From the NCBI GenBank assembly GCA_032250805.1, contig JAVVEM010000005.1, positions 32,659-96,658 on the forward strand: 64,000 nt of DNA, in the 5' to 3' direction. The translations under genes were made by a program, and so were the position numbers. The first letter of the stretch is position 1. Each line of letters opens with the position of its first letter. This document shows positions 1 to 64,000 of this stretch, one piece after another. Origin of the DNA: Bacteroidales bacterium (GTDB taxonomy: Bacteria; Bacteroidota; Bacteroidia; Bacteroidales; B18-G4). The notes under the pieces were generated by a model, which did not search any database, had not been told where the DNA came from, and saw only the letters and a list, made by a program, of their open reading frames with translations.

Positions 1-1
1 A

Positions 2-1594
<1,593 letters not shown>

Positions 1595-1679
1595 TCCACT
1601 TCCATAAACCTTTCCCGGGCCGGTTAACGGACAGGCGGTTAAAGGTGGGGAATTGTGCCGTTCTCTGCAATTGCACATC

Positions 1680-2190
1680 ACATCGACCATACAGAATATC
1701 GAATCAGTAGTGTCCGGGGAAAAAAGTATATTTGATACTGTTAGACTGAAAATTGTGGGGCCGCTCGGCTTCGCTCGCGATGACAACGATATCCGTTGGA
1801 AATATAATAAGGGCGCGGCGCACAATAACTAATTTCTTTGGAGCGCCGCGCCCTTATTACCCTAAGCAATAGCTTGAATTGTCATCCCGAGCGACAGTCG
1901 AGGGGCGAAAATCAATTATAAAGCTGTAACCTGATCAAAAGTTGATGATTTGCCATGCCAAGCGGGTAGTCGGGGCGTTGCCGGCAATAAAACTCCGTAG
2001 CAAGCCCTGAAATATTCCACCTGGCCAAAGCACTTCCGATAAAGGACTATACAAGTTTACCCCTAAATATACCGGACAGTAATGATACCGAATACAGAAT
2101 TTTATATTTTTTCTATTTGGAATACTAAAAATAAAAAAATCTTCAATCGTTCACCACATCGACCATACAGAATACAGAATTTTATATTTT
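1680..2190. repeat. two sets of short direct repeats bracketing a non-coding stretch
   Basis: acatcgaccatacagaata occurs at 1680-1698 and 2156-2174 (19/19). gaatacagaattttatatttt occurs at 2090-2110 and 2170-2190 (21/21). Confidence 0.75.
1771..1894. repeat. nested imperfect palindrome in the katG-downstream intergenic region
   Basis: Inner perfect 16-bp GC-rich stem: aataagggcgcggcgc (1806-1821) pairs with gcgccgcgcccttatt (1843-1858), with a 21-nt loop. Outer arms: tcgctcgcgatgacaa (1771-1786) and ttgtcatcccgagcga (1879-1894), 15/16 complementary. Confidence 0.7.
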
Positions 2191-2377
2191 CTGTTCCTGC
2201 GGGTTAATTTATTCATATCAAAAAAAAAAGGAATAAAATTTTTGATAAAGAGCACCTTTTATTATTTTTACAATAAAAATACCATGGCAAGGTGAGATTT
2301 CAAAATCTTGATCCACTGCCATTTTATTAATATTATAAGGGTATAACGACAATTTAACTTTACCTAAACTACATGCT

Positions 2378-3217
2378 ATGAAAAAAATTCTACCATTCAT
2401 CATGATCTTAACCATAAGTGTCATGATAAGCAACAATGCCCGGGCCCAACAATACTACATCACTGTGAATGCGGGCTACAACCACCAGTTCAGTACTCAG
2501 AACATATATAATGATGATCTGGACCTCTGGATGGTTAATTCCAGTTCCGGAACAAACTCCCAAACACTGGAGCCGGTTTTCGTTTCGCTGGGGCGTGGTG
2601 CAAGTTTTGGCGGTGCTTTTGGCATCATGTTCACCGATTATGTCGGCCTTGAACTTGCTGCATCCTATCTTATTGGGTTCAAATCAAAAGCTGAACAAAC
2701 ATGGAACGGGGGAGAAGGAGAACAGAAGATCAATTCCAAAATGTTCCGCTTTATTCCTTCCGTAGTTATAACTCCTGGCCTCGACAATGTTAACCCATAT
2801 GCTAAGTTTGGGATCGTTTTCGGTATGGGGTCCGTAATTAATGAATACGATGAAACTGACGATGGGGACCAATATTACTACAAAGCCAAATTAAACGGAG
2901 GCCTTGCATTTGGGCTTAATTCTGCAGTGGGTGTAATGTTCGACTTATCTGATGCAATGGGACTTTTTGCTGAACTGAATATGGTCAATATGTCGTATGC
3001 CCCTAAAAAAGGCGAATTGGTTGAAGCAACATACAATGGCGCAGACCTGCTTCCTGATATGACTACCAGGGAGAAAGAGATTGAATTCGTCAAGGAACTA
3101 ACATATACATACGAAACAAGCTCTCCTGATTCAGAACCTCAGGAAGTGCTGAAATATAAAATGCCTTCCGGCAGCTTCGGGGCACGTATCGGTTTGGTAT
3201 ACCAGTTGGGAAAGTAA
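2378..3217 (+). CDS. putative outer-membrane beta-barrel protein (porin-family-like), function unknown
   Basis: Signal peptide MKKILPFIMILTISVMISNNARAQ. Gly/aromatic-rich alternating beta-strand pattern (ASFGGAFGIMF, VGLELAASYLIGF, GGLAFGLNSAVGVMF). No enzymatic motif seen. Confidence 0.55.
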   Translation: MKKILPFIMILTISVMISNNARAQQYYITVNAGYNHQFSTQNIYNDDLDLWMVNSSSGTNSQTLEPVFVSLGRGASFGGAFGIMFTDYVGLELAASYLIGFKSKAEQTWNGGEGEQKINSKMFRFIPSVVITPGLDNVNPYAKFGIVFGMGSVINEYDETDDGDQYYYKAKLNGGLAFGLNSAVGVMFDLSDAMGLFAELNMVNMSYAPKKGELVEATYNGADLLPDMTTREKEIEFVKELTYTYETSSPDSEPQEVLKYKMPSGSFGARIGLVYQLGK

Positions 3218-3267
3218 TAGCCGGCCTGGGATAAGATTTAAATAAATTTTAAGAGGCTGTCTCGTCA

Positions 3268-4140
3268 TCATCCAACATTCACAGCAACACCTTGTTGCTC
3301 CAAAAATGCGATGATCGACTGAACATGAGCGCAAACGCCAACATTCAGGAACTGATGTTCTTCCACTTCTTCTTCGCCTTTTTTTACTTTTGGCGAAAAG
3401 CCCAGCGGAAGATGGCGCGTATGCGACTGAATACCCATCACCCTGCCGTCTACATCGAATAATGGTCCGCCGCTCTGGCCCCGCAGGCCCGGCGAAGAGG
3501 TTTCGATGAACCGGATGTCGAGGCCGGTAACTTTCGACTTGCCTGAGTTGTTGTAACGTGTCACAATACCGTCGATGGGAAACCTTGGTATGGGAAATAT
3601 AGACCGGTCGAACTGAAAAGCCCTCAGTTGTTTATTGAAAGTAGCCTTTACATTGTAAAACGGAAACCCCAGCTTACAAACGCTGCTGCCAAGCTTTAGC
3701 TTCGAGGGATCCATGAAAACAGGGTAATGTGAGCAAAAGCCGGGATCGTAATTTTCAATTTTGCCAATGGCAATGTCATTCTCCTTAAAGATCTTGAACT
3801 GCTTGATCCGGTGGCTGTCGTGCCCCCACCAGTGCGAAAGGTTGGTGATCCACTGCGGGTTGGGCTGGAGCTGCTGTTTCTTCTGCAGCCTGGCCTGAGG
3901 ACTTAAATTCGGGTGCTGGTCGACAGCCATCTGGCTTTTTTTGAATTCCTGTATCGCTTTGGCATGGGTATTAAAAATATGGATGGGCTCTATCAGGTGT
4001 GCGGCAGTGAGTATCCACCCTTCTTCATTCAGGATGATAAAACTGCCCAGCCCACTAACTATCTTGCCATTATAAAAACGATGTGAGATTATAACAGGCC
4101 TGGTATACTGACTGGCGATCTCGTATGCGACGGAAAACAT
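3268..4140 (-). CDS. trypsin-like (S1 family) serine peptidase without a signal peptide
   Basis: Catalytic triad context: LTAAHL (His), NDIAIGKI (Asp), GQSGGPLF (Ser). The N-terminus MFSVAYEIASQ has no hydrophobic leader. Confidence 0.7.
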   Translation of the reverse strand: MFSVAYEIASQYTRPVIISHRFYNGKIVSGLGSFIILNEEGWILTAAHLIEPIHIFNTHAKAIQEFKKSQMAVDQHPNLSPQARLQKKQQLQPNPQWITNLSHWWGHDSHRIKQFKIFKENDIAIGKIENYDPGFCSHYPVFMDPSKLKLGSSVCKLGFPFYNVKATFNKQLRAFQFDRSIFPIPRFPIDGIVTRYNNSGKSKVTGLDIRFIETSSPGLRGQSGGPLFDVDGRVMGIQSHTRHLPLGFSPKVKKGEEEVEEHQFLNVGVCAHVQSIIAFLEQQGVAVNVG

Positions 4141-4302
4141 AAAATTGAAATTTTAGCAGGTACATTTAAGAAATGCTAAGGTAGTGATTTAATCGTGAGG
4201 CTCAAAGTTTCTTAAGCGTTCGCAAATTCACTGAACCCATGAAGCTCTGAAACCATGCAATTTGTATTGCCGATGGCCTAAAGCCGAATGCCAGCCAACC
4301 AA

Positions 4303-5016
4303 CTAGTAATCCTGACTGATGGGATGGATCATCAATTCATCGATCACCACATGTTTCGGTGCACCGATAATATAATGGATGGCATTTGCCACATCTTCGG
4401 CTTTCAGCCATTCGGTGCCGTCGGCATCGGGGTTGGCTGCATGGAAAGGGGTGTCGACCAGGCCGGGATAAATCGTTGAAACTTTAATGCCATAATCCCT
4501 AACTTCCTTTCTCAAAGCCGCGAAGAAGGCATCCTGGGCATATTTGCTGGCACAATAGGCCGACCCGCGGGCGAAGGTGCGTTTGGAAACATCGGATGCT
4601 ACAGCAACAATATGCCCGCCGCCGCTTTTCTTCATTCCGGCAATCACTTCTTTGCTCAAAATGAATCCACTCCTTACATTTACCGACATTGTTTCGTCCC
4701 ATTCTTCCAGGCTGAGGTCTTCGGCATTGCGAAAATGCCCCAGGCCTGCATTGTTGATGAGTATATCGATGTTTCCGAAACGATTAAATATGGTATCAAG
4801 GCCCCGAATAATGTCTTCCTTCTTTAGCAGGTCGGTTTTCAGGGTAATGATATCCGTATTCACGGATGATAATTCTTCGGCAAGATTTTCCAGTGCCTCA
4901 ATATCCCTTGCCATCAATGCCAGACTGTAGCCCTCATGGGCAAGTTTTATGGCTGTGGCCCTGCCAATGCCTTTTGATGCGCCGGTGATCAGGCAAAGTT
5001 TCTCTGTGTTATTCAT
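4303..5016 (-). CDS. short-chain dehydrogenase/reductase (SDR)
   Basis: TGASKGIGRATA nucleotide-binding motif, NNAG, and the YCASKYA catalytic YxxxK. Confidence 0.9.
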   Translation of the reverse strand: MNNTEKLCLITGASKGIGRATAIKLAHEGYSLALMARDIEALENLAEELSSVNTDIITLKTDLLKKEDIIRGLDTIFNRFGNIDILINNAGLGHFRNAEDLSLEEWDETMSVNVRSGFILSKEVIAGMKKSGGGHIVAVASDVSKRTFARGSAYCASKYAQDAFFAALRKEVRDYGIKVSTIYPGLVDTPFHAANPDADGTEWLKAEDVANAIHYIIGAPKHVVIDELMIHPISQDY

Positions 5017-5054
5017 AAGCGATTTGTATAATATTTCCTATATGTTCTAAAGAT

Positions 5055-5091
5055 AAAAAACTACCCGGCTCAGATAATACCGGGCAGTTTT
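5055..5091 (-). terminator. candidate intrinsic terminator at the end of the PUL transcription unit
   Basis: Stem ctacccgg (5061-5068) / ccgggcag (5080-5087), 7/8 paired. Flanked by aaaaaa (5055-5060), which gives a U-run on the minus-strand transcript, and by tttt (5088-5091). Confidence 0.5.
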
Positions 5092-5129
5092 ACAATGCTA
5101 AAATTCAACAAGATAATGTATTTAAATAA

Positions 5130-8100
5130 TTATTCAATGATGATCAGTTTGCGGGTAAATGATTCTCCTGTTTCCAGGTTTACAGCGCGAAGCATATAAA
5201 TACCTGCCTGAAAAGACCCTGTCTGTATGCTGGCCTCTTGCCCACTAAACTGGTATTTAGCGAACATTACACCATTTAAATTACACAATTGTAATTCATA
5301 TTTTGCCTCTTTTTCAAAGAAAATATTAATATTGTCTTTCGTGGGGTTTGGGTAAAAATTGAATGCATTGCTGCCTTGTTCACCAATCCCGACAGGCATG
5401 GCATCGATGTAGTTTTCCTTCAGCAGGGTATCTGCCCCAAATTCATTTGTAACGATCAGTCTTACATCAAACAATCCTGGTGTAACATAGTGGATCCCCG
5501 AAGGATTTTCTTCCATTGATGTTTCGGGACTGCCACCTTCAAAGTACCACTCGAAACCCAACTCCTCACCAGTTGAAAGATTGGTGAAATCAACGGTTTC
5601 GCCGGCATAGAGCTGGGTGGGATTCCCTTCAAAACCAGCTGTAGGTGCCATGCCTGCGGTAATATAGTCTTCCTTCAACATAACATCACTGTTACCTCCC
5701 CCTGAAATTTCGAGGCTAACATCATATGTACCTGCAGTTTCGTAAATGATATAAGGTGGTTGTTGCCCGGTATAGGTTTCAGGATTGCCTCCTTCAAAGG
5801 TCCATTCCCAGCTATCAGGGCTTCCTGTCGAAAAATCAGTAAAAAGCACACTATCGCCTTCGGCAATAACTGTTGTATTTGCTGAAAATCCAGCCTGAAG
5901 CGCGGTAACTTCCATGATAGAAAAATACCCATCGCTGGTATCCGTTGGAAAGTCATTGCTCAATGAAGTGATAATTAGGCGATAGTCGTTGCCGGGTTCC
6001 TGATTAGGCATTACATTCCAGGTATAGGTGGAGTCGGATGCTGGTATGTTGTACACAATAAGCTGTGGGTTCTGCTGTCCTTTTATCAGCTCTATCTTAA
6101 TATCTCCTTCCCACCAGCCATGGTCCCAGGATATCTCATAGCTGGCCCCCTGGTTGATCTGTTCTCCGCCATTGGGATCCTCAACAAGAATGAAAGGAAC
6201 ATGCTTCAGATAGAAATTATCGAAATAAAACTGTGCCGGCTCCCAGTGTCCTTCGCCTCCGAGCTGCACAACAAGCTGGTCATAGTTGATGCTATCTGCA
6301 AAAGCACTGAAATCAAAGAGCAGGGTCTGCCACGCATCAAAGGTGGTGATGGTATGCACGATCTCTGTCTGTGTCATCCATGCATTGGCCCCCATCAGGC
6401 TGTTCTGGAGTTTCAGTGAGGCTGTGGGAGCAAGCGATCCTGAATAATTGTTCGACGATGGGAAATATACATCGATCTCAAACTTATTTCTTTCCGACAG
6501 GTCGAGCCTGTGGTTGAGAATGGTTTGGGCATTGGTATATTCAAAAGTACCGCTCCTGCTGTAATCAGCAACATTATTGGAGCCGCTGACAGGATCGGCA
6601 GTGGTACCCATCGTATCCATGTTTGGATCCTGAAGGATCCAATAGTCTATTGTGCTCCAGCCATCATTTTCAAAATTGTCCTGAACGTCAAGGGCAAGGA
6701 CAGGTTTCGGACCGTCATATTCAGGGCCAACAATTTCGTCGATATAAAAGGTGTTGTCGTTGAAAGAGCCGAAGTCGATGAAGATTACGATCTTGTCGTA
6801 GGTTTCAGATGGAGCACCACTGAAATCAAAATTCAGTAAGGTCCATTCACTGGTTACTTGTACGGGCATCGTTTTTTCGACAAAAACTGCAGGGTTAGCT
6901 TGGTTTTCAAGTTTGAAAAGCACGTCACATTCAATGGGTGCGTGTATTTTTAACTGAAAGTTGGAAGCCGTACTGAAATTTACCGGACCTTCAAGGGCGG
7001 CAGATATATGGGCATATTGTTCTGTGCCACGGATCCATTCCGCAACTGAGTCGGAAGTGTTGATGCCGCTTGCATAGGGATTAACGATTGTTGTTGGTAC
7101 GTTTGGCCAGCCCGTAAAAGGAACGTGCCGGGCAGTGTCGAAGTCGTTATAGGTATAAGGTGGTGTGAGGGGTAATAGCTGAAAGTCGTCAAAGTAGAAT
7201 TGTCCCACCTCAAAATGACCTTCCCCACCAAACTGAATCACTATTTTGTCGTAATCTTCTGTTGTGGCCCATCCATTGTAATCAAATGTAAGTGTTACCC
7301 ACTGGTCAAAATCATTTACCGTATGAACGATCGATGCCTGTGTGGTCCAGGCATTGCTGCCCAGCAGGCTGTTTTGCAGTTTTATGGCAACAGTATTGGT
7401 CAATGATCCTGAATAATTATTGCCGGAGGGCAAATAAACCTTTAATTCAAACACATTCCGGACTGACAAGTCCATACGGTGGTCGAGTTCAGTCTGTGCA
7501 TTGGTCCACTGCGTTACACCGGAGCGGTAGTAATCTGCTACGGTATTGGAAGGATCAACAGGATCAGTTATAGTGGTCAGTGGATTAAAGCCTGCATCCT
7601 GAAATATCCAGTTGTCGATGTTTCCCCAGCCATTGTTTTCGAAGTTATCCTGCACATCGGCAGCAAGCAGTGGTTTTACCAGGCTGCCACTATGATGAGG
7701 CCCCTGGATATCGTCGAAATAAAAAGTATTTGAATTCCAAGAAGCAAAGTCGAGAAAGAAAACAACCTTATTATATATTCCTGAAGCTTCTCCGCTGAAA
7801 TCAAAATCAAGCTGTACCCACTGGTTCGGTGTTGTGATGCTCTGCAAGCGTTCGGCAAAAGCACCTCCACCATTTTCAATTTTGAATAATACATCACAGG
7901 CGATGGGCGACCATACTTTAATGGAAAATACAGTGCCTGTGGTAAAGTCGATGGTCCCTGAGAGATCGGCCCATACATTTGAGTATTGCTGCCAGGTCCT
8001 GTCCCATTGAGCAACAGTGGCACTGGTATTTATTCCGGTTGGATCCGGATTAGGCAGGGGAAAAGGATTATTTTCCCAACCAAGAAAAGATTCATTTTGG

Positions 8101-8186
8101 TTTGCATCATAATCGTTGTAGATGTACTGGCCGTTTACAGCCATGGCAAACCAGGTCATTAACAATAGCAGGTGGATTTTTTTCAT
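5130..8186 (-). CDS. secreted multidomain glycan-binding-like protein: (A-B)x2 duplicated modules + Ig-like domain + 2 PKD domains + T9SS C-terminal sorting domain
   Basis: Signal peptide MKKIHLLLLMTWFAMAVNG. Module A appears twice (YIYNDYDANQ... / YTYNDFDTAR...) and module B twice (VQDNFENNGW... / VQDNFENDGW...). PKD-like segments: FTDFSTGSPDSWEWTFEGG and FTNLSTGEELGFEWYFEGG. C-terminus FYPNPTKDNINIFF...IYMLRAV...RKLIIIE is typical of a T9SS CTD. No catalytic motif recognised. Confidence 0.8.
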   Translation of the reverse strand: MKKIHLLLLMTWFAMAVNGQYIYNDYDANQNESFLGWENNPFPLPNPDPTGINTSATVAQWDRTWQQYSNVWADLSGTIDFTTGTVFSIKVWSPIACDVLFKIENGGGAFAERLQSITTPNQWVQLDFDFSGEASGIYNKVVFFLDFASWNSNTFYFDDIQGPHHSGSLVKPLLAADVQDNFENNGWGNIDNWIFQDAGFNPLTTITDPVDPSNTVADYYRSGVTQWTNAQTELDHRMDLSVRNVFELKVYLPSGNNYSGSLTNTVAIKLQNSLLGSNAWTTQASIVHTVNDFDQWVTLTFDYNGWATTEDYDKIVIQFGGEGHFEVGQFYFDDFQLLPLTPPYTYNDFDTARHVPFTGWPNVPTTIVNPYASGINTSDSVAEWIRGTEQYAHISAALEGPVNFSTASNFQLKIHAPIECDVLFKLENQANPAVFVEKTMPVQVTSEWTLLNFDFSGAPSETYDKIVIFIDFGSFNDNTFYIDEIVGPEYDGPKPVLALDVQDNFENDGWSTIDYWILQDPNMDTMGTTADPVSGSNNVADYSRSGTFEYTNAQTILNHRLDLSERNKFEIDVYFPSSNNYSGSLAPTASLKLQNSLMGANAWMTQTEIVHTITTFDAWQTLLFDFSAFADSINYDQLVVQLGGEGHWEPAQFYFDNFYLKHVPFILVEDPNGGEQINQGASYEISWDHGWWEGDIKIELIKGQQNPQLIVYNIPASDSTYTWNVMPNQEPGNDYRLIITSLSNDFPTDTSDGYFSIMEVTALQAGFSANTTVIAEGDSVLFTDFSTGSPDSWEWTFEGGNPETYTGQQPPYIIYETAGTYDVSLEISGGGNSDVMLKEDYITAGMAPTAGFEGNPTQLYAGETVDFTNLSTGEELGFEWYFEGGSPETSMEENPSGIHYVTPGLFDVRLIVTNEFGADTLLKENYIDAMPVGIGEQGSNAFNFYPNPTKDNINIFFEKEAKYELQLCNLNGVMFAKYQFSGQEASIQTGSFQAGIYMLRAVNLETGESFTRKLIIIE

Positions 8187-8240
8187 AATAGTAAATTTTT
8201 GAATTTTTAAAAGATTGAAGGATTTTATGAATTATATTTT

Positions 8241-11030
8241 TTATCCAAGCAATATTGTGATCTTGTTGATCTTCTTATTGCAGAGCTTTTCAAGTTCACT
8301 TTTTTCAATGACATATTTTTCGTGATCATTCACTGCAATTGCAGGTGCTTTCCCATTGATATCAATGTTTTTGAGCGAATAAGGGTACACGATTCCGGCA
8401 TCCCCGAAGGTGTATGTTACCCTGATCCTTTGACCGTAAAAATTGCATTCAATGTGTGCTTCACCATGCGCATTGAACTGCGCGGGAGTTAGTTTGGGCT
8501 GCAGGCATAGGTCGCCCCACGATCCTTTTACGCCGAACATTTGTGTTGTAAGGGTAAGGATCAGCCAGGTTGAGGAACCTGTGAGGTAGGCATAGGCTCC
8601 TTTATCTTCCGGCCCAAAATAGGAGGGCAGTCCCGGGAAAATTTGTGCCGTAGCAACATCAGTACTCAGGCTGTATACTTCTGCAATAATCTCCTGAGCA
8701 TCTTCAATAAACCCCTGATGATACAATCCATAGGCCAGCATAATGTTTTGCTGCATCCATTTGCTTCCGTGCTCTTTGTTGCCATAAACAAATCCGCTTA
8801 TCCTTCCGACTGTCATATCAATTTCCGGGAATGGTGTGCACAGCCTGTATCCTTTCCCGTCTTTCAGGTAGCGCCTGGCAGCCTTTATTGACGACCTGAC
8901 CTGGTTCTTCGTGGCCTGATCGTGCATAATGGCCATCACCTGCGTTGTAAGGTCCATCATGATCCTGTCGCCCCGGGGTCCGTCAACAGGCAAACCTTCA
9001 TTGCTGTAATGGCCGTTATAAAAGCCTTTATCCTCACCCAGTTGTATCCATTCCTGCTCCCTGATCACTTCGTTGATATGGTCGGCTTTCAGGATGAGGT
9101 CCAGGATCAGGGTCTGGACCCCTGTTTCTGTTTGTTTTGTGGCAATGCTGTGCGAAACCTTATGAAAGTATTTCTGAAGTCTTTTTTGCTTTTCGGCAGG
9201 CGAATACTGATTCCTATGGTGCCGTCCATTGGTTTCGATCAGTTCAGCCATATCCCTGTTTATGGCAATATGGGTCAGACCATTATCATATAATTTGCTT
9301 AACCACTGCGCAAGCAAACGTAGGTTTTGGGCATAGAAGGCATAAAATCCCGTCGACTCCCCTTTCTCCCTGGCCATGTCGTAGGTGTCGTTCCAGTCGG
9401 CTCCTTCCAGGAGCAGGATATTATGATCGCCAACATGATAAAAGGCCGATAACTGCTGTATGAGGAGGTGCTCAAAAATGCTGGCTTCATAAATCTTCCC
9501 CTTATGGTCTTTCTGCCAGGGTCCCTGAGTGCTGTCGTACTCAACATCCTGCTTTTTGCTCCGGTAAATAAACTGATCTTTCCAGTATGGGATCTTATGG
9601 AAGAGGATATCGAAGTCGCCGGTTTGTTCGATATAAAAATTGATCACAAATGCCGGCCAGGCGCCATGATCACACCAGCTTCGGGCTACATTATTCCTGT
9701 CGGCAATAAATGTGCCGGGCTCGGTACCGATAATTGTAGCATTTGAGCCGTCAACCCTAACCCCTTTCATGCTGTTGATGATCTCTTCCCTGGCACTATC
9801 CGGGTCAACAAGGAAAATGGCCAGCAGGTCCTGCCACAGGTCGCGCCATCCTCTTCCGCCCCGGCCATAGCCGAAATCAGGAAGATATGAATTGCCGAAT
9901 ATTTGCCGGCATTTTAACTGGTAGCTTACCCATTTCACCCAATTGTCGAATGAGCTGTTGCCGCTTTCAATTGTTATGGCCGAAGAAAATTCCTGCCACC
10001 AGGCAAGGGTATGTTTGAGATTGTGATTGAATAATGCAGCACTGCCAAATTTTTCTTTCCATAGCCTGACATCATTTTCTTCTTCACTGATCCCGTGAAT
10101 AATAATATATTCTGCACTTTCGCCGGGCTTAAGTGTTTTGTTGCGGTAACGCATTGCTCCAATAGCCTCACGGCCATCGGCCTCGCCCTGGGCATATACC
10201 GGGGCAGGTAAATTATCATACACTGCTTTTGGATTGTCGAGGCTTCCTCCCTGTCCGATAAAATCGCGCATCAATGGCCATATTGCTACAGGTCGTTCAC
10301 CTTTGCTTCCAAAGCCCAGCACAACATAATTCATCTTGTTTACTGAATGGCCCTTTTCGTCGTGAACGATCGTTGGCTTTACACGAACGCCATGCTCCTC
10401 AACGTAGATCTTCTGAAACATTGTAGTTACCTGCCGGTGATCCCGGAAATTGTCGGCATGCCGTCCAAAAATTGGTATGGCTGAAGTTGGTGTAAATTGC
10501 ACAGCTTCATCGGATACATTTTTGATCCTCACTTCCATCAGCTCGACAAAATCGTTCGTTTGCGGCACAAATACGGTGGTTTCACATTCAAGGCCTGATG
10601 CTGAATTGTTTCTTCTGACGATAAATGCACCGATATGTCCTTCAGCCTCTGATTTGTCGGCTTTTCCTGTCCATTTCGCAGATTTTTGAAAGCTGCTGTT
10701 ACCTGTTACCGACCAGGGTTCATGTCCTTCAACCCTGATCCAGAAATTCCGGCCCGACACATTTCTGTGCAGCTCTTCGGTTACGGTTGCTGCTGTCAGG
10801 TAGTGCTGAAACGATGATGCAATATCGCCCTTAAGTTCGGGCGTTATCGAACACTTCATCCCATAATTATTCATCAATGGAAAATACAGTCCGGAAATAT
10901 ATTCTGCATAAGGCATCAGAAAGGATCCATCCTTCTGCGACAGGAATGACCATGTGGTTTTTTCACCTGATGCCGGAATGCTCCTTGCTTTATTTTTTTT
11001 GTCGGATTGATTTTTCATGGCAGGATTCAA
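8241..11030 (-). CDS. cytoplasmic GH94-like glycoside phosphorylase (candidate beta-glucan/oligoglucan phosphorylase; the GH94, GH149 or GH161 assignment is unresolved)
   Basis: 929 aa, no signal peptide. RGWRDLWQD and EGADWNDTYD resemble the RD..QD and DWND (catalytic Asp) segments of GH94-type phosphorylases. It lies in a beta-glucan PUL next to an MFS importer. Confidence 0.65.
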   Translation of the reverse strand: MNPAMKNQSDKKNKARSIPASGEKTTWSFLSQKDGSFLMPYAEYISGLYFPLMNNYGMKCSITPELKGDIASSFQHYLTAATVTEELHRNVSGRNFWIRVEGHEPWSVTGNSSFQKSAKWTGKADKSEAEGHIGAFIVRRNNSASGLECETTVFVPQTNDFVELMEVRIKNVSDEAVQFTPTSAIPIFGRHADNFRDHRQVTTMFQKIYVEEHGVRVKPTIVHDEKGHSVNKMNYVVLGFGSKGERPVAIWPLMRDFIGQGGSLDNPKAVYDNLPAPVYAQGEADGREAIGAMRYRNKTLKPGESAEYIIIHGISEEENDVRLWKEKFGSAALFNHNLKHTLAWWQEFSSAITIESGNSSFDNWVKWVSYQLKCRQIFGNSYLPDFGYGRGGRGWRDLWQDLLAIFLVDPDSAREEIINSMKGVRVDGSNATIIGTEPGTFIADRNNVARSWCDHGAWPAFVINFYIEQTGDFDILFHKIPYWKDQFIYRSKKQDVEYDSTQGPWQKDHKGKIYEASIFEHLLIQQLSAFYHVGDHNILLLEGADWNDTYDMAREKGESTGFYAFYAQNLRLLAQWLSKLYDNGLTHIAINRDMAELIETNGRHHRNQYSPAEKQKRLQKYFHKVSHSIATKQTETGVQTLILDLILKADHINEVIREQEWIQLGEDKGFYNGHYSNEGLPVDGPRGDRIMMDLTTQVMAIMHDQATKNQVRSSIKAARRYLKDGKGYRLCTPFPEIDMTVGRISGFVYGNKEHGSKWMQQNIMLAYGLYHQGFIEDAQEIIAEVYSLSTDVATAQIFPGLPSYFGPEDKGAYAYLTGSSTWLILTLTTQMFGVKGSWGDLCLQPKLTPAQFNAHGEAHIECNFYGQRIRVTYTFGDAGIVYPYSLKNIDINGKAPAIAVNDHEKYVIEKSELEKLCNKKINKITILLG

Positions 11031-11052
11031 ATGTGTTTTCGGATATGCGATC

Positions 11053-12369
11053 CTATTTTTTTATCAGAAAGGGAATATTGGCTGTTGCTGCATTATTATG
11101 CCCGTCGAAAGCATATACAAAAAGCCTGTATTGGCCCTCCTCAACAGGAACATCAAAGTTGATTTCTCCTTCTTCCGATTCCATTTTCAGGATGGTTTGT
11201 GGTCGTTGTTCAAAATCGCCACCATCGCTCTGCATTTTTACCGGTACTTCTGGAAGGATCTCCCAATGATAGATTAATGGGTCATTCTCATGGTCTTCGA
11301 TAAGCGCTGTCGCCTGGCATTGCTGTCCCGGGCTAAGAATGATGTTCTCATAGGCTGATTTTTCATTGAGCAAAAACTGCCTGAGAATGGGCGATCTGTT
11401 TTCAGGCCATTCTCCTGTCCACAGGTATTGCATAACATCAGCCGACTCTGTATTTTGCCCCCCCTCGAGAAAGATCCCGTACCAGGTAGGTGTGCGTTCC
11501 TGTTTTTGTCCCCAGAGAAAAACAAAGGACCCGATGCATTGATCCTGGTCGGAAGCAATTACGTTTTCGTACCGGCTTTTATATGCCATAGCCTTTTCGT
11601 GACTGTTTTGTTCAATTGGCCGGCCCCACTGTGTTTTTGCAACTTCCCAGTGTCCGGTTGCGCCCCATTCCGATACGATGTAAGCACCTGTATATTCGCT
11701 TTCATCTATATAGCGGGGCAGATTTACGATATCAGCATACAACTGAAAGCTCAGAAAATCGAGCGAAGGACAACGCTCCAGCACAACAGCGACAACCTCT
11801 TTATTTGCACCGGCAAGCATGGTGGTTACCGGGTGGTTGGGGTCGGTAGCCTGGATCATCTCAGCGATCTCATTTACGGCATCCCAAACTTTGGGATTTG
11901 AATAATGCAGATTCAACTCATTGCCTATTCCCCAGGCAAGCAAAGCCGGGTGGTCTTTATATTTGAGAACCTCGCCCCGGGCGTATTCAAATTGCTTGCG
12001 AACTGCCAGGGTATCGTCGTAATCAAATCCGTGCCTTTCTCTTGCAATTTCAATCCCCATACATACCATGATGCCATGTTTGTAGGCTTCATCAAGAATT
12101 TCCTGTCCGGTCCTGAAGCTATTGTCGGTACGCCAGGTACGCATGGCATTGCCTCCATGCTTTGCCAGCATTTCAATGCTACCGCCTTCCAGTCCTGCGC
12201 CCCGGATATAAAAAGGTGCGTTGTTAACATGTAGCTGATATGAATCGCCGTTTTTTACTAATTCAACCCGGGCGGGTTCCTCCTTATCCTTTTTCGCAAT
12301 CGTATAACTGCAATTAGTAAATAATGCCAGGACTAAGATCAGGGGAATAATTTTAAAATATCTGTTCAT
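11053..12369 (-). CDS. clan GH-A (beta/alpha)8 glycoside hydrolase lipoprotein with C-terminal Ig-like domain, GH158-like (putative endo-beta-1,3-glucanase)
   Basis: Lipobox LALFTNCSY. WGIGNELN (acid/base NE) and IVSEWGA (nucleophile-like E). ~430-aa barrel plus C-terminal beta-sandwich, as described for GH158 in Bacteroides beta-1,3-glucan loci. The family assignment is an inference. Confidence 0.6.
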   Translation of the reverse strand: MNRYFKIIPLILVLALFTNCSYTIAKKDKEEPARVELVKNGDSYQLHVNNAPFYIRGAGLEGGSIEMLAKHGGNAMRTWRTDNSFRTGQEILDEAYKHGIMVCMGIEIARERHGFDYDDTLAVRKQFEYARGEVLKYKDHPALLAWGIGNELNLHYSNPKVWDAVNEIAEMIQATDPNHPVTTMLAGANKEVVAVVLERCPSLDFLSFQLYADIVNLPRYIDESEYTGAYIVSEWGATGHWEVAKTQWGRPIEQNSHEKAMAYKSRYENVIASDQDQCIGSFVFLWGQKQERTPTWYGIFLEGGQNTESADVMQYLWTGEWPENRSPILRQFLLNEKSAYENIILSPGQQCQATALIEDHENDPLIYHWEILPEVPVKMQSDGGDFEQRPQTILKMESEEGEINFDVPVEEGQYRLFVYAFDGHNNAATANIPFLIKK

Positions 12370-12420
12370 TGGTGTTTATTTTTCAGTTATGGTTTTGATT
12401 AGATGTCAATTAATTTTTTT

Positions 12421-14019
12421 TTATATGGGTTGATCTGCTGATCTTTTATCTTTCACAAGAATGATCTCCAGTTCTTCAAGTGATTTATTTTTCGTTTCGG
12501 GCAGGAGTATCATAATAAATACGAGGCCTATCGCCGCGAAAATTCCATAGAGGAGGAATGTTGTTGAGCTTCCCAGCACAGCAAGTTCCCAGGGGAAGAT
12601 GAGTTGTACCACGAAGCTCACACCTGAGTTGATGAAGCCGGCAAAGGAAATGGCCAGGCCGCGTATATAATTCGGAAACAATTCTGAAAACAAAACCCAC
12701 ATCACCGGTCCGATAGAAATGGCAAATGAGGCAACAAAGCCAATAATGCCAAGCAGGATCATGGTTGCATTCATGCTGATGGCTGAGGTGATCAGTTCCG
12801 ACTCCACTTCTTTAGCCCTGATGGTGCCAAAGGTTTCCGAAATGGCATTTTTGTAAGCAACATCGCTGTGATATGTCTTTCCCGAAAGTTGCTCTGCCTT
12901 TGCCCTTTCAATATGCTCAGGAAGGGCATCTATTGCTTCCTCTGTGAGTGTGTAGCTTGCCGAGCCAAAGCCGATGGCCAGAACGAACATGCTGATTGCG
13001 ATTCCTGAAAGTCCAAAGCCCAGCAACACTTTACGGCCAAACCTGTCGATAAAAAGAAAAGCGAGTATTGTAAATACAAGATTTGTTAATCCTACCAGTA
13101 TGGCCTGTGAAAAGGAAGCATCCGTTCCAATACCTGACTGCTCAAAGATCATGGGTGCATAGAAAAATACTGAATTTATGCCGGTGATCTGTTGCAGAAC
13201 GGCAATTACAATACCTATGGTAAGCACGAGTCGCAATGCCGGCCTGAACAGTTCCCTGATTGGCACTTTGTTTTTTTTGGGTTGGTCGGCAAGGCTTGCT
13301 TTTACTGCTTCCACAACCGCCAGGGCCTGCGATTCTGATGATACCCTGGTAAGGGTATGCAGCGATTCCTGGTCTCTTCCCTTCATCACCAGCCATCGTG
13401 GGCTTTCCGGCACGATAAACAAAAATCCAAAATAGAAAGCAGCGGGCAATAATTCCAGGCCGAGCATCCACCGCCACTGATGTATGTCAAGCATCAGGGC
13501 ATATACCCAGTTTTGATCCATTTGGCCTGCTTTCAGGATGAGGTAATTGGTGAAAAATGCCACTGATATGCCAAGAACAATGTTCAGCTGATTGAATGAA
13601 ACCATGCGTCCCCTGATATCGGGGGGTGATATTTCAGCAATATACATTGGCGCAATGATGAGTGAGGCTCCTACGCCAAGGCCGCCGATCATCCGGGCAA
13701 TAACCAGTGTTGTAAAATCAGGTGCAATGGCTGACCCCAATGCCGAAACAGCATAAAGCAAAGCGGTGGCCTTCAGCACGGGCTTGCGGCCGTATTTTGT
13801 GCTTAAGGGGCCGGCCAGCGCCATGGCAAGTGTTGAAGTGAGGGTTAGTGAACCCACGGCCCAGCCCAACTGCAATTTGGAAAGCCCAAATTCAGGTTCG
13901 ATAAATTTTACCACACCTGAGATCACTGATGCATCAAAGCCCATGAGGAAGCCTCCCAGGGCAACGATCAGGGAAATTTTTACGGCATATAGTTTTTCTT
14001 TATTCATTATCGGGCTCAC
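12421..14019 (-). CDS. MFS sugar porter family transporter
   Basis: 12 predicted TM segments; GRKPVL, PESPRWL, DRFGRK and PETKNKSLEELE signatures. The start may instead be the Met at 14007. It overlaps the GH3 stop codon (14000-14002). Confidence 0.9.
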   Translation of the reverse strand: MSPIMNKEKLYAVKISLIVALGGFLMGFDASVISGVVKFIEPEFGLSKLQLGWAVGSLTLTSTLAMALAGPLSTKYGRKPVLKATALLYAVSALGSAIAPDFTTLVIARMIGGLGVGASLIIAPMYIAEISPPDIRGRMVSFNQLNIVLGISVAFFTNYLILKAGQMDQNWVYALMLDIHQWRWMLGLELLPAAFYFGFLFIVPESPRWLVMKGRDQESLHTLTRVSSESQALAVVEAVKASLADQPKKNKVPIRELFRPALRLVLTIGIVIAVLQQITGINSVFFYAPMIFEQSGIGTDASFSQAILVGLTNLVFTILAFLFIDRFGRKVLLGFGLSGIAISMFVLAIGFGSASYTLTEEAIDALPEHIERAKAEQLSGKTYHSDVAYKNAISETFGTIRAKEVESELITSAISMNATMILLGIIGFVASFAISIGPVMWVLFSELFPNYIRGLAISFAGFINSGVSFVVQLIFPWELAVLGSSTTFLLYGIFAAIGLVFIMILLPETKNKSLEELEIILVKDKRSADQPI

Positions 14020-16270
14020 TTAGGGTGAATGCTTTATTTATTTTTGCTTCAGAATTTCCTCCGGCCCAGATCGTAAATTCTCCGGGTTCAACAATATATG
14101 TTCCTTCTTTATCATAAAATCCAAGGTCGGCCGCAGCAAGCGAAAACTGAACGCTACGGGTTTCTCCCGGACTGAGGGTTATCCTCCTAAAGTCTTTTAA
14201 TTCCTTTACCGGCCTGGTAATGGAAGCAGTCATGTCGCGGATATAGATCTGCACGATCTCATCAGCAGCGTAATTGCCGGTGTTGGCCACATCAATGCTA
14301 AGCATAAGCGTATCGTTTGGCTGTATGCGGTGCGATGAAAGCCATAAATTGTCGTAGCTGAAGCTGGTATATGATAATCCAAACCCGAAGGGGAACAAAG
14401 GTTTAAAGCCAATGTCGAGGTAATGGCTTGTATTGCCGAGTGAGGTCTGGAAACTCCTTTCAGGAATGTCTTCTATTGCCACAAAAGAATTTTCGTCAGG
14501 GGGACGACCTGTATTCTTATGTGAATAATAAACAGGGATCTGCCCGGGTGCTTTCGGGAAGGTTACGGGTAATTTCCCAGAAGGGCTGGTATGTCCGAAC
14601 AGTATCTCTGCAATGGCCGGGCCTGCCATGGTTCCGGGATGCCAGGCATAAATGACAGCGTCGGCATGCTCCATAATTTCGCCGATGCATAAAGGCCTTG
14701 GTGTCATGATCAGCAGGATCAGCGGTGTGCCGGTTTCTGATAATTCCCTGATCAAATCATCCTGTGCGCCGGGAAGGTTGAGGTAGGCTCTGCTATGTGC
14801 CTCGCCCGTAATAATGGATTCTTCGCCTGCAAACACCAGTGCGACATCGGCATCCTTAGCTATACGAATGGCTGATGGTATGCCTTCCAGGCTTGTTGAG
14901 CGGGTGTTCCTGAGCCCCTTCTTATAATGAACCTTTTCATCACCCAGCATATCCTTTAAGGCCATTAAGGGGGTAATGCTCAGGTTTGTGTCGCCATCAA
15001 ATATCCATGTTCCCAATTGCTCGTATCTGTCGTGGGCCATCGGGCCAATCACTGCAATATTTGATATGTCTGTTTCAAGCGGAAGGATATTGTTTTTATT
15101 TTTAAGAAGGACAAGACTCTGAATGGCCGATTGTTTTGCAAGTTCGAGATGCGATGCAGGAGGGGAGAGGATTGCTTCATCAGCCTTTGCATATGGATGT
15201 TCGAATAGACCCAGCTCAAACTTGACCTTTAAGATCCTTCTGACGGCATCGTCAAGCATCTCTTTTTTTATAACGCCCGATTCAATCAGCTCTGCCAGGT
15301 GGTTTTGATAGGATGTCCCGGCCATTTCCATGTCGATGCCGGCCAGCATGGCTTTGGCTGCAGCTTCTTTATCATTGCCGGCAAAGCCGTGCGTTTTCAT
15401 TTCTGCTATCGAGGCCCAGTCGCTCACTACAAATCCTTCGAACTGCCATCGATCTTTTAATATTTCCCTGAAAAGAAAAGCGTTTCCTGATGCGGGGATT
15501 CCGTTGAGTTCGTTAAATCCGCTCATAAATGTGGAAATGCCCGCTTCGTTTAATGCCATAAAGGGCTTAAAATATGTGTTCCACAGTTCTACTTCGGGTA
15601 CGCTCGTTGTATTGTAATCGCGCCCTCCTTCGGCTGCACCATAAGCTGCAAAATGCTTTGCACAGGCAGCCATGGTAAAATTCTGGCCGGTATTTTTGCT
15701 GCGGATCCCCTCCAGCATAGCCAGTCCCATTTCAGTAACCAGCAACGGGTCTTCTCCAAAGCTTTCGGCCATTCTTCCCCAGCGTGGGTCGCGGGCAATA
15801 TCAACCATGGGTGCGAAATTCCAGTTGATTCCCACGCTTTTTGCTTCTCTGGCGGCAACTTCGGCTCCCTGCCTGACAAGGTCAGGGTTAAAGGTGGCCG
15901 CAAGGCCGATATTTATCGGAAAAATGGTTTTAAACCCATGAATAATATCCCGCCCGAACAGCAGCGGAATGCCCAGCCGGCTTTGTTCCACAGCCACCTG
16001 CTGCAGTTTTCTTATTGCTTCGGGCCTGGCTTCATTGAGGATTCCTCCGGCAAGCCCTTCGCGGATGGTATTTGCCAGCAATTCGGTATGATCGCCCCCG
16101 GCACTGTGCAGCAACTGAAGTTGACCAATTTTTTCCTGTGTGGTCATTTGCTTCAGTATCTCATCAACTTTGCCGTCAATAGAATTGTGGTTTCCGGGCC
16201 CCTGGCAGCCTGCTGCCAGCAGAATGACAATGGAAAGCCATAGAATTTTATGTCGTTTATTCAGGGGCAT
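14000..16270 (-). CDS. bglX: GH3 beta-glucosidase (BglX-like), periplasmic lipoprotein
   Basis: Lipobox LLAAGCQG. GFVVSDW nucleophile motif, KHFAAYG, and the C-terminal Fn3-like domain typical of GH3. Confidence 0.93.
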   Translation of the reverse strand: MPLNKRHKILWLSIVILLAAGCQGPGNHNSIDGKVDEILKQMTTQEKIGQLQLLHSAGGDHTELLANTIREGLAGGILNEARPEAIRKLQQVAVEQSRLGIPLLFGRDIIHGFKTIFPINIGLAATFNPDLVRQGAEVAAREAKSVGINWNFAPMVDIARDPRWGRMAESFGEDPLLVTEMGLAMLEGIRSKNTGQNFTMAACAKHFAAYGAAEGGRDYNTTSVPEVELWNTYFKPFMALNEAGISTFMSGFNELNGIPASGNAFLFREILKDRWQFEGFVVSDWASIAEMKTHGFAGNDKEAAAKAMLAGIDMEMAGTSYQNHLAELIESGVIKKEMLDDAVRRILKVKFELGLFEHPYAKADEAILSPPASHLELAKQSAIQSLVLLKNKNNILPLETDISNIAVIGPMAHDRYEQLGTWIFDGDTNLSITPLMALKDMLGDEKVHYKKGLRNTRSTSLEGIPSAIRIAKDADVALVFAGEESIITGEAHSRAYLNLPGAQDDLIRELSETGTPLILLIMTPRPLCIGEIMEHADAVIYAWHPGTMAGPAIAEILFGHTSPSGKLPVTFPKAPGQIPVYYSHKNTGRPPDENSFVAIEDIPERSFQTSLGNTSHYLDIGFKPLFPFGFGLSYTSFSYDNLWLSSHRIQPNDTLMLSIDVANTGNYAADEIVQIYIRDMTASITRPVKELKDFRRITLSPGETRSVQFSLAAADLGFYDKEGTYIVEPGEFTIWAGGNSEAKINKAFTLSEPDNE

Positions 16271-16381
16271 GAAATGCAGTTTACACGATGCCTATATGAT
16301 TCAAATTGCTATTCGTATCTTGTCCGGGTCCTCTTGCCTGAACCGGTTAAACATTAAAACGCGAAAAGGTAAGCACAGGGT

Positions 16382-17956
16382 CTAATAACCGTTATTTTGC
16401 CGGAACACACCCCCCGAAAGGTCAATTTCGGTTTGAGGAATGGGCAAAAATCCTTTCGTCGACTGGTTGAATGTAACATCGAAGATCACCTGGTCGCCGA
16501 TATAATCCGGCCCGCGCTCTCCGATCACTGTCAGTTCCTGGTTTGCAACCGCCATGCCCTGCCGGAGCAGGTCGAAGTATCGTATTCCTTCAAGCGAAAG
16601 TTCAAGCCTTCTTTCGCGTAAAATATTTTCGGGCGTTGCCGGAACACTGGGTAATCCAACTCTGTCGCGCACACGGTCGAGATAATCCTGTGCTCCCGCG
16701 CTTCCAAGTTCAGCCGCCATTAACAGTACATCCGAGAAGCGTATTACGCGGTAATTACAGGTTCTGTTAAGCTCAAACTGCCCGTCGGCGCCCCAGTGTT
16801 CTGCATCGGAACTGTATTTATTGGAATAATATCCGGTATGCTGGTAACCCTGCACCAGATTGCCATCAAGGCTATCCTGAAAAAGAACCGTTTTATAGAG
16901 CCTGGGATCGCCTTGAAGGTCATCAACAAGCTTTTGACTCACAGTGCCAAAGCTCCATCCCCTGTTCCAGTTGTCGGAGCCTGTTACCCTTGGCCCCTGC
17001 ATCTGTGCGGCCAGGTTTCCTTCGCCTCCGCGCACGTATACCCAGTCCCACCAGGGAGGAGTGTCACCATAGGAGATTTCAAACACCGATTCTTTACCAA
17101 ATTCTCCGGCCAGTTTAAAGTTGGTTTCGTAATTCTCAAAAAGGTCATGTCCGCTGTTGGTGATCAGGTCTTCAAGATAATTCAACACAACTGTCCGGTC
17201 TACCACCTGGCCGCCTGCCATCAGGTCGGCATTATATACTCCGTTATAGAAAAGGTATACCCTTGCAAGCAATGCTTCTGCGGCCCACTTGCTCACCCGG
17301 CCTGCTTCAGCCGGAACAATGTATTCGGGCAGCTTGTCTATTGCGTCAACTAAATCGGTAGCGATCTGGTTGTATACTTCAGCAGGATTATTCTGCTCCT
17401 GTTCATATTCCGAAGGTCCTTTGATGGTTTCTGTGAGCAAGGGGATATTTTCAAAAAAACGCACCTGCTCGAAATAAAAATATGCCCGCAGAAACTTACA
17501 TTCTGCAATTACACGGGTTTTAAAGTCGGCCGGAGCATCAGCATCGACGATTTTTTCAAGGATAAGGTTCGCCCTGTATATGCCAATGTAGTTTTTAATC
17601 CAGATAGAATGGGCAATCTGGCTGGTGGGCGGGATATTAAATGTATTGAACTCATTTTCGTCCATCCCATCGTTTGCATCGGCCCCGCCTGCAAAAGCAT
17701 CGTCAGAAAGTATGTCGGACATGGTAAGAAAAGGAGCCCACGAAACACCTGGTGTCGACTGGTATCCCAGAACATCATAAACAGCAATCAGGCCTGCTTT
17801 AATGCCGTCTTCAGTGTCGTAGAAGTTTGAGGTAACCTCCTGATCCAACGGATAGCGGTCGAGAAATTCTTTTTTACATGAACCAAGAGATACCGTAAAC
17901 ACTAAAGAAACAATCAGTATGTATTTAAAATTTTTCATGATCGTAATGTTTTTCAA
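16382..17956 (-). CDS. susD: SusD/RagB family nutrient-binding outer-membrane lipoprotein
   Basis: Lipobox SLGSCKKEFLDRYPLDQ. Lies immediately downstream of SusC (no intergenic gap). TPR-like helical composition. The start may be the Met at 17938. Confidence 0.9.
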   Translation of the reverse strand: MKNITIMKNFKYILIVSLVFTVSLGSCKKEFLDRYPLDQEVTSNFYDTEDGIKAGLIAVYDVLGYQSTPGVSWAPFLTMSDILSDDAFAGGADANDGMDENEFNTFNIPPTSQIAHSIWIKNYIGIYRANLILEKIVDADAPADFKTRVIAECKFLRAYFYFEQVRFFENIPLLTETIKGPSEYEQEQNNPAEVYNQIATDLVDAIDKLPEYIVPAEAGRVSKWAAEALLARVYLFYNGVYNADLMAGGQVVDRTVVLNYLEDLITNSGHDLFENYETNFKLAGEFGKESVFEISYGDTPPWWDWVYVRGGEGNLAAQMQGPRVTGSDNWNRGWSFGTVSQKLVDDLQGDPRLYKTVLFQDSLDGNLVQGYQHTGYYSNKYSSDAEHWGADGQFELNRTCNYRVIRFSDVLLMAAELGSAGAQDYLDRVRDRVGLPSVPATPENILRERRLELSLEGIRYFDLLRQGMAVANQELTVIGERGPDYIGDQVIFDVTFNQSTKGFLPIPQTEIDLSGGVFRQNNGY

Positions 17957-20900
17957 TTAAAATGTGATTGATGTGCCAAGGCGAAATGTTCTTGCCTGGG
18001 GATAGATACCCCTGTCGATGCCAATATCAAATGAGGTCATGGCGCCAATTTCCGGATCTGCACCACTGTAACCGGTAATGGTAAACAGGTTTTCAGCAGA
18101 TACATAAAAGCGCCATCTTTCGGCACCGATATGCCTGAGTACTGAAGGGGGCAGGGAGTATCCAAATTGGATATTCTTCAGGCGCACATATGAACCATTT
18201 TCGACATACAGGTCTGAAACACGGTAGTTATTGTTTACATCGATCCAGGTATAGCGGGGGATCTCATCCGATGTCCCTTCGCCTGTCCAGCGGTCGAGTA
18301 TTTCTGTTGTTCGGTTTGTATAGCGCAGGTCCTGCCGTTGTGAACCGTTAAATATCTCATGCCCGAAAGCTCCCGTAACAAGGAAGTTCAGATCGAATTG
18401 TCCGTATTCAACCGAAGCATTTACCCCGAGTGTCCATTCCGGTGTAGGGTTCCCGATCATTGTCCGGTCTTTTTCATCGATCACTCCATCATCGTTTATG
18501 TCAACAAAGCGCACGTCGCCAGGCTCAGCTTTAGGCTGAAGTAAGGTGCCGTTGCTGGAAATATGCTGATAAACTTCATTCATGTTCTGAAAGATACCAT
18601 CGGTTTGGTATCCCCAGAAAAACCCGATCGGAAGTCCTTCTTCTGCTCTTGTAACCAGGCCTGCAACAGCCCAGGTGGCACCCGGAATGGCATCTTCATC
18701 ATTTCCTATTTCGGTCATTTTATTCTTGTTGTAGGCTGCATTTACCCCAACCGAATAGCGAAGCTTATCGATATAGTGTCGCCAGTTAATGGCCATTTCC
18801 ACCCCTTTATTCTGCACGCTTCCCACATTTGCAAAAGGCGGGTCGTTGCCAACATGCGCAGGAATGGGAATGCGTTCAAGCAGTCCGTTGGTATTTTTTA
18901 TGTAATAATCGAAAGTAGCGGTCAAGCGGTTATCGAACATCCCCATATCCAGTGCAAGGTTGAATTGTTCTGACTCTTCCCATCGGATATCTTTATTCTC
19001 TATAAAGGAGGGAGATGCACCGACAACCCTTCCTGCACCAAATATATAGCCTCTGCTCTTGTCGATTGTTGAAATGTATTGATAGTCACCAATATTCTCG
19101 TTTCCGTTAATACCGTATGAAGCCCTCAGCTTGATAAAGCTAACCGGACCGAGTTGCGGAATAAAATTTTCTTCCGTCAGCAACCAGCTTACACCAACCG
19201 AAGGGAAAACACCAAAACGATTGTTCGGACCAAATTTTGAAGAGCCATCGCGACGGATAATACCGGTAATCGCATATCTGCTCTTGAAATCATAGGTTAC
19301 CCTTCCAAAAAGCGAATAAAGGGCTGAATGAGCTGCGCCACCTGTTGCGACCCAGGCGGTATCGGTAGCCATGTTCAGATAAATATTATCCGGATCGAAA
19401 GTGGGTACCTTGGTATTAAAACCTGTGAGGTCTTCATAATTGAACTCACTTGCAGTGGTACCGGCCAGCACGGAAAATGTATGTTCTTTGATTTTCTTTG
19501 AATACGACAGGGTGTTTTCCCATTGCCAGGTAAAGTACCTTTCCATACTTTTAAAAACAGATGTTTTTTCTGTGTTGTTTTGTGCCCCGTTTAAGTAAAA
19601 CAAGGGCCGATAGGAGTCGTAGAGAACATACGCCAGATCAATGCCAAAACTGGTTCTGAATTTAAGTCCCTCAATAATATCGAGTTCTCCAAATAAGTTC
19701 CCCACAACTTTATCGACCCTTGATTCACCGTTTTGAATTTCTAAAAGCGCCATGGGGTTAACCACTTCTGCACCAACGTAATTAGAAATTCCATAAACAT
19801 TTCCATTTTCATCAGTCACCACTGGTTCGTTTGAGTAAGGAGGTTCGCCGAGTATATTGGGATCGGTTTCGTACAGTGGTGTGAGCGGATCAAGGTTTAA
19901 TGCACTGCTGTAAGCTCCGTTAAAGGACTGATTGCTGGCAATCCCTCTTCTTACGATATGAGAATACGCAAGGTTGTTGCCAAACTTAAATCTTTTTATC
20001 ACCTGATGTTCGCTGTTTATTCGTGCAGTTATGCGGTCGAATTGTGATTTTTCGGCACCGATGATCCCTTGTTGTGAAAAGTAGGAAATAGAAGAAGCAT
20101 AGGAAGATTTTGCATTTCCCCCATTTACCATTACCTCATGACTCATAATGGGCACATTTTTCTGAAACAGGTGCTCTTGCCAGTCGGTATTATACTTTGG
20201 AATTTCATTCAGGTCGAAAGGTTCTGTGAGTCCGGCATTTCTTGCTCCTTCATTCATTATCATGCGATACTGGTCGGCATCCAGCATATCAAGGGTTTTG
20301 GCGGCACTCTGAATACCATAATAACCTGAATAGGTAACGTTCATTTTCCCTTCTTTTCCTTTTTTGGTGGTGATCAGGACTACTCCGTTGGCTGCCCTGG
20401 CTCCATAAATGGCAGCGGAAGCAGCATCTTTAAGTACATCCATCGACTCAATGTCGCCGGGATTGAGGTAATCAATTCCACCCACAGGCATCCCATCCAC
20501 AATATATAGCGGGTTGGAGTTTCCGGTTGTGCCGGTTCCCCTGATTCGTACCGTTGGTGCTTCACCGGGCTGCCCTGAGAGTTGGGTTACCTGCACGCCG
20601 GCTGTTTGTCCTTGCATGGCCTGCTCGGCGCGCAAAACCGGCAACCTTGTAATTTGTTTTGAGTTAACGGTAGAAATGGAGCCGGTCACCACTTTCTTTT
20701 TCTGTGTTCCGTAACCGATCACAACGACCTCTTCCAGCTCCTGGAGATCGGGTTCGAGCATGATATCAATGACCGAGCGTCCGTTAACAGGTATGGTAAT
20801 CGTTTTATATCCAATGTATGAAAATTGCAGTGTATCCTCACCAGATGGTACTGTCAGGCTGTAAAACCCGTCAACATTGGTGGTTGTCCCGTTAACAGTT

Positions 20901-21046
20901 CCCTTTTGAATAACGGTAGCCCCTGGAATGCCTGTTTCATCGTTTGCATCTGCAACAATACCCGAAACGGTAAATTGCGCAAAGGAAGCGGATGTGAAAC
21001 AGATAAAAATAAAGGTGACTAAGATCTTGTGGTAAAGTGCCTTCAT
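17957..21046 (-). CDS. susC: SusC/RagA family TonB-dependent outer-membrane transporter
   Basis: Signal peptide, a carboxypeptidase-regulatory-like N-terminal domain (FTVSGIVADANDETGIPGATV), plug motif VVVIGYGTQKKKVVTGSIS, and a C-terminal aromatic residue (ITF). Confidence 0.95.
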   Translation of the reverse strand: MKALYHKILVTFIFICFTSASFAQFTVSGIVADANDETGIPGATVIQKGTVNGTTTNVDGFYSLTVPSGEDTLQFSYIGYKTITIPVNGRSVIDIMLEPDLQELEEVVVIGYGTQKKKVVTGSISTVNSKQITRLPVLRAEQAMQGQTAGVQVTQLSGQPGEAPTVRIRGTGTTGNSNPLYIVDGMPVGGIDYLNPGDIESMDVLKDAASAAIYGARAANGVVLITTKKGKEGKMNVTYSGYYGIQSAAKTLDMLDADQYRMIMNEGARNAGLTEPFDLNEIPKYNTDWQEHLFQKNVPIMSHEVMVNGGNAKSSYASSISYFSQQGIIGAEKSQFDRITARINSEHQVIKRFKFGNNLAYSHIVRRGIASNQSFNGAYSSALNLDPLTPLYETDPNILGEPPYSNEPVVTDENGNVYGISNYVGAEVVNPMALLEIQNGESRVDKVVGNLFGELDIIEGLKFRTSFGIDLAYVLYDSYRPLFYLNGAQNNTEKTSVFKSMERYFTWQWENTLSYSKKIKEHTFSVLAGTTASEFNYEDLTGFNTKVPTFDPDNIYLNMATDTAWVATGGAAHSALYSLFGRVTYDFKSRYAITGIIRRDGSSKFGPNNRFGVFPSVGVSWLLTEENFIPQLGPVSFIKLRASYGINGNENIGDYQYISTIDKSRGYIFGAGRVVGASPSFIENKDIRWEESEQFNLALDMGMFDNRLTATFDYYIKNTNGLLERIPIPAHVGNDPPFANVGSVQNKGVEMAINWRHYIDKLRYSVGVNAAYNKNKMTEIGNDEDAIPGATWAVAGLVTRAEEGLPIGFFWGYQTDGIFQNMNEVYQHISSNGTLLQPKAEPGDVRFVDINDDGVIDEKDRTMIGNPTPEWTLGVNASVEYGQFDLNFLVTGAFGHEIFNGSQRQDLRYTNRTTEILDRWTGEGTSDEIPRYTWIDVNNNYRVSDLYVENGSYVRLKNIQFGYSLPPSVLRHIGAERWRFYVSAENLFTITGYSGADPEIGAMTSFDIGIDRGIYPQARTFRLGTSITF

Positions 21047-21136
21047 TTGCCTGTTGTTAAATGTTAAAATTAGATCTCAATTTCTGTTTTGGTATGCGAA
21101 TATCCTTGTTCACCGGCTTGAACAATATTTTTGATA

Positions 21137-22270
21137 TTATTCAGGTTGAAAAACACGGATGTAGTCAACTTTCATTTGTTGCGGAAAAACGGTTGTTGCA
21201 TCCGGATTGCCCGGCCAGTTACCGCCCACGGCAACGTTTAAGATAAACCAGAATTCCTGGTGAAACTCACTCATCTGCTGATTGGTTATTGTTACCTGGT
21301 TGTAAACCTGGTTATCGACAAGCCACTGAATGGATGACTCATCCCAGATAAGTGAAAAAACATGGTAGGCTTCGGCGAAAGAATCTCCAGAAACCGTAGT
21401 GCTTTGTCCATAGCTGGCATGTTCGCCACTTTCATCCCAGTGGATGGTTCCGTAGCATGTATATTCACCATTATTTCCGCCAATCATCTCCATAATATCG
21501 ATCTCGCCGCATTTTGGCCATCCAACGGTGCTAAAATTATTGCCCAGCATCCATAAGGCAGGCCAGAGTCCCTTGCCCTGAGGTAAGAGGGCTCTTATGT
21601 CGATCCTGCCATACCGGAATGATTTCTTGCCCCTGCTGATCAGTTTGGCAGAGGTATAATTGCGGTTGGCAAAGGTCTCTTCCCTTGCTTCAATGGTCAG
21701 CACACTGTCGGCAACCCAGGCATTCTCCTGTCTGTAGTATTCCAATTCGTTGTTTCCCCAGCCGCAGAGGTTTGGGCAACCGTCGCCAATGTCAAAACTC
21801 CAGTTTGAGGTATTCATGGCATTATCATTAAATTCGTCCTGCCATACAAGGGTATATCCATTATATTCAAGTGGCGAGAAGTAGCCCTTGCTCAAAGGTA
21901 CCGGATCTGTCTGTCCTCCTGTCGAAATCGTTATGGTTTGCGATGCTTTAATATATCTTCCTGATGCACTATAGGCTCTTACCGTGATACTGTATTGTCC
22001 TTCACCATCAAAAGTATAATCAAAAAGACCGGTTTCATTCATGGCTTCGGGAATGTCTGATGATCCAATATAAAAGTGGTACTGCACTGTGTTCAGTGCT
22101 GTAGCCTGCAGGACAACCTCAGCCGTTTCGTGGTCAATTGACAATATTTCTATGATCAGGTTTGCTGGATCAGCTGCATTTGTATCATCATCACTTTTAT
22201 CGCAAAAGCTGGATAAAAATGCGAGCATAATGATCATAACACTGACACGGTAAACTCCGAAGTGCTTCAT
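21137..22270 (-). CDS. GH16 endo-beta-1,3(4)-glucanase (laminarinase-like) lipoprotein with N-terminal Ig-like domain
   Basis: GEIDIMEMIG matches the GH16 ExDxxE catalytic motif. WPALWMLG. Lipobox-like LSSFCDKSDDD. Confidence 0.9.
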   Translation of the reverse strand: MKHFGVYRVSVMIIMLAFLSSFCDKSDDDTNAADPANLIIEILSIDHETAEVVLQATALNTVQYHFYIGSSDIPEAMNETGLFDYTFDGEGQYSITVRAYSASGRYIKASQTITISTGGQTDPVPLSKGYFSPLEYNGYTLVWQDEFNDNAMNTSNWSFDIGDGCPNLCGWGNNELEYYRQENAWVADSVLTIEAREETFANRNYTSAKLISRGKKSFRYGRIDIRALLPQGKGLWPALWMLGNNFSTVGWPKCGEIDIMEMIGGNNGEYTCYGTIHWDESGEHASYGQSTTVSGDSFAEAYHVFSLIWDESSIQWLVDNQVYNQVTITNQQMSEFHQEFWFILNVAVGGNWPGNPDATTVFPQQMKVDYIRVFQPE

Positions 22271-22283
22271 ACAATTAATATAA

Positions 22284-22314
22284 AGGGCTATGACCTGCTC
22301 CAGGTCATAGCCCT
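22284..22314 (-). other. perfect 14-bp stem / 3-nt loop hairpin between the PKD lipoprotein gene and the GH16 gene
   Basis: agggctatgacctg (22284-22297), loop ctc, caggtcatagccct (22301-22314). On the minus strand it is followed by TTATATTAATTGT. Confidence 0.6.
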
Positions 22315-22321
22315 GATAGGA

Positions 22322-23809
22322 TTATTCAAATTTAAAGTTGCGGATATAGAACGTACCCGGGGCGTCATGGCCGCCGCCACCCAGTGAGATGGCAAAGAAG
22401 TCAAGGTCAGCCCTTTCATAGGGATTTTCCAGGCTCGGACCGCTTGTGGGTGAATCCAGCTGGAATGTATAGGTAACCCATGCATCCATAACCTCTGCAA
22501 CGGCATCATACTGAATGTGGCCTGTCCACCATTGTTCGGTCTGACTGGCATCTGCAATAATAATGGCGATGTCTTTGGTCAGTGTTCCGGAATAGTCGTT
22601 CGAGCTTGGCATGTATACATCCAGCGACACGGTTGTAAAGTTATCAAACTGAATATCATACTCCATCATGAACTGAAGTTCCTGGTAAGTTCCCCACCTG
22701 AAATATTCAGCTACATTGGTAGCTCCGCCTGCGGGATCTGCAACACCAATGGTGAGGTCCATAGAGTTTGCCAGGGTGGTGTCGAGAAGTACAAAGCTGG
22801 TAGCTGTCTCGAAGGTATTATACATTTCTTCAGGTGTAAGGTCGGGAAGGTCAACACCAAATGGAGGTTCTTCCTCAACCAGTTCAGGTTCGAGTGAAGG
22901 ATCGTAATAATGTACATAAACAATGGTCCATAAACCACCGTCTCCATAGTCGAAGGTCACCGTCATCAGATCATAACCGCTTTCCTGAGTAATGTCGAGG
23001 TTAAATGTTGTGGTTTCGACAGGAACAGTGGTTTCGCCGCCGGTTGTCAGTTTTGGAATACCGATCCAGGCGCCCATCCCGGTAAGCGTGGCGGTACCTT
23101 GTGAGGGATAATAGGTGAACGCATGTGTTCCTGATAGCCATGCACTTACATCCACGCCATCCTTGTTTATCATATTTTCAGGAAGGGCTTCAAAGCAGAT
23201 TTCATAATTCCATTGTCCGTCAAATACACCATATTCGCCCCAGAACATACCATTATCATCAAACACATATGTTCCGTCAAAGTGGAAGGTGAACTCCTGG
23301 GTGTAGAGGCAAGGCCTTGCACCGTCATTTTCGAGGCCTTCCCACCATCCACCGGGGTTGCTGGCATCGGGACCAAACGACATTGATACACCTTCCCTGA
23401 ATAATTTCCATGTTTTGGATACATCTCCGGTGAGCAGTTTGTAAGCGTCGTTCGGATCAGTGACCGTAATGGCCTGCGAGAAATCTGCACTTGCACCTGC
23501 TGCATTCTTTGCAGTCAGTTTAACTGTGTAATCTCCTACGGCAGCATAAACATGCACAGGATCTTTTTCAGTAGATGTTTCTCCATCTCCAAAATCCCAG
23601 AGATAAGAAGTCGCATTTTGTGAGTAATTGGTGAAAGTAACTTCCAGGAAGTTGCCTTCGCTGATAACATACTGGAAACTGGCTACAGGAGCAGTTGTTC
23701 CATTGTCATCGTCGTCATCGTCTTTTTTACATGAGTTGAAGACCACGAGAGATAAAACGCTGATCATAGTCAAACTCAATAAAATCCTTTGAAAATTTTG
23801 TTTTTTCAT
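22322..23809 (-). CDS. PKD-domain surface glycan-binding-protein-like lipoprotein (SGBP candidate)
   Basis: Lipobox VVFNSCKKDDDDDDN (acidic export-signal-like). PKD segment FTNYSQNATSYLWDFGDGETS. The C-terminal module shares the VYMPSSNDYSGTL motif with module B of the 5130-8186 protein. Confidence 0.7.
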   Translation of the reverse strand: MKKQNFQRILLSLTMISVLSLVVFNSCKKDDDDDDNGTTAPVASFQYVISEGNFLEVTFTNYSQNATSYLWDFGDGETSTEKDPVHVYAAVGDYTVKLTAKNAAGASADFSQAITVTDPNDAYKLLTGDVSKTWKLFREGVSMSFGPDASNPGGWWEGLENDGARPCLYTQEFTFHFDGTYVFDDNGMFWGEYGVFDGQWNYEICFEALPENMINKDGVDVSAWLSGTHAFTYYPSQGTATLTGMGAWIGIPKLTTGGETTVPVETTTFNLDITQESGYDLMTVTFDYGDGGLWTIVYVHYYDPSLEPELVEEEPPFGVDLPDLTPEEMYNTFETATSFVLLDTTLANSMDLTIGVADPAGGATNVAEYFRWGTYQELQFMMEYDIQFDNFTTVSLDVYMPSSNDYSGTLTKDIAIIIADASQTEQWWTGHIQYDAVAEVMDAWVTYTFQLDSPTSGPSLENPYERADLDFFAISLGGGGHDAPGTFYIRNFKFE

Positions 23810-23924
23810 AGTATTAAGTTGTAGGTTTAAATGAAATAATTTGAATCTAAATTAATAAATAATTATAGTGCCACAAAATTTACAACATTCACAATAACAC
23901 ATCATTATTTAAAAAATACTACAT

Positions 23925-23932
23925 CAAAATTA
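23925..23932 (-). promoter_or_regulatory. candidate Bacteroidota -7 box (TAATTTTG on the minus strand) upstream of the PKD lipoprotein / GH16 / SusCD genes
   Basis: The plus strand reads caaaatta, which is TAnnTTTG on the minus strand. It sits ~115 nt upstream of the start at 23809, inside an AT-rich 270-bp spacer. Confidence 0.3.
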
Positions 23933-24080
23933 CAACAGACGAAATATAAAAATCAGAAAAAGAGGGTAATATAAAATTAAATAACTAAATCATGGCTTTC
24001 TCATCGTCCTGTAACTCCTTAAATACGGAATCAGGTCTAAACAACAGTAAAAACAACTGCTGATAATGGAATTCATGCTG

Positions 24081-25778
24081 TCAGAATGATATTTTCCAGG
24101 CATGTGAATAACCGTATTCAATGATTTGCAATATATAGATCCCGGCGCGGTCGGCTTTGATGATCGCATGATCATGATTGGATCTGGTTTCACTTACAAG
24201 CTGGCCATTTGCACTGAAGAGCAACAAACGCCTTTCGGCGGTAGATCTAAAATCAATTTTATATTGCAATGCTCCAATGCGGCATATTCCCGGCTGGTGT
24301 ATTGCTTGTGCTATGATGCCATCGGGGGGCAGGGGTATGGTTACAGGCCTTGAACCGGATAATAATGTTTGCCCGCCTGGTTCAGACAATGTGGCTGTTA
24401 ATATGTAATCGCCCTCTTCAATAATGTAATCATTTATTTCGAGCGAAAGCTCTTTACATGCATCGCTTTGTGCAATAAGATCATCATTGAAGAGGTTTAC
24501 CGGCGACTGGCCTTCCAGCGCAATATCCAGATGGTATACCTTGTCGGGTTCGGCTGCAAAAAACCTGATCTTGAAATGTTCGTCAGGATCGCCGAGGTGG
24601 TTTAGATGTATGGCTCCGTTTTCGTTTACCATGCTTACTGCAGGCATGCCAATAGTGGGTAAATAGGTTTCCTGAAAGCTAATAATTTCACCGGGCGAAA
24701 GGATTGCATCTTCAAAAAACTGAGTTGAAAGGCCTGACCAAAGCTCGATGTAGGGGCGGGCAACATGATAATAATTTGTTGGATCGGCATTCAATCCCTG
24801 CTCAGCGCCCCATGTCCAGAATTTCATGCCTTTGGTTGTTGCTGAATTATCAGCTACCCTGAAGATCCCTTCTTCATTCTCATGATTGATCACACCATAA
24901 TAATTGGCTTCGATATTAGGATAGGCATAGGCAATTCCCATGTCAACCCAGTTTTCGTAATGTGCCAGGTTTTTATATTCAAAAACATGGCTCCCCAAAC
25001 CATAAGCAGGCGTTTCGGCCAGGCCCATCCAGCTCCACCAGTCGTCTTTTAAATATACATGTTCAATGGGTGCTATGATCTCTGAATTAGCGGGTGTAAA
25101 TGTATTTCCCGGTTCAGAGCCTGGCGCAAGTGTTGTGCAGGTCCAGTATTCGAATGCTACAGATTCGGCTTTTGTATTTCGGATGCTGTGTGTGAGCCCG
25201 AAGCTTGCCTTGCTTTTCTCTAATACAAGGCTTGATGTACAAATAACCCCTGTTATCCCATTGTTGAATTTGCCTGGGTGCCCCGGATAGTTGATGCTAT
25301 CCTTAAATTCCATTTTCAGTGTGACCGACTCACCAGTGACTTCTGTTAATTCCCATTCCCAGGGCAGAAACCATGTCTTGCCGTGCTCCGGCTCAGGAAA
25401 AGTTGGGAATATTCCTCCCATAACCATCAGCCAGTTGTAATAAAAGTTGCCTTCTCCAATACCGTAAGGTGTTCCAACAGGATTTATATAGAGTTGTTCA
25501 TGCTGGCTTGGCCTGTAATAATAAGATATGATCCTGGCGCCAAAGTCCGGCATGACAACAAGCCTGATATATTTATTTTCAATGACCAGGCCGGGATATT
25601 GCGATTCAACAATATTGTTTGTGCTGTATGTTGCCATCCCATTGTTTTCATCGAGCGTATATTCAAAGTGCGCCCATGTTATCAGTGTATCGCGATAGCT
25701 GGTCTGTGCCTTTATGCTGCAGCTTAAAAGCATTCCTGCAAATAAGGAAAGAAGAATTGTTTTTCCGGTGATGGCCAT
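24081..25778 (-). CDS. secreted protein of unknown function with T9SS C-terminal sorting domain (possibly a galactose-mutarotase-like fold)
   Basis: Start chosen at MAITGKTILLSLFAGMLLSCSIKAQ (signal peptide); the ORF-track start at 25823 adds 15 non-signal residues. C-terminus LLLFSANGQLV...AGIYILQI...AWKISF is CTD-like. No catalytic motif recognised. Confidence 0.6.
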   Translation of the reverse strand: MAITGKTILLSLFAGMLLSCSIKAQTSYRDTLITWAHFEYTLDENNGMATYSTNNIVESQYPGLVIENKYIRLVVMPDFGARIISYYYRPSQHEQLYINPVGTPYGIGEGNFYYNWLMVMGGIFPTFPEPEHGKTWFLPWEWELTEVTGESVTLKMEFKDSINYPGHPGKFNNGITGVICTSSLVLEKSKASFGLTHSIRNTKAESVAFEYWTCTTLAPGSEPGNTFTPANSEIIAPIEHVYLKDDWWSWMGLAETPAYGLGSHVFEYKNLAHYENWVDMGIAYAYPNIEANYYGVINHENEEGIFRVADNSATTKGMKFWTWGAEQGLNADPTNYYHVARPYIELWSGLSTQFFEDAILSPGEIISFQETYLPTIGMPAVSMVNENGAIHLNHLGDPDEHFKIRFFAAEPDKVYHLDIALEGQSPVNLFNDDLIAQSDACKELSLEINDYIIEEGDYILTATLSEPGGQTLLSGSRPVTIPLPPDGIIAQAIHQPGICRIGALQYKIDFRSTAERRLLLFSANGQLVSETRSNHDHAIIKADRAGIYILQIIEYGYSHAWKISF

Positions 25779-25920
25779 TTTGCAAATATTTTTTCGAAGA
25801 TATAAGTAGTTGTCCTGAAACAAAAATATATTCCGGCATCATTAACTCAACATAAATCTTAATCAGTGCATCAATACTACATCATTATAATGCGGGACAA
25901 CAATTTGTGAAGCGTCGCGC

Positions 25921-28890
25921 TTAAAAGGTCATAATAAACTCAGTCAGGTTGGTATCGTGGCTAAGTCTGAGTTTTTTCCGAAGCCGGTAGCGGCTGATCT
26001 CAACACCCCTGGTAGAGATATTCATCAGCGTGGCTATTTCTTTGCTCGAAATATTCAGGCGGAGATAGGCACACAGTTTCATCTCCCGTGGTGTCAGATC
26101 AGGGAATTCGGCCTTCAGCCGCTTTAGAAATTCTTCGTGCACACTTTCAAAATGGCTTTCAAAAACTTCCCATTGATTTTCTGTATCGATCTCGCGGTTA
26201 ATTTTACGGATCAAAAGGTTTGTTTTATGCCTTATATTTTCATCATTGATTTCTCTGGCAAGTTTGCTCAATTCCTTTTTTATGCTGATGAGTGATTTGC
26301 TTTTCTGGATCATCTGCATGGTATTGTTGGCCAATTCTTTATCTTTTTGTTTCATGTCGGCCGAGAGCTTTTCATTGCGCAGCCTGATCACTTCCTTTTC
26401 TGCTTCAAGCGCTTCGGTTTGCAATTGCTTCTCCCTTTCTTTGAATAGTCGTTTCTGACGTTCCTTCTCCTGGCGTTTTGATTTTTCCATTCGGTATCTA
26501 ACATAGATGGCCATCATGTAAATGAAAACGGCTATTACCAATAAGTATATAACATATGCCCACCATTGCAGGTACCATGGTGGTAAAATTTCAAATATCA
26601 CTGAGCTTACATTACTTTCCTTGCCAAAGATGTTTCTGGCTTTAACCCTGAAGGTGTGAAAACCGTGATCGAGATTGGTATATTCCCTGACCGGTCTGCT
26701 TTGCCATGCCGACCATTCCGAATCAAATCCTTCGAGAAATGTTGAGAATTGCATGCTTGAAGGGTTCTCAAAATCACTTGCGGTAAATTCAAACCTGAGT
26801 TGATTGAATTTATAAGGGATGGGTGTTGAAATTGTCATTTCTGTTTTTCCCGACTGATAGATTGTTGAGTCGAGGCTTACCAGAATCGTTTTACGTATAA
26901 ATGAGGTTAATCCGTGCTGGTAGTTTTTAGGGAATTTGGGCGAATAGTGCACAAAGCCGTCCTGTATTCCAAAAATTACATGGTCCTCGTTCAGGGGGTA
27001 TACAAATTGAAAGTATTTGATGAACCTGCCTTCGAGTTCCCTGAAAGGCACATCCAGGTTAAAGTAGGTGCCATCCTCCTGCAGGCGGTAAACCCCGGCA
27101 TTATTCATCGTAAAATACCAGATATTTCCTGTTTCATCCCTGTGTATTTTCTGAATGCTTTCTTGTGGGAATATATTTCGCATCATCTCATCCGGAATGA
27201 AACTGTTTGTCCTAACGTCGTACTCATAAAATCCTTTTTCTGTAGTAAATACGGCTTTATTAAAAACCTCAAATACATTGATATTTTCATCAGACGGTAA
27301 ACCATTGTTGCTGTTGTATATCTCAATTTTTGTTACGCTGTCATAGGCCTCATTAAAGTGTATCCTGAATACTCCCAGGTACCCGTGCGACATCCAGATT
27401 TTCTGTGGACCTGCATTTACGAGAAACCTTGACGATTCCATGAATCCTTTAATTTTACCCCTGTCTACCCATTTGCCGTCAACATTTTCAAACTTTACCA
27501 GGTAGGTATATGTGCCGCATATTAACAGGTCGTCCCTGTCTTCGGGTTGAATAAAGGTCCATCCTCCCTGCACCTCTGATATTTTAGTGGCTTGTGTACC
27601 ATCTATGGTAAAGATGCCTGAATTATGCCCGCAGAAAAGTGTACCATCCACAACCTTGAAATCCCATGCCTGTCCCTGCGTTCCCGGGACAATAGCAAAA
27701 CTCTGTTCGGCTGCGTTGGTTTGCAGTTTCTCCCAATCCTGGTAGAATACGCCGCGGTTGGTGGCTAAATACAGCAAGCCATCATGAAGAACTGCTGCAT
27801 ATCCGGCACTCAGGTTACTATAATCCGTGAAGTAGGTGAGCGGGGAGTTGATCTCAACATAGTCGATGCCATTGTCGAGTCCAAGCCATAAGTTCCCATA
27901 CTGGTCGATTTGGATGCTCAGCACAGTATTGTTTTGCAAACCCTTGTCGATATTGATATGTTGAAGAATGGTCCCGGACGAATCGCATAAAACAAGTCCA
28001 TCCTGAATTGTGCCGAAAGCATAGGTGTCATCGCTGATAGCCATGCCGCAATAAACCTGGTTATTTTTAAAAAAATCTGTATTCGGACTGGCCCATTCTG
28101 TTAGTTGGTAACCGTTGAATTCAAAGATGCCCATATCTGCTGTGGCGATGAGTATATTATTGCCTTTTGCTATCATTGCCCATATCAACTGGCCCTTGAG
28201 TAGGTCAACACCAGGTATCTTAACCAGGCGGTCATGGGCCAGGCGAAACAATCCCTCCTGCTGGTCATTGATGTATAACTCGCTGTTAACGAGAAATGAA
28301 AAATGAAATGATTCAGGAGCTTTCAAAATATTCACTCCACCATTGCTGTAGATCATGAGCTGCTTATACGACTGAAATACGATACCATACGGCAGTTCAT
28401 GGATTTTCCATACCTCTCCGAAGTTTTGGTTTGTTTTAGGAACCAGTTCTGACAGGGATTTGTACCTCATCAGGCCCCCTTCATCGGTAATAAAATACCC
28501 AATCTGGTTAAAGCCCCCTGCATAGATCCGCCCGTCGCTGGCAGTATGCACACATCTTACCACAATACCCCCGGGAAGGGGATAGGTTCTCCAGTAGAGG
28601 CCGTCAAATTCCATTACACCATCATTGTTGGCAAAATATGCAAGTCCGTCCTTACTGATATCAATCATCCATGTTTGTGCTCCGGAAGGGATTTCGGCCG
28701 GATAGTAATTCCTGATAAAAGGAATCCCGATTCTCTTCACCTGCGCAGCAACGTGTATTGAAAGCACCAGCAAGATGACCGGTAAAGTGTATTTTAATGA
28801 TCTTAATTGCAAATGCAGAATATTTTTCAAACCATCAGCGTTGTTTGTGGTAAATATACTAAAATTTGAATTGACTATCTTTACACCCAT
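25921..28890 (-). CDS. PUL regulator: periplasmic two-component-regulator-propeller / Y_Y_Y sensor, one TM segment, coiled coil, C-terminal LuxR-type HTH
   Basis: Signal/anchor LKYTLPVILLVLSIHVAAQ. Repeated beta-propeller-like segments. TM WWAYVIYLLVIAVFIYMMAIYV. LuxR HTH LTPREMKLCAYLRLNISSKEIATLMNISTRGVEISRYRLRKKL. No kinase or receiver motifs. Start set at Met127 of the ORF-track translation because the upstream extension overlaps the divergent gene and has no signal-like sequence. Confidence 0.85.
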   Translation of the reverse strand: MGVKIVNSNFSIFTTNNADGLKNILHLQLRSLKYTLPVILLVLSIHVAAQVKRIGIPFIRNYYPAEIPSGAQTWMIDISKDGLAYFANNDGVMEFDGLYWRTYPLPGGIVVRCVHTASDGRIYAGGFNQIGYFITDEGGLMRYKSLSELVPKTNQNFGEVWKIHELPYGIVFQSYKQLMIYSNGGVNILKAPESFHFSFLVNSELYINDQQEGLFRLAHDRLVKIPGVDLLKGQLIWAMIAKGNNILIATADMGIFEFNGYQLTEWASPNTDFFKNNQVYCGMAISDDTYAFGTIQDGLVLCDSSGTILQHINIDKGLQNNTVLSIQIDQYGNLWLGLDNGIDYVEINSPLTYFTDYSNLSAGYAAVLHDGLLYLATNRGVFYQDWEKLQTNAAEQSFAIVPGTQGQAWDFKVVDGTLFCGHNSGIFTIDGTQATKISEVQGGWTFIQPEDRDDLLICGTYTYLVKFENVDGKWVDRGKIKGFMESSRFLVNAGPQKIWMSHGYLGVFRIHFNEAYDSVTKIEIYNSNNGLPSDENINVFEVFNKAVFTTEKGFYEYDVRTNSFIPDEMMRNIFPQESIQKIHRDETGNIWYFTMNNAGVYRLQEDGTYFNLDVPFRELEGRFIKYFQFVYPLNEDHVIFGIQDGFVHYSPKFPKNYQHGLTSFIRKTILVSLDSTIYQSGKTEMTISTPIPYKFNQLRFEFTASDFENPSSMQFSTFLEGFDSEWSAWQSRPVREYTNLDHGFHTFRVKARNIFGKESNVSSVIFEILPPWYLQWWAYVIYLLVIAVFIYMMAIYVRYRMEKSKRQEKERQKRLFKEREKQLQTEALEAEKEVIRLRNEKLSADMKQKDKELANNTMQMIQKSKSLISIKKELSKLAREINDENIRHKTNLLIRKINREIDTENQWEVFESHFESVHEEFLKRLKAEFPDLTPREMKLCAYLRLNISSKEIATLMNISTRGVEISRYRLRKKLRLSHDTNLTEFIMTF

Positions 28891-30408
28891 ATGAAGACCC
28901 TGCCGGCATATGTTATTATAATGATCATCATGTTTATGATGACGGGTCCTTCCCGGGCGCAGACAACCACAAAAGTTAAGTTGCTTAAATCTGATGAATT
29001 GCTTATTGACGACCAGTTCAATAAAGGTATCCAGCGCTTGCTTGGGAATGTTGTGATGCTTCACGACAGCACTTATTTTTATTGCGACAGCGCATGGCTC
29101 AACCGCAGGGAAAATAACTTCAGGGCCTTCAGCAATGTGCATATCGTGCCCAGCGATACTCTGGAGATCTTCAGCGACTCGCTGAACTACGATGGCGCCA
29201 CACGCATTGCCGACCTTTATGGTAATGTTAAACTTCGCGATAACCGTGCAACACTCACAACAAGCCACCTTACCTACGACCGCAATACACGTATTGCTTA
29301 TTATTCAACAGGCGCAGTGATCGTAAGCGATACAAATATTCTTACCAGCCGGATCGGCTATTATTATACCGACGATAAAGAAGTTTATTTCCGCAGGGAC
29401 GTGGTACTAACCAATCCGGATTATGTTATGAATTCTGATACCCTTAAATATAATACGGTGTCGAAAACAGCCTGGTTTTATGGGCCTTCAACAATTGTTG
29501 GGGATAACGACAGCATTTATTGCGAAGACGGCTGGTATAATACCGAACTGGATGTGTCGCGTATGAAACTAAATGTATTTATCCGGCACGATGAACAAAA
29601 ACTTTGGGCCGATACGGTATTTTACAGGCGAGAACCTGCCTATGGCCTTGCCGAAAGCAATGTTACCATGCACGATACAGTGCAGGATGTTTTTGTGAAA
29701 GGGAATTTTGCCGTATATGACGACGAACTTGGGTATGCTTACGTTACCGACAGCGCCCTGGCCATCATGCCTGAAAAATCGGATACCCTCTTCATGCATT
29801 CTGATACCATGTGGATGTATAGCGGAGAGGATGGTAAGGCAAAGCTCATGAAGGCCTACTACAGGGTAAAGTATTACCGTAAAAATCTTCAGGGGATGTG
29901 CGACAGCCTGGTATATCATTTTCCTGATTCCACCATTATGATGTATAAGGATCCGGTGATGTGGTCGGACGAAAACCAGCTTACTTCCGATTCGGTGGCC
30001 ATCGTTCTCGCCAATAACGAAATTGATACCATGGTGCTTTATGGGGCCTGCTTTATTATCTCGATCGACGATACACTGTTTGCCACCTATAACCAGGTAA
30101 AGGGGCTTACTATGATCGGCTATTTTAAAAACAATGAGATCGTAAAGATCCGCGTGATGGGTAACTCCGAAACCCTGTACTTTCTCCGTGAAGACGACCA
30201 GTCGCTGATCGGTATTCAAAAAGCTATTGCCAACCGTATGATCATTTATTTTGACGAGGGCGAGATACGCGGGTTTACCTATATCGATAAACCCGACGGT
30301 GCCATACATACTGTGCAAGAGCTAAGCGGGCCTGACCTGCTTCTGCGCGATTTTCATTGGATTAAGGGACGCAGGCCACTGAAAATGGAGGATATTTTTA
30401 CCTGGTAG
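28891..30408 (+). CDS. OstA-like (LptA/LptD N-terminal-like) domain protein
   Basis: Signal peptide MKTLPAYVIIMIIMFMMTGPSRAQ. Repeated OstA-like beta-jellyroll pattern (LLGNVVMLHDSTYFYCDSAW, LYGNVKLRDNRATLTTSHLTYD). Confidence 0.7.
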   Translation: MKTLPAYVIIMIIMFMMTGPSRAQTTTKVKLLKSDELLIDDQFNKGIQRLLGNVVMLHDSTYFYCDSAWLNRRENNFRAFSNVHIVPSDTLEIFSDSLNYDGATRIADLYGNVKLRDNRATLTTSHLTYDRNTRIAYYSTGAVIVSDTNILTSRIGYYYTDDKEVYFRRDVVLTNPDYVMNSDTLKYNTVSKTAWFYGPSTIVGDNDSIYCEDGWYNTELDVSRMKLNVFIRHDEQKLWADTVFYRREPAYGLAESNVTMHDTVQDVFVKGNFAVYDDELGYAYVTDSALAIMPEKSDTLFMHSDTMWMYSGEDGKAKLMKAYYRVKYYRKNLQGMCDSLVYHFPDSTIMMYKDPVMWSDENQLTSDSVAIVLANNEIDTMVLYGACFIISIDDTLFATYNQVKGLTMIGYFKNNEIVKIRVMGNSETLYFLREDDQSLIGIQKAIANRMIIYFDEGEIRGFTYIDKPDGAIHTVQELSGPDLLLRDFHWIKGRRPLKMEDIFTW

Positions 30409-30445
30409 AAAAAAATTGTTGCAGGAACATATTCGTTCAGCAGGA

Positions 30446-30478
30446 ATTATTTAGAACAAATCTAATTTTCTAAATAAT
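30446..30478. promoter_or_regulatory. 11-bp perfect inverted repeat abutting the fldA promoter (candidate operator)
   Basis: attatttagaa (30446-30456) / ttctaaataat (30468-30478), 11-nt spacer. It ends 2 nt before the -7 box. Confidence 0.4.
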
Positions 30479-30480
30479 CG

Positions 30481-30488
30481 TATCTTTG
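30481..30488 (+). promoter_or_regulatory. candidate -7 box TATCTTTG for fldA
   Basis: Matches TAnnTTTG, 29 nt upstream of the ATG at 30517. This position argues against the ORF-track start at 30499. Confidence 0.4.
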
Positions 30489-30516
30489 CACCTGATTAAT
30501 GAAAAAAGAACAGATC

Positions 30517-31017
30517 ATGGCGAAAATTGGAATATTTTACGGTTCATCCACCGGAAACACAGAAATTATTGCTGAAAAACTTGCAAAATTATTTGGGTCG
30601 GATGTTGAATTGAACAATATTGATATTGTTGAAAAGAAGGATATTGAGAAATATGATTATCTCATTTTCGGCACTTCCACCTGGGGAGTGGGCGATATGC
30701 AGGATGATTGGGAAGATTTCATAGAGGTATTGTCGGAGGTTGATTTTAATAAGAAGAAAGTAGCCCTTTTTGGTGTTGGCGATCAGGTAAACTACCCTGA
30801 AAGCTTCGTTGATGGCATGGGGGTGATCTATGATGTCATCTACGAAAATGTTGATGTGGTTGGAGCCTGGCCTCTCGACGGATATACCTTCAAGGAATCT
30901 GCTGCTGTGAAAAATGGCAAATTCGTCGGACTTGCCCTTGATAAGGAAAATCAGCAGAATCTTACCGATGAGCGCCTGAAAAAATGGGTAGCGATCCTTA
31001 AAAAGGAGTTTGTATAA
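30517..31017 (+). CDS. fldA: long-chain flavodoxin
   Basis: MAKIGIFYGSSTGNTE FMN-phosphate loop, TSTWGVGD, and an overall length of ~166 aa. Confidence 0.9.
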   Translation: MAKIGIFYGSSTGNTEIIAEKLAKLFGSDVELNNIDIVEKKDIEKYDYLIFGTSTWGVGDMQDDWEDFIEVLSEVDFNKKKVALFGVGDQVNYPESFVDGMGVIYDVIYENVDVVGAWPLDGYTFKESAAVKNGKFVGLALDKENQQNLTDERLKKWVAILKKEFV

Positions 31018-31075
31018 TTAGAAGATAATCACTTTTGTACGTATATGCAGGAATCTTAATGTGCCTATCCAAATA

Positions 31076-31110
31076 AAACGGAGGATGTCGGTTTCCGACA
31101 TCCTCCGTTT
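31076..31110. terminator. bidirectional intrinsic terminator between convergent fldA and hsp20
   Basis: 13-bp perfect stem cggaggatgtcgg (31079-31091) / ccgacatcctccg (31095-31107), loop ttt. The stem can extend by up to 3 A-T pairs (31076-31078 / 31108-31110). The minus-strand transcript continues with UUUUAUUU and the plus-strand transcript with UUU. Confidence 0.75.
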
Positions 31111-31160
31111 CCATTCTAACTAAAACCGGATATTATGATATGAACACTAAACGTGTTTGA

Positions 31161-31577
31161 TTACGATATCTTGATCTCTCTACCTTTTATTTTTGTTTCT
31201 TCACTTTTGGGAAGACTTATGTTCAGGACACCATTTTTATAATCTGCCTTGATCTTGTCCTGGTTAATGTTTTCAGAAAGACTGAATGAGCGGGTGAATC
31301 CGTCATAGCGGAATTCGCGCCTGCTATAGTTCTTTTCTTCATTTTCTTCTGCTTCCTTATGCTCAACCGAGATGCTGAGAATATCGTCTTCCAGTTTAAT
31401 GTTGAAATCTTCTTTGTTCATGCCAGGAACTGCCAGTTCGATCACAAAGTCCTTTTCATTTTCAATAATATTGGCCGCGGGCCTGTTATACTGGCATCCG
31501 CTGTTATATGGCCTTCTGTATCTGCTGTTCATCATTTCGTTCAATACAGGGTTGCTTGTCCATTTCATTAAAGTCAT
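31161..31577 (-). CDS. Hsp20/alpha-crystallin family small heat-shock protein
   Basis: Alpha-crystallin domain pattern (FVIELAVPGMNKEDFNIKLEDDILSISVEH...FTRSFSLSENI...DYKNGVLNISLPK). Confidence 0.9.
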   Translation of the reverse strand: MTLMKWTSNPVLNEMMNSRYRRPYNSGCQYNRPAANIIENEKDFVIELAVPGMNKEDFNIKLEDDILSISVEHKEAEENEEKNYSRREFRYDGFTRSFSLSENINQDKIKADYKNGVLNISLPKSEETKIKGREIKIS

Positions 31578-31809
31578 TTTATATTCCTCCTATAATTAAT
31601 GTTTGTTTTTAGCTTTGTTTTTTCCTCTTATTTGTCAACTTTTGTACCAAGTCCAAAAAAAGACGAACTAACTGTCAATATGGCAGTTGGCTCTATACTG
31701 GAATGACAATATGGCGCAGGCACTTGTGTTTTTTAATTACCTTCTGGTGGACTAAGGATTATGAATGAATTGAAAAAATGTTGATTTTTGCATACTCAAA
31801 ACTGCGTTG

Positions 31810-32886
31810 ATGGATACAGAATTGCAGAAAGTCCTGAGATTTTTTCAGCTTAAGCGCATTATCATTCCTTTGATACTGGGTCTTGGGGTTGCATCAGTGC
31901 TCCTTATCCGCGACTTCAACAAGGATGCTTTTCTGAGCATTCACTGGTCGGTATACACCTTAATGTGGCTCTTTATTGCTTTGTGTCTTCAGGCTATAAG
32001 GGATATTGCCTATATGTACAGGTTACGTGTGATGACGGACCGGCAGATCAGCTGGCGGCACAGCTTTGATGTTATTATGCTTTGGGAATTCGCCTCTTCC
32101 ATTACTCCTTCTATTGTTGGAGGTTCGGCAGTTGCCCTTTTTATTGTTAACAAGGAAGGCATCAGTATGGGACGAACAACAGCTATTGTGATGGTCACAG
32201 CCATGCTTGATGAAATGTTTTATATTGTAATGGTACCTCTGTTGGTTCTCTTTATCGGCGTCGAGAGGCTTTTTATCGGCAATGCGGGTTATTTGATGAA
32301 TCTGGGAGGAATGCAGGCTTTCATATTTGGTTATATGTTCATTCTTTTGCTTACTACCGCCATCACTTTTGCCATTTTTGTAAACCCTAAAGGATTCAAA
32401 AGCTTCCTTGTATTGCTTTCCTCGCTTCCTTTATTGCGACGCATGAAAAACAAAGCGGTACAAACAGGAGATGATATTATTACAACCTCCAAAGAGATGA
32501 AGGGTAAACCCCTGATGTTCTGGGTAAAAACCTTCGGAGCCACTGTTTTTTCCTGGTCGGCGCGCTTTTGGGTGGTGAATGCCCTGATCATGGCTTTTCG
32601 CACCAGCAGTGATCAATTTACCCAAATTGGCGAACAAGCCCTGATCTATGGGCGGCAGCTCGTGATGTGGGTCATCTTATTGGTCAGCCCTACACCGGGG
32701 GGCAGCGGTGTAGCCGAATATGCCTTTCCACTGTTCCTTGGAGAATTCATCCCGCCGGGCCTCGAAACCGCCCTGGGGCTGCTCTGGCGACTCTTCAGCT
32801 ATTACCCCTATATCTTTATCGGGTTTATCATCATTCCTTTCTGGATACGACGTGTGTATGTAAAGCGTAAACTAAGTTCACATTAA
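31810..32886 (+). CDS. UPF0104 / lysylphosphatidylglycerol-synthase-TM-region (flippase-like) membrane protein
   Basis: Polytopic membrane protein with an SPTPGGSGVAEYAF signature. ATG at 31810 (the ORF track begins at the TTG at 31807). Confidence 0.75.
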   Translation: MDTELQKVLRFFQLKRIIIPLILGLGVASVLLIRDFNKDAFLSIHWSVYTLMWLFIALCLQAIRDIAYMYRLRVMTDRQISWRHSFDVIMLWEFASSITPSIVGGSAVALFIVNKEGISMGRTTAIVMVTAMLDEMFYIVMVPLLVLFIGVERLFIGNAGYLMNLGGMQAFIFGYMFILLLTTAITFAIFVNPKGFKSFLVLLSSLPLLRRMKNKAVQTGDDIITTSKEMKGKPLMFWVKTFGATVFSWSARFWVVNALIMAFRTSSDQFTQIGEQALIYGRQLVMWVILLVSPTPGGSGVAEYAFPLFLGEFIPPGLETALGLLWRLFSYYPYIFIGFIIIPFWIRRVYVKRKLSSH

Positions 32887-32904
32887 TGGCTCAATGGAAT
32901 GTGT

Positions 32905-34389
32905 TTAGCCACAATGAAAAAAGCGATTAACCAGTTTCATGATCTCATTTTCGTCCTTGCCAATGTCCTGGCGCAGGGTTTTGTCGTTAAAACTTTTCAG
33001 GTATGAGGCGATCCATTCAAGCATACCTTCTGAAAAGACACCGTATTTTGTATAAATTTCCTTTTGTTTGAGCAGGGCTTCGGCCGATTCCCAGCAGGAA
33101 CCCGGCAAAACAGCCAGGGATTCAAGCTTGCTTTTATGCTCATCCATGAAAATATTCACATCTACATAGGTTTCTTTGGCGTATTCAAGTGCATTTTCCA
33201 TTTCAAATCCATGGCGGGCAGCCACAGTGAGGCCTGCCAGTAAGAGATATACATCGGCTGATCCGTCAGGGCAACGAAACTCCACGGTTTGTTTATCGGT
33301 CATGTCGCCCTTAAAAGGTGCCTCAAGGGGGTTGGCTTCTTGTGTCATATCTTTTTTCTGCGACCAACCGAGGGGAACCCTGACAAGGACTGAACGGTTG
33401 CGGTCGCCCCAACAAATATTTGTTGGCGCTTCCTGATGGGGTACAAGCCTGAAATAGGAGGTTGGGTTAATATTGCCGAAGGAAGTTAACGAGGGCGACA
33501 ATTCAAGATAACCGGCAATGGCTTTCCTTGCTGTGTCGCTAAGGCCGTTTTCATCAACCATCATATTTTTTCCATCTTTCATCAGCCGTGTATGGATGTG
33601 CATACCGCTGCCGGCTTTTCCAACAGTGATCTTCGGAGCAAAAGTAACGGTAACGCCATATTTGTGAGCCAATGAACGAAGGATCCACTTGGCCACCATC
33701 AGCTGGTCGGCAGCATCTTCAACATTAACCGGAAGAAACTCAATCTCATTTTGTTCGTATTCAGTGTTGCCGACAGAAAAGTTTCCTACTTCTGAATGGC
33801 CGTATTTGATCTTTCCGCCCGACTGGGCAATGGCCATCATGGCTTCGGTCCGAAGATCATCCCATTTGGTAAATGGAGCCGACTCATGATAGCCTTTCTG
33901 GTCTTCGGCAGTGAACAGGGGTTCACGTTCAAAGATCACATAATATTCCAGTTCTCCCATTGCTTCGAAGGTCATACCCGTTACGTCCTTAAATGATTGA
34001 TGGGCTTTTTTAAGGATATATTCCGGTGCACTCTCCAGCGGATTGCCATCTTTATCAAAATAAGCACAAAGGATATCCAGTGATGGTATTTCGGTGAAGG
34101 GGTTCACAAAGGCAGTCTTGTATCGTGGTACAACATAAAGATCGCTCGATCCGGCTTCAATAAACGAAAACAGGCTGGAACCGTCAACACGCTCACCAGA
34201 ACTCAGGATGGTGTCGAGGTGCTCCCGGCCGTTGATAATGAAATTAAGTGTTTTCAATCGGCCATCCCAGCCGGTATACCTGAAGTTGATCATGCTGATA
34301 TTATAATCTTCACAATAACGGATCAGGTCATCTTTGGTAAATTCTTCTGCGGGCTTGTTCAGGTATTGTACCAGTGGATTAGGATTCAT
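32905..34389 (-). CDS. glutamine synthetase family protein
   Basis: FAPKITVGKAGSGMHIHTRL matches the GS ATP-binding region pattern. KYGHSEVG. An N-terminal beta-grasp-like region. Confidence 0.8.
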   Translation of the reverse strand: MNPNPLVQYLNKPAEEFTKDDLIRYCEDYNISMINFRYTGWDGRLKTLNFIINGREHLDTILSSGERVDGSSLFSFIEAGSSDLYVVPRYKTAFVNPFTEIPSLDILCAYFDKDGNPLESAPEYILKKAHQSFKDVTGMTFEAMGELEYYVIFEREPLFTAEDQKGYHESAPFTKWDDLRTEAMMAIAQSGGKIKYGHSEVGNFSVGNTEYEQNEIEFLPVNVEDAADQLMVAKWILRSLAHKYGVTVTFAPKITVGKAGSGMHIHTRLMKDGKNMMVDENGLSDTARKAIAGYLELSPSLTSFGNINPTSYFRLVPHQEAPTNICWGDRNRSVLVRVPLGWSQKKDMTQEANPLEAPFKGDMTDKQTVEFRCPDGSADVYLLLAGLTVAARHGFEMENALEYAKETYVDVNIFMDEHKSKLESLAVLPGSCWESAEALLKQKEIYTKYGVFSEGMLEWIASYLKSFNDKTLRQDIGKDENEIMKLVNRFFHCG

Positions 34390-34513
34390 CTCTTTTTGAG
34401 TTTATAATATTCGATTCGAAAAAGGACGTCAAACTTAAGAAAAAATCGGCATCCCGCATATATAATCGTAGGATGTTGGAGTGGAAATTTTAATTATAAG
34501 TGGAAATTGTGGA

Positions 34514-35632
34514 TCAACTTCTACTTTTTAGCAGTTCTGCTGCGGCCTGATAGGCACTCATTTTACCTTTTAGCACTTTGTTTTCGATACTGATCATCTT
34601 TTGCCTGATGGTTTCATCATTATAAAACTGGTCTTTTAGCTGCCTGTTGATGCTGTCGTACATGGTTTGCACCATTTGTTCGCGGCGCTTGCGATAAAGA
34701 TAATCGCTGTCGACGGTCATGTTTATCCTGTATTTTTCAATGATGCTCCATACCTTGTCGATTCCCTCATTTTGCAGTGCTGAGCAGGTTATCACAGGTA
34801 CAATCCAGCCTGATTCAGTAGCCGGAAAAAGATGTAAGGCATTCATGTATTCATTGCGGGCCATCTCAGCTTTTTCTTTGTTGCTTCCGTCGGCTTTATT
34901 GATCACGATGGCATCAGCCATTTCCATAATGCCCCGCTTGATGCCCTGCAACTCGTCGCCGGCACCGGCAAGCATGAGTAAAAGAAAAAAATCAACCATT
35001 GAATGAACTGCTGTTTCGGACTGACCTACACCCACAGTTTCCACAAAAATGCAGTCGAAACCGGCTGCTTCGCAAAGAATGATCGACTCTCTTGTCTTGC
35101 GGGCTACTCCGCCAAGAGATCCTGCCGAAGCCGATGGCCTGATGAATGCGTTCGGATCATTGGCAAGTTCTTCCATCCGTGTTTTGTCGCCCAGTATGCT
35201 TCCCTTACTGCGTGTGCTGCTGGGATCGATTGCCAGCACAGCGACCTTATGATCTGCAGAAGTAAGGGTTTTACCCAGCGACTCGATAAAAGTACTTTTG
35301 CCTACTCCTGGTACGCCGGTAATTCCAACGCGAATAGAGTTTCCGGCATATGGAAGGCAGCCACTGATGATTTCCTGCGCCAGGTCCTGGTGCCTGGGCA
35401 ATGCGCTTTCGACCAGGGTGATGGCTTTACTGAGCAGGCTGCGGTTGCCATTCCGGATGCCCTCTACATAATTGTTAATGGATAAATTTTCAGGCCGGAT
35501 ATGGCTAAAGCGTGCAGCAGCATCCTTATTCACCTGCGGTGGCTGGTCAATGCCCTTATTTACATGCGGCTTTGTGTTCTTATGTTTATCTTCTGACAAG
35601 TTTAGTTTTGAAATTAGTGGAACCAGATACAA
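34514..35632 (-). CDS. meaB: methylmalonyl-CoA mutase-associated G3E GTPase (MeaB/ArgK)
   Basis: P-loop GITGVPGVGKST, ETVGVGQSE, and NKAD (VINKADG). Confidence 0.85.
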   Translation of the reverse strand: MYLVPLISKLNLSEDKHKNTKPHVNKGIDQPPQVNKDAAARFSHIRPENLSINNYVEGIRNGNRSLLSKAITLVESALPRHQDLAQEIISGCLPYAGNSIRVGITGVPGVGKSTFIESLGKTLTSADHKVAVLAIDPSSTRSKGSILGDKTRMEELANDPNAFIRPSASAGSLGGVARKTRESIILCEAAGFDCIFVETVGVGQSETAVHSMVDFFLLLMLAGAGDELQGIKRGIMEMADAIVINKADGSNKEKAEMARNEYMNALHLFPATESGWIVPVITCSALQNEGIDKVWSIIEKYRINMTVDSDYLYRKRREQMVQTMYDSINRQLKDQFYNDETIRQKMISIENKVLKGKMSAYQAAAELLKSRS

Positions 35633-35760
35633 AGATAATAAATTAACGGGTGTTAAGCGCTTGCACGCTTCACTGTGTTGTTTTCTTGCTCATGCTCACA
35701 GGCTGAGAAACAATAAGGGCCAAATAGGGTTAAGTATGTTTTTGTTTTTGATATTTGCGT

Positions 35761-36576
35761 TTATGCGAACATTAGCAGGCTGATGGCCATAATGGCCATT
35801 CCTGCGATCAGCCCATATACCGACAGATGATGTTCGCCGAATTCCTGTGCAGCAGGTAGAAGCTCATCTATAGAGATAAAGACCATTATACCTGCAACGC
35901 TGGCAAAGATCATACCGAACATCAGGGGGTTGAGAAAGGGCATCAGGATGAGAAACCCTATCATGGCGCCCACCGGTTCGGCCAGCCCTGAAGAAAATGA
36001 ATACCAGAATGCTTTCTTTCTTTTCCCTGTAGCATAATATATTGGCACCGATACCGCAATACCTTCAGGGATATTATGGATAGCAATAGCCACGGCAATG
36101 GCAATTCCCAGGCCGGGATCCTCCAATGCGGCAAAAAAGGTGGCCAGTCCTTCAGGAAAGTTATGGATGGCAATGGCCAGGGCTGTAAAAGAACCCATAC
36201 GCATGAGTTTGGTCTGCCCCAGTTTTTCTTTGTCGATATCCTCAACCATTTTTATTTCATGGGGGTTCTCAGAGGAAGGGATGAGTTTATCGATCATCGC
36301 AATGATGAATATTCCGGCAAAAAAAGCAGCCGTGGTGAGCCAAAAACCACCTGAATCGCCATATGCCTGCGAGAGTTCATCTCTTGCTTTTGGAAAAATC
36401 TCAATAAACGAAACATAGATCATCACCCCGGCAGAGAAGCCCAGGGCAAGTGAAAGAAAACGGGTATTGGTTCTTTTTGTGAAAAATGCCAGCAGGCTTC
36501 CGATACCGGTCGACAAACCAGCAAACATGGTGAGGCCAAAAGCAAACATTATCTCATTCAGGCTGAAATCTCCCAT
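35761..36576 (-). CDS. zupT: ZIP family zinc transporter ZupT
   Basis: 8 TM segments; HNFPEG and HNIPEG metal-binding motifs. Confidence 0.9.
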
Positions 36577-36603
36577 TTTTCTACGATTATTAGGCTAAGA
36601 TAA

Positions 36604-36939
36604 TCAGAATTTGCGATGCTTCTTATAGTGGAGGCGGGTTTTAACCTTTTGCATTTCGCGTTCGAGCACGAGGCTGGCAATGCTCCGCGCGGCCTCATCC
36701 CTGTCGGGGCTGTGCATGGCTTTGCTGAACTTTGCTTCGCTCACATCCAGCCGGTACATGGCATTCAGCAATCGGTACATATCATGATCCAGCAGATGAC
36801 GGATCAGCTGAGTAAGTTTTTGGTGAAAGAAATTCAGGTCGGGTGTATCACTGATATAGGTCAATGCCTCGCTTTCATCCAGCTGTAAATCGTTGATGAT
36901 CAGGTTGTTTAATATTATAAATTCTTCCTCCATCACCAT
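36604..36939 (-). CDS. hypothetical protein (111 aa, helical, basic C-terminus)
   Basis: An ORF with coding-like composition, 14-bp and 27-bp gaps to the co-directional neighbours. No recognisable motif. Confidence 0.45.
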   Translation of the reverse strand: MVMEEEFIILNNLIINDLQLDESEALTYISDTPDLNFFHQKLTQLIRHLLDHDMYRLLNAMYRLDVSEAKFSKAMHSPDRDEAARSIASLVLEREMQKVKTRLHYKKHRKF

Positions 36940-36954
36940 GAATACAGTGTGTTC

Positions 36955-37341
36955 CTATAAATTGTCGATGGCTTGCTTCAGGCTGTTGTAAATCTTTTCG
37001 GCTATTTGATCCAGTTTCGCATTTTCAACGATTAATATCATTTTTTTTGCATCTATGGCCGATACCTGAACGGAGCCGTCTTCCCTGTCAATGATCACGA
37101 CATTACAAGGAAGCAATACACCAAGCGCTTCTTCTACCTGTATAGCTTCATATGCAAATCCTGGATTACATGCTCCCAGAATGGCATATTCCTTGAAATC
37201 AACATCGAGCTTCTCTTTAAATTTTTCTTTCATATCAACCTCAGTGATTACCCCGAAACCTACATCTTTAAGGGCTTCGATCACTTTTTCGCGGACATCA
37301 TGAAAGTTTCCTTTTACGGTTTTAGAAATATGATACGTCAT
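36955..37341 (-). CDS. DUF302 domain protein
   Basis: GFGVITEVDMKEKFKEKL...YAILGACNP is the characteristic DUF302 pattern. Confidence 0.7.
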   Translation of the reverse strand: MTYHISKTVKGNFHDVREKVIEALKDVGFGVITEVDMKEKFKEKLDVDFKEYAILGACNPGFAYEAIQVEEALGVLLPCNVVIIDREDGSVQVSAIDAKKMILIVENAKLDQIAEKIYNSLKQAIDNL

Positions 37342-37541
37342 TTGTTTGTTTTTTACAAAGGTATTTAAAATAATTTAAAGGATTGATTATCCGGTGAACG
37401 CAAATTTCAAAGCCCCCGGCTTACTGAGCTAAAACTCATTTTTAAGTCATCATTGTATTACTATTTGGTTTGTGCACAAGCCTGCTATTTTTGGAAACCT
37501 ACAAATTTGTGCAGCGAATTGCTTTTTCGTATTCAAAAATT

Positions 37542-37549
37542 TATATTTG
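37542..37549 (+). promoter_or_regulatory. candidate -7 box TATATTTG upstream of the cytochrome-like pseudogene / OB-fold / barrel unit
   Basis: Exact TAnnTTTG, 31 nt upstream of the ATG at 37580. Confidence 0.4.
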
Positions 37550-37579
37550 TGTAAGTAATTCATATTAGTCATATTTCTG

Positions 37580-38291
37580 ATGAAGAAGATATTAATTGCC
37601 TTAATGACCGTATTGCTGGTTTTTTTCCTTATATGGTCATGCAAACACGAACCTGAAGAATTTGTGGGACCCGACCCTCCCGGCCCTGGTCCTCCCGGCC
37701 CTGATCCTCCAATTGAAAATCCCTGCGATCCTGATACTGTTTACTTTGCAAAAGACCTGCTGCCCATTTTACAAAGCACTTGTTCCAAACCAGGTTGCCA
37801 TGATGACATCAGCATGCAGGATGGCTTAAGGTTGACTGATTATTCTTCGGTGATACAAACCGCAGATATCAGGCCGGGCGATCCCGGAGGAAGTGATCAC
37901 AGAATCGGATCCCGACAAGCGCATGCCGCCGCCACCCAACGATCCAATGTCGCAGGAAAATATCGATATGGTATACACCTGGATCATGCAGGGAGCATAA
38001 AATCTTTTTTGTGTTGATACAGTATGCGATACGGTTGATGTAAACTACACAAACCAGATCAGTGGCATTGTTCAGGCGAATTGCCTGGGCTGCCATAACG
38101 ATAGCAATCCGCTTGGAGGTCTGAGCCTCGAAGGCTATGATAAAGTTGTTGACGTAGCCGCCGATGGCCGTTTGCTGGGAGTTGTCAGGCACTAGTCCGG
38201 ATATCCTCCCATGCCTAAAAATGCTGCACAACTTCCGGATTGCAAAATCCGCCAACTTGAAATATGGATAGACAATGGAACACCACAATAA
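37580..38291 (+). pseudogene. disrupted two-domain cytochrome-c-like lipoprotein gene (domain 1 Cx4CH, domain 2 CxxCH)
   Basis: Lipoprotein leader MKKILIALMTVLLVFFLIWSCKHE, then STCSKPGCH. The frame breaks near 37889; the continuation EVITESDPDKRMPPPPNDPMSQENIDMVYTWIMQGA is in the +1 frame. In-frame TAA at 37998-38000. The second domain (QANCLGCHNDSNPLGGLSLEGY...) contains an in-frame TAG at 38193-38195, then PMPKNAAQLPDCKIRQLEIWIDNGTPQ and a stop at 38289-38291. The domains resemble the intact 48179-48550 product. Confidence 0.6.
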
Positions 38292-38332
38292 AATGCTCTT
38301 GCCGGTTGTCATGTTAATGATGGCTGCAATGC

Positions 38333-38758
38333 TTGCCATGTTGCAGCCTTGCAGTAATTGGCATTCTGGCTGCACTATATGTTTGGTTCTTTGTCTACAA
38401 CAAGTCACACAGGGATTATGAGAAGGCCGACCCGGATCATGTTCTTGCGGCCGAAGAATTGTATGATCAATACAAGCAAAACAAATCGCTTGCCGATAGT
38501 TTGTACACCGGAATGGTGTTGCAAATCGACGGCAATCTGAGTAAAATCGAATCTGCCGATACGCTTTTGATCGTAGTATTTGCCTTTGAGCAGGGAATGT
38601 TCGGTGAAGAGGGGGTAAGATGTGTATTGCTGCAAAATCAGCATGAGAAGATATCAACATATAGCGATAATGATCCCATTACACTTAAAGGATACTGTAC
38701 CGGATATAACGATACGGATGTGATCATTGAGAAAGTATCGGTCATAACAACGAATTAA
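38333..38758 (+). CDS. membrane-anchored small protein, possibly an OB-fold (tRNA_anti-like family) protein
   Basis: N-terminal TM LAVIGILAALYVWFFVY followed by a ~110-aa soluble domain. Only a TTG (38333) or CTG start is available in frame, while ATGs at 38311/38317 are in another frame, so the start is uncertain or the 5' end is damaged. Confidence 0.4.
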   Translation: MPCCSLAVIGILAALYVWFFVYNKSHRDYEKADPDHVLAAEELYDQYKQNKSLADSLYTGMVLQIDGNLSKIESADTLLIVVFAFEQGMFGEEGVRCVLLQNQHEKISTYSDNDPITLKGYCTGYNDTDVIIEKVSVITTN

Positions 38759-38905
38759 ACTTATAGACTTGACAGTTGATCATACATGAAATTGATCAAT
38801 AAAAAGCACGTATTATTAAAAAAACCGGAGTTGAAAAAACAAATCTCCGAAAGCATCAAATGAACTGTTAACATTAAGCTGGAGGAGGTTAAACCATAAC
38901 CTCAA

Positions 38906-39802
38906 ATGATCAAAAAACAATTATTCCTGTACATGGTATTTCTTATGGCAGTGGTACAGGCATTCCCACAGGACGATTTAATGGATATGTTCGGGGAAGA
39001 AGAACCCCAAACCGAATTTGCCTATGCGACCTTTAAAACCACCCGTGTTACAATAGGGCAATCGATTGAAAATCCACCTAACGGTAACCTGATCTTCATT
39101 GTTTCCCATCATTTTGGCACCATAAACCAGGGAGCATATGAATTTTTCGGTCTGGATCAGGCAACCACACGCATTGGTTTTGAATATGGCGTAAACGACT
39201 GGCTTGCGCTTGGGATTGGCCGGAGTACCCTGAACAAGACTTTCGACGGCTTTGTTAAAGTAAAACTGTTGCGGCAAAGCAGCGGGGCAAGGAATATGCC
39301 TTTTTCACTTTCATATTTTGGAAGCACTGCTATCCATGCCCTGAAGTGGCAGGATCCCGACAGAAAGAATTATTTTACTTCCCGCATGTCGTATGCCCAT
39401 CAGCTGCTCATAGCCAGCAAAATCAGCAAGGCATTTTCGATACAGCTCATGCCGACATTTATTCATCGTAATCTTGTTGCGCGCGAAGTGGATGAAAATG
39501 ATGTTTTCTCAGTCGGGGCAGGAGGCAGGGCTAAAATATCCAGCAGAGTATCAGTCAATGCCGAGTATTATTATGTGCTGCCCGGGCAAACGGCCGACGA
39601 TTTTTATAATTCATTTACCATTGGGTTTGACATTGAAACCGGTGGTCATGTGTTTCAAATCTTTGTTACGAACGGCCGCGGTGCCATAGAGCAGTATTAT
39701 ATTCCGCAAACCGACGGGTCATGGCTGAATGGTGACATTCATATCGGATTCAACATCACACGGGTATTCACCATTAAAAAACCAAAAACCTTTAAAGAAT
39801 AA
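38906..39802 (+). CDS. DUF5777-like outer-membrane beta-barrel protein (paralog of 47283-48155)
   Basis: Signal peptide MIKKQLFLYMVFLMAVVQAFPQ. Shares GGHVFQIFVTN...WLNGDIHIGFNITRVF with TSTHCFQIFVSS...RLNGDLFFGFTITRLW in the paralog. Confidence 0.65.
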   Translation: MIKKQLFLYMVFLMAVVQAFPQDDLMDMFGEEEPQTEFAYATFKTTRVTIGQSIENPPNGNLIFIVSHHFGTINQGAYEFFGLDQATTRIGFEYGVNDWLALGIGRSTLNKTFDGFVKVKLLRQSSGARNMPFSLSYFGSTAIHALKWQDPDRKNYFTSRMSYAHQLLIASKISKAFSIQLMPTFIHRNLVAREVDENDVFSVGAGGRAKISSRVSVNAEYYYVLPGQTADDFYNSFTIGFDIETGGHVFQIFVTNGRGAIEQYYIPQTDGSWLNGDIHIGFNITRVFTIKKPKTFKE

Positions 39803-39815
39803 AACCGGGACTTTA

Positions 39816-40613
39816 CTAGGTTGAGTATGTATGTACGCTTGATGCTGCCGAAGGCAGATAGTTGATCCCAAACCAGCAGATCAGCAATATAGCAAATGCC
39901 ATTGCCACGATCCACAGGGCCGTTTTATGCGACTGTTTTTTGCGTAAACGATAATGGATATAGAGCAGGTAGGCCAGCCAGGTAAGAAATGCCCATGTTT
40001 CTTTAGGATCCCAGGTCCAGTAATGCCCCCACGCTTCTTTGGCCCACAAGGCCCCAAATAACAAACCAAAAGTTAAGAACGCAAATCCGATATAAACAAT
40101 ATTATCGGCCATGAGCATGATTTGGCTTGTATCTTTTCCTTTATAGTAAATGTAAAGGCCATAGATCCCGATCAGCGACGAAAATCCCAGGAAGGCATAC
40201 CCAATAATATATACCACCACATGTGGAATAAACCAGGGACTTTGCAGTGCCGGCATGAGTGTTTTGTCGAAGGTGTCGGGGTTTAAATAGTTAAGGAACA
40301 GGAACAATAAGGCCATCAATATGGTGTAGGCCAGCATAAGTGGAAGCTTCCAGCGGTAATAGAGCACAATGCCTATTGTGGAGATGAAAATTCCGTACCA
40401 CAGCCTTGTCTCGGCCAGAGTCCTGAATGGTGGCCGCTCAAGGCTTATCCAGAGGCCAATGGTGAAAGTGATCACCGCTGCCCATCCCAGGAACAGGAAA
40501 ACTGCTTTGAGGCCATGAAAAACCGATTTCTTCGGTGTAATGATGAATACCAGCGACAATGTCCAGAAAACAGTCGCCATCAGTAAATATGTTGGATAAT
40601 CCAGCCAGGTCAT
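39816..40613 (-). CDS. ccsA: system II cytochrome c biogenesis protein CcsA (haem-handling subunit)
   Basis: Trp-rich WWD motif WGHYWTWDPKETWAFLTWL. 8 TM segments. The start overlaps the ResB stop (ATGA, 40610-40613). Confidence 0.9.
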   Translation of the reverse strand: MTWLDYPTYLLMATVFWTLSLVFIITPKKSVFHGLKAVFLFLGWAAVITFTIGLWISLERPPFRTLAETRLWYGIFISTIGIVLYYRWKLPLMLAYTILMALLFLFLNYLNPDTFDKTLMPALQSPWFIPHVVVYIIGYAFLGFSSLIGIYGLYIYYKGKDTSQIMLMADNIVYIGFAFLTFGLLFGALWAKEAWGHYWTWDPKETWAFLTWLAYLLYIHYRLRKKQSHKTALWIVAMAFAILLICWFGINYLPSAASSVHTYST

Positions 40614-41872
40614 GATTTCTTCGTTTTAATTCGTCCTTTACCCATCCAGAGCAGGTATAAACTGCCAATGAGAATCATAAAGATCCCTGTATATACCACT
40701 GGCAGCCAGGGATCCCTTACCAGTTCAATAATACTCTTTTTTGACCATCGCCCCATTAATTCATCGTACCCGGTCTGATAAATTTTCCAGCCATCAATTT
40801 TAACTGGTTTATTTACTTCAATATAAAAATCTTCATAATCGTCCATGCTTCGGTACAGGCGGATGTCGGAGCTGTATTTCTTTGGCCTGAGTTGGGTCAT
40901 GGCAACAGAAATGTCCTTATTGATTGCCAGCTGACTTGATGGCACGGCATAGCTGCCATCAGAAACCCAGCCTTTTGCCACCGTATCGCTGTATTGGTTG
41001 GTAACGATCACATAAACAGCTCTTGCGCCTCCCTCGCGGCTGGTGGTATCATAAACATCGCCATATTTCCGGGCAAACGGGATCACCTTTTCGAAAAATA
41101 GTGTGTATTCATCCAACTGATCCTGTTCACCTTCCACCACAGTGGCAAGTTTCCCTCCTTTTTCAAGAACAAGCGTGTAATCCTTGTTGTTCATGATGCC
41201 AAGTTCAGGCGGATAGGTCTCAATCTCAAAATCAAGGAGCATCATCCCAAAGCCCATATTATAGGTGTTTCCGTTTGCATCATAGGCGTTGATTGTTGGA
41301 TGTTTTTCTTCAAGTTGCATGCTGAGCCTCCACATATCGGATGAACCCAGCGAGGCGGCAACAATGACGATCCATAACCCTATGTGATTAAGCAAAAAAG
41401 AAATATTTTTCAGACTAAAATTATTTATTCTTCGTATGATCGTAAAACCCAGTACAACAAGTAAAAGCAGGGCGCTCATCAGGTAAGGCCAGCTACTTGT
41501 TACATGCGTAAGGCCCAGACTGTCGAGCAGGGATGGATCTGCAGAATTTACCCCCTGGGGGATAAACCCCAGCAACAATACAATGAATGTAAAAGCTGTG
41601 ATCGAAGCAATGGCTGCATAGGTGCTTGAAAGCCATTTTACAATGGGATGCTTTACGAGGTAATGGATCAGTATAAAATAAATAATAAAAATGAGTATGA
41701 TCGCAATATTGGCCGGCCAGGCAGGCATCCTCACACCACCGCCAAAAAGGAGTTGTATGAGGAATCCGGATAACAATACGAAAAAGGCGATAAGAAAACT
41801 CTCGCGATATCCCCAGGGAAATTGCCAGAGCCTGGATTTTTTCTTTTTATTGGGGTTTTTTTGGCTCATCAA
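40610..41872 (-). CDS. ccsB: system II cytochrome c biogenesis protein ResB/CcsB
   Basis: N-terminal TM bundle, a large periplasmic loop, a C-terminal TM (WLPVVYTGIFMILIGSLYLLW), and translational coupling to ccsA. Confidence 0.8.
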   Translation of the reverse strand: MMSQKNPNKKKKSRLWQFPWGYRESFLIAFFVLLSGFLIQLLFGGGVRMPAWPANIAIILIFIIYFILIHYLVKHPIVKWLSSTYAAIASITAFTFIVLLLGFIPQGVNSADPSLLDSLGLTHVTSSWPYLMSALLLLVVLGFTIIRRINNFSLKNISFLLNHIGLWIVIVAASLGSSDMWRLSMQLEEKHPTINAYDANGNTYNMGFGMMLLDFEIETYPPELGIMNNKDYTLVLEKGGKLATVVEGEQDQLDEYTLFFEKVIPFARKYGDVYDTTSREGGARAVYVIVTNQYSDTVAKGWVSDGSYAVPSSQLAINKDISVAMTQLRPKKYSSDIRLYRSMDDYEDFYIEVNKPVKIDGWKIYQTGYDELMGRWSKKSIIELVRDPWLPVVYTGIFMILIGSLYLLWMGKGRIKTKKS

Positions 41873-41936
41873 TTATGCTTTTGAAGGGACAAATGTAGTG
41901 AATAAACCGATTATTTCGGTATTGCAATACTTGTTT

Positions 41937-42806
41937 TTATTGACTTTTTGATCTTTTAATTTTGATCAGCTGGATCATGGCATAGATATAATGTCCCCAA
42001 ACTCCTGTTAACATGATGATCAATGTAATGATCATCCATAGGGGAGCAATTGGTGTCCAAAGTTCACGTGCCGGGCCTTCGGCTTGTATCAGTACTTTTG
42101 GCAAAGCCCAGTTGATCGTACCACTTACTTCAACATTTCCGTAGTCGTAATGATCTTCGAGCCTTGCCATTAACAAAACATTGCCTGCCGAATCGCCAAT
42201 AATAGTAGAAGGAAAATCTATGTAACCTGTTCCGTCTTCTTCAAACCAACCATCGGCGATCTTCATATCACTGAACATTCTCGGCACATAAAAATACAGA
42301 TCGTCGTCGGCCAAAGGGATATCTTCTTCTGCACCATGTATAACGCCTTCAAAATAAACCATTTTTTCTTCTCCGTCCTCTTCAAAAGCCAGACTGATGC
42401 TAACATCCTTCACCATCAGTTCTTCTTCAGCTTCATAATAGGCCTCATTGCCAGCAAAGCGGGCTTTAAAATGAATATATCCCTCCGCATCCTTTGCAAA
42501 GGCAATCCTTCCGTCAGGGATATTAAGTTCAGCAAGTCCATCTTCATTGCTTATCACATCATCAATCAAAATCTCCTCGCCATCAGCAACATATAAAAAA
42601 CTTACCGGCAGTCCCTCTGCAGCATACTCCCCCTTATCACCGTCGGATGTAATTTTTGCGATAAGCGACCTGCTCATGTCGCTGTATTTCCAGGTACTGA
42701 ACGCAAGATATATATCAGCTGGTTGTTCCTCCTGTGCCTGGATAACTCCCGTTAAACAATAGATAAACAGAAAAAGCAGGATAACATTTTTAATCTTTGT
42801 GCTCAT
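41937..42806 (-). CDS. hypothetical acidic periplasmic protein with signal peptide and C-terminal TM anchor
   Basis: MSTKIKNVILLFLFIYCLTGVIQAQ leader, a D/E-rich body, a C-terminal TM LWMIITLIIMLTGVWGHYIYAMI and a basic tail. No Cys or haem motifs. Confidence 0.55.
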   Translation of the reverse strand: MSTKIKNVILLFLFIYCLTGVIQAQEEQPADIYLAFSTWKYSDMSRSLIAKITSDGDKGEYAAEGLPVSFLYVADGEEILIDDVISNEDGLAELNIPDGRIAFAKDAEGYIHFKARFAGNEAYYEAEEELMVKDVSISLAFEEDGEEKMVYFEGVIHGAEEDIPLADDDLYFYVPRMFSDMKIADGWFEEDGTGYIDFPSTIIGDSAGNVLLMARLEDHYDYGNVEVSGTINWALPKVLIQAEGPARELWTPIAPLWMIITLIIMLTGVWGHYIYAMIQLIKIKRSKSQ

Positions 42807-42836
42807 GATCTTTTCATTTAAAGCATTTGTTGATCG

Positions 42837-44156
42837 CTATAATATTTCTTCGCCGGCTTCGTGTTCTTTTTCCTCCGAAACGGGAATAATGGGAATAAAG
42901 CGTGCTCCGATAGTGAAGAACAGGCAAAAGGCTGCCACTCCACCAATGGTTAATGCCCATTCAACCCATGTTCCGGTGTATGATATCCAGTCGATTCGTG
43001 CATCCTGAATCGGTAAATAAGGCGATTCAAGGGTTGGTATTACGATCAGGTAGCGGTTAAACCACAGCGCTATCACCACCACAACAGCCGTTATGGTAAT
43101 CATATTGATGGTCCTGAATTTACGAATGCCCACAACGATCAGCGGCATTAACACTCCGATATAATTAGAGACAATAAACATCAGGAAATATTTATCCAAC
43201 AGCAGGCGAATAAGTTTTTCATCATCTTTTTGCGATCCATACCATTTTGTAAGGTATTCACTAAAAGTGAAATACCCGAAAAAGGCTGCCAGAATAAGCA
43301 TCAGAACCCCGATGTTAACAAAATGTTTTTTGGTGAGGTATTTTTCCAGATGGTAAATCTTTCTGAAAAGCCACATGGCGATGATCAGTACTCCCGTTCC
43401 GGAATATACTGCTGCAATGACAAAATAGGGCCCGAAAATTGTGCTGTGCCATCCGGGTTGTAAAGTAACACTGAAGATCCATGCCAGCACTGAATAAACA
43501 ATAATGGCAATGGCGATTACCATGGCAGCCATAATGTCGGTGGCATTGTTAAGTCTTTTTTGTTGTTCAGGTGTTCCCGTATAACCAAGGGCAAGGATTT
43601 TATAAAGTTTTTTCCTCCATCTGGGGATTTTGAGATCCTTAAAATCGCGCAGGGCGGCAATATCCCTTAATACAGAGAGATAAAGAAAAATAATACAGCC
43701 GAATATATCGGTTGATATTGCAATAACGTCCCAGGTGATCGGGCTCTGTATTCTGCCATATAAAACAAGGTTAGGAAGTTTATCAAGCCGGCCGATGCAG
43801 AGCAAAATATAAAGAGGTCCGATAAACAGGGCGATGATTGTAATAAATTCAGCCATGCGTATAACAGGTTTGCGCCATGAAGTCCGAAACAAATGAAGCG
43901 TACCCGAGACAAGAGCTCCGGCATAACTTACTCCCATAAAGAAAATGAAGTTTACAATATAGATGCCCCATACAACATTATCGCGCATGCCTGTAACTAT
44001 ATGACCTTGTGTGATCTGGATAATGAGTGCATATATTCCCCAGATGATCAATAATGAGAGGAAGATGATCCATACAATCGACTTTGTCTTTGGTTTTTCA
44101 ACCTGGTCGCGAAATTCCCTGAGTTTTTCAAAACTGGCTACTGAAGTACTTTCCAT
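42837..44156 (-). CDS. NrfD/PsrC family integral-membrane quinone-interacting subunit
   Basis: ~10 TM helices. Positioned 3 nt after the NrfC-like gene. Length and hydrophobic pattern are typical of the polysulfide reductase NrfD family. Confidence 0.8.
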   Translation of the reverse strand: MESTSVASFEKLREFRDQVEKPKTKSIVWIIFLSLLIIWGIYALIIQITQGHIVTGMRDNVVWGIYIVNFIFFMGVSYAGALVSGTLHLFRTSWRKPVIRMAEFITIIALFIGPLYILLCIGRLDKLPNLVLYGRIQSPITWDVIAISTDIFGCIIFLYLSVLRDIAALRDFKDLKIPRWRKKLYKILALGYTGTPEQQKRLNNATDIMAAMVIAIAIIVYSVLAWIFSVTLQPGWHSTIFGPYFVIAAVYSGTGVLIIAMWLFRKIYHLEKYLTKKHFVNIGVLMLILAAFFGYFTFSEYLTKWYGSQKDDEKLIRLLLDKYFLMFIVSNYIGVLMPLIVVGIRKFRTINMITITAVVVVIALWFNRYLIVIPTLESPYLPIQDARIDWISYTGTWVEWALTIGGVAAFCLFFTIGARFIPIIPVSEEKEHEAGEEIL

Positions 44157-44159
44157 TGT

Positions 44160-45107
44160 TTACCCCCTTTTCTTTGCATAAGGTGTATCATCATATCTTT
44201 TCTTAATTTCCTCATCAAGGCTTTCGTAACCCCTGTCGACAGGGAACTGACGGTTTACAGGAGGAAGATAATATACGCTGGGTCTTGTGCCCAGGCCTTC
44301 GAGATAACGATATCCGCTACGGTCGCGGATAAGCTCACTGAAAGCAGCTGTTTCGGCACCATTTGTTACAGCATCCTCATCAATATCACCAAAATAGATT
44401 ACGCCCATCGGACAGGCCAGGAGGCAATACGGAAGCTTGTTTTCGCGCAAACGGTCGGCACAGAACACACATTTTGATACTGTCCCTTCCTGCCCGGGAA
44501 CGCTGTTTTCCGGATTATATACAATCGTATCATCATATTCTTCATGATCCTTCCAGGAAAAATTCCTGGCTGAATACGGGCAGCCGGTCATACAAAATTT
44601 GCAGCCAATACAGCGGTCATGATCAACAAGTACGATCCCATCAGTGCGTTTGTAGGTTGCCCCCACAGGGCAGACACTCACGCACAAAGGATTATCGCAC
44701 TGAAAACAAGGCTTTGGAAACCAATAAGGTGCCGTCTTTTCAGAGTCCTGCATGAGATATACTTTCATATATTCATGGTCTTTCGGCAAATGGTGTCCTT
44801 CCTGACAGGCTTCAACGCATTTACGTGCATTGTAGCATTTGGCGAGGTCGATCACCATCACGAATTTCCTTCCGGGGATACCCTGCCGGGCTTGTAGCTT
44901 GTATTCTTCCGAAGGTGTGATATCGGAAGCATCAACTTCAACAAGTTTACCGTCGGGTGTGAGGAGTTTTACCTTTTCGCCTGAACGTGGCTCTTTGCCA
45001 CATGACGACAGGACTCCTCCGGCTGCCAGGGCACCAGCCCCGGCCAGCAATCCCCTTCGGATAAATTCCCTCCGGGGATTATTTTGTTTATCCCTTTTGT
45101 TTTCCAT
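44160..45107 (-). CDS. Tat-exported 4x[4Fe-4S] ferredoxin-type subunit (NrfC/PsrB/HybA-like)
   Basis: Twin-arginine leader PRREFIRRGLLAGAGALAAGGVLSSC. Four Cys groups (CYNARKCVEAC, CFQCDNPLCVSVCP, CIGCKFCMTGCP, CVFCADRL...CLLACP). Confidence 0.88.
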   Translation of the reverse strand: MENKRDKQNNPRREFIRRGLLAGAGALAAGGVLSSCGKEPRSGEKVKLLTPDGKLVEVDASDITPSEEYKLQARQGIPGRKFVMVIDLAKCYNARKCVEACQEGHHLPKDHEYMKVYLMQDSEKTAPYWFPKPCFQCDNPLCVSVCPVGATYKRTDGIVLVDHDRCIGCKFCMTGCPYSARNFSWKDHEEYDDTIVYNPENSVPGQEGTVSKCVFCADRLRENKLPYCLLACPMGVIYFGDIDEDAVTNGAETAAFSELIRDRSGYRYLEGLGTRPSVYYLPPVNRQFPVDRGYESLDEEIKKRYDDTPYAKKRG

Positions 45108-45131
45108 AAATATGAATAATAATTATTGAAA

Positions 45132-45749
45132 TCAGTGTTTTTCGTGGTATCCGGTAAACATGCTGGCAAAATTGTTCAATGGTTTGGCGCCAATGGTAAT
45201 GAAATAAATATGAACAAACAGAAAGATGGAAACAACAAAACCCATGATCACGTGGACCAGGTCTGCCATGTGCAGGCTGGTTCCTCCAAAAAAGTCGAGC
45301 AGCAGCGTTTCGGGATATAATAATGCAATGCCTGTAATAATGATCACCGGAATGCAGATATACATGATGACAACATAACTGAAGCGTTGCAGGGGGTTGA
45401 ACTTATTATCTTCGGTAATTTCAAAAGGTGGTTTTTTGCCCTTAAAGATCTCAAAGATGTAATATCTGGCCTGTCGTGTAATATTTTTATAATAACTTTT
45501 TAATCTGAAAAGGTATTGCCGTCCGTTAGGAGTGACAAGATTGCCTACAAGAAAGAAAATATAACTGATTGTGAGCAATATACCCGAATAGTCATGAATG
45601 GCCACTGCCCAGTCGAAGCGTATGAATGGATATGCAGGATCAGAGTATTGCATGCTGATACCTGTAATGATCAGTAAGAGGCACAGAATAGCATTGAGCC
45701 AGTGCCAGAGGCGAACCCAAACAGGATATAAATATAGTTTATCAGCCAT
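45132..45749 (-). CDS. membrane b-type cytochrome (PhsC / HydC / Ni-Fe hydrogenase cytochrome b family-like)
   Basis: WVRLWHWLNAILCLLLIITG, with conserved His in TM helices (HW, IHD, LVHVIMG, HIYF). 8-nt overlap with the upstream heptahaem gene. Confidence 0.78.
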   Translation of the reverse strand: MADKLYLYPVWVRLWHWLNAILCLLLIITGISMQYSDPAYPFIRFDWAVAIHDYSGILLTISYIFFLVGNLVTPNGRQYLFRLKSYYKNITRQARYYIFEIFKGKKPPFEITEDNKFNPLQRFSYVVIMYICIPVIIITGIALLYPETLLLDFFGGTSLHMADLVHVIMGFVVSIFLFVHIYFITIGAKPLNNFASMFTGYHEKH

Positions 45750-46731
45750 TTTGTTTTTGTTTAATCGTTAAGCGTAAGATCGCATGAAGAGCAATGAATA
45801 GCAAAACAGCACCTGCAATAATGAGGCTTAGTTTATTGAGATATACATTTCTGTTTGCACCAATAACATAGCCTTCTTCAAGCAAAGCAGAATTTGTAAA
45901 ACCGGCTTTGGAGCGCTGATCAGTAAACTGCAGGCGGTATAATGATGCAAGTAACCTGGATTCTTTCGAGTGACAGTCGACGCAACGCTTGACAGCATTT
46001 TCCTTGGGCTGGACATTATGTCCGACAAGCATTTCATCATTGATCTCAACATGGCACTCAATGCACCTTACTTTCCTGAAATGCAGGCTTTGGTTCGGCA
46101 ACCACTCATGCGTTTTAATGATGTTTGGTTTTTCCTGTGTGGTGAGGAGCTCGTATTTATCAATATCAGCATGGCAATTCAGGCAGATTGCATTATCATA
46201 TTGAATAAATTCCTGCATATTTTCATTTGTGCGGGCATTGATTTTGTAGGTATGCGGATCATGGCACATCCAGCATGTAAATTCGTCTGAATGCAGGGAT
46301 GAATGCACGCTCTTGCGGAATTCCTCTTCAATACCTTCGAAATTATATTGTGCATAATTGTCGTCGCCACCGTGGCAGTCGATACATTCGTATATGGGTT
46401 CCATCCTGAGCTCACCGGAGTGTGGAAATTCGGCATAATCGGCTGAGTGGCAGTCTACACAACGAAAATTCCAATGATTCGATACGTAAAACTGGGCTGA
46501 ATCGATAATATAATACGGATTCATCCTTTCTTTTACATCCCTCTCAACCCAGTCATTATAATAGGAGTAATATTTTTGACCGTGACATTTAAGACAATCC
46601 TGGTTTTCTTCGAGGTATTCATAAACACGTTCCGTTTTTTCAACGGGGGTTTGTGAAGAAAGGGGTTGAATAATGGTAACAATCAGTAAAACAAGTACTG
46701 CCGGGGCGATAAACAGCAACAACCTTCGCAT
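45742..46731 (-). CDS. membrane-anchored heptahaem c-type cytochrome
   Basis: Seven CxxCH motifs (CLKCH, CVDCH, CIDCH, CWMCH, CLNCH, CIECH, CVDCH). N-terminal anchor MRRLLLFIAPAVLVLLIV and C-terminal TM LSLIIAGAVLLFIALHAIL. Start set at 46731 because the ORF-track extension runs through the terminator hairpin. Confidence 0.85.
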   Translation of the reverse strand: MRRLLLFIAPAVLVLLIVTIIQPLSSQTPVEKTERVYEYLEENQDCLKCHGQKYYSYYNDWVERDVKERMNPYYIIDSAQFYVSNHWNFRCVDCHSADYAEFPHSGELRMEPIYECIDCHGGDDNYAQYNFEGIEEEFRKSVHSSLHSDEFTCWMCHDPHTYKINARTNENMQEFIQYDNAICLNCHADIDKYELLTTQEKPNIIKTHEWLPNQSLHFRKVRCIECHVEINDEMLVGHNVQPKENAVKRCVDCHSKESRLLASLYRLQFTDQRSKAGFTNSALLEEGYVIGANRNVYLNKLSLIIAGAVLLFIALHAILRLTIKQKQNG

Positions 46732-46745
46732 AGCTTTTTGATTTG

Positions 46746-46779
46746 AAAAAAAAGGTGCCATTTTTATTAAATGGCACCT
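46746..46779 (-). terminator. intrinsic terminator between the monohaem cytochrome c gene and the heptahaem gene
   Basis: 11-bp perfect stem aggtgccattt (46753-46763) / aaatggcacct (46769-46779), loop ttatt. On the minus-strand transcript it is followed by a 7-U run (complement of A 46746-46752). Confidence 0.7.
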
Positions 46780-46796
46780 CAAACCTATTAACAATT

Positions 46797-47219
46797 CTAC
46801 TTCAGGGTTCTTAAGTAATTAATGATTGCCCATCGGTCTTCTTCTTCGGTGATCTTTTTTTCATAATTTGGCATTTCATTCCTTCCAATGATCGACTTAT
46901 AATAAAGTTCACCATCAGTGCCTGACTGAAATTCTTCTGAACTAAAATCTCCGGGAAAGGTTTCCAGTTGTTTGGCTTTGGGCCCGTCACCCAAGCCATC
47001 ATTGCCATGGCATGATTTACAATGCTTGCTATAAAGCATTTTTCCAACCTTGACCAGATCGGCGTCATCGGCATATGGATTTTCCATCTTCACATATTTT
47101 GAAGGGATATCCCAGGGCTCACCTTTTTTCTGGTCCTGTGGAAATGCAAATGCCATAAATATAAATGCAAACAGAATCGCAGATGCTATTCCAAGTACGT
47201 TAATTGTTTTTGTTTTCAT
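46797..47219 (-). CDS. monohaem class I c-type cytochrome, exported or anchored
   Basis: N-terminal hydrophobic segment; a single CKSCHGNDGLGDG motif; a distal Met candidate in GRNEMPNYE. Confidence 0.85.
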   Translation of the reverse strand: MKTKTINVLGIASAILFAFIFMAFAFPQDQKKGEPWDIPSKYVKMENPYADDADLVKVGKMLYSKHCKSCHGNDGLGDGPKAKQLETFPGDFSSEEFQSGTDGELYYKSIIGRNEMPNYEKKITEEEDRWAIINYLRTLK

Positions 47220-47282
47220 AATTTATGTTTTTAAATGATTATACAATAAAGGTAAAGGTACGAATTTTTTAGCGTTTCTCAA

Positions 47283-48155
47283 CTAAAAACTCCATAATCG
47301 TGTAATGGTAAAGCCAAAAAACAGATCGCCGTTCAGCCGCCAGTCGTTCTGATTTTCCATCATGGTATACTGCGGCGACAGGTCGGTGGCCGAGCTTACA
47401 AATATCTGAAAACAGTGTGTGCTGGTAGCGATCTCCCAGCCAATACCGAAGTTATCGTGTGGAGGGTTCGTGAGCGTTGTATGCTCCTGTATGCCTTTAA
47501 TGTCCAAGGGGATACCATAATTGAACACGATCGACGATTGTGCGGATAGGCGTGCACGCCCTGAAAAGGAAATACCAATTTTATCATGCTCCATTAATGA
47601 ATCCACCCTGTTTATATGACTGAAATTACCTGCTACCTGAACAGAAAGCCAATCGGTAAATTTCCTGGCTACGATCAGTTCTCCATAGTACGACAACCTG
47701 TTTGTAAACGTGTAGTCCTGGCCAAAATAGCTTTTATTCCTGCCATCAACACCCATATTGCCATATGCTGTAACGGCTACCGGTATTTTGTCGTCGCGTG
47801 TTTGTTCCAGAATGTTATACTTGACACGGAAGTCCTGGAGCTTACGCATTTTGGTGGTTCCGAAGCCAACAGATAATTTGTCGGTGATGCTGTAATTAAC
47901 TCCCAGCCTAACGTTGGTAGAGCCATAGATGCCAAAAAGGTTTGAAATATCCTCTATCCTGTCGAAACGGTGTTCGATCACAAATTCGAGGGTTTTGGCT
48001 GTAGGGATGTAACCTGTCTGGTGGTCGATCACTGTGGGGCAGGCAAAGGCCGGCCTTACAGGTTTGCTTTTAACTTTTGTTTTTTCATTTTCCTGGGCAC
48101 TGAGCATTAATGGCAGCACAAACAGGATGATAAGTATTATATTTAGTTTTTTCAT
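47283..48155 (-). CDS. DUF5777-like outer-membrane beta-barrel protein
   Basis: Start at MKKLNIILIILFVLPLMLSAQ (signal peptide). Amphipathic beta-strand pattern. C-terminal FGFTITRLWSF (terminal aromatic). Paralog of 38906-39802. Confidence 0.68.
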   Translation of the reverse strand: MKKLNIILIILFVLPLMLSAQENEKTKVKSKPVRPAFACPTVIDHQTGYIPTAKTLEFVIEHRFDRIEDISNLFGIYGSTNVRLGVNYSITDKLSVGFGTTKMRKLQDFRVKYNILEQTRDDKIPVAVTAYGNMGVDGRNKSYFGQDYTFTNRLSYYGELIVARKFTDWLSVQVAGNFSHINRVDSLMEHDKIGISFSGRARLSAQSSIVFNYGIPLDIKGIQEHTTLTNPPHDNFGIGWEIATSTHCFQIFVSSATDLSPQYTMMENQNDWRLNGDLFFGFTITRLWSF

Positions 48156-48178
48156 GCTCTGTAGTTTTTTGGTTACCA

Positions 48179-48550
48179 TTAATTGTTTTCTGCACCTTGC
48201 TTGATCCATGCCAGGATAATCTCTGCATCGGCCGGATTCTGAACGTAGGGTTTCATAGATCCTGTTGTCATGCTCGTGTAAATAATGCTTGACTCAGGAA
48301 TGTCGGTGTCTACATAATTTCCATTGATCAGGGCATTATAGGCATTCCCTTCAGACAGGTCAGGGGGGTTGGCTCCGGGGCCATGACAGATAGCTGTGTT
48401 GCATCCATTGTTGAAAACGGGCATCACATCAACCGAGAAGCTCACATTATCGGGGATCGTAACCTTTTCGGGCGTGATCCATTCATATTCGCATGAACTA
48501 AGCATGAAGGCTGCCATGACGAGAAGCATTAGAGCGCTGCGTATTTTCAT
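48179..48550 (-). CDS. small lipoprotein with a single Cx4CH cytochrome-c-like motif
   Basis: Lipobox AFMLSSCEYEW. VMPVFNNGCNTAICHGPGANPPDL. C-terminal ILAWIKQGAENN resembles the domain ends in the 37580-38291 pseudogene. Confidence 0.6.
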   Translation of the reverse strand: MKIRSALMLLVMAAFMLSSCEYEWITPEKVTIPDNVSFSVDVMPVFNNGCNTAICHGPGANPPDLSEGNAYNALINGNYVDTDIPESSIIYTSMTTGSMKPYVQNPADAEIILAWIKQGAENN

Positions 48551-48629
48551 ATCCTTTATCTTTTATGCGTTGAAATGAAAAAAGGCCTCAATCATTAACT
48601 GAAGCCCTTTTTCGCAACAATTATTATTA

Positions 48630-49682
48630 CTACTGGATGGCTTCTATTGAGTTTACAAGAAGCGCTCGTGCATATTTAGGATTGTGGACAGCCTTGCTTC
48701 TGTCTTCTTCAATAAACTTATAATTGTAGAAAGCTCCGGTCTGGGCATTTGTATATGTTCCGGGAACGGTCAGATAACCATCTTCCCGCATAACACCCTG
48801 GTCTTTTAACAAGGTTTCCAGTTGCAACAGATAGTCTTCAATTTCCAGGGCCAGGTCTTCAGTAGCAGCAATGAGGTTGGTTTCGTTTGAATGGCATCCC
48901 GACGCCAGGCATCCTGCCAGGTTCAGTTCGGTATGGCCGTGATACTCATATCCCATCTTAAAGGTATGGCCTCCGGCCTGTGCGCCATATGCATCCGCCA
49001 TATGGCACGATACACAACCATCTTCTATGCCTGAGTGGGCTGTGTTTTCGTAGCCCATGCTGCCTGCAATTTCATAGGCACCACCACCGATACCGTACAG
49101 GAGGTTGCCCTGTGGGCCGTGGTGTGGTCCCCAGCGATAACTGCTTCCAACGGGGAATTCTACAGTTCCGGGTCCCATGGCCGGGTATGGTTGCACAGGC
49201 CTTGATTGGTGGCATTTTGTACATAGGTTGCCATTGGCTCTGTCGGCTGTTGCACCACCTTCCATGAAAGTTACAGGATCAGTATACCTGAGCATCCAGT
49301 CGTCAGCCGTATAGGTTTCATGAACCTTGTGGCAGGTGTAACAGTTAATGGGTGTTGGATTAGCAATAGTGGTTGCCGTTGTATCAGCACCGGTTTCAAT
49401 AACCTCCCTGAATCCCATGCTGGTATGACAGGGTGCGCAGGAATTGCCATTTCTTTCAAAATTTCCGCCATTTGCGTGTGTTGATGCTTCCCATTGTACT
49501 ACCTTGGCCAGAAAGTCTTCTCCTGAGTTGTGGCATTGACCACATGTAGCCGTGCCATCAGTGCCGTCAATTCCATCTTCGCCTGCAGGTCCTGCAGGTC
49601 CTTCTTTTGTGCAGCTTGTTGCTACGATCATTGCCAGTGCCAAACCGGGAACGATGAGTAAAATTGTAATTAGCTTTTTCAT
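48630..49682 (-). CDS. multihaem c-type cytochrome lipoprotein (5 CxxCH + 1 Cx4CH) with a collagen-like GXY linker
   Basis: Lipobox IVATSCTKE. (GXY)6 = GPAGPAGEDGIDGTDGTA. CGQCH, CAPCH, CYTCH, CTKCH, CVSCH and CLASGCH. Confidence 0.85.
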   Translation of the reverse strand: MKKLITILLIVPGLALAMIVATSCTKEGPAGPAGEDGIDGTDGTATCGQCHNSGEDFLAKVVQWEASTHANGGNFERNGNSCAPCHTSMGFREVIETGADTTATTIANPTPINCYTCHKVHETYTADDWMLRYTDPVTFMEGGATADRANGNLCTKCHQSRPVQPYPAMGPGTVEFPVGSSYRWGPHHGPQGNLLYGIGGGAYEIAGSMGYENTAHSGIEDGCVSCHMADAYGAQAGGHTFKMGYEYHGHTELNLAGCLASGCHSNETNLIAATEDLALEIEDYLLQLETLLKDQGVMREDGYLTVPGTYTNAQTGAFYNYKFIEEDRSKAVHNPKYARALLVNSIEAIQ

Positions 49683-50027
49683 ATTTGTTGTTTTTGGTTT
49701 CTGAGCACAATTTTACCTCTAGTAATCGAAATATGAAAAATAATGTATATGATGTGCATGCCCAATTGGTTTAATTAAATAAGAAAAAATAAACATAAAT
49801 ATCAATAAAAAGATGATAAAAAACAATAAAAGTATTATAAAACACAGAAAAAGAGGAATGTAATAAATGCTTTAATATCAAAAAATGATCACAAAATCTT
49901 ATTTAGACCAGATATAAATACGATTTTTGCATGAATTTACCGCGCCCGGCAGATCTGCTATTTAAGCTGATATGGCCAAATTGACCGTTTCGTTATTCAA
50001 ATGAAGCAATCTAAAAAATGTTACACA

Positions 50028-50723
50028 TTAACCCGTCTCACCAATTCGCAATAATTCTTTTTTATCAAGGACTTCAACAAGGTTGCTTTCAACCTTGATC
50101 AATTTTTGATCCTTGAATACTTTCAGCACCCGGATAACATTTTCTTTCGACATGGCAGTGAGATCTGCAAGATCCTGCCGGCTTATGGTAAGAATAAAAG
50201 GATTCCGGCCGTAAATTTCATCCATTAAAAAAATTATGGCATCAGCAATGCGGCCATGCATTTGCTTTTGGGTGAGATTAATGAATTTTTGAAAATTGTT
50301 TATGCTCAGTATATTGCTGCTTTTAAGCAGGTCGCAGGCAAAACTGTGATTTTTCCCAAGCATTTCTTCAATTATTTTTGTATCAACCAGGCATGCCCTT
50401 GTATCTTCAACAGCAGCGACAGAAAAGTGATGGCGATAATCGACGAACATACCAGGATTGCCTATCATCTGCACAGGCTTGGCAAAGGAAAGGATCAGGT
50501 TTCGCTTGTTCAGACCTTCGATATAAATCTTGGCAAGTCCATCTGTAATGCAAGCCAAATGGGTAAGCGGGGATCCCTGCTTAAAAATGATCTCTCCTTT
50601 GTTAAAGGTAAGTTCATAGCGGCTTTCGTTTACCTGTTCAAGCTCCTTTTCTTTAAGCAAGGCAAAAATATTATTCCTCTTGTTACAGGATTTACAGTTA
50701 GTAAGCTTATTTGATATGCTCAT
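50028..50723 (-). CDS. Crp/Fnr family transcriptional regulator
   Basis: cNMP-binding-like beta-roll (FNKGEIIFKQGSPLTHLACITDGLAKIY) and a C-terminal HTH (ISRQDLADLTAMSKENVIRVLKVF). N-terminal CKSC pair. Confidence 0.85.
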   Translation of the reverse strand: MSISNKLTNCKSCNKRNNIFALLKEKELEQVNESRYELTFNKGEIIFKQGSPLTHLACITDGLAKIYIEGLNKRNLILSFAKPVQMIGNPGMFVDYRHHFSVAAVEDTRACLVDTKIIEEMLGKNHSFACDLLKSSNILSINNFQKFINLTQKQMHGRIADAIIFLMDEIYGRNPFILTISRQDLADLTAMSKENVIRVLKVFKDQKLIKVESNLVEVLDKKELLRIGETG

Positions 50724-50897
50724 CTTTGTCGTTGCTGGTTAGGATTTTTAGCTCAGGGCAAAAATAACATAATTATGCGATCATCTGCCTGATAAGGTTA
50801 TTGCTTGTACAATAATAATGAACAGGAATTATAATAAAGATTCAGCTTTTCATGTAGCCGGGATACGCTGTAAAGAAGTGCCTGAGGTTTGATTATT

Positions 50898-51266
50898 TTA
50901 TGTGTAGAGTTGTGAAGCATCAACAAAGATGAGGTATTCGCTGATGAGCCTGCCCTGCATTTTAAGTTTTACGGCAAAGGGCACCCTGAGCACGGTATTG
51001 TTGTGTCGTGTATAATTAACAATGCCTGTTGCAAAACGGATGTCACCAAGTTGCCAGTCTTCTATTTGTTCATGCCTGATGTTTTTAATGCTCCGGTAGA
51101 AGGTGTCAAGAAAGGATGTAATGCCTTCCCGGCCTTCTACATGGGGCATATTGGCAAAACGGAATATAGCGTCTTCGGTCATCATTGCTGCGAGTGCAGC
51201 GCCATCTTTTGCATCCACAATGGAATACATTTCATTTACAAAATTGTCGGTTTTCATGCGTATCAT
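50898..51266 (-). CDS. SnoaL-like / NTF2-fold family protein
   Basis: ~120-aa alpha+beta cone pattern (FVNEMYSIVDAKDGAALAAMMTEDAIFRFANMP...). The assignment is tentative. Confidence 0.5.
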   Translation of the reverse strand: MIRMKTDNFVNEMYSIVDAKDGAALAAMMTEDAIFRFANMPHVEGREGITSFLDTFYRSIKNIRHEQIEDWQLGDIRFATGIVNYTRHNNTVLRVPFAVKLKMQGRLISEYLIFVDASQLYT

Positions 51267-51358
51267 TTTTCGGAACTGTTTTTCCTGCTTAACATCACGT
51301 CAACGAAATGGTTCATTCAATATTTAAGTTAAGTTTGAATACCGTTAAATGGCCTTTA

Positions 51359-51814
51359 TCAGTCTGAGAGTTCGGGATTTGATAAGATGTCGTCAGGGTC
51401 GACAGATTGCATGTTGGCAAGCTTTGAACGCTCATCGAGCAATTTGTCGATCTCTTCCTCGCTCAGGCCGGGTTTTTTGAGCATTTCATCTATTTCGCGC
51501 AGATCGCCGGGTAATTCAATCTCTTTTTCTTCTTTTGCGTTGTCGATCTCGTCAAAGTCATCGCCCAGCTCTGATTTAAGCTGTTCAACAAGGCTGGCGA
51601 TCATGCCTTTTACGGGTTCACCAAATTTTTCAAGCAATTCTTCCGATAATTGGTCGCGCATATTCTCATAATTGCCCAGCAGATATTCAAAATTCTGATA
51701 AAAGGTCTTGTCGATGCCATGAAGCTCATCAAGCGAAGTCCTTTCCTTCAGTTTTTTGAACAGCTTGATAAGCAGATCAAGATTTTCATTAAACGACCTG
51801 TCTTCACTTGCCAT
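51359..51814 (-). CDS. hypothetical highly acidic helical protein
   Basis: 151-aa ORF, D/E/L/K-rich, with no signal peptide or motif. Confidence 0.45.
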   Translation of the reverse strand: MASEDRSFNENLDLLIKLFKKLKERTSLDELHGIDKTFYQNFEYLLGNYENMRDQLSEELLEKFGEPVKGMIASLVEQLKSELGDDFDEIDNAKEEKEIELPGDLREIDEMLKKPGLSEEEIDKLLDERSKLANMQSVDPDDILSNPELSD

Positions 51815-51912
51815 ATTGCTTTTTTTTACAAATTTACGATATATTCATTAAACGAAGTATGCTTCAAATCATTGCATATCTTTGTATGAGTTTATCCATT
51901 TATATTAGAACA

Positions 51913-52422
51913 ATGAAAACTGCAGTTTGGTTTACTTTCCTGTCACTAATTCTTGGTTTTTCGTCCTATTCGCAGGAAAAAAACAAAAAGATCATCGATG
52001 AGCGATTCGAAAAAGAGATTCTGATTGGCCATTGCGACAGGGCCGGCCTGACAGAAGGTGAGTTTGGCGAAAGCTTTGCGGCTGAGTATAAAGCTTACGA
52101 TATTGAAAAGAAATTGATCAAAAAGATCAGGAAACACGATCATGATTATGTCATCGTACTGATACTTGGAACATGGTGTCATGACAGCAAGTTGCAGGTG
52201 CCCAGATTTTACCGGATCATAGATGAGGCCCGCATTCCTGCCGGCACCATGAAAGTGATCTGCGTTGATGGTTACAAGAAAGGTGGAGAGGTATCCATTG
52301 CAAATTATGATATTGAATTCGTTCCTACTTTTATTTTCTATCGTAACGGGCAGGAGATCGGACGAATCGTTGAACAACCTGATGCATCACTTGAGCAGGA
52401 CTTTTATAATATTATACAGTAG
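51913..52422 (+). CDS. thioredoxin-fold family protein, exported (CxxS variant)
   Basis: Start at MKTAVWFTFLSLILGFSSYSQ. Trx-like GTWCHDS in place of WCxxC. PTFIFYRNGQEIGR. Confidence 0.65.
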   Translation: MKTAVWFTFLSLILGFSSYSQEKNKKIIDERFEKEILIGHCDRAGLTEGEFGESFAAEYKAYDIEKKLIKKIRKHDHDYVIVLILGTWCHDSKLQVPRFYRIIDEARIPAGTMKVICVDGYKKGGEVSIANYDIEFVPTFIFYRNGQEIGRIVEQPDASLEQDFYNIIQ

Positions 52423-52466
52423 CTCAGGACTCTTTGTTTATTCAGCAATTGTAAAAGTGGCAGCGA

Positions 52467-53312
52467 ATGATAAAAGTCTTTACACAAATTGATGAAATTC
52501 ACAGCGAAGCACTTGCATTAAGGGAGCTTGGCTTGTCGATAGGATTTGTTCCCACAATGGGAGCATTACACGAAGGGCATATTTCGTTGCTCCAACATTC
52601 GATCAGGGAAAATGATGTCAGCATAAGCAGCATTTTTGTCAATCCCATACAATTTAATAACAAGGAAGACCTGAAAAAATATCCCCGCAAGCTTGACAAA
52701 GACATTAATATGCTTGATACTGCCGGTTGTGATATGGTTTTTGCTCCTTCAGTGGAGGAGATGTACCCCGGTGAAATACAGGAATCGTATGATTTTGGCG
52801 CCCTCGAACATGTTATGGAAGGTGACGCCAGACCGGGACATTTTAATGGTGTGGCAGTGGTTGTAAACAGGCTGTTCAATATTTGTATCCCCCACAGGGC
52901 ATATTTTGGAGAAAAGGATTTTCAACAACTGCTTATCATACGTGAAATGGTGAAAAAGAACGCACTTTCGCTGGAGATCATTGGCTGTCCGATTATCCGT
53001 GAACCCGATGGTCTGGCCATGAGCTCACGCAACGTGCGACTATCGGCCGATGAACGCTCAGTGGCCCCGGTAATTTTTCAAACATTGAGCTGGATCAAAA
53101 AACAGGCCGGAAAAATGGATGTCGGAGAGCTTGTTGATGAGGCCGGGCAAAAGCTTTCACAGCATGAATCCATAAAACTGGATTATGTGTGGATTGCTGA
53201 TGAAAAAACATTGATGCCTGTAATGAATTGGCATGAAACGTCTGAAATACGCGCATTTATTGCGCTATTCCTGGGCGAAGTGCGCCTCATCGATAATATG
53301 AAAATTAAATAA
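52467..53312 (+). CDS. panC: pantoate--beta-alanine ligase
   Basis: PTMGALHEGH (HxGH) and overall PanC-like sequence. Confidence 0.95.
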   Translation: MIKVFTQIDEIHSEALALRELGLSIGFVPTMGALHEGHISLLQHSIRENDVSISSIFVNPIQFNNKEDLKKYPRKLDKDINMLDTAGCDMVFAPSVEEMYPGEIQESYDFGALEHVMEGDARPGHFNGVAVVVNRLFNICIPHRAYFGEKDFQQLLIIREMVKKNALSLEIIGCPIIREPDGLAMSSRNVRLSADERSVAPVIFQTLSWIKKQAGKMDVGELVDEAGQKLSQHESIKLDYVWIADEKTLMPVMNWHETSEIRAFIALFLGEVRLIDNMKIK

Positions 53313-53382
53313 TTCAATTAACTTGCGCCTTAAACACTGCACTGCGAACATGATATAATTGCTTTTATGGATCAATTTTTTG

Positions 53383-53390
53383 TAATTTTG
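53383..53390 (+). promoter_or_regulatory. candidate -7 box TAATTTTG immediately upstream of panD
   Basis: Exact TAnnTTTG ending 7 nt before the ATG at 53398. This would imply a very short leader. Confidence 0.3.
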
Positions 53391-53397
53391 TAGCGAC

Positions 53398-53742
53398 ATG
53401 CAAATTGAAGTGCTTAAATCGAAGATACACCGGTGTACCATCACCGAAGCCGATCTCAACTATGTGGGAAGTATTGCCATAGATGAGGACTTGATGGATG
53501 CTGCCCGGCTGATCGAAAATGAGAAAGTACACATCTACAATATATCCAACGGTGAACGGCTCGAAACTTATGTCATCACCGGTGAAAGAGGATCGGGTAT
53601 CATCTCACTTAATGGTGCAGCAGCCCGAAAAGCAGCCGTTGGCGATCTTATTATCATTGTTTCGTATGCAACGATGGATCCTGAAGAAGCAGCCGGTTTC
53701 AAGCCTGTCATTATTTTCCCTGACGCAAATAATAAACTATAA
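53398..53742 (+). CDS. panD: aspartate 1-decarboxylase proenzyme
   Basis: [29 protein letters not shown], including the Gly-Ser self-cleavage site. Confidence 0.95.
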
Positions 53743-53745
53743 TAA

Positions 53746-54762
53746 GTGAAGAAGGCTCTGTCTGTTTTTAATTACCTGATATTCCTTCTTCTGGGAATTT
53801 TATTCCTCTGGCTTGTTTTCAGGAACCTCGACGGGCAGGAGATCATCGACCAGATATTACATGCCGATTATGTGTGGATACTCTTGTGCATGATTGCCGG
53901 CGCCATCTCGCACCTGGCCAGGGCCGCACGCTGGAACCTGCTCATTAACTCCATGGGGCATCAAACGCGAATTAGTACAACATTTTATGCTGTAATGACT
54001 GGTTACCTTGCCAACACAGCGGTTCCCCGCCTTGGCGAAGTTACCCGTTGCGGGGTATTGAGCAAAAAAGAAAACATTCCGTTTACTGAGCTCCTTGGCA
54101 CGGTCATTGCCGAACGCATCTTCGACATGATCATTTTACTGCTCATCATCCTTATGGTGATCCTCTTCCAACTGGGCCTTGTTGGTGCATTCGTGGATAA
54201 ATATGTTCTGAGCCCCTTGTTTATAAACTTCGAGAATAATTTTGTTCCCATACTTATTTTTATAGCCTTTTCGGTTTTTCTTATTCTTATTATCATCATT
54301 CTGGTGAAAAGATATCGTAACAATATGAGAAAATATGCTTTTTACCAGAAATTCGCGAAATTTTCGAAGGGCATGGTTGATGGTATTAAAACCATCAAAC
54401 GAATGAAGAAAAAGGCTTTGTTTATGCTGTATACATTAATGATCTGGGGATTGTATACGCTAATGATCTATCTGCCGTTTTATTCGCTCGAGGCCACTTC
54501 GCATCTTGATTTTGGTGATGCACTTACCGTAATGAGCATTGGCAGTATTGGCATTGTTGCACCTGTGCCTGGCGGTATCGGTACTTACCATTTCATTGTA
54601 AAAGCGATCCTCTTCGAATTATATGGCGTAAGCCCGGCGTCGGCAGCCTCTTTTGCCACCATCACACATGCCGCACAAACACTGATGGTAATTATTGTTG
54701 GAGGGCTTTCTTTTTTTATGTTAACATTACAAAAAAATAAAACAAATGATGAACCATCTTGA
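53746..54762 (+). CDS. UPF0104 / lysylphosphatidylglycerol-synthase-TM-region (flippase-like) membrane protein
   Basis: GTG start. Polytopic membrane protein with an APVPGGIGTYHF signature. Confidence 0.75.
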   Translation: MKKALSVFNYLIFLLLGILFLWLVFRNLDGQEIIDQILHADYVWILLCMIAGAISHLARAARWNLLINSMGHQTRISTTFYAVMTGYLANTAVPRLGEVTRCGVLSKKENIPFTELLGTVIAERIFDMIILLLIILMVILFQLGLVGAFVDKYVLSPLFINFENNFVPILIFIAFSVFLILIIIILVKRYRNNMRKYAFYQKFAKFSKGMVDGIKTIKRMKKKALFMLYTLMIWGLYTLMIYLPFYSLEATSHLDFGDALTVMSIGSIGIVAPVPGGIGTYHFIVKAILFELYGVSPASAASFATITHAAQTLMVIIVGGLSFFMLTLQKNKTNDEPS

Positions 54763-55243
54763 TCACATCAGCTCGAAGATATATAAAATGGGCCAGGAAT
54801 TTGACTGGCAATTGGCGGTTTGGCGCTTTCATGAGCACAGGATCGTATTCACCAATGGTTGTTTCGACCTTATGCACCTCGGACATATTGAATATCTGGC
54901 TAAAGCTGCTGCAGAGGGGAACTTTCTGATTATTGGATTGAACACCGATGCTTCAGTAAGGCGGATTAAAGGAGAAGGCCGTCCTGTACTTGATGAGGGA
55001 TCCCGGGCCATTACCCTGGCCGCAATGGGTTTTGTTGGTGCAGTTGTTTTGTTCGATGAAGATACCCCGCACAAATTGATTGAGAATATCAGGCCTGATG
55101 TTCTGGTAAAAGGCAAGGACTATGAGGTACACGATATTGTTGGTGCCGATATTGTCGAAGCAAACGGAGGCAAAGTTGTTAGAATGGATATCGTTGAGGG
55201 ATATTCTACCTCTGCCATTATCGGGAAGATCAAAAATTCATAA
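54746..55243 (+). CDS. rfaE2: cytidylyltransferase-fold adenylyltransferase (RfaE domain II-like, D-beta-D-heptose 1-phosphate adenylyltransferase)
   Basis: FTNGCFDLMHLGHIEYL (HxGH); ~165 aa. Confidence 0.82.
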   Translation: MMNHLDHISSKIYKMGQEFDWQLAVWRFHEHRIVFTNGCFDLMHLGHIEYLAKAAAEGNFLIIGLNTDASVRRIKGEGRPVLDEGSRAITLAAMGFVGAVVLFDEDTPHKLIENIRPDVLVKGKDYEVHDIVGADIVEANGGKVVRMDIVEGYSTSAIIGKIKNS

Positions 55244-55300
55244 ATTCAGGATCCCTGTCAGGATATTCCTGTCAAGGCCTTTATATTAAATCCTTTGATC

Positions 55301-56671
55301 ATGGCCAAAGCCACAAGCGTTTTCTTTTGTCAGAACTGCGGGGCACAGTCTCCCAAATGGATCGGACATTGCCCCTCGTGTGGCGAATGGAACACCTATG
55401 TCGAAGAGGTGGTGAAAAAGGAAACAGGCAGGGATGCATCAATGGCGGTGATCAAATCGCGAAAAAAAGCCGCTCCCGTGGCCATTGATAAGGTTGTTGC
55501 CGGTAAGGAAGAACGCATAAATACCGGCACTGCTGAGTTGAACAGGGTTTTGGGAGGGGGATTGGTGCCCGGCTCACTGGTACTCATTGGTGGTGAACCC
55601 GGTATCGGAAAATCTACCCTGATGTTGCAGGTTGCCTTGCGCTTCGAAAACAGGAAAATACTCTATGTTACCGGGGAGGAAAGTGACCAGCAGATAAAAA
55701 TGCGCGCCGACAGGATCGGAAGCCTTAATCCGGATTGCCTGCTGCTCACCGAAACCAATACCCAAAATATTTTCAGGTTCCTCGAAGATGTGGAGCCCGA
55801 CATCCTTGTGGTTGATTCCATTCAAACCTTATATACTGACCGTATCGACTCATCACCGGGCAGCATTTCGCAAATCCGCGAATGCGCTGCCGAATTGCAG
55901 CGTTACGCCAAGCTTACCGATACGCCCATCATTCTTATCGGCCACATCACCAAAGACGGCATGCTGGCCGGGCCAAAGGTGCTTGAGCATATGGTTGATA
56001 CAGTACTGCAGTTTGAGGGCGACAGGCATTATGAATTCAGGATATTGCGTTCGGTAAAAAATCGCTATGGCTCTACTTCCGAGCTTGGAATTTTTGAAAT
56101 GACCGACAGAGGCTTGCGCGAGATCAGTAATCCTTCCGAAATATTGATCTCGCAGCGCGATGAAGATGTGAGCGGGGTATGTGTTGCAGCAACAATTGAG
56201 GGCCAGCGCCCGATGCTTGTCGAAACACAGGCACTTGTAGGTTCGGCTGCTTATGGCACACCGCAGCGCTCAGCTACCGGTTATGATGTAAAAAGGCTGA
56301 ACATGCTACTTGCGGTACTCGAAAAGCGTGCCAGCTTCCGGCTGGGCATAAAAGATGTGTTCCTCAATATTGCGGGAGGCATCAGGGTTGATGATCCGGC
56401 CATTGATCTGGCCATCATCAGTGCAGTGATGTCATCCAATGCCGACATCCCGGTGCCGCAGCAATACTGTTTTGCCGGCGAGGTGGGACTGTCGGGCGAA
56501 ATAAGGGCGGTAAACAGGATCGAGCAAAGGGTGGCCGAGGCCGATAAGCTCGGATTTGAAAAGGTCTTCATTTCGTCATATGCGCGCAAAAGCATTGACC
56601 CGAAAAAATACAATGCAGAGATCGTCTTCGTGAAAAAGATCAAAGACCTGATCAAGGTCCTGTTTGGTTAA
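55301..56671 (+). CDS. radA: DNA repair protein RadA/Sms
   Basis: Zinc finger CQNCG...CPSCGEW, Walker A GGEPGIGKST, KNRYG, and a Lon-like C-terminal domain. ATG at 55301 (the ORF track starts at the TTG at 55295). Confidence 0.95.
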   Translation: MAKATSVFFCQNCGAQSPKWIGHCPSCGEWNTYVEEVVKKETGRDASMAVIKSRKKAAPVAIDKVVAGKEERINTGTAELNRVLGGGLVPGSLVLIGGEPGIGKSTLMLQVALRFENRKILYVTGEESDQQIKMRADRIGSLNPDCLLLTETNTQNIFRFLEDVEPDILVVDSIQTLYTDRIDSSPGSISQIRECAAELQRYAKLTDTPIILIGHITKDGMLAGPKVLEHMVDTVLQFEGDRHYEFRILRSVKNRYGSTSELGIFEMTDRGLREISNPSEILISQRDEDVSGVCVAATIEGQRPMLVETQALVGSAAYGTPQRSATGYDVKRLNMLLAVLEKRASFRLGIKDVFLNIAGGIRVDDPAIDLAIISAVMSSNADIPVPQQYCFAGEVGLSGEIRAVNRIEQRVAEADKLGFEKVFISSYARKSIDPKKYNAEIVFVKKIKDLIKVLFG

Positions 56672-56701
56672 AAAATCACATTTCAATTCCGGATTGTATG
56701 C

Positions 56702-57469
56702 TTATATGTCAACCTCAAGGAGGATTGGGCAATGGTCGGAGTGCATGGCTTCGGGCAGGATCACGGATCTGTTTAGTGAAGCTTCCAGCGGCTTGCTGAC
56801 CATATGGTAGTCGATACGCCAGCCCAGGTTCCGTGCTCGTGCATTGGCGCGATAGCTCCACCATGTGTAGTGATGTGGTTCATCATTGAAATAACGGAAA
56901 GTATCGATAAAGCCACTGCCGAGGAATCCACTCATCCATTCCCGCTCCTCGGGAAGAAAGCCCGAGCTGGTAGCATTCCTTACCGGATCGTGAATATCGA
57001 TGGGCTTATGACAAATGTTATAATCGCCTGATAAGATCAGCCGTGGCCGGGATTTTTTTAATTCATGAATATATTTTTGGAAATCGTTGAGCCACATCAT
57101 TTTAAAGGCCTGTCGCATATCACCACTCGAGCCTGAAGGATGATACACACTCACAATACTTGTATCGCCATAGTCGGCACGGATAAACCTGCCTTCATGA
57201 TCATATTTTTCAATATCCATGCCCATGATCACCTGATCGGGTTTTTCTTTGGTGAGGATGGCTACTCCGCTGTATCCTTTTTTTTGGGCCGAATGCCAGT
57301 AGCTGTGGTAGCCAAGGGCCTCAATATCGAAGAGCGGTATCTGATCGGGTTGTGCCTTGGTTTCCTGAATACAGATCACATCAGCATTGATGGCCTTTAT
57401 CCATTCCAACAATCCTTTTCGGGTGGCTGCCCGGATACCGTTTACGTTGTAGGAAACGATTTTTTTCAT
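56702..57469 (-). CDS. xth: exodeoxyribonuclease III
   Basis: SYNVNGIRA, CIQETK, a GDYNICH-like segment and a terminal SDHCP. Confidence 0.95.
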   Translation of the reverse strand: MKKIVSYNVNGIRAATRKGLLEWIKAINADVICIQETKAQPDQIPLFDIEALGYHSYWHSAQKKGYSGVAILTKEKPDQVIMGMDIEKYDHEGRFIRADYGDTSIVSVYHPSGSSGDMRQAFKMMWLNDFQKYIHELKKSRPRLILSGDYNICHKPIDIHDPVRNATSSGFLPEEREWMSGFLGSGFIDTFRYFNDEPHHYTWWSYRANARARNLGWRIDYHMVSKPLEASLNRSVILPEAMHSDHCPILLEVDI

Positions 57470-57594
57470 TCAAAGCTTTTGGGCGAATATACAAAAATGA
57501 TCAGTGTCTTCAATGGTTCACCAACCTGTGAGGTCCCTTTTTTTGGAAAAATAATTTCATTTACAGTATCTTCGCAGCACTTTTGCAATAGTAA

Positions 57595-59370
57595 ATGAAA
57601 AAAACCTCGGTCTGGCGGCGGTTACTGATCTGGCGCATAAAAAATATGAGCCAGCGCAACTTCATCATGATCATCAGTGTGATCATCGGTGTACTGGCAG
57701 GGCTTGGCGCTGTTTTGATAAAAAATGGTGTTCACCTCATCAAGACTTTGCTTACCAGTAATCTGGCCGAAAATTATCAGAATTATCTTTTGTTTGTCCT
57801 GCCTGCCATTGGTACGCTCATTGCTGTGATCTATGTGCGCTTTATCATCCGCCAGCATGTTGGTCACGGCATTCCCAGCGTGCTCTTTGCGATTTCTAAA
57901 TCGCATGGCATGATAAAGCGGCACAATATATTTTCATCTATCATCACTTCGGTATTCACGGTTGGTTTTGGTGGTTCGGTTGGTTTGGAAGGCCCCACCG
58001 TAGCCACCGGTGCCGCCATCGGTTCGAACCTGGGCAAGCTTTTCAGGCTCAATTATAAGCAGATTACCTTGTTGCTTGGCCTTGCCAGTGCAGCTGCCAT
58101 GTCGGCGATCTTTAAATCGCCTATTGCTGCAGTGGTATTTGCCATCGAAGTGATCATGATCGACCTTACCATGGCTTCGGTCATACCACTGCTGATTGCT
58201 TCCGTGACAGGTGTTCTTACATCCTACTTTTTTCTCGGCCAGGCCGTGATGTACCCCTTCGAGATCAATGTTGGTTTCATGATGAAGGACATCCCGTATT
58301 TTATTCTCCTCGGGCTACTGGCGGGATTGGTATCGGTATATTTTACCAAGATGTACATATATACCGAGGCGGGTTTTAAAAGGATAAAAACATGGTATGT
58401 AAAGTGGTTTACCGGTGCAGTGATCCTCGGAATGCTCATCTTTTTGTTTCCATCGCTCTACGGCGAAGGATACGACGCAGTAAACTCGTGCCTGCAGGGC
58501 GATTACAGTCCGCTTTTCAACAATAGTTTGTTTTACGGGTTCAGCGACAATATCATTATGGTGTTCGTCCTGTTCCTGCTTATCCTTTTCTTCAAGGCGA
58601 TTGCCACATCGGTAACCTTCGGTGCCGGGGGCATAGGTGGTATTTTTGCACCCACACTTTTTATGGGTGCCTATACCGGCTTGTTCTTTTCAACATTTTT
58701 AAAATATCTTGGCGTTGACCATCTTAATGCCAGTAATTTTGCCCTGGTGGGGATGGGCGGGCTTATTGCCGGGGTTTTGCATGCTCCCCTTACGGCTGTA
58801 TTCCTTATTGCCGAGATCACTTCGGGCTACCAGCTGTTTGTTCCGCTTATGATCACAGCTACAATCTCTTATGCCACCATCAGGATATTTGTAAAGAATT
58901 CGGTGTATACCCATCAGCTTGCCCGGCGTGGTGAGCTGATCACCCATCATAAGGATAAAGCCATCCTTAGCATGATGAAAGTTGATAAACTGATTGAGAA
59001 TGATTTTAAAACCGTAAGGCCCGACGAAATGCTTGGCGATCTGGTTAAGGTCATTGCCAAATCCAAACGCAATATATTTCCAGTAGTCGACGATGAGAAT
59101 AACTTTTATGGCATCATTGTGCTCGACGATATCCGGCATATCATGTTTAAACCCGAGTATTATGAGAATAAAACAGTAAGCAGCCTCATGTTTATGCCTG
59201 CTACCTATGTCGATCCCGATGAGTCGATGGAAGCGGTGGCAAAAAAATTCCAGGAGTCACGAAACTACAACCTTCCGGTACTGAAAGGCGACAAGTACCT
59301 CGGGTTCATTTCACGGGCAAATGTATTTTCCGAATACCGAAAACTGCTCAGGGATTTCAGTGATGAGTAG
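57595..59370 (+). CDS. ClC family voltage-gated chloride channel/transporter with C-terminal CBS pair
   Basis: GHGIP, GLEGP and GIFAP selectivity-filter-like motifs, plus two CBS-like segments at the C-terminus. Confidence 0.9.
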   Translation: MKKTSVWRRLLIWRIKNMSQRNFIMIISVIIGVLAGLGAVLIKNGVHLIKTLLTSNLAENYQNYLLFVLPAIGTLIAVIYVRFIIRQHVGHGIPSVLFAISKSHGMIKRHNIFSSIITSVFTVGFGGSVGLEGPTVATGAAIGSNLGKLFRLNYKQITLLLGLASAAAMSAIFKSPIAAVVFAIEVIMIDLTMASVIPLLIASVTGVLTSYFFLGQAVMYPFEINVGFMMKDIPYFILLGLLAGLVSVYFTKMYIYTEAGFKRIKTWYVKWFTGAVILGMLIFLFPSLYGEGYDAVNSCLQGDYSPLFNNSLFYGFSDNIIMVFVLFLLILFFKAIATSVTFGAGGIGGIFAPTLFMGAYTGLFFSTFLKYLGVDHLNASNFALVGMGGLIAGVLHAPLTAVFLIAEITSGYQLFVPLMITATISYATIRIFVKNSVYTHQLARRGELITHHKDKAILSMMKVDKLIENDFKTVRPDEMLGDLVKVIAKSKRNIFPVVDDENNFYGIIVLDDIRHIMFKPEYYENKTVSSLMFMPATYVDPDESMEAVAKKFQESRNYNLPVLKGDKYLGFISRANVFSEYRKLLRDFSDE

Positions 59371-59376
59371 GCATTC

Positions 59377-60324
59377 TTAAAAGAGCGAGAAGCGGACGTA
59401 ACGTTTGGGGTTTACACGGATATCCTCAAGCAGAAGGTGAAGCTGTTCAGATGTTTCCTGTAGGTCTTTATACAACTCATCATCATTCACCAGCAGGCCA
59501 AGGCTTCCTTCACCACTGTTGATCCGGTCAACAATCCCTGCAACATCTTCAGCTACACGGTTAATATTATCAAAGGTTTGGGGTATCCTGGCCCTGGCGA
59601 GAGAATCAGAAAGCGTTGAGAAATTTGCCAGGATATTATTGATATTTTCCTCATTTTCATCTAAGTTCGTTGTGATGGACTCGAGGTTGACCATGATCTG
59701 GGCCAGCCTGGTTTTCTGTCCAGCCACAAGTGTGTCGAGGTTATATGAGGCATTTTCGAGGTTTTCGAAGGTTTGCTGAATGCTGGCTAGGCTGTTGGTA
59801 AGGTTTTCTTTGGCTTTTTCGTTGAAGATCTCCTTGATCACTGTAACCACCGAATCAATAGAGAGGATCAACTCCTCGGCTTTTAATTTCAGCGGTTGTA
59901 TTTGCTGGTTCACGGCCTCTTTCAGGCTTGCTTCCACCTCGGTCAACAAGGTATCGCCGCTTTCCACAATGAGTGAATCATCACCCAAAATAAGGTTGAT
60001 CGCTTTCGACCCCATGAGGTCGGAGCTGTATATCCGTGCAATTGAATTTTTTGGAATGGGGATCCCGGTTTCAATGGTGATCTCAACAATAATGTTTCCG
60101 GAGTAAGTTGGTTCAAAGTAAATATCGGAAACCTGTCCCACCTTCAGCCCGTTAACGGATACCGGATTCGATCTGGACAAACCGCTAACACCTTCGTAAA
60201 CAGCATAAAATACACGTTGATCCTTAAAAAGGTTAAACCCCTTAAGAAAGTTAAAGCCCCATATGAACAAGCCCAGGGCAGCAATAAATACGATGCCGAT
60301 AATGATTTCCTTTTTAATCTTCAA
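59377..60324 (-). CDS. MlaD/MCE domain protein
   Basis: N-terminal TM followed by an MCE domain pattern (SGLSRSNPVSVNGLKVGQVSDIY) and a long helical C-terminal region. Confidence 0.8.
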   Translation of the reverse strand: MKIKKEIIIGIVFIAALGLFIWGFNFLKGFNLFKDQRVFYAVYEGVSGLSRSNPVSVNGLKVGQVSDIYFEPTYSGNIIVEITIETGIPIPKNSIARIYSSDLMGSKAINLILGDDSLIVESGDTLLTEVEASLKEAVNQQIQPLKLKAEELILSIDSVVTVIKEIFNEKAKENLTNSLASIQQTFENLENASYNLDTLVAGQKTRLAQIMVNLESITTNLDENEENINNILANFSTLSDSLARARIPQTFDNINRVAEDVAGIVDRINSGEGSLGLLVNDDELYKDLQETSEQLHLLLEDIRVNPKRYVRFSLF

Positions 60325-60429
60325 AATGCATGTATTTTATACAAAGGTAACTCTTTTTACATTGAAATATTCTCAAGGGTTACATAATTTATACGGTTTT
60401 CACCCAGTAAAATAACTTTTAATCAGCGA

Positions 60430-61515
60430 TCAGTCGGGTTTTAACTCCCTGGCTGTGTCGAGGTTTATCCGTTCTTCATCCCTGAAGGCCACAATAAAAG
60501 CATCGCGGTATTTTCTGTTCAGGCGAAGCTTGTTTTGTATTTGCACTGCAGCTCCATAAGTGGTTTCATCTCCCGAAGTATACTTAAACATCCCATTATG
60601 TTTGTAAACCCTCACCTGCTCAACATCTTTGAATTTATCCAGAGGTTTTTCCCTTGATGATGAGGCAAATTGCACCCTGAAGCGGATATTTTCCGTTCCG
60701 GCCTTAGCCTGCGTGACCTGGCTTGCCATTTTTGCCCTGTTTGCCGGATCTTCGAAGCGGAGCTTATATTCCTTAAATGCCCGGTAAATTGCTGAAGCAA
60801 TATATACTTGTCCCTCTTCCGAACGTAAGAATCGCTCATCGTTGGGATTGGAGAGAAATCCGGTTTCGATAAGAATACCGGGCATTGCTGTTTTATAGAG
60901 CACCCAAAAACCTGCCTGCCAAACCCCGCGGTCTTTCAGCCTTACACGTTCCCTGAACTGATCCTGCACGAGCGAAGCCAGACTCAGGCTGTTTTCGAGG
61001 TAGGCATTCTGAAAAAGTGTAAGTGTAATATAATCTTCGTCGCGATTAGGGTCGAAACCATCGTACATATCGGAATAATCCTCCTCCTTCAGCAGAACGG
61101 CATTTTCAAGCTTCGCCACTTCGAGGTTTGCCTGGCTCTTATGCAGGCCCATTACGTATGTCTCAGTTCCATATGGCCTTGAAGAGTTATTGGCATTGCA
61201 ATGGATAGAAATAAACATATCTGCCTCGCTTTGGTTGGCGATCTGTGCCCGCCGGTGCAACTCCACGAAAACATCGGTCGTGCGGGTGTAGATCACTTCC
61301 ACGTCAGGGAGGTTTTTTTCAATGTAATTACCTGTTTTAAGCGCAATGGCAAGGGCTATATCCTTTTCTTTCGTGTACCTGCCCACAGCTCCGGGATCTT
61401 TTCCCCCATGGCCGGCATCAATAACAACCTTGCGAAGCTTTTGCTGAGAAACGCCCTCCTGAGGCAGAAACAGCAGGGCACAGAATATACCAAAAAATAA
61501 AGCTATACGTTTCAC
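60430..61515 (-). CDS. N-acetylmuramoyl-L-alanine amidase (Amidase_3) with a C-terminal SPOR-like domain
   Basis: VVIDAGHGGKDPGA, FISIHCNA, and a C-terminal RFRVQFASS... SPOR-like repeat. Confidence 0.9.
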   Translation of the reverse strand: MKRIALFFGIFCALLFLPQEGVSQQKLRKVVIDAGHGGKDPGAVGRYTKEKDIALAIALKTGNYIEKNLPDVEVIYTRTTDVFVELHRRAQIANQSEADMFISIHCNANNSSRPYGTETYVMGLHKSQANLEVAKLENAVLLKEEDYSDMYDGFDPNRDEDYITLTLFQNAYLENSLSLASLVQDQFRERVRLKDRGVWQAGFWVLYKTAMPGILIETGFLSNPNDERFLRSEEGQVYIASAIYRAFKEYKLRFEDPANRAKMASQVTQAKAGTENIRFRVQFASSSREKPLDKFKDVEQVRVYKHNGMFKYTSGDETTYGAAVQIQNKLRLNRKYRDAFIVAFRDEERINLDTARELKPD

Positions 61516-61678
61516 CTAAGGAATAATTTAGTTAGTTTTACACCAGAAAAACCTGCAGTTTACAGGCTGTCGGGTGATAAGCTTACAATGCTGTAAATAC
61601 AAAAGTAATACTTAATTCATAGTCAACAAAGCCGAATTGTCTACCAATTTATTAACAGCATACCGCCCGATATATTGC

Positions 61679-64000
61679 ATGCTCATCCTGAGCTTGCTGT
61701 TATTTGCATGCAAAACAACGGAAACCACCGAGTCCTCGGGGCAAGCACTGGAAGAGGCACCTGCAAACGAACGTATCGAAGGATTGGATGCTGATTCGCT
61801 GAGCAGAATTAAGCCGGTCGTTCTTCCCGACAGCAGCCTTATTGCCGACACCATCACAGGGCTGACCCCGGCCGACAGCCTGAAGGAAATACCTGCCGGG
61901 CCACAGCAGAAAATCTCTCCGAATGCCCTTAAATACCGGGTTGATTTTAGTTCTGCCGACTCCCTTCATTTCGATATGCGCGACCAAAAAGTGTTTATGT
62001 ACAAGGAAGCCAAAATCGACTACGACGATATCAATCTCAAGGCTAATTATGTTGAGATGGATTTCAATAAAACTGAAGTCTTTGCCTCAGGATTGCCTGA
62101 TTCAACAGGAAAGGAAGTGGGGCAGCCGATCTTCACCCAGGGCGATTCTGAATTCCGCTCGCGGACCATGCGTTATAATTATGAAACCAAAAAGGGCCTG
62201 ATTAAAAGCGTGATGACCCAGGATGGCGAGGGAACCATCCGTGGCGATGTGGTTAAGAAAATGCCCAATAACGAGACCAATATACGTTCAGGCTCATATT
62301 CTACATGTCCTACATGCGAAAACAGGGATTATGAATTCAGGTATTTCAAATCAAAGGTAATTCCCGACAAACGTATTGTTACCGGTCCGGCCTATCTTGT
62401 GATCGAAGATGTGCCTACTCCGCTTTTTCTGCCATTTGGTTTCTTCCCTATACGGAAAGGCCAGCATTCAGGTATCCTCCTGCCAACCTGGGGAGAATCC
62501 AACAACCGGGGCTTTTACTTTGAGAATGGAGGCTATTACTGGGCGATCAACGATTATATTGATTTCAAGCTTGTGGGCGATATCTATACCCGAGGCAGCT
62601 GGGCAATCAAACCATCTACACGCTACAAGAAAAGATATAAATACAGTGGTAACTTTGATTTTACCTATGCCATAAACATTACCGGCGAATCAGGCCAGCC
62701 CGACTATAAGCGCGACAGGGATTATCAAATACGATGGAGGCACCAGCAGGATCCCAAAGCCCGCCCAAACAGCACCTTTACAGCCAATGTAAATATCAGA
62801 AGCCGTAAATCAAACTTTTATAATCCTACTACAGCACAGGATTATCTCTCCAATACTTTCCAATCGAGTATTGCCTATCAAACCAGCATCGCCGGGAAAT
62901 ACCATTTTACCCTTAATGCCAGCCATAGCCAGAACACACAAACAAAGCTGATGACACTTACTTTGCCTGAGCTTTCGTTTAACATGAACCGTTTTTATCC
63001 TTTCCGCAAAAAGAACCGAAGCGGAAAAATGCGCTGGTGGGAGGATATCAGTGTGAACTATACGGCGAATTTTAAAAATACCGTCACGATCGAAGATTCA
63101 CTGCTTTTTCAGCCCGAAACCTGGGATAAACTGGAGAATGGCATCAGGCACAGCGTCCCCATCAGCAGCTCTGTAAAGCTTTTAAAATATTTTACCTGGA
63201 CCAACTCTGTGAATGTTAACGACAGGATGTACTTCAAGACCATTGAAAAGAACTGGGTTGACGATACCCTGTTCACGGAGAATGACACCATCGTGGGCTA
63301 TGTAAAGAAAGATACCATATCAGGCTTTAAAAATGCCATTGACGGAAGCTTCTCTTCTTCCCTGACCACCAAGATCTACGGCATGTTCCAGTTTGGCAAA
63401 AACTTCCCGCTCAGGGCCATCAGGCATGTGATCACACCCAAAGTATCGTTCACCTATACGCCCGACTTTGGTACCGAAGCGTGGGGATATTACAAGTCGT
63501 ATTACGATCCGAAGCTCGAAAAGGATGTGGAATATTCAATATTTGAGGGAGGCATTTATGGCGGTCCGCCCAAAGACCGCTCAGGAAGGATTAACTTTTC
63601 TTTGAGCAATAACCTTGAGATCAAGGTCAGGAGCAGGAAAGATACCGTTACCGGCACAAAGAAGATCAAACTGATCGACAATTTCACAATACAAACATCC
63701 TATGATCTGGCAAAGGATTCGCTTAACTGGTCGGATCTTAAGCTTAGTGGCCGCACAACCATTTTCCAGGGCTTCGACATCCGCTACTCGAGCAGTTGGG
63801 ACCCCTATATCCTCGACTCCACAGGCTCGTTTAACCTCAACCAATATGAATGGAACGTTAACCGCAGGCTGCTCAGGCTCGATCAGACAAGCTGGGATTT
63901 CAGCGCTAACCTTCGGCTTAATCCCGATTTTTTTAAAAAGAAAGGAGAGAAAGGCGAAGGTCAGAAAACAAGGCAGGAAGAACTGGAAGAGATCGCTGCC
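61679..64000 (+). CDS. LptD-like (OstA family) outer-membrane LPS-assembly protein, 3' end beyond the window
   Basis: ATG at 61679 (MLILSLLLFACKTTE), with the frame open for 774 codons to the window edge. Because it has no stop codon it is missing from the ORF track. OstA-like N-terminal pattern (VFMYKEAKIDYDDINLKANYVEMDF) and a long beta-barrel-like region. Confidence 0.8.
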   Translation, partial: MLILSLLLFACKTTETTESSGQALEEAPANERIEGLDADSLSRIKPVVLPDSSLIADTITGLTPADSLKEIPAGPQQKISPNALKYRVDFSSADSLHFDMRDQKVFMYKEAKIDYDDINLKANYVEMDFNKTEVFASGLPDSTGKEVGQPIFTQGDSEFRSRTMRYNYETKKGLIKSVMTQDGEGTIRGDVVKKMPNNETNIRSGSYSTCPTCENRDYEFRYFKSKVIPDKRIVTGPAYLVIEDVPTPLFLPFGFFPIRKGQHSGILLPTWGESNNRGFYFENGGYYWAINDYIDFKLVGDIYTRGSWAIKPSTRYKKRYKYSGNFDFTYAINITGESGQPDYKRDRDYQIRWRHQQDPKARPNSTFTANVNIRSRKSNFYNPTTAQDYLSNTFQSSIAYQTSIAGKYHFTLNASHSQNTQTKLMTLTLPELSFNMNRFYPFRKKNRSGKMRWWEDISVNYTANFKNTVTIEDSLLFQPETWDKLENGIRHSVPISSSVKLLKYFTWTNSVNVNDRMYFKTIEKNWVDDTLFTENDTIVGYVKKDTISGFKNAIDGSFSSSLTTKIYGMFQFGKNFPLRAIRHVITPKVSFTYTPDFGTEAWGYYKSYYDPKLEKDVEYSIFEGGIYGGPPKDRSGRINFSLSNNLEIKVRSRKDTVTGTKKIKLIDNFTIQTSYDLAKDSLNWSDLKLSGRTTIFQGFDIRYSSSWDPYILDSTGSFNLNQYEWNVNRRLLRLDQTSWDFSANLRLNPDFFKKKGEKGEGQKTRQEELEEIAA

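What the first reader, a model, noticed from the sequence alone, without database searches (positions are those of the whole stretch)
39816..50723. Cytochrome / beta-barrel / quinol-dehydrogenase / haem-lyase supercluster beside a Crp/Fnr regulator: candidate uncharacterised trans-envelope electron-transfer system
Eleven minus-strand genes are separated by small gaps or overlaps:
- lipoprotein cytochrome with 5 CxxCH + 1 Cx4CH (48630-49682)
- small Cx4CH lipoprotein (48179-48550)
- ~290-aa beta-barrel (47283-48155)
- monohaem cytochrome c (46797-47219)
- membrane-anchored heptahaem cytochrome (45742-46731)
- PhsC/HydC-like cytochrome b (45132-45749)
- Tat-exported 4-cluster FeS subunit (44160-45107)
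- NrfD-like subunit (42837-44156)
- unknown anchored periplasmic protein (41937-42806)
- ResB and CcsA (39816-41872)

No molybdopterin or other recognisable catalytic subunit accompanies the NrfCD-like pair, so the cytochromes themselves must be the electron output.

The arrangement is an inner-membrane quinol oxidase, then periplasmic cytochromes, then an outer-membrane barrel with lipoprotein multihaem cytochromes. This mirrors porin-cytochrome conduits (MtrCAB, Geobacter Pcc/Cbc). However, the parts do not look like those families, and the host is Bacteroidota.

A Crp/Fnr regulator and a 345-bp very AT-rich spacer (49683-50027) sit directly upstream. This suggests redox or O2-responsive control.

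Alternative reading: a new Nrf-like periplasmic reductase for a soluble substrate.
Basis: partly seen in the sequence, partly recalled or inferred. Interest (0 to 1): 0.88.

Follow-up and report, generated by a model that had tools for sequence, protein, structure and literature searches.

The report
Bacteroidales cytochrome chain to outer membrane
A widely conserved operon of uncultured Bacteroidales, placed next to an Fnr-type regulator gene, encodes haem proteins running from the inner-membrane quinol pool to two lipoprotein cytochromes and a small 12-stranded outer-membrane barrel; it most likely lets these fermenters pass electrons to outside or non-enzymatic acceptors, and its outer-membrane step has no characterised precedent.

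Summary
The eleven minus-strand genes, the Crp/Fnr gene and the 345-bp AT-rich spacer are all present as described.

The set is a conserved core plus lineage-specific additions. In 22 full-context metagenome loci:
- small monohaem lipoprotein + DUF5777 barrel: 22/22 (directly adjacent in 68/69 loci with enough flank)
- hexahaem lipoprotein: 20/22
- heptahaem + cytochrome b: 20/22
- ImcH-like cytochrome: 12/22
- FeS–NrfD–289-aa trio: 0/22
- ResB: 1/22; CcsA: 4/22

At least one inner-membrane quinol module was present in all 22.

The heptahaem/cytochrome b pair has the architecture of Geobacter CbcBA. The hexahaem protein belongs to the NrfA/OcwA fold. It appears to lack the NrfA catalytic haem and has exactly six invariant extra histidines for six haems, so it looks like a wire, not an enzyme.

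The barrel has 12 strands (FapF/COG4313-like). That is too narrow to sheathe a multihaem cytochrome, so this is not an MtrB-type conduit.

An FNR box (TTGAY-N4-RTCAA) lies upstream in 25/55 related loci. It is degenerate in this window.

Best reading (~0.5): an anoxia-induced, quinol-fed electron-output chain with a new kind of outer-membrane module.

The parts
50028..50723 (-). Crp/Fnr-family regulator. It is co-directional here and divergent in many relatives. Four Cys (C10, C13, C58, C101) are conserved among the cluster-linked orthologues.
   Evidence: Pfam cNMP_binding 5.6e-13 and HTH_Crp_2 1e-11. Weak FnrL/Fnr NCBIfam hits below cut-off. Adjacent to the cluster in 18/22 full-context loci. 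Cys conservation.
49683..50027 (-). 345-bp AT-rich (27% GC) regulatory spacer. It holds a degenerate FNR-type box (49792-49805, TTGATATTTATGTT on the minus strand). It also holds a conserved TAAAATTG motif (within 49705-49717), resembling the Bacteroidetes -7 promoter element known from the literature, about 30 bp before the ATG.
   Evidence: GC. Box coordinates. No site within 1 mismatch in this spacer. In related loci the box is perfect in 25/55 and within 1 mismatch in 39/55, against 0.005 and 0.083 expected per 360 bp. Motif comparison.
48630..49682 (-). Hexahaem lipoprotein cytochrome of the NrfA/OcwA fold. Lipobox Cys24 is followed by T-K-E-G-P and a collagen-like Gly-X-Y tether. It has five CxxCH plus one Cx4CH, and six further invariant His.
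   Evidence: Motifs. 851 homologues, all unnamed. AF2 pLDDT 88. Foldseek best match OcwA 6i5b, E 5e-5, TM 0.50, then NrfA and octahaem nitrite reductases. Profile against PDB: OcwA 5.5e-12. Invariant H69, H121, H187, H216, H239, H333 in 137 sequences.
48179..48550 (-). Small (123 aa) monohaem lipoprotein, PSCyt1-like. The mature N-terminus C-E-Y-E is nearly invariant. The haem motif is Cx4CH here and CxxCH in about half of the relatives. No conserved sixth haem ligand.
   Evidence: Direct reading. NCBIfam LIC11213_lipo 7.5e-7, below cut-off. Homologous to a PSCyt1-positive paralogue. Conservation. Directly upstream of DUF5777 in 68/69 loci.
47283..48155 (-). DUF5777 outer-membrane barrel with 12 predicted strands, a conserved 35-aa N-terminal extension and a C-terminal Phe.
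   Evidence: Pfam PF19089 4.7e-72. AF2 pLDDT 89.8 with 12 strands. Foldseek matches FapF, COG4313, OmpG, Tsx, NanC and KdgM. Invariant residues and strand parity.
46797..47219 (-). Periplasmic class-I monohaem cytochrome c with a cleavable signal peptide. CKSCH plus a conserved Met-Pro.
   Evidence: Pfam Cytochrom_C 9e-12. Alignment. Present in 16/22 full-context loci.
45742..46731 (-). Heptahaem cytochrome c with a C-terminal transmembrane helix carrying an invariant His. This is the CbcA-type architecture.
   Evidence: Seven CxxCH. Invariant TM His and seven candidate distal His. 354 representative relatives, including fusions to cytochrome b. Closest solved relative is PDB 28pb, 3.6e-19. 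Architecture of CbcA.
45132..45749 (-). Four-helix dihaem cytochrome b of the HydC/PhsC/FdnI family (CbcB-type) with four invariant His. It overlaps the heptahaem gene by 8 bp.
   Evidence: Pfam Ni_hydr_CYTB 8.2e-28. NCBIfam PhsC 5.3e-51, 173.6 bits against a cut-off of 204. His conservation. Fused to the heptahaem domain in about 20 representatives.
44160..45107 (-). Tat-exported four-cluster FeS protein (NrfC/DsrO/PsrB-like). Accessory module, rare outside this lineage.
   Evidence: Pfam Fer4_11 7e-19. NCBIfam DsrO 1.1e-49, 169 bits against a cut-off of 200. 0/22 full-context loci; seen in L001-L003, L010, L012 and L077.
42837..44156 (-). NrfD-family integral membrane quinol-interacting subunit. 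Accessory module.
   Evidence: Pfam NrfD 3.8e-30. Weak DsrP and QrcD hits below cut-off. Always paired with the FeS gene.
41937..42806 (-). 289-aa protein of unknown family. It has a signal peptide, a periplasmic domain and a C-terminal TM helix with a conserved GVWGHY motif. It always follows FeS-NrfD, so it is probably a third subunit of that module.
   Evidence: No Pfam, NCBIfam or PDB match. Co-occurs with FeS-NrfD in the window, L001-L003, L010 and L077.
40610..41872 (-). ResB/CcsB-like System II cytochrome c biogenesis protein. Only occasionally linked to the cluster.
   Evidence: Pfam ResB 8.2e-13. Adjacent in the window, L001, L002, L008, L028 and L068, but in only 1/22 full-context loci.
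39816..40613 (-). CcsA haem lyase/haem channel subunit with the WGHYWTWDPKETW tryptophan-rich motif. Only occasionally linked to the cluster.
   Evidence: Pfam Cytochrom_C_asm 2.2e-35. TIGR03144 ccsB 1.2e-43, below cut-off. Motif read. Present in 4/22 full-context loci.

Best explanation
This is an operon for a respiratory electron-output chain that has no terminal enzyme.

Shown:
- A Crp/Fnr-family regulator gene sits beside the operon.
- In relatives an FNR-type box lies about 100-170 bp upstream of the first gene.

Inferred:
- Expression is switched on under low oxygen or reducing conditions.
- Menaquinol is oxidised at the inner membrane by a CbcBA-type complex. This is a four-helix dihaem cytochrome b plus a heptahaem cytochrome c held by a C-terminal helix that carries a His.
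- In this lineage a second, NrfCD/DsrOP-like module adds to this. It consists of a Tat-exported 4x[4Fe-4S] protein, an NrfD subunit and a 289-aa single-pass subunit.
- Electrons pass through all-bis-His haem wires and a soluble class-I monohaem cytochrome c to a hexahaem lipoprotein on a flexible collagen-like tether.
- The hexahaem protein is an NrfA/OcwA-fold protein that appears to have lost the catalytic haem.
- From there electrons reach an outer-membrane pair that is almost never separated: a monohaem PSCyt1-like lipoprotein and a 12-stranded DUF5777 barrel.
- The acceptor is something reducible by outer-sphere electron transfer: Fe(III)/Mn(IV) minerals or chelates, humic quinones, shuttles or a partner cell.
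- The acceptor is met either at the cell surface or at the mouth or lumen of the barrel, in the way Fe2+ is thought to enter Cyc2.

Shown by comparison across loci:
- The outer part (hexahaem, small cytochrome, barrel) is the constant part.
- The inner-membrane quinol oxidase is interchangeable. It has CbcBA-like, ImcH-like, CbcL-like or NrfCD-like architecture.

The step across the outer membrane is not explained by any known mechanism.
For: 1. Components and operon structure are confirmed.

2. Synteny:
- Small lipoprotein directly upstream of the barrel in 68/69 loci.
- In 22 full-context loci: hexahaem 20, heptahaem + cytochrome b 20, ImcH-like 12, any quinol module 22.
- No other conserved gene family, so no hidden catalytic subunit.

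3. Interchangeable quinol modules:
- L052 and L090 have only the ImcH-like gene.
- L077 has FeS-NrfD-289aa plus ImcH-like, without heptahaem or cytochrome b.
- L041 adds a 19-haem cytochrome fused to a cytochrome b domain.
- The ImcH-like protein has 3 TM helices, 7 CxxCH and about 500 aa, matching the published ImcH architecture.

4. The heptahaem + cytochrome b pair matches each published CbcBA feature. The CbcBA paper itself reports homologous clusters in Bacteroidetes and proposes them as EET markers. Natural fusions of the two proteins exist.

5. The hexahaem protein's closest relative by sequence profile (5.5e-12) and by fold (E 5e-5, TM 0.50) is OcwA. OcwA is the cell-surface terminal reductase of Thermincola.

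6. Six invariant non-motif His for six haems in 137 sequences. No room for, and no alignment to, NrfA haem 1. Seven candidate distal His for the seven haems of the heptahaem protein.

7. FNR box: 25/55 perfect and 39/55 within 1 mismatch, against 0.005 and 0.083 expected per 360 bp.

8. The small lipoprotein's C-E-Y-(E/D) N-terminus is net negative, as surface-export signals of Bacteroidetes are.
Against: - No experiment and no cultured carrier was found. Every named homologue is from a MAG.
- The barrel has 12 strands. It cannot hold a multihaem cytochrome, and no cofactor that could bridge 3-4 nm of membrane is evident.
- The hexahaem N-terminus (C-T-K-E-G, in some relatives C-T-K-V-G) does not meet the K-(D/E)2 surface-export signal. 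It may face the periplasm.
- A class-I His/Met monohaem cytochrome c is usually of high potential. That fits soluble high-potential acceptors or electron uptake as well as it fits EET.
- The heptahaem + cytochrome b family also occurs in Magnetococcales, Magnetospira and a sulfur-oxidising symbiont, so it is not specific to metal reducers.
- Direct sequence homology to Geobacter CbcA/CbcB could not be checked.
- Bis-His ligation is inferred from conservation counts, not from coordinates. The OcwA paper warns that enough His does not guarantee bis-His ligation.
- This window's own FNR box is degenerate.
Confidence: 0.5

Rival explanations
1. It is a periplasmic reductase system for a soluble acceptor. 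The DUF5777 barrel would be a substrate-specific uptake channel. One of the lipoprotein cytochromes, facing the periplasm, would be the reductase. The likeliest candidate is the small monohaem protein, which lacks a conserved sixth ligand.
For: - The barrel resembles small solute or peptide channels: FapF, COG4313, Tsx, NanC, KdgM.
- Its lumen-facing parity carries conserved charged residues: R83, D108, K112, R200, E241.
- The small cytochrome has no conserved His or Met that could serve as distal ligand.
- The hexahaem N-terminus lacks a canonical surface-export signal.
- The NrfA-family fold is typical of N/S-oxyanion reductases, and OcwA itself turns over nitrite and hydroxylamine slowly.
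- A high-potential-type monohaem cytochrome c is present.
Against: - The hexahaem protein appears to lack the NrfA catalytic haem and has six invariant distal His.
- There is no CxxCK motif, no Cu/Mo/FeS catalytic partner and no further conserved gene in 22 loci.
- The quinol oxidases that swap in and out of the cluster (architectures of CbcBA, ImcH and CbcL) are characterised only in Geobacter extracellular respiration.
- Small oxyanions do not normally need a dedicated barrel.
Confidence: 0.22
2. It is an inward or bidirectional electron path. A two-gene analogue of Cyc2 (monohaem cytochrome plus small barrel) would oxidise Fe(II) or another outside donor. It would pass electrons through the class-I cytochrome c to the membrane complexes, which would then work as quinone reductases or feed an oxidase.
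For: - A monohaem cytochrome plus barrel, followed by a periplasmic class-I cytochrome c, mirrors the Cyc2-Cyc1 logic.
- CbcL/MtoC-type bc proteins occur in both metal reducers and metal oxidisers.
- The heptahaem + cytochrome b family occurs in Magnetococcales and a sulfur-oxidising symbiont.
Against: - The hosts look like saccharolytic Bacteroidales from anoxic sludge, digesters and sediments.
- An FNR-type box points to anaerobic induction.
- No oxidase or carbon-fixation genes are linked.
- The barrel has 12 strands, not 16, and is not fused to the cytochrome.
Confidence: 0.1
3. It has a protective or assimilatory role. The periplasmic and outer-membrane cytochromes would scavenge O2/H2O2, or reduce Fe(III) for iron uptake through the barrel, rather than support respiration.
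For: - Multihaem cytochromes can reduce O2 and peroxide non-specifically.
- An HmuY gene lies near one related locus.
- A Crp/Fnr regulator could respond to oxidative shifts.
Against: - Fifteen c-type haems plus two quinol oxidases is a costly apparatus for a housekeeping task.
- The quinol modules present are respiratory types.
- No TonB-dependent receptor, peroxidase or iron-transport gene is conserved in the cluster.
Confidence: 0.06

Closest known systems
Geobacter sulfurreducens CbcBA (GSU0593-0594), the inner-membrane bc-type menaquinol oxidase needed for extracellular respiration near -0.2 V
   Same: - A seven-haem c subunit facing the periplasm, anchored by one C-terminal TM helix that carries a His.
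- An adjacent four-helix dihaem cytochrome b usually annotated as 'thiosulfate reductase-like'.
- Gene fusions of the two are known in other phyla.
- The literature reports homologous clusters in Bacteroidetes.
   Different: - The regulator is Crp/Fnr, not the sigma54-dependent BccR.
- The cytochrome b here has four invariant His, against three reported for CbcB.
- It is embedded in an operon with outer-membrane components.
- Direct sequence comparison with GSU0593/0594 could not be made.
Thermincola potens OcwA (PDB 6i5b), the nonahaem cell-surface terminal reductase; and NrfA pentahaem nitrite reductase
   Same: - Best sequence-profile and fold match of the hexahaem lipoprotein.
- Shared last two haems.
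- Shared C-terminal helical bundle with the S-x-G-V-H-N motif.
   Different: - Six haems, against nine in OcwA and five in NrfA.
- 350 aa, against about 480-520 aa.
- A lipoprotein with a collagen-like tether.
- No apparent counterpart of NrfA haem 1 / OcwA haem 5.
- Six invariant distal His suggest no open site.
- TM-score is only 0.50.
Porin-cytochrome outer-membrane conduits (MtrCAB, OmbB-OmaB-OmcB, ExtABCD)
   Same: - An operon combining an outer-membrane barrel with lipoprotein c-type cytochromes and periplasmic cytochromes.
- Two small lipoprotein cytochromes, as in ExtCD.
   Different: - The barrel has 12 strands, against 18-26.
- No soluble periplasmic multihaem cytochrome that could insert into it.
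- No sequence relationship to these families beyond generic multihaem-domain matches (heptahaem PF22113, 34.9 bits against a cut-off of 30).
Cyc2, the fused monohaem cytochrome-porin of iron oxidisers
   Same: One c-type haem is associated with a small outer-membrane barrel. The substrate is proposed to enter the pore. Here a monohaem lipoprotein gene lies directly before the barrel gene in 68/69 loci.
   Different: - Two separate genes.
- The cytochrome is lipidated.
- 12 strands, against 16.
- PSCyt1-like rather than Cyc2-type cytochrome.
- Homology was not tested.
- The context suggests reduction, not oxidation.
NrfCD / DsrOP / Geobacter Cbc4 (CbcSTU) type FeS + NrfD quinol modules
   Same: A Tat-exported four-cluster ferredoxin-like subunit plus an NrfD-family membrane subunit, with no molybdopterin partner.
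   Different: - Scores fall below every equivalog cut-off (DsrO 169 against 200; DsrP 73 against 350).
- It is accompanied by a novel 289-aa single-pass subunit.
- It is an accessory in this system (0/22 full-context loci).
FapF and COG4313 12-stranded outer-membrane channels
   Same: Best fold matches of the DUF5777 barrel (E about 2e-6, TM about 0.5). Both have 12 strands, and a conserved N-terminal extension precedes the first strand here.
   Different: - About 12% identity.
- TM about 0.5 is generic for barrels.
- DUF5777 has its own invariant His/Arg/Asp/Lys set.
- No amyloid or hydrocarbon genes nearby.

Membership tests
Porin-cytochrome outer-membrane electron conduit (criteria of PMC6148476) | Integral outer-membrane beta-barrel wide enough to hold a cytochrome (18-26 strands) | tested here: not met
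   A barrel is present, but AF2 (pLDDT 89.8) gives 12 strands. Foldseek neighbours are 12-14-strand channels. Ext barrels have 18-21 strands and MtrB has 26.
Porin-cytochrome outer-membrane electron conduit (criteria of PMC6148476) | Soluble periplasmic multihaem cytochrome partner | tested here: not met
   The only soluble cytochrome is monohaem. The heptahaem protein has a C-terminal TM anchor and the hexahaem protein is a lipoprotein.
Porin-cytochrome outer-membrane electron conduit (criteria of PMC6148476) | [quoted passage not shown] | tested here: met
   Two proteins have a signal peptide plus an invariant lipobox Cys, with 6 and 1 haem motifs. Which membrane face they occupy is not testable here.
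CbcBA-type quinol:cytochrome c oxidoreductase | Seven-haem c subunit with a single C-terminal TM helix that supplies a His | tested here: met
   Seven CxxCH. H316 in the C-terminal helix is invariant in 51 diverse sequences. Definition.
CbcBA-type quinol:cytochrome c oxidoreductase | Adjacent four-TM dihaem cytochrome b of the HydC/PhsC type | tested here: met
   PF01292 8.2e-28. PhsC model 5.3e-51, below its cut-off. 8-bp gene overlap. Four invariant His.
CbcBA-type quinol:cytochrome c oxidoreductase | Sequence homology to GSU0593/GSU0594 | not tested
   No Geobacter sequence could be reached. Representative, cluster and profile searches returned no Geobacter names. The claim of Bacteroidetes homologues rests on the paper.
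CbcBA-type quinol:cytochrome c oxidoreductase | Divergent sigma54-dependent regulator (BccR) | tested here: not met
   The adjacent regulator is Crp/Fnr-type in 18/22 loci.
NrfA / octahaem reductase family (catalytic members) | Catalytic haem (CxxCK, or a His-only five-coordinate haem) with active-site residues | tested here: not met
   - No CxxCK motif.
- Alignment maps haems 1, 2, 5 and 6 to NrfA haems 2-5, though the NrfA domain alignments are weak (i-E 2.3 and 0.0096).
- Nothing precedes haem 1.
- Six invariant extra His for six haems.
- Ligand geometry could not be inspected because no model coordinates were available.
NrfA / OcwA multihaem superfamily (fold level) | C-terminal helical bundle, conserved G-V-H-N motif and the last two haem sites | tested here: met
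   Profile hit to OcwA 5.5e-12 over residues 209-341 and to NrfA 5.6e-5. Foldseek OcwA E 5e-5, TM 0.50.
NrfCD / DsrOP-type module | Tat leader, four FeS-cluster motifs and an NrfD-family partner | tested here: met
   RREFIRRG leader and four Cys clusters. Fer4_11 7e-19 and NrfD 3.8e-30.
NrfCD / DsrOP-type module | Equivalog-level identity to a named system (DsrO/P, NrfC/D, QrcC/D, TtrB) | tested here: not met
   All scores fall below the curated cut-offs: DsrO 169/200, QrcC 118/400, NrfC 105/378, DsrP 73/350.
Cyc2 fused cytochrome-porin | Single-haem cytochrome domain fused to a 16-strand porin | tested here: not met
   Separate genes, a lipidated cytochrome and 12 strands. Only the logic is similar.
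DUF5777 (PF19089) | Full-length match above the gathering score | tested here: met
   242.6 bits against a cut-off of 23.1, covering positions 4-247 of 247. The second copy at 38906-39802 scores 322.8 bits.
FNR-type regulation | TTGAT-N4-ATCAA box upstream of the regulated operon | tested here: inconclusive
   Strongly enriched in relatives: 25/55 perfect against about 0.3 expected. In this window only a degenerate site is present at 49792-49805.
FNR-type regulation | Cys set able to bind an O2-labile [4Fe-4S] cluster | tested here: inconclusive
   Four Cys (C10, C13, C58, C101) are conserved among the cluster-linked orthologues. Their spacing differs from the E. coli FNR Cys positions as known from the literature.
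Bacteroidetes surface lipoprotein (LES, PMC5080379) | Polar or positive residue followed by at least two acidic residues at +2 to +6 after the lipidated Cys | tested here: inconclusive
   - Hexahaem: C-T-K-E-G-P has one acidic residue, and some relatives have C-T-K-V-G. Not met.
- Small cytochrome: C-E-Y-(E/D) has two acidic residues and a net negative charge, but is not the canonical pattern.
System II cytochrome c biogenesis as a dedicated lyase for this operon | Consistent linkage of ResB/CcsA with the cluster or with the Cx4CH motifs | tested here: not met
   ResB in 1/22 and CcsA in 4/22 full-context loci. Loci with adjacent ResB/CcsA (L008, L068) have plain CxxCH motifs.

The most novel reading that the evidence does not exclude
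The monohaem lipoprotein and the 12-stranded DUF5777 barrel would form a new, minimal kind of outer-membrane electron gate, a two-gene analogue of Cyc2. It would be served by a tethered OcwA-like hexahaem lipoprotein. This would give widespread uncultured 'fermentative' Bacteroidales of sediments, sludge and digesters a genuine extracellular respiration. Its inner-membrane quinol oxidase would be swapped between four types, perhaps according to acceptor potential (a guess, not tested).
Probability: 0.3. Interest if true: 0.88.

Novelty: new variant of a known kind. Interest (0 to 1): 0.7.

Why it matters
Bacteroidales are among the most abundant heterotrophs in anoxic sediments, digesters and sludge, and they are usually modelled as pure fermenters.

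A conserved operon that couples their quinol pool to outer-membrane cytochromes would mean that many of them can respire on minerals, humics, shuttles or partner cells. The operon was seen in at least 80 metagenome loci, and more than 500 barrel-encoding stretches were detected. Such respiration would change carbon, iron and manganese budgets and the reading of 'electroactive' communities.

Mechanistically, the only accepted way to move electrons across an outer membrane without a diffusing carrier is a wide barrel sheathing a multihaem cytochrome. A system that does it with a 12-stranded barrel and a one-haem lipoprotein would be a second solution.

The natural swapping of inner-membrane modules against a fixed outer module also offers a comparative handle on why Geobacter keeps several quinol oxidases.

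If instead the system proves to be a periplasmic reductase, it would still define functions for DUF5777, for a PSCyt1-like lipoprotein family and for a new NrfA-fold hexahaem family.

Tried and rejected
1. I looked for a direct link to Geobacter CbcA. A full-library representative search, two cluster-name look-ups and a profile search built only from distant members gave no Geobacter or cultured-isolate names. Named hits were Magnetococcales, Magnetospira, an Escarpia endosymbiont and Bacteroidales MAGs. Homology to GSU0593/0594 therefore stays unverified.

2. A literature search for DUF5777 found nothing. Searches for a described Bacteroidota porin-cytochrome cluster found nothing matching.

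3. Single-sequence searches against PDB found nothing useful for the hexahaem protein, cytochrome b or the 289-aa protein. Only profile searches worked.

4. Hypothesis that ResB/CcsA is a dedicated lyase for the Cx4CH motifs: rejected. Linkage is rare and does not track the motif.

5. It is absent from 22/22 full-context loci.

6. Hypothesis of a hidden catalytic subunit nearby: rejected by all-against-all clustering of neighbourhood ORFs.

7. MtrB-like sheath: rejected on strand count.

8. No tRNA or Rfam family lies in the window, so no RNA element is involved and no rRNA-based taxonomy is possible.

9. Haem-ligand geometry and a possible barrel plug could not be examined.

Full report
**1. 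The observation**

The ORF scan shows eleven minus-strand ORFs from 39816 to 49682, and a further minus-strand ORF at 50028-50723. Intergenic distances run from -8 to +79 bp, which fits one transcription unit.

- 350-aa protein: CGQCH, CAPCH, CYTCH, CTKCH, CVSCH and CLASGCH.
- 123-aa protein: CNTAICH.
- 140-aa protein: one CxxCH.
- 329-aa protein: seven CxxCH.

Pfam confirms the following:

| Gene product | Pfam match | E-value |
|---|---|---|
| Barrel | DUF5777 | 4.7e-72 |
| Monohaem cytochrome | Cytochrom_C | 9e-12 |
| Cytochrome b | Ni_hydr_CYTB | 8.2e-28 |
| FeS protein | Fer4_11 | 7e-19 |
| NrfD subunit | NrfD | 3.8e-30 |
| ResB | ResB | 8e-13 |
| CcsA | Cytochrom_C_asm | 2e-35 |
| Regulator | cNMP_binding + HTH_Crp_2 | 5.6e-13 / 1e-11 |

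The 123-aa and 289-aa proteins match nothing. The spacer 49683-50027 is 345 bp at 27% GC, against 44% for the window.

The host is a Bacteroidota genome. The nearest relatives are Bacteroidales MAGs. The window also carries a SusC/SusD beta-glucan locus and a T9SS-tailed protein.

**2. Which genes belong together**

Five genome loci, four further contigs and 80 metagenome loci found through the barrel were compared by tblastn.

- The small lipoprotein gene lies directly upstream of the barrel gene in 68 of 69 loci with enough flank.
- In the 22 loci with full context:

| Gene | Loci (of 22) |
|---|---|
| Small lipoprotein | 22 |
| Hexahaem lipoprotein | 20 |
| Heptahaem + cytochrome b | 20 |
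| Crp/Fnr regulator | 18 |
| Monohaem cytochrome c | 16 |
| ImcH-like cytochrome | 12 |
| FeS / NrfD / 289-aa | 0 |
| ResB | 1 |
| CcsA | 4 |

- In some loci the hexahaem gene has moved to behind cytochrome b.
- All 22 loci have at least one inner-membrane quinol module, but the type varies. Ten have only heptahaem + cytochrome b, ten have that plus the ImcH-like gene, and two (L052, L090) have only the ImcH-like gene.
- L077, which is not in the 22-locus set, has monohaem c, FeS, NrfD, the 289-aa gene and the ImcH-like gene, without heptahaem or cytochrome b.
- L003 and L004 are close relatives that differ by presence or absence of the FeS-NrfD-289aa trio.
- Clustering all neighbourhood ORFs found no further conserved family. 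A few loci carry a 932-aa, 19-haem cytochrome fused to a cytochrome b domain, together with a tetrahaem c554-like protein.

So the constant part is the outer part: hexahaem lipoprotein, small lipoprotein, barrel, and usually the monohaem cytochrome c. The inner-membrane quinol oxidase is interchangeable. The FeS-NrfD-289aa trio and ResB/CcsA of this window are lineage-specific additions.

**3. The inner-membrane parts**

The heptahaem protein has seven invariant CxxCH motifs, seven candidate distal His, and an invariant His in its C-terminal transmembrane helix. The cytochrome b has four invariant His in helices 1, 2 and 4, and its gene overlaps the heptahaem gene by 8 bp.

Among 150 representatives of the heptahaem family, about twenty are fused at their C-terminus to the cytochrome b. 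That is strong evidence the two act as one complex.

These are the features published for Geobacter CbcBA:
- A seven-haem CbcA with a C-terminal helix that seems to supply a His.
- A four-helix dihaem CbcB annotated as 'thiosulfate reductase-like'.
- Fusions of the two in Chloroflexi.

That paper also notes homologous clusters in Bacteroidetes (Prolixibacter, Marinilabiliales, Labilibaculum) and proposes them as markers of extracellular electron transfer.

I could not obtain a Geobacter sequence to test homology directly. The family also occurs in Magnetococcales, Magnetospira and a sulfur-oxidising symbiont, so it is a general bc-type module.

The roughly 500-aa protein of related loci has three N-terminal TM helices, a NapC/NrfH-like start and seven CxxCH. 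This is the ImcH architecture.

The FeS and NrfD proteins score best against DsrO and DsrP, but below every curated cut-off. The 289-aa protein always travels with them.

**4. The hexahaem lipoprotein**

It has 851 detectable homologues, almost all called hypothetical. AlphaFold2 on a 92-sequence alignment gives pLDDT 88.

Closest relatives:
- The best fold match is OcwA of Thermincola potens (E 5e-5, TM 0.50), followed by NrfA and octahaem nitrite reductases.
- A sequence profile hits OcwA at 5.5e-12 over the last two haems and the C-terminal helices with the G-V-H-N motif, and NrfA at 5.6e-5.
[quoted passage not shown] It has an NrfA-like core, two open haems and weak nitrite and hydroxylamine turnover.

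How the haems map:
- The alignments place haems 1, 2, 5 and 6 on NrfA haems 2, 3, 4 and 5.
- Haems 3 and 4 are an insertion.
- The mature protein starts too close to haem 1 to hold a counterpart of the catalytic NrfA haem 1. The NrfA domain alignments are weak (i-E 2.3 and 0.0096), so this mapping is suggestive.

In 137 sequences, down to 29% identity, exactly six non-motif His are invariant: H69, H121, H187, H216, H239 and H333. The simplest reading is six bis-His haems, which makes the protein a wire rather than an enzyme. This is an inference from conservation, and the OcwA paper shows that such counts can mislead.

The N-terminus after the lipidated Cys is C-(T/V)-K-E-G-P, followed by Gly-X-Y repeats of variable length. 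It does not meet the K-(D/E)2 surface-export signal of Bacteroidetes, so its membrane face is open.

**5. The outer-membrane pair**

AlphaFold2 gives a 12-stranded barrel for DUF5777 (pLDDT 89.8), with a conserved 35-residue N-terminal extension. Fold neighbours are 12-14-strand channels: FapF, COG4313, OmpG, Tsx, NanC and KdgM. TM-scores near 0.5 are generic for barrels.

- Barrels of known conduits have 18-26 strands. This barrel cannot enclose a multihaem cytochrome.
- Strand periodicity places the conserved R83, D108, K112, N133, R200 and E241 on the lumen side.
- It places the invariant H62, H180 and H247 on the lipid-facing parity at strand ends. Their role is unknown.

The small lipoprotein is a monohaem, PSCyt1-like protein:
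- Its disrupted paralogue upstream of the second DUF5777 gene matches Pfam PSCyt1 once repaired.
- The paralogue aligns with it at 3e-10.
- Its haem motif is Cx4CH in this clade and CxxCH in about half of the relatives.
- No His or Met is conserved that could be the sixth ligand.
- The mature N-terminus C-E-Y-(E/D) is nearly invariant. It is net negative, as surface-export signals are, but it is not canonical.

The tight pairing of a one-haem cytochrome with a small barrel recalls Cyc2. In Cyc2 a monohaem domain is fused to a 16-strand porin and Fe2+ is thought to enter the pore. The resemblance is one of logic only.

**6. Regulation**

A TTGAY-N4-RTCAA palindrome, the classical FNR box, lies about 100-170 bp upstream of the first cluster gene.
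- It is perfect in 25 of 55 loci and within one mismatch in 39 of 55.
- Background rates in the same loci are 0.005 and 0.083 per 360 bp.

The linked regulators share four Cys: C10, C13, C58 and C101. In this window the homologous site is degenerate (TTGATATTTATGTT at 49792-49805), and no site within one mismatch exists in the spacer.

A TAAAATTG / TAATATTG motif close to the start codon is conserved across loci. It resembles the Bacteroidetes -7 promoter element known from the literature. Redox or O2 control is therefore well supported for the family and weaker for this particular copy.

**7. Interpretation**

The evidence fits an anoxia-induced, quinol-fed chain made entirely of electron-transfer haems, with no catalytic subunit. 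It ends at lipoprotein cytochromes and a small barrel.
- The interchangeable quinol oxidases have the architectures of CbcBA, ImcH and CbcL, which are characterised only in Geobacter extracellular respiration.
- The hexahaem protein's closest relative is a surface terminal reductase.

I therefore favour electron output to acceptors that need no active site, met at the surface or at the barrel. Confidence is about 0.5.

Rivals:
- A periplasmic reductase with the barrel as uptake channel, about 0.22. The small cytochrome's missing sixth ligand is its best argument.
- An inward, Cyc2-like path, about 0.1.
- A protective or assimilatory role, about 0.06.

How electrons would cross the outer membrane is unexplained, and that is the real novelty.

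**8. Comparison and verdict**

- The inner-membrane modules are known kinds.
- The hexahaem protein is a new family within the NrfA/OcwA fold.
- The barrel plus monohaem lipoprotein pair has no characterised counterpart.
- The system fails two of the three defining criteria of porin-cytochrome conduits. It may work like one but is not a member.

No paper describing this cluster was found. Only the passing remark on cbcBA homologues in Bacteroidetes touches it.

I rate it a new variant of a known kind, with interest 0.7.

Noticed in passing
window 37580-38290 (+), with 38333-38758 and 38906-39802: A second 'small haem lipoprotein + DUF5777' pair lies convergent with CcsA. The lipoprotein gene encodes two PSCyt1-like domains, one with Cx4CH and one with CxxCH. 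It is disrupted by a frameshift near 37890 and by in-frame TAA (37999) and TAG (38193) codons. The DUF5777 copy (298 aa, 1.6e-96) is intact, and a tRNA_anti-like OB-fold gene sits between them.
   Followed up: partly
L041 13154-15952 and 16049-16540: Some related loci add a 932-aa protein with 19 CxxCH motifs fused to a Ni_hydr_CYTB membrane domain (CbcL-like architecture). They also add a 163-aa tetrahaem c554-like cytochrome. This occurs in 4-6 of the 22 full-context loci.
   Followed up: partly
L009 14821-16326; L006 15114-16613: A roughly 500-aa membrane cytochrome with three TM helices and seven CxxCH (ImcH-like) is preceded by a 51-69-aa ORF. It is present in 12/22 related loci but absent from the window.
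   Followed up: partly
L011 8001-10748 (Magnetospira sp. QH-2): The same heptahaem + cytochrome b pair is followed by an EB_dh (haem-b, ethylbenzene-dehydrogenase gamma-like) domain protein. The family is also common in Magnetococcales MAGs and in an Escarpia tubeworm endosymbiont.
   Followed up: no
window 45742-46731 (protein level): PDB entry 28pb (278 aa, labelled only 'Cytochrome c') is the closest solved relative of the heptahaem family (3.6e-19). It shares the W-L-P-x-x-x-x-H motif. Its identity could not be established with the tools.
   Followed up: no
window 48630-49682, residues 24-45: A collagen-like Gly-X-Y tether (GPAGPAGEDGIDGTDGT) lies between the lipid anchor and the first haem. 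Its length varies among relatives, and one homologue is annotated 'collagen-like protein'. It could act as a leash spanning the periplasm or as a stalk.
   Followed up: partly
window 5130-29268: A beta-glucan-type polysaccharide utilisation locus. It includes SusC (17957-21046), SusD (16382-17956), GH16, GH3, a GH94-like protein, an MFS sugar transporter, PKD/T9SS-tailed proteins and a Y_Y_Y hybrid regulator.
   Followed up: no
window 38-1594 (+): A haem peroxidase (Pfam peroxidase, 3e-46), probably KatG-like, lies at the window edge. It hints at oxygen exposure in this organism's niche.
   Followed up: no
L003 versus L004 (after the cytochrome b gene): Two closely related MAG loci with identical flanks differ only in whether the FeS-NrfD-unknown trio is present. 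This natural indel shows the trio moves as a cassette.
   Followed up: yes

Follow-up and report, generated by a model that had tools for sequence, protein, structure and literature searches.

Substrate-dedicated synthases of cytochrome c maturation System II have been described in Wolinella succinogenes, where NrfI, a CcsBA isoenzyme encoded in the nrfHAIJ operon, is dedicated to the CXXCK motif and CcsA1 to the CX15CH site in MccA. Split general synthases of this system are ResB/ResC of Bacillus subtilis and CcsB/CcsA of Bordetella, and in Desulfovibrio the CX4CH haems of cytochrome c3 are matured by a general Ccm system. The tested substrate-dedicated System II synthases are from Wolinella only, dedication having been tested for NrfI alone, and among System II organisms a CXXCK lyase has been confirmed in the case of NrfI only (PMC12285233). 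In B. thetaiotaomicron, all six cytochromes were reported to be matured by its fused CcsBA (PMC13645880). In the literature library searched, nothing was found that combines System II with CX3CH or CX4CH motifs.

For the window, the 64-kb stretch of DNA analysed here, a split System II cytochrome c synthase is encoded on the minus strand by a gene for a ResB/CcsB-like subunit (40610..41872, 420 aa) followed by a gene for the CcsA subunit (39816..40613, 265 aa). The ResB ORF matched Pfam ResB (PF05140) with 48.4 bits (cut-off 24.6), the match being confined to residues 320-370, and the CcsA ORF matched Pfam Cytochrom_C_asm (PF01578) with 122.7 bits (cut-off 29.9). The NCBIfam CcsB equivalog TIGR03144 gave 149.7 bits, under its cut-off of 187.6, and the fused enzyme of Marinifilum was also under it (175.3). 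The ATG at 41869 is probably the true ResB start. At 40610-40613 the ATG of ccsA overlaps the ResB TGA in an ATGA (minus strand, ...AAATCATGACC...), and ccsA is translationally coupled to the ResB gene through this overlap. The coordinates of the pair, the overlap and the positions of the three Cx4CH motifs given below were all as originally predicted. No match to the ResB subunit was obtained in a PDB sequence search, and tblastn found no CcsA or ResB paralogue elsewhere in the window.

The catalytic residues of the pair are intact. The WWD block of CcsA (W190-W207, WAKEAWGHYWTWDPKETW) and the histidines His131, His220 and His261 are conserved to at least 97% among 84 family members and are also present in the fused paralogues, and the two outer histidines and one membrane histidine align with their counterparts in 25vk and 7s9y. 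His163 of ResB, located within a membrane helix, does not vary among 86 orthologues and may be the equivalent of the membrane histidine known from CcsB. About 170 related loci were compared overall, and the counts of genomic settings refer to 91 fetched loci, some of which are duplicates. ResB is immediately 5' of CcsA in nearly all fetched orthologous loci of sufficient length, except in L086, where no ResB match was found, and in a few short contigs with CcsA alone; the dN/dS of ResB was 0.07-0.17. The pair is an intact split System II synthase and, judging from the WWD domain and from four conserved histidines, of which CcsA has three and ResB one, appears fully functional. Some databases call the CcsA subunit of this split lineage "NrfM". 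The thioredoxin-like gene at 51808-52422 was ruled out as a CcsX/ResA candidate, since it carries WCHDS instead of CxxC.

The three Cx4CH motifs are found in lipoproteins of the same region. CLASGCH (residues 258-264, 48891-48911) accompanies five CxxCH motifs in a hexahaem lipoprotein cytochrome (48630..49682, minus strand, 350 aa), and CNTAICH (residues 50-56, 48383-48403) is found in a small monohaem lipoprotein (48179..48550, minus strand, 123 aa), both being likely clients of the synthase. CSKPGCH (residues 68-74, 37781-37801) is carried by the ORF starting at 37580, which was rightly predicted to be a pseudogene: in comparison with the intact orthologue of L007 (238 aa), the reading frame of this two-domain PSCyt1-type cytochrome lipoprotein (37580..38291, plus strand) is broken by a single frameshift near 37890 and by two in-frame stops. 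Its intact orthologues matched Pfam PSCyt1 with 46.4 and 58.3 bits (cut-off 22), and the best PSCyt1 stretch in them is the Cx4CH domain. The 123-aa lipoprotein is predicted to have a PSCyt1-like fold, its match to PSCyt1 (PF07635) being obtained through profile comparison only (96.7-98.2%; hhalign gave 98.2% against a paralogue with CxxCH and 96.7% against a PSCyt1 domain). Foldseek found no significant PDB match for its AlphaFold model (pLDDT 81). In the alignment of its family Cys55, His56 and Met99 are invariant, and CxxCH takes the place of Cx4CH in two members; Cx4CH was present in 74 of 80 metagenome homologues, and the gene for a DUF5777 barrel is always next downstream.

Cx4CH is absent from all other ORFs of at least 70 aa in the six frames of the window, and in the 91 fetched loci it was seen in about ten ORFs not identified as cytochrome-like, most of them short or antisense, indicating by this rarity that the motifs are not due to chance. 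CLASGCH aligns with CV--ECH, CI--ECH, CV--ACH and CQ--DCH of orthologues. Since ordinary CxxCH motifs stand at the same positions, the Cx4CH motif is a CxxCH site with a two-residue insertion and the segments are genuine haem sites, so that this part of the original prediction stands. Annotation of such Bacteroidota cytochromes should therefore include Cx4CH among the haem sites.

The original prediction went further and suggested that the pair may be an isoenzyme dedicated to Cx4CH, with a housekeeping synthase for CxxCH elsewhere in the genome. Three Cx4CH genes are indeed nearby, but at haem site 6 of the hexahaem protein some relatives have Cx4CH and others CxxCH, while the CcsA encoded alongside remain 84-86% identical, and of 14 long metagenome loci with the Cx4CH lipoprotein, 13 are without a neighbouring ccs gene. 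Orthologous pairs were also found beside homologous cytochromes with CxxCH only (L032/L034, within 10 kb), beside nrfHA, or alone. Between cluster-linked and nrf-linked CcsA only three alignment columns are discriminating, none of them in the WWD block or the haem-ligand histidines. The consistent co-location with a Cx4CH substrate across genomes that marks an isoenzyme of NrfI or CcsA1 type was not found, and the Desulfovibrio cytochrome c3 mentioned above also speaks against such a dedicated isoenzyme. In the clade of the window itself, a Cx4CH gene adjoins the pair in every locus long enough to judge, including relatives that have lost the cytochrome block described below but whose PSCyt1-type protein still has CTQPGCH or CAQPGCH, and the lineage coexists with fused CcsBA in Marinifilaceae. 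With these points weighed, dedication to Cx4CH is considered very improbable, and the result on dedication is mostly negative, with no specific tie of the synthase to Cx4CH. The interchange of motifs beside CcsA of 84-86% identity, the position of the three differing columns and the 13 loci without ccs gene instead favour a general synthase, that is, a pair adjoining its clients and not specific to one motif, which we regard as the probable reading, though by no means a secure one.

The pair and the neighbouring cytochromes also have separate histories. A 9.1-kb block (41820..50903, minus strand), whose presence or absence, by blastn colinearity, is not linked to the ccsBA pair, encodes a Crp regulator, four c-type cytochromes, the DUF5777 barrel, a cytochrome b, an FeS protein, an NrfD-like protein and a 289-aa unknown protein. 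It is present in L006, L011-L014 and L016. In the comparison with L001 both flanks of the window were colinear and 41820-50903 was missing, as it also was from L019; since both loci are nested within the block-bearing clade in the tree, the block was lost in them. Both have kept ResB-CcsA, and with dN/dS of 0.047 and 0.117 (dS 0.36-0.47) the pair in these block-less relatives is under strong purifying selection. The survival of the pair after loss of the block is evidence for a general synthase and against dedication to Cx4CH.

The pair was originally called operon-embedded. Its adjacency to the cluster was confirmed, but a single operon is an overstatement, since a 64-nt gap containing a conserved Bacteroidota-type TAnnTTTG box separates it from the upstream gene. 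The promoter-like box in the window, of the Bacteroidota -7 type (TACATTTG, 41890..41897, minus strand), matches the consensus and lies about 20 nt 5' of the ResB ATG; in the window, L006, L012, L013, L014 and L018 the box is 25-28 nt before the called ResB start, and it is also found in the block-less L001 and L019. It may function as a promoter, and its constant distance from ResB in block-bearing and block-less loci alike again favours the reading as a general synthase. Between the upstream stop (41937-41939) and the box, a weak hairpin ACCGA-AATAA-TCGGT followed by TTATT could be read from the sequence (41901..41920, minus strand); comparable hairpins are present in L006, L013, L014 and L018, and its function is putative. 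The sequencing runs containing the stretch were soil, sediment and rhizosphere metagenomes only, and no RNA run containing it was found in the sequencing-run search. An exact look-up of the window CcsA in the assembly collection gave no entry.

These data also bear on whether the pair is a maturation module dedicated to the whole adjacent multihaem electron-transfer cluster. The order of cluster followed by ResB-CcsA recurs in L008/L020, in another chromosomal neighbourhood and with 70% CcsA identity, and also in L039, L049 and L054, as would be expected of such a module; however, the pair in L001 and L019 remains under strong purifying selection in the absence of the cluster, the pair has a promoter-like box of its own, and in the cluster variant of L141 a fused CcsBA is downstream instead of the split pair. 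A module of this kind is considered improbable, slightly less so than dedication to Cx4CH.

The settings of the lineage are diverse. Of the 91 fetched loci, among which there are some duplicates, 42 have the pair next to nrfHA and about 20 have it next to the cytochrome cluster; no CxxCH protein was found within 10 kb of it in, e.g., L028, L055, L071, L076, L078, L085, L087 and L091. This variety of settings is a further argument for a general synthase. It also bears on the original proposal, modelled on Wolinella, that the synthase is encoded beside its substrates: the orthologues in nrfHA operons, in a position like that of NrfI, agree with this logic, and the specific tie to Cx4CH is the part that failed.

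Many of these settings include one non-canonical site, which counts against a general synthase. NrfA has CWTCK at all 42 nrf-linked loci, the NrfH-like protein of 499-511 aa has CGT[LV]CH in L008, where the cluster contains CxxCH and one Cx3CH, and in L024-L026/L030, and the clade of the window carries Cx4CH. In ten Marinifilaceae loci, the split pair and a classical-type fused CcsBA are side by side, as for a specialised isoenzyme. The split lineage could thus be an accessory synthase for atypical sites (CXXCK of NrfA, Cx3CH of NrfH-like quinol dehydrogenases, Cx4CH of PSCyt1-type and hexahaem lipoproteins) working alongside a fused housekeeping CcsBA, and with NrfI as the sole confirmed System II CXXCK lyase, the route in other organisms is open (PMC12285233). 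Against this, only canonical sites are present within 10 kb at the L032/L034 clusters, many pairs are solitary, the coexistence of fused and split enzymes was seen for Marinifilaceae alone, and the fused CcsBA of B. thetaiotaomicron was reported to be sufficient for all its cytochromes (PMC13645880). Such an accessory role is considered unlikely, but it is the most plausible of the alternatives. If true, the lineage would correspond in Bacteroidota to NrfI, though with a broader range, and CXXCK maturation in System II organisms outside Wolinella would be explained.

In the AU test, a single clade of all nrf-linked copies was not rejected (p = 0.20), which leaves two specialised subfamilies possible and counts against a general synthase; in view of this test, the interleaving of nrf-linked copies in a quick tree was given no weight. 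Other points on the same side are the remoteness of the lineage from the characterised general synthases (E ~1e-22) and the Cx4CH gene beside the pair throughout the clade of the window, block-less relatives included. The conservation of all defining residues, together with the evidence given above, still favours the general synthase.

As a general synthase, the pair would pass haem through the membrane by way of ResB His163 and CcsA His220 to the outer WWD site, where His131 and His261 of CcsA would hold it, and thioether bonds would then form between the haem and cysteines of periplasmic cytochromes that are still unfolded. With a promoter of its own, the pair would be a separate unit whose chromosomal position is conserved, and its clients would be any c-type cytochromes encoded in the genome, many by adjacent genes. 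In the window, the adjacent proteins matured by the pair would be the hexahaem and monohaem lipoproteins, a 140-aa cytochrome c and a heptahaem protein, and the PSCyt1-type lipoprotein that is now a pseudogene would be a former client. Cx4CH sites would be tolerated and handled by the synthase without specialisation for them.

On sequence evidence, the split pair, which comes from a little-studied group of Bacteroidota, belongs to a divergent and distinct, Bacteroidota-specific lineage of synthases, and the approximately 170 related loci give no sign of its specialisation for Cx4CH. Genes of the lineage so defined usually lie near either nrfHA or a candidate electron-export cluster, and a synthase gene beside a Cx4CH protein is not to be taken as evidence for specificity. 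The occurrence of split and fused enzymes in one family, Marinifilaceae, provides a concrete pair for comparison.

Compared with the known systems, the fused CcsBA of B. thetaiotaomicron (25vk) and Helicobacter hepaticus (7s9y/7s9z) likewise have a WWD-containing CcsA core with two outer histidines and one membrane histidine, and residues 35-262 of the window CcsA align with them (25vk, E 1e-22; 7s9y, E 5e-21), which is consistent with the same chemistry of haem export and thioether formation. The fused enzymes are one polypeptide of 828-942 aa, whereas the window encodes two of 420 and 265 aa, and the Marinifilum fused enzyme is far closer to them (E 1e-171 to 1e-203) than the window CcsA (~1e-22). 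With NrfI, orthologues of the pair share the place directly after nrfHA with a CXXCK NrfA, and a coexisting second synthase of general type is also seen for the lineage of the pair in Marinifilaceae; however, NrfI is fused and from Campylobacterota, while the window pair is split and its window has no nrfHA. The gene for CcsA1 is likewise beside a cytochrome with unusual Cys spacing, but its target CX15CH is a long loop, for which we know of no interchange with CxxCH, whereas Cx4CH is a two-residue insertion that interchanges freely with CxxCH here. ResB/ResC and CcsB/CcsA have the same split architecture with adjacent coupled genes; the window ResB-like subunit is shorter, with a Pfam match of only about 50 residues, and the substrate range of the pair is probably general, like theirs.

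The ResB-like gene (40610-41872) and ccsA (39816-40613) of the window, together a two-gene System II cytochrome c synthase, are probably a synthase standing beside its clients and not specific to one haem motif. The pair would attach haem to the cytochromes encoded next to it, at Cx4CH sites (Cys-x4-Cys-His, a variant of CxxCH) as well. Both genes close a minus-strand row running from 50723 down to 39816, in which they follow genes encoding, in order, a Crp-family regulator, a 350-aa lipoprotein cytochrome with five CxxCH motifs and CLASGCH, a 123-aa lipoprotein with CNTAICH (48179-48550), a DUF5777 outer-membrane barrel, a 140-aa cytochrome c, a heptahaem cytochrome, a cytochrome b561-type protein, a 4Fe-4S protein, an NrfD-like membrane protein and a 289-aa protein of unknown family. 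The ATGA overlap between the ResB-like gene and ccsA was confirmed on the window sequence, as were all elements of the original prediction concerning the motifs CLASGCH, CNTAICH and CSKPGCH in three proteins; the ORF at 37580 carrying CSKPGCH opens a pseudogene in which comparison with an intact 238-aa orthologue reveals one frameshift and two in-frame stop codons. A search of the 64-kb window for another CcsA or ResB found none. Within the cluster, the genes for the 140-aa cytochrome c and the heptahaem protein are separated by a strong terminator-like hairpin (46752-46780, minus strand), which has a 12-bp stem followed by a T-run.

Of 84 CcsA family members, at least 97% retain the WWD block together with His131, His220 and His261, positions that also occur in the fused paralogues and align with the solved enzymes of B. 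thetaiotaomicron and H. hepaticus. The membrane His163 of the ResB-like protein was invariant in 86 orthologues, and dN/dS of the pair was 0.05-0.17.

As far as sequence can show, the Cx4CH segments are haem sites, and the claim that they bind haem is borne out at this level by CxxCH at homologous positions of orthologues. When the 350-aa protein was aligned with orthologues from ten loci, CLASGCH matched CV--ECH, CI--ECH, CV--ACH, CQ--ECH and CQ--DCH, and the protein is therefore predicted to be a hexahaem cytochrome with a two-residue insertion at the sixth site in some lineages. The family of the 123-aa lipoprotein had invariant Cys55, His56 and Met99; two members carried CNLCH or CVGCH at the haem site, and more distant homologues (L008, L025, L030 and L032, among the related loci fetched mostly via CcsA) carried CVSCH or CTSCH. 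Profile comparison matched this family to a CxxCH paralogue (98.2%; CN~sgCH aligned against CT--GCH) and to the Cx4CH domain of a three-domain protein (96.7%). Both this domain and the pseudogene's intact orthologue scored above the cut-off as Pfam PSCyt1. Modelling the structure of the small lipoprotein led to no informative fold match. Its match to the NCBIfam 'LIC11213 family lipoprotein' of Leptospira was weak and below the cut-off (E 7.5e-7), so related domains may exist outside Bacteroidota.

For the gene context of the pair, 80 loci from a scan of species-representative genomes were combined with those fetched earlier, giving 91 loci (L001-L091, a few of them mutual duplicates), whose neighbours were classified by tblastn. 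The order nrfH-nrfA-ResB-CcsA, containing the nitrite reductase genes, was present at 42 of the 91 loci (Lutibacter, Marinifilum, Flavicella, Gillisia and Prolixibacteraceae), the cytochrome/DUF5777 cluster at about 20, and neither at the remainder. Cytochromes of 928-932 aa with 19 CxxCH motifs adjoined the split pair in some Bacteroidales MAGs (L025:3652-6450, L030:3646-6444 and L056:7960-10746).

This distribution bears on the proposal that the pair is a haem lyase dedicated to Cx4CH sites, which was not supported and is unlikely. It is true that in the window's own clade a Cx4CH gene stood beside the pair in every locus long enough to judge, and that L039, L049 and L054 also had pairs adjoining Cx4CH clusters. 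However, orthologous pairs also adjoined clusters whose homologous proteins have only CxxCH (L032/L034), lay beside nrfHA, or stood without any CxxCH protein within 10 kb; the L008 and L025/L030 clusters had one Cx3CH, in an NrfH-like protein. In the reverse sampling, metagenome contigs were scanned with the lipoprotein alignment, yielding 80 loci (L092-L171), 74 of which carried Cx4CH. Among the 14 whose contigs extended 6 kb or more upstream and 8 kb or more downstream, 13 had no ccs gene, and the sole exception was a member of the window's own clade; a fused CcsBA (the classical one-polypeptide form) followed one metagenome locus carrying the CxxCH variant. Moreover, only three alignment columns separated cluster-linked from nrf-linked CcsA, none of them at the active site. 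The gene after the lipoprotein encoded the DUF5777 barrel wherever downstream sequence sufficed, and FeS, NrfD, a 289-aa-like protein and cytochrome c often followed; this arrangement looks like a widespread, uncharacterised outer-membrane haem module.

The pair also has a history apart from its neighbours. L001 (82% CcsA identity) and L019 were colinear with the window on both flanks but lacked 41820-50903, the 9.1-kb block spanning the Crp gene, the 289-aa gene and all those between them. Since these block-less lineages were nested in the CcsA tree inside a strongly supported clade of block-bearing relatives, the block was lost, and strong purifying selection has kept the pair intact (L001 versus L019 dN/dS, CcsA 0.047 and ResB 0.117, at dS 0.36-0.47). 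In block-bearing and block-less lineages alike, the called ResB start had a TAnnTTTG box 25-28 nt before it, preceded in the former by a small hairpin; the pair thus appears to be transcribed as a unit of its own. Cluster and pair recurred in a different chromosomal neighbourhood in L008/L020 (70% CcsA identity), with a 499-aa NrfH-like cytochrome in place of the FeS, NrfD and 289-aa genes. Such NrfH/NapC-like cytochromes of 499-511 aa (L008:7233-8732, also L024, L025, L026 and L030), with six CxxCH and one Cx3CH (CGTLCH or CGTVCH), stood in for this module in some cluster versions.

Several further genes were observed around the locus. This genome also holds a second operon of the type 'cytochrome lipoprotein plus DUF5777', which is in decay (37580-38758, compared with L007:2200-4850): its PSCyt1-type gene carries three lesions, the window lacks the 116-aa CxxCH cytochrome gene that comes next in L007, and neither the window nor L006/L007 has the YceI gene found in L001 and L012-L014. 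A thioredoxin-fold protein (51808-52422, plus strand) with WCHDS, a single Cys and not CxxC, was kept near the ccsBA locus in the window, L001, L011, L019 and L028. A haem peroxidase-family gene (Pfam PF00141; 2-1594, plus strand) that runs off the window start probably encodes a KatG-type catalase-peroxidase, which suggests exposure of the organism to oxygen or peroxide.

The nearest relatives were uncultured Bacteroidales, and one Lutibacter orthologue is titled 'Respiratory nitrite reductase specific cytochrome c biogenesis protein NrfM' in UniRef. In a quick CcsA tree, nrf-linked and cluster-linked copies were interleaved; a single nrf clade was not rejected by the AU test (p = 0.20), so there may still be two subfamilies. 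At ten Marinifilaceae loci (L040, L045, L052, L053, L057-L059, L079, L082 and L083), a fused CcsBA of 1021-1033 aa was also present just upstream of the split pair, in the order divergent fused CcsBA, alginate-export-like porin gene, nrfH, nrfA and split ResB-CcsA. Against the solved fused enzymes, these fused proteins reached E 1e-171 to 1e-203 and the window's CcsA about 1e-22. Because of this weak match and the coexistence in Marinifilaceae, the split pair is, by sequence comparison, a separate, divergent System II lineage able to coexist with the classical enzyme.

The split pair might also be an accessory enzyme for atypical sites more broadly, beside a fused housekeeping enzyme, a reading we regard as possible but less probable than a synthase that serves its neighbours irrespective of motif. 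The window's genome is known only from metagenomes, every NrfA at the nrf-linked loci contained CWTCK, and no literature test of System II on CX3CH or CX4CH sites was found. According to reviews, no CXXCK lyase other than NrfI of Wolinella succinogenes has been confirmed in System II organisms (PMC12285233), and B. thetaiotaomicron is reported to use its fused CcsBA for all six of its cytochromes (PMC13645880).
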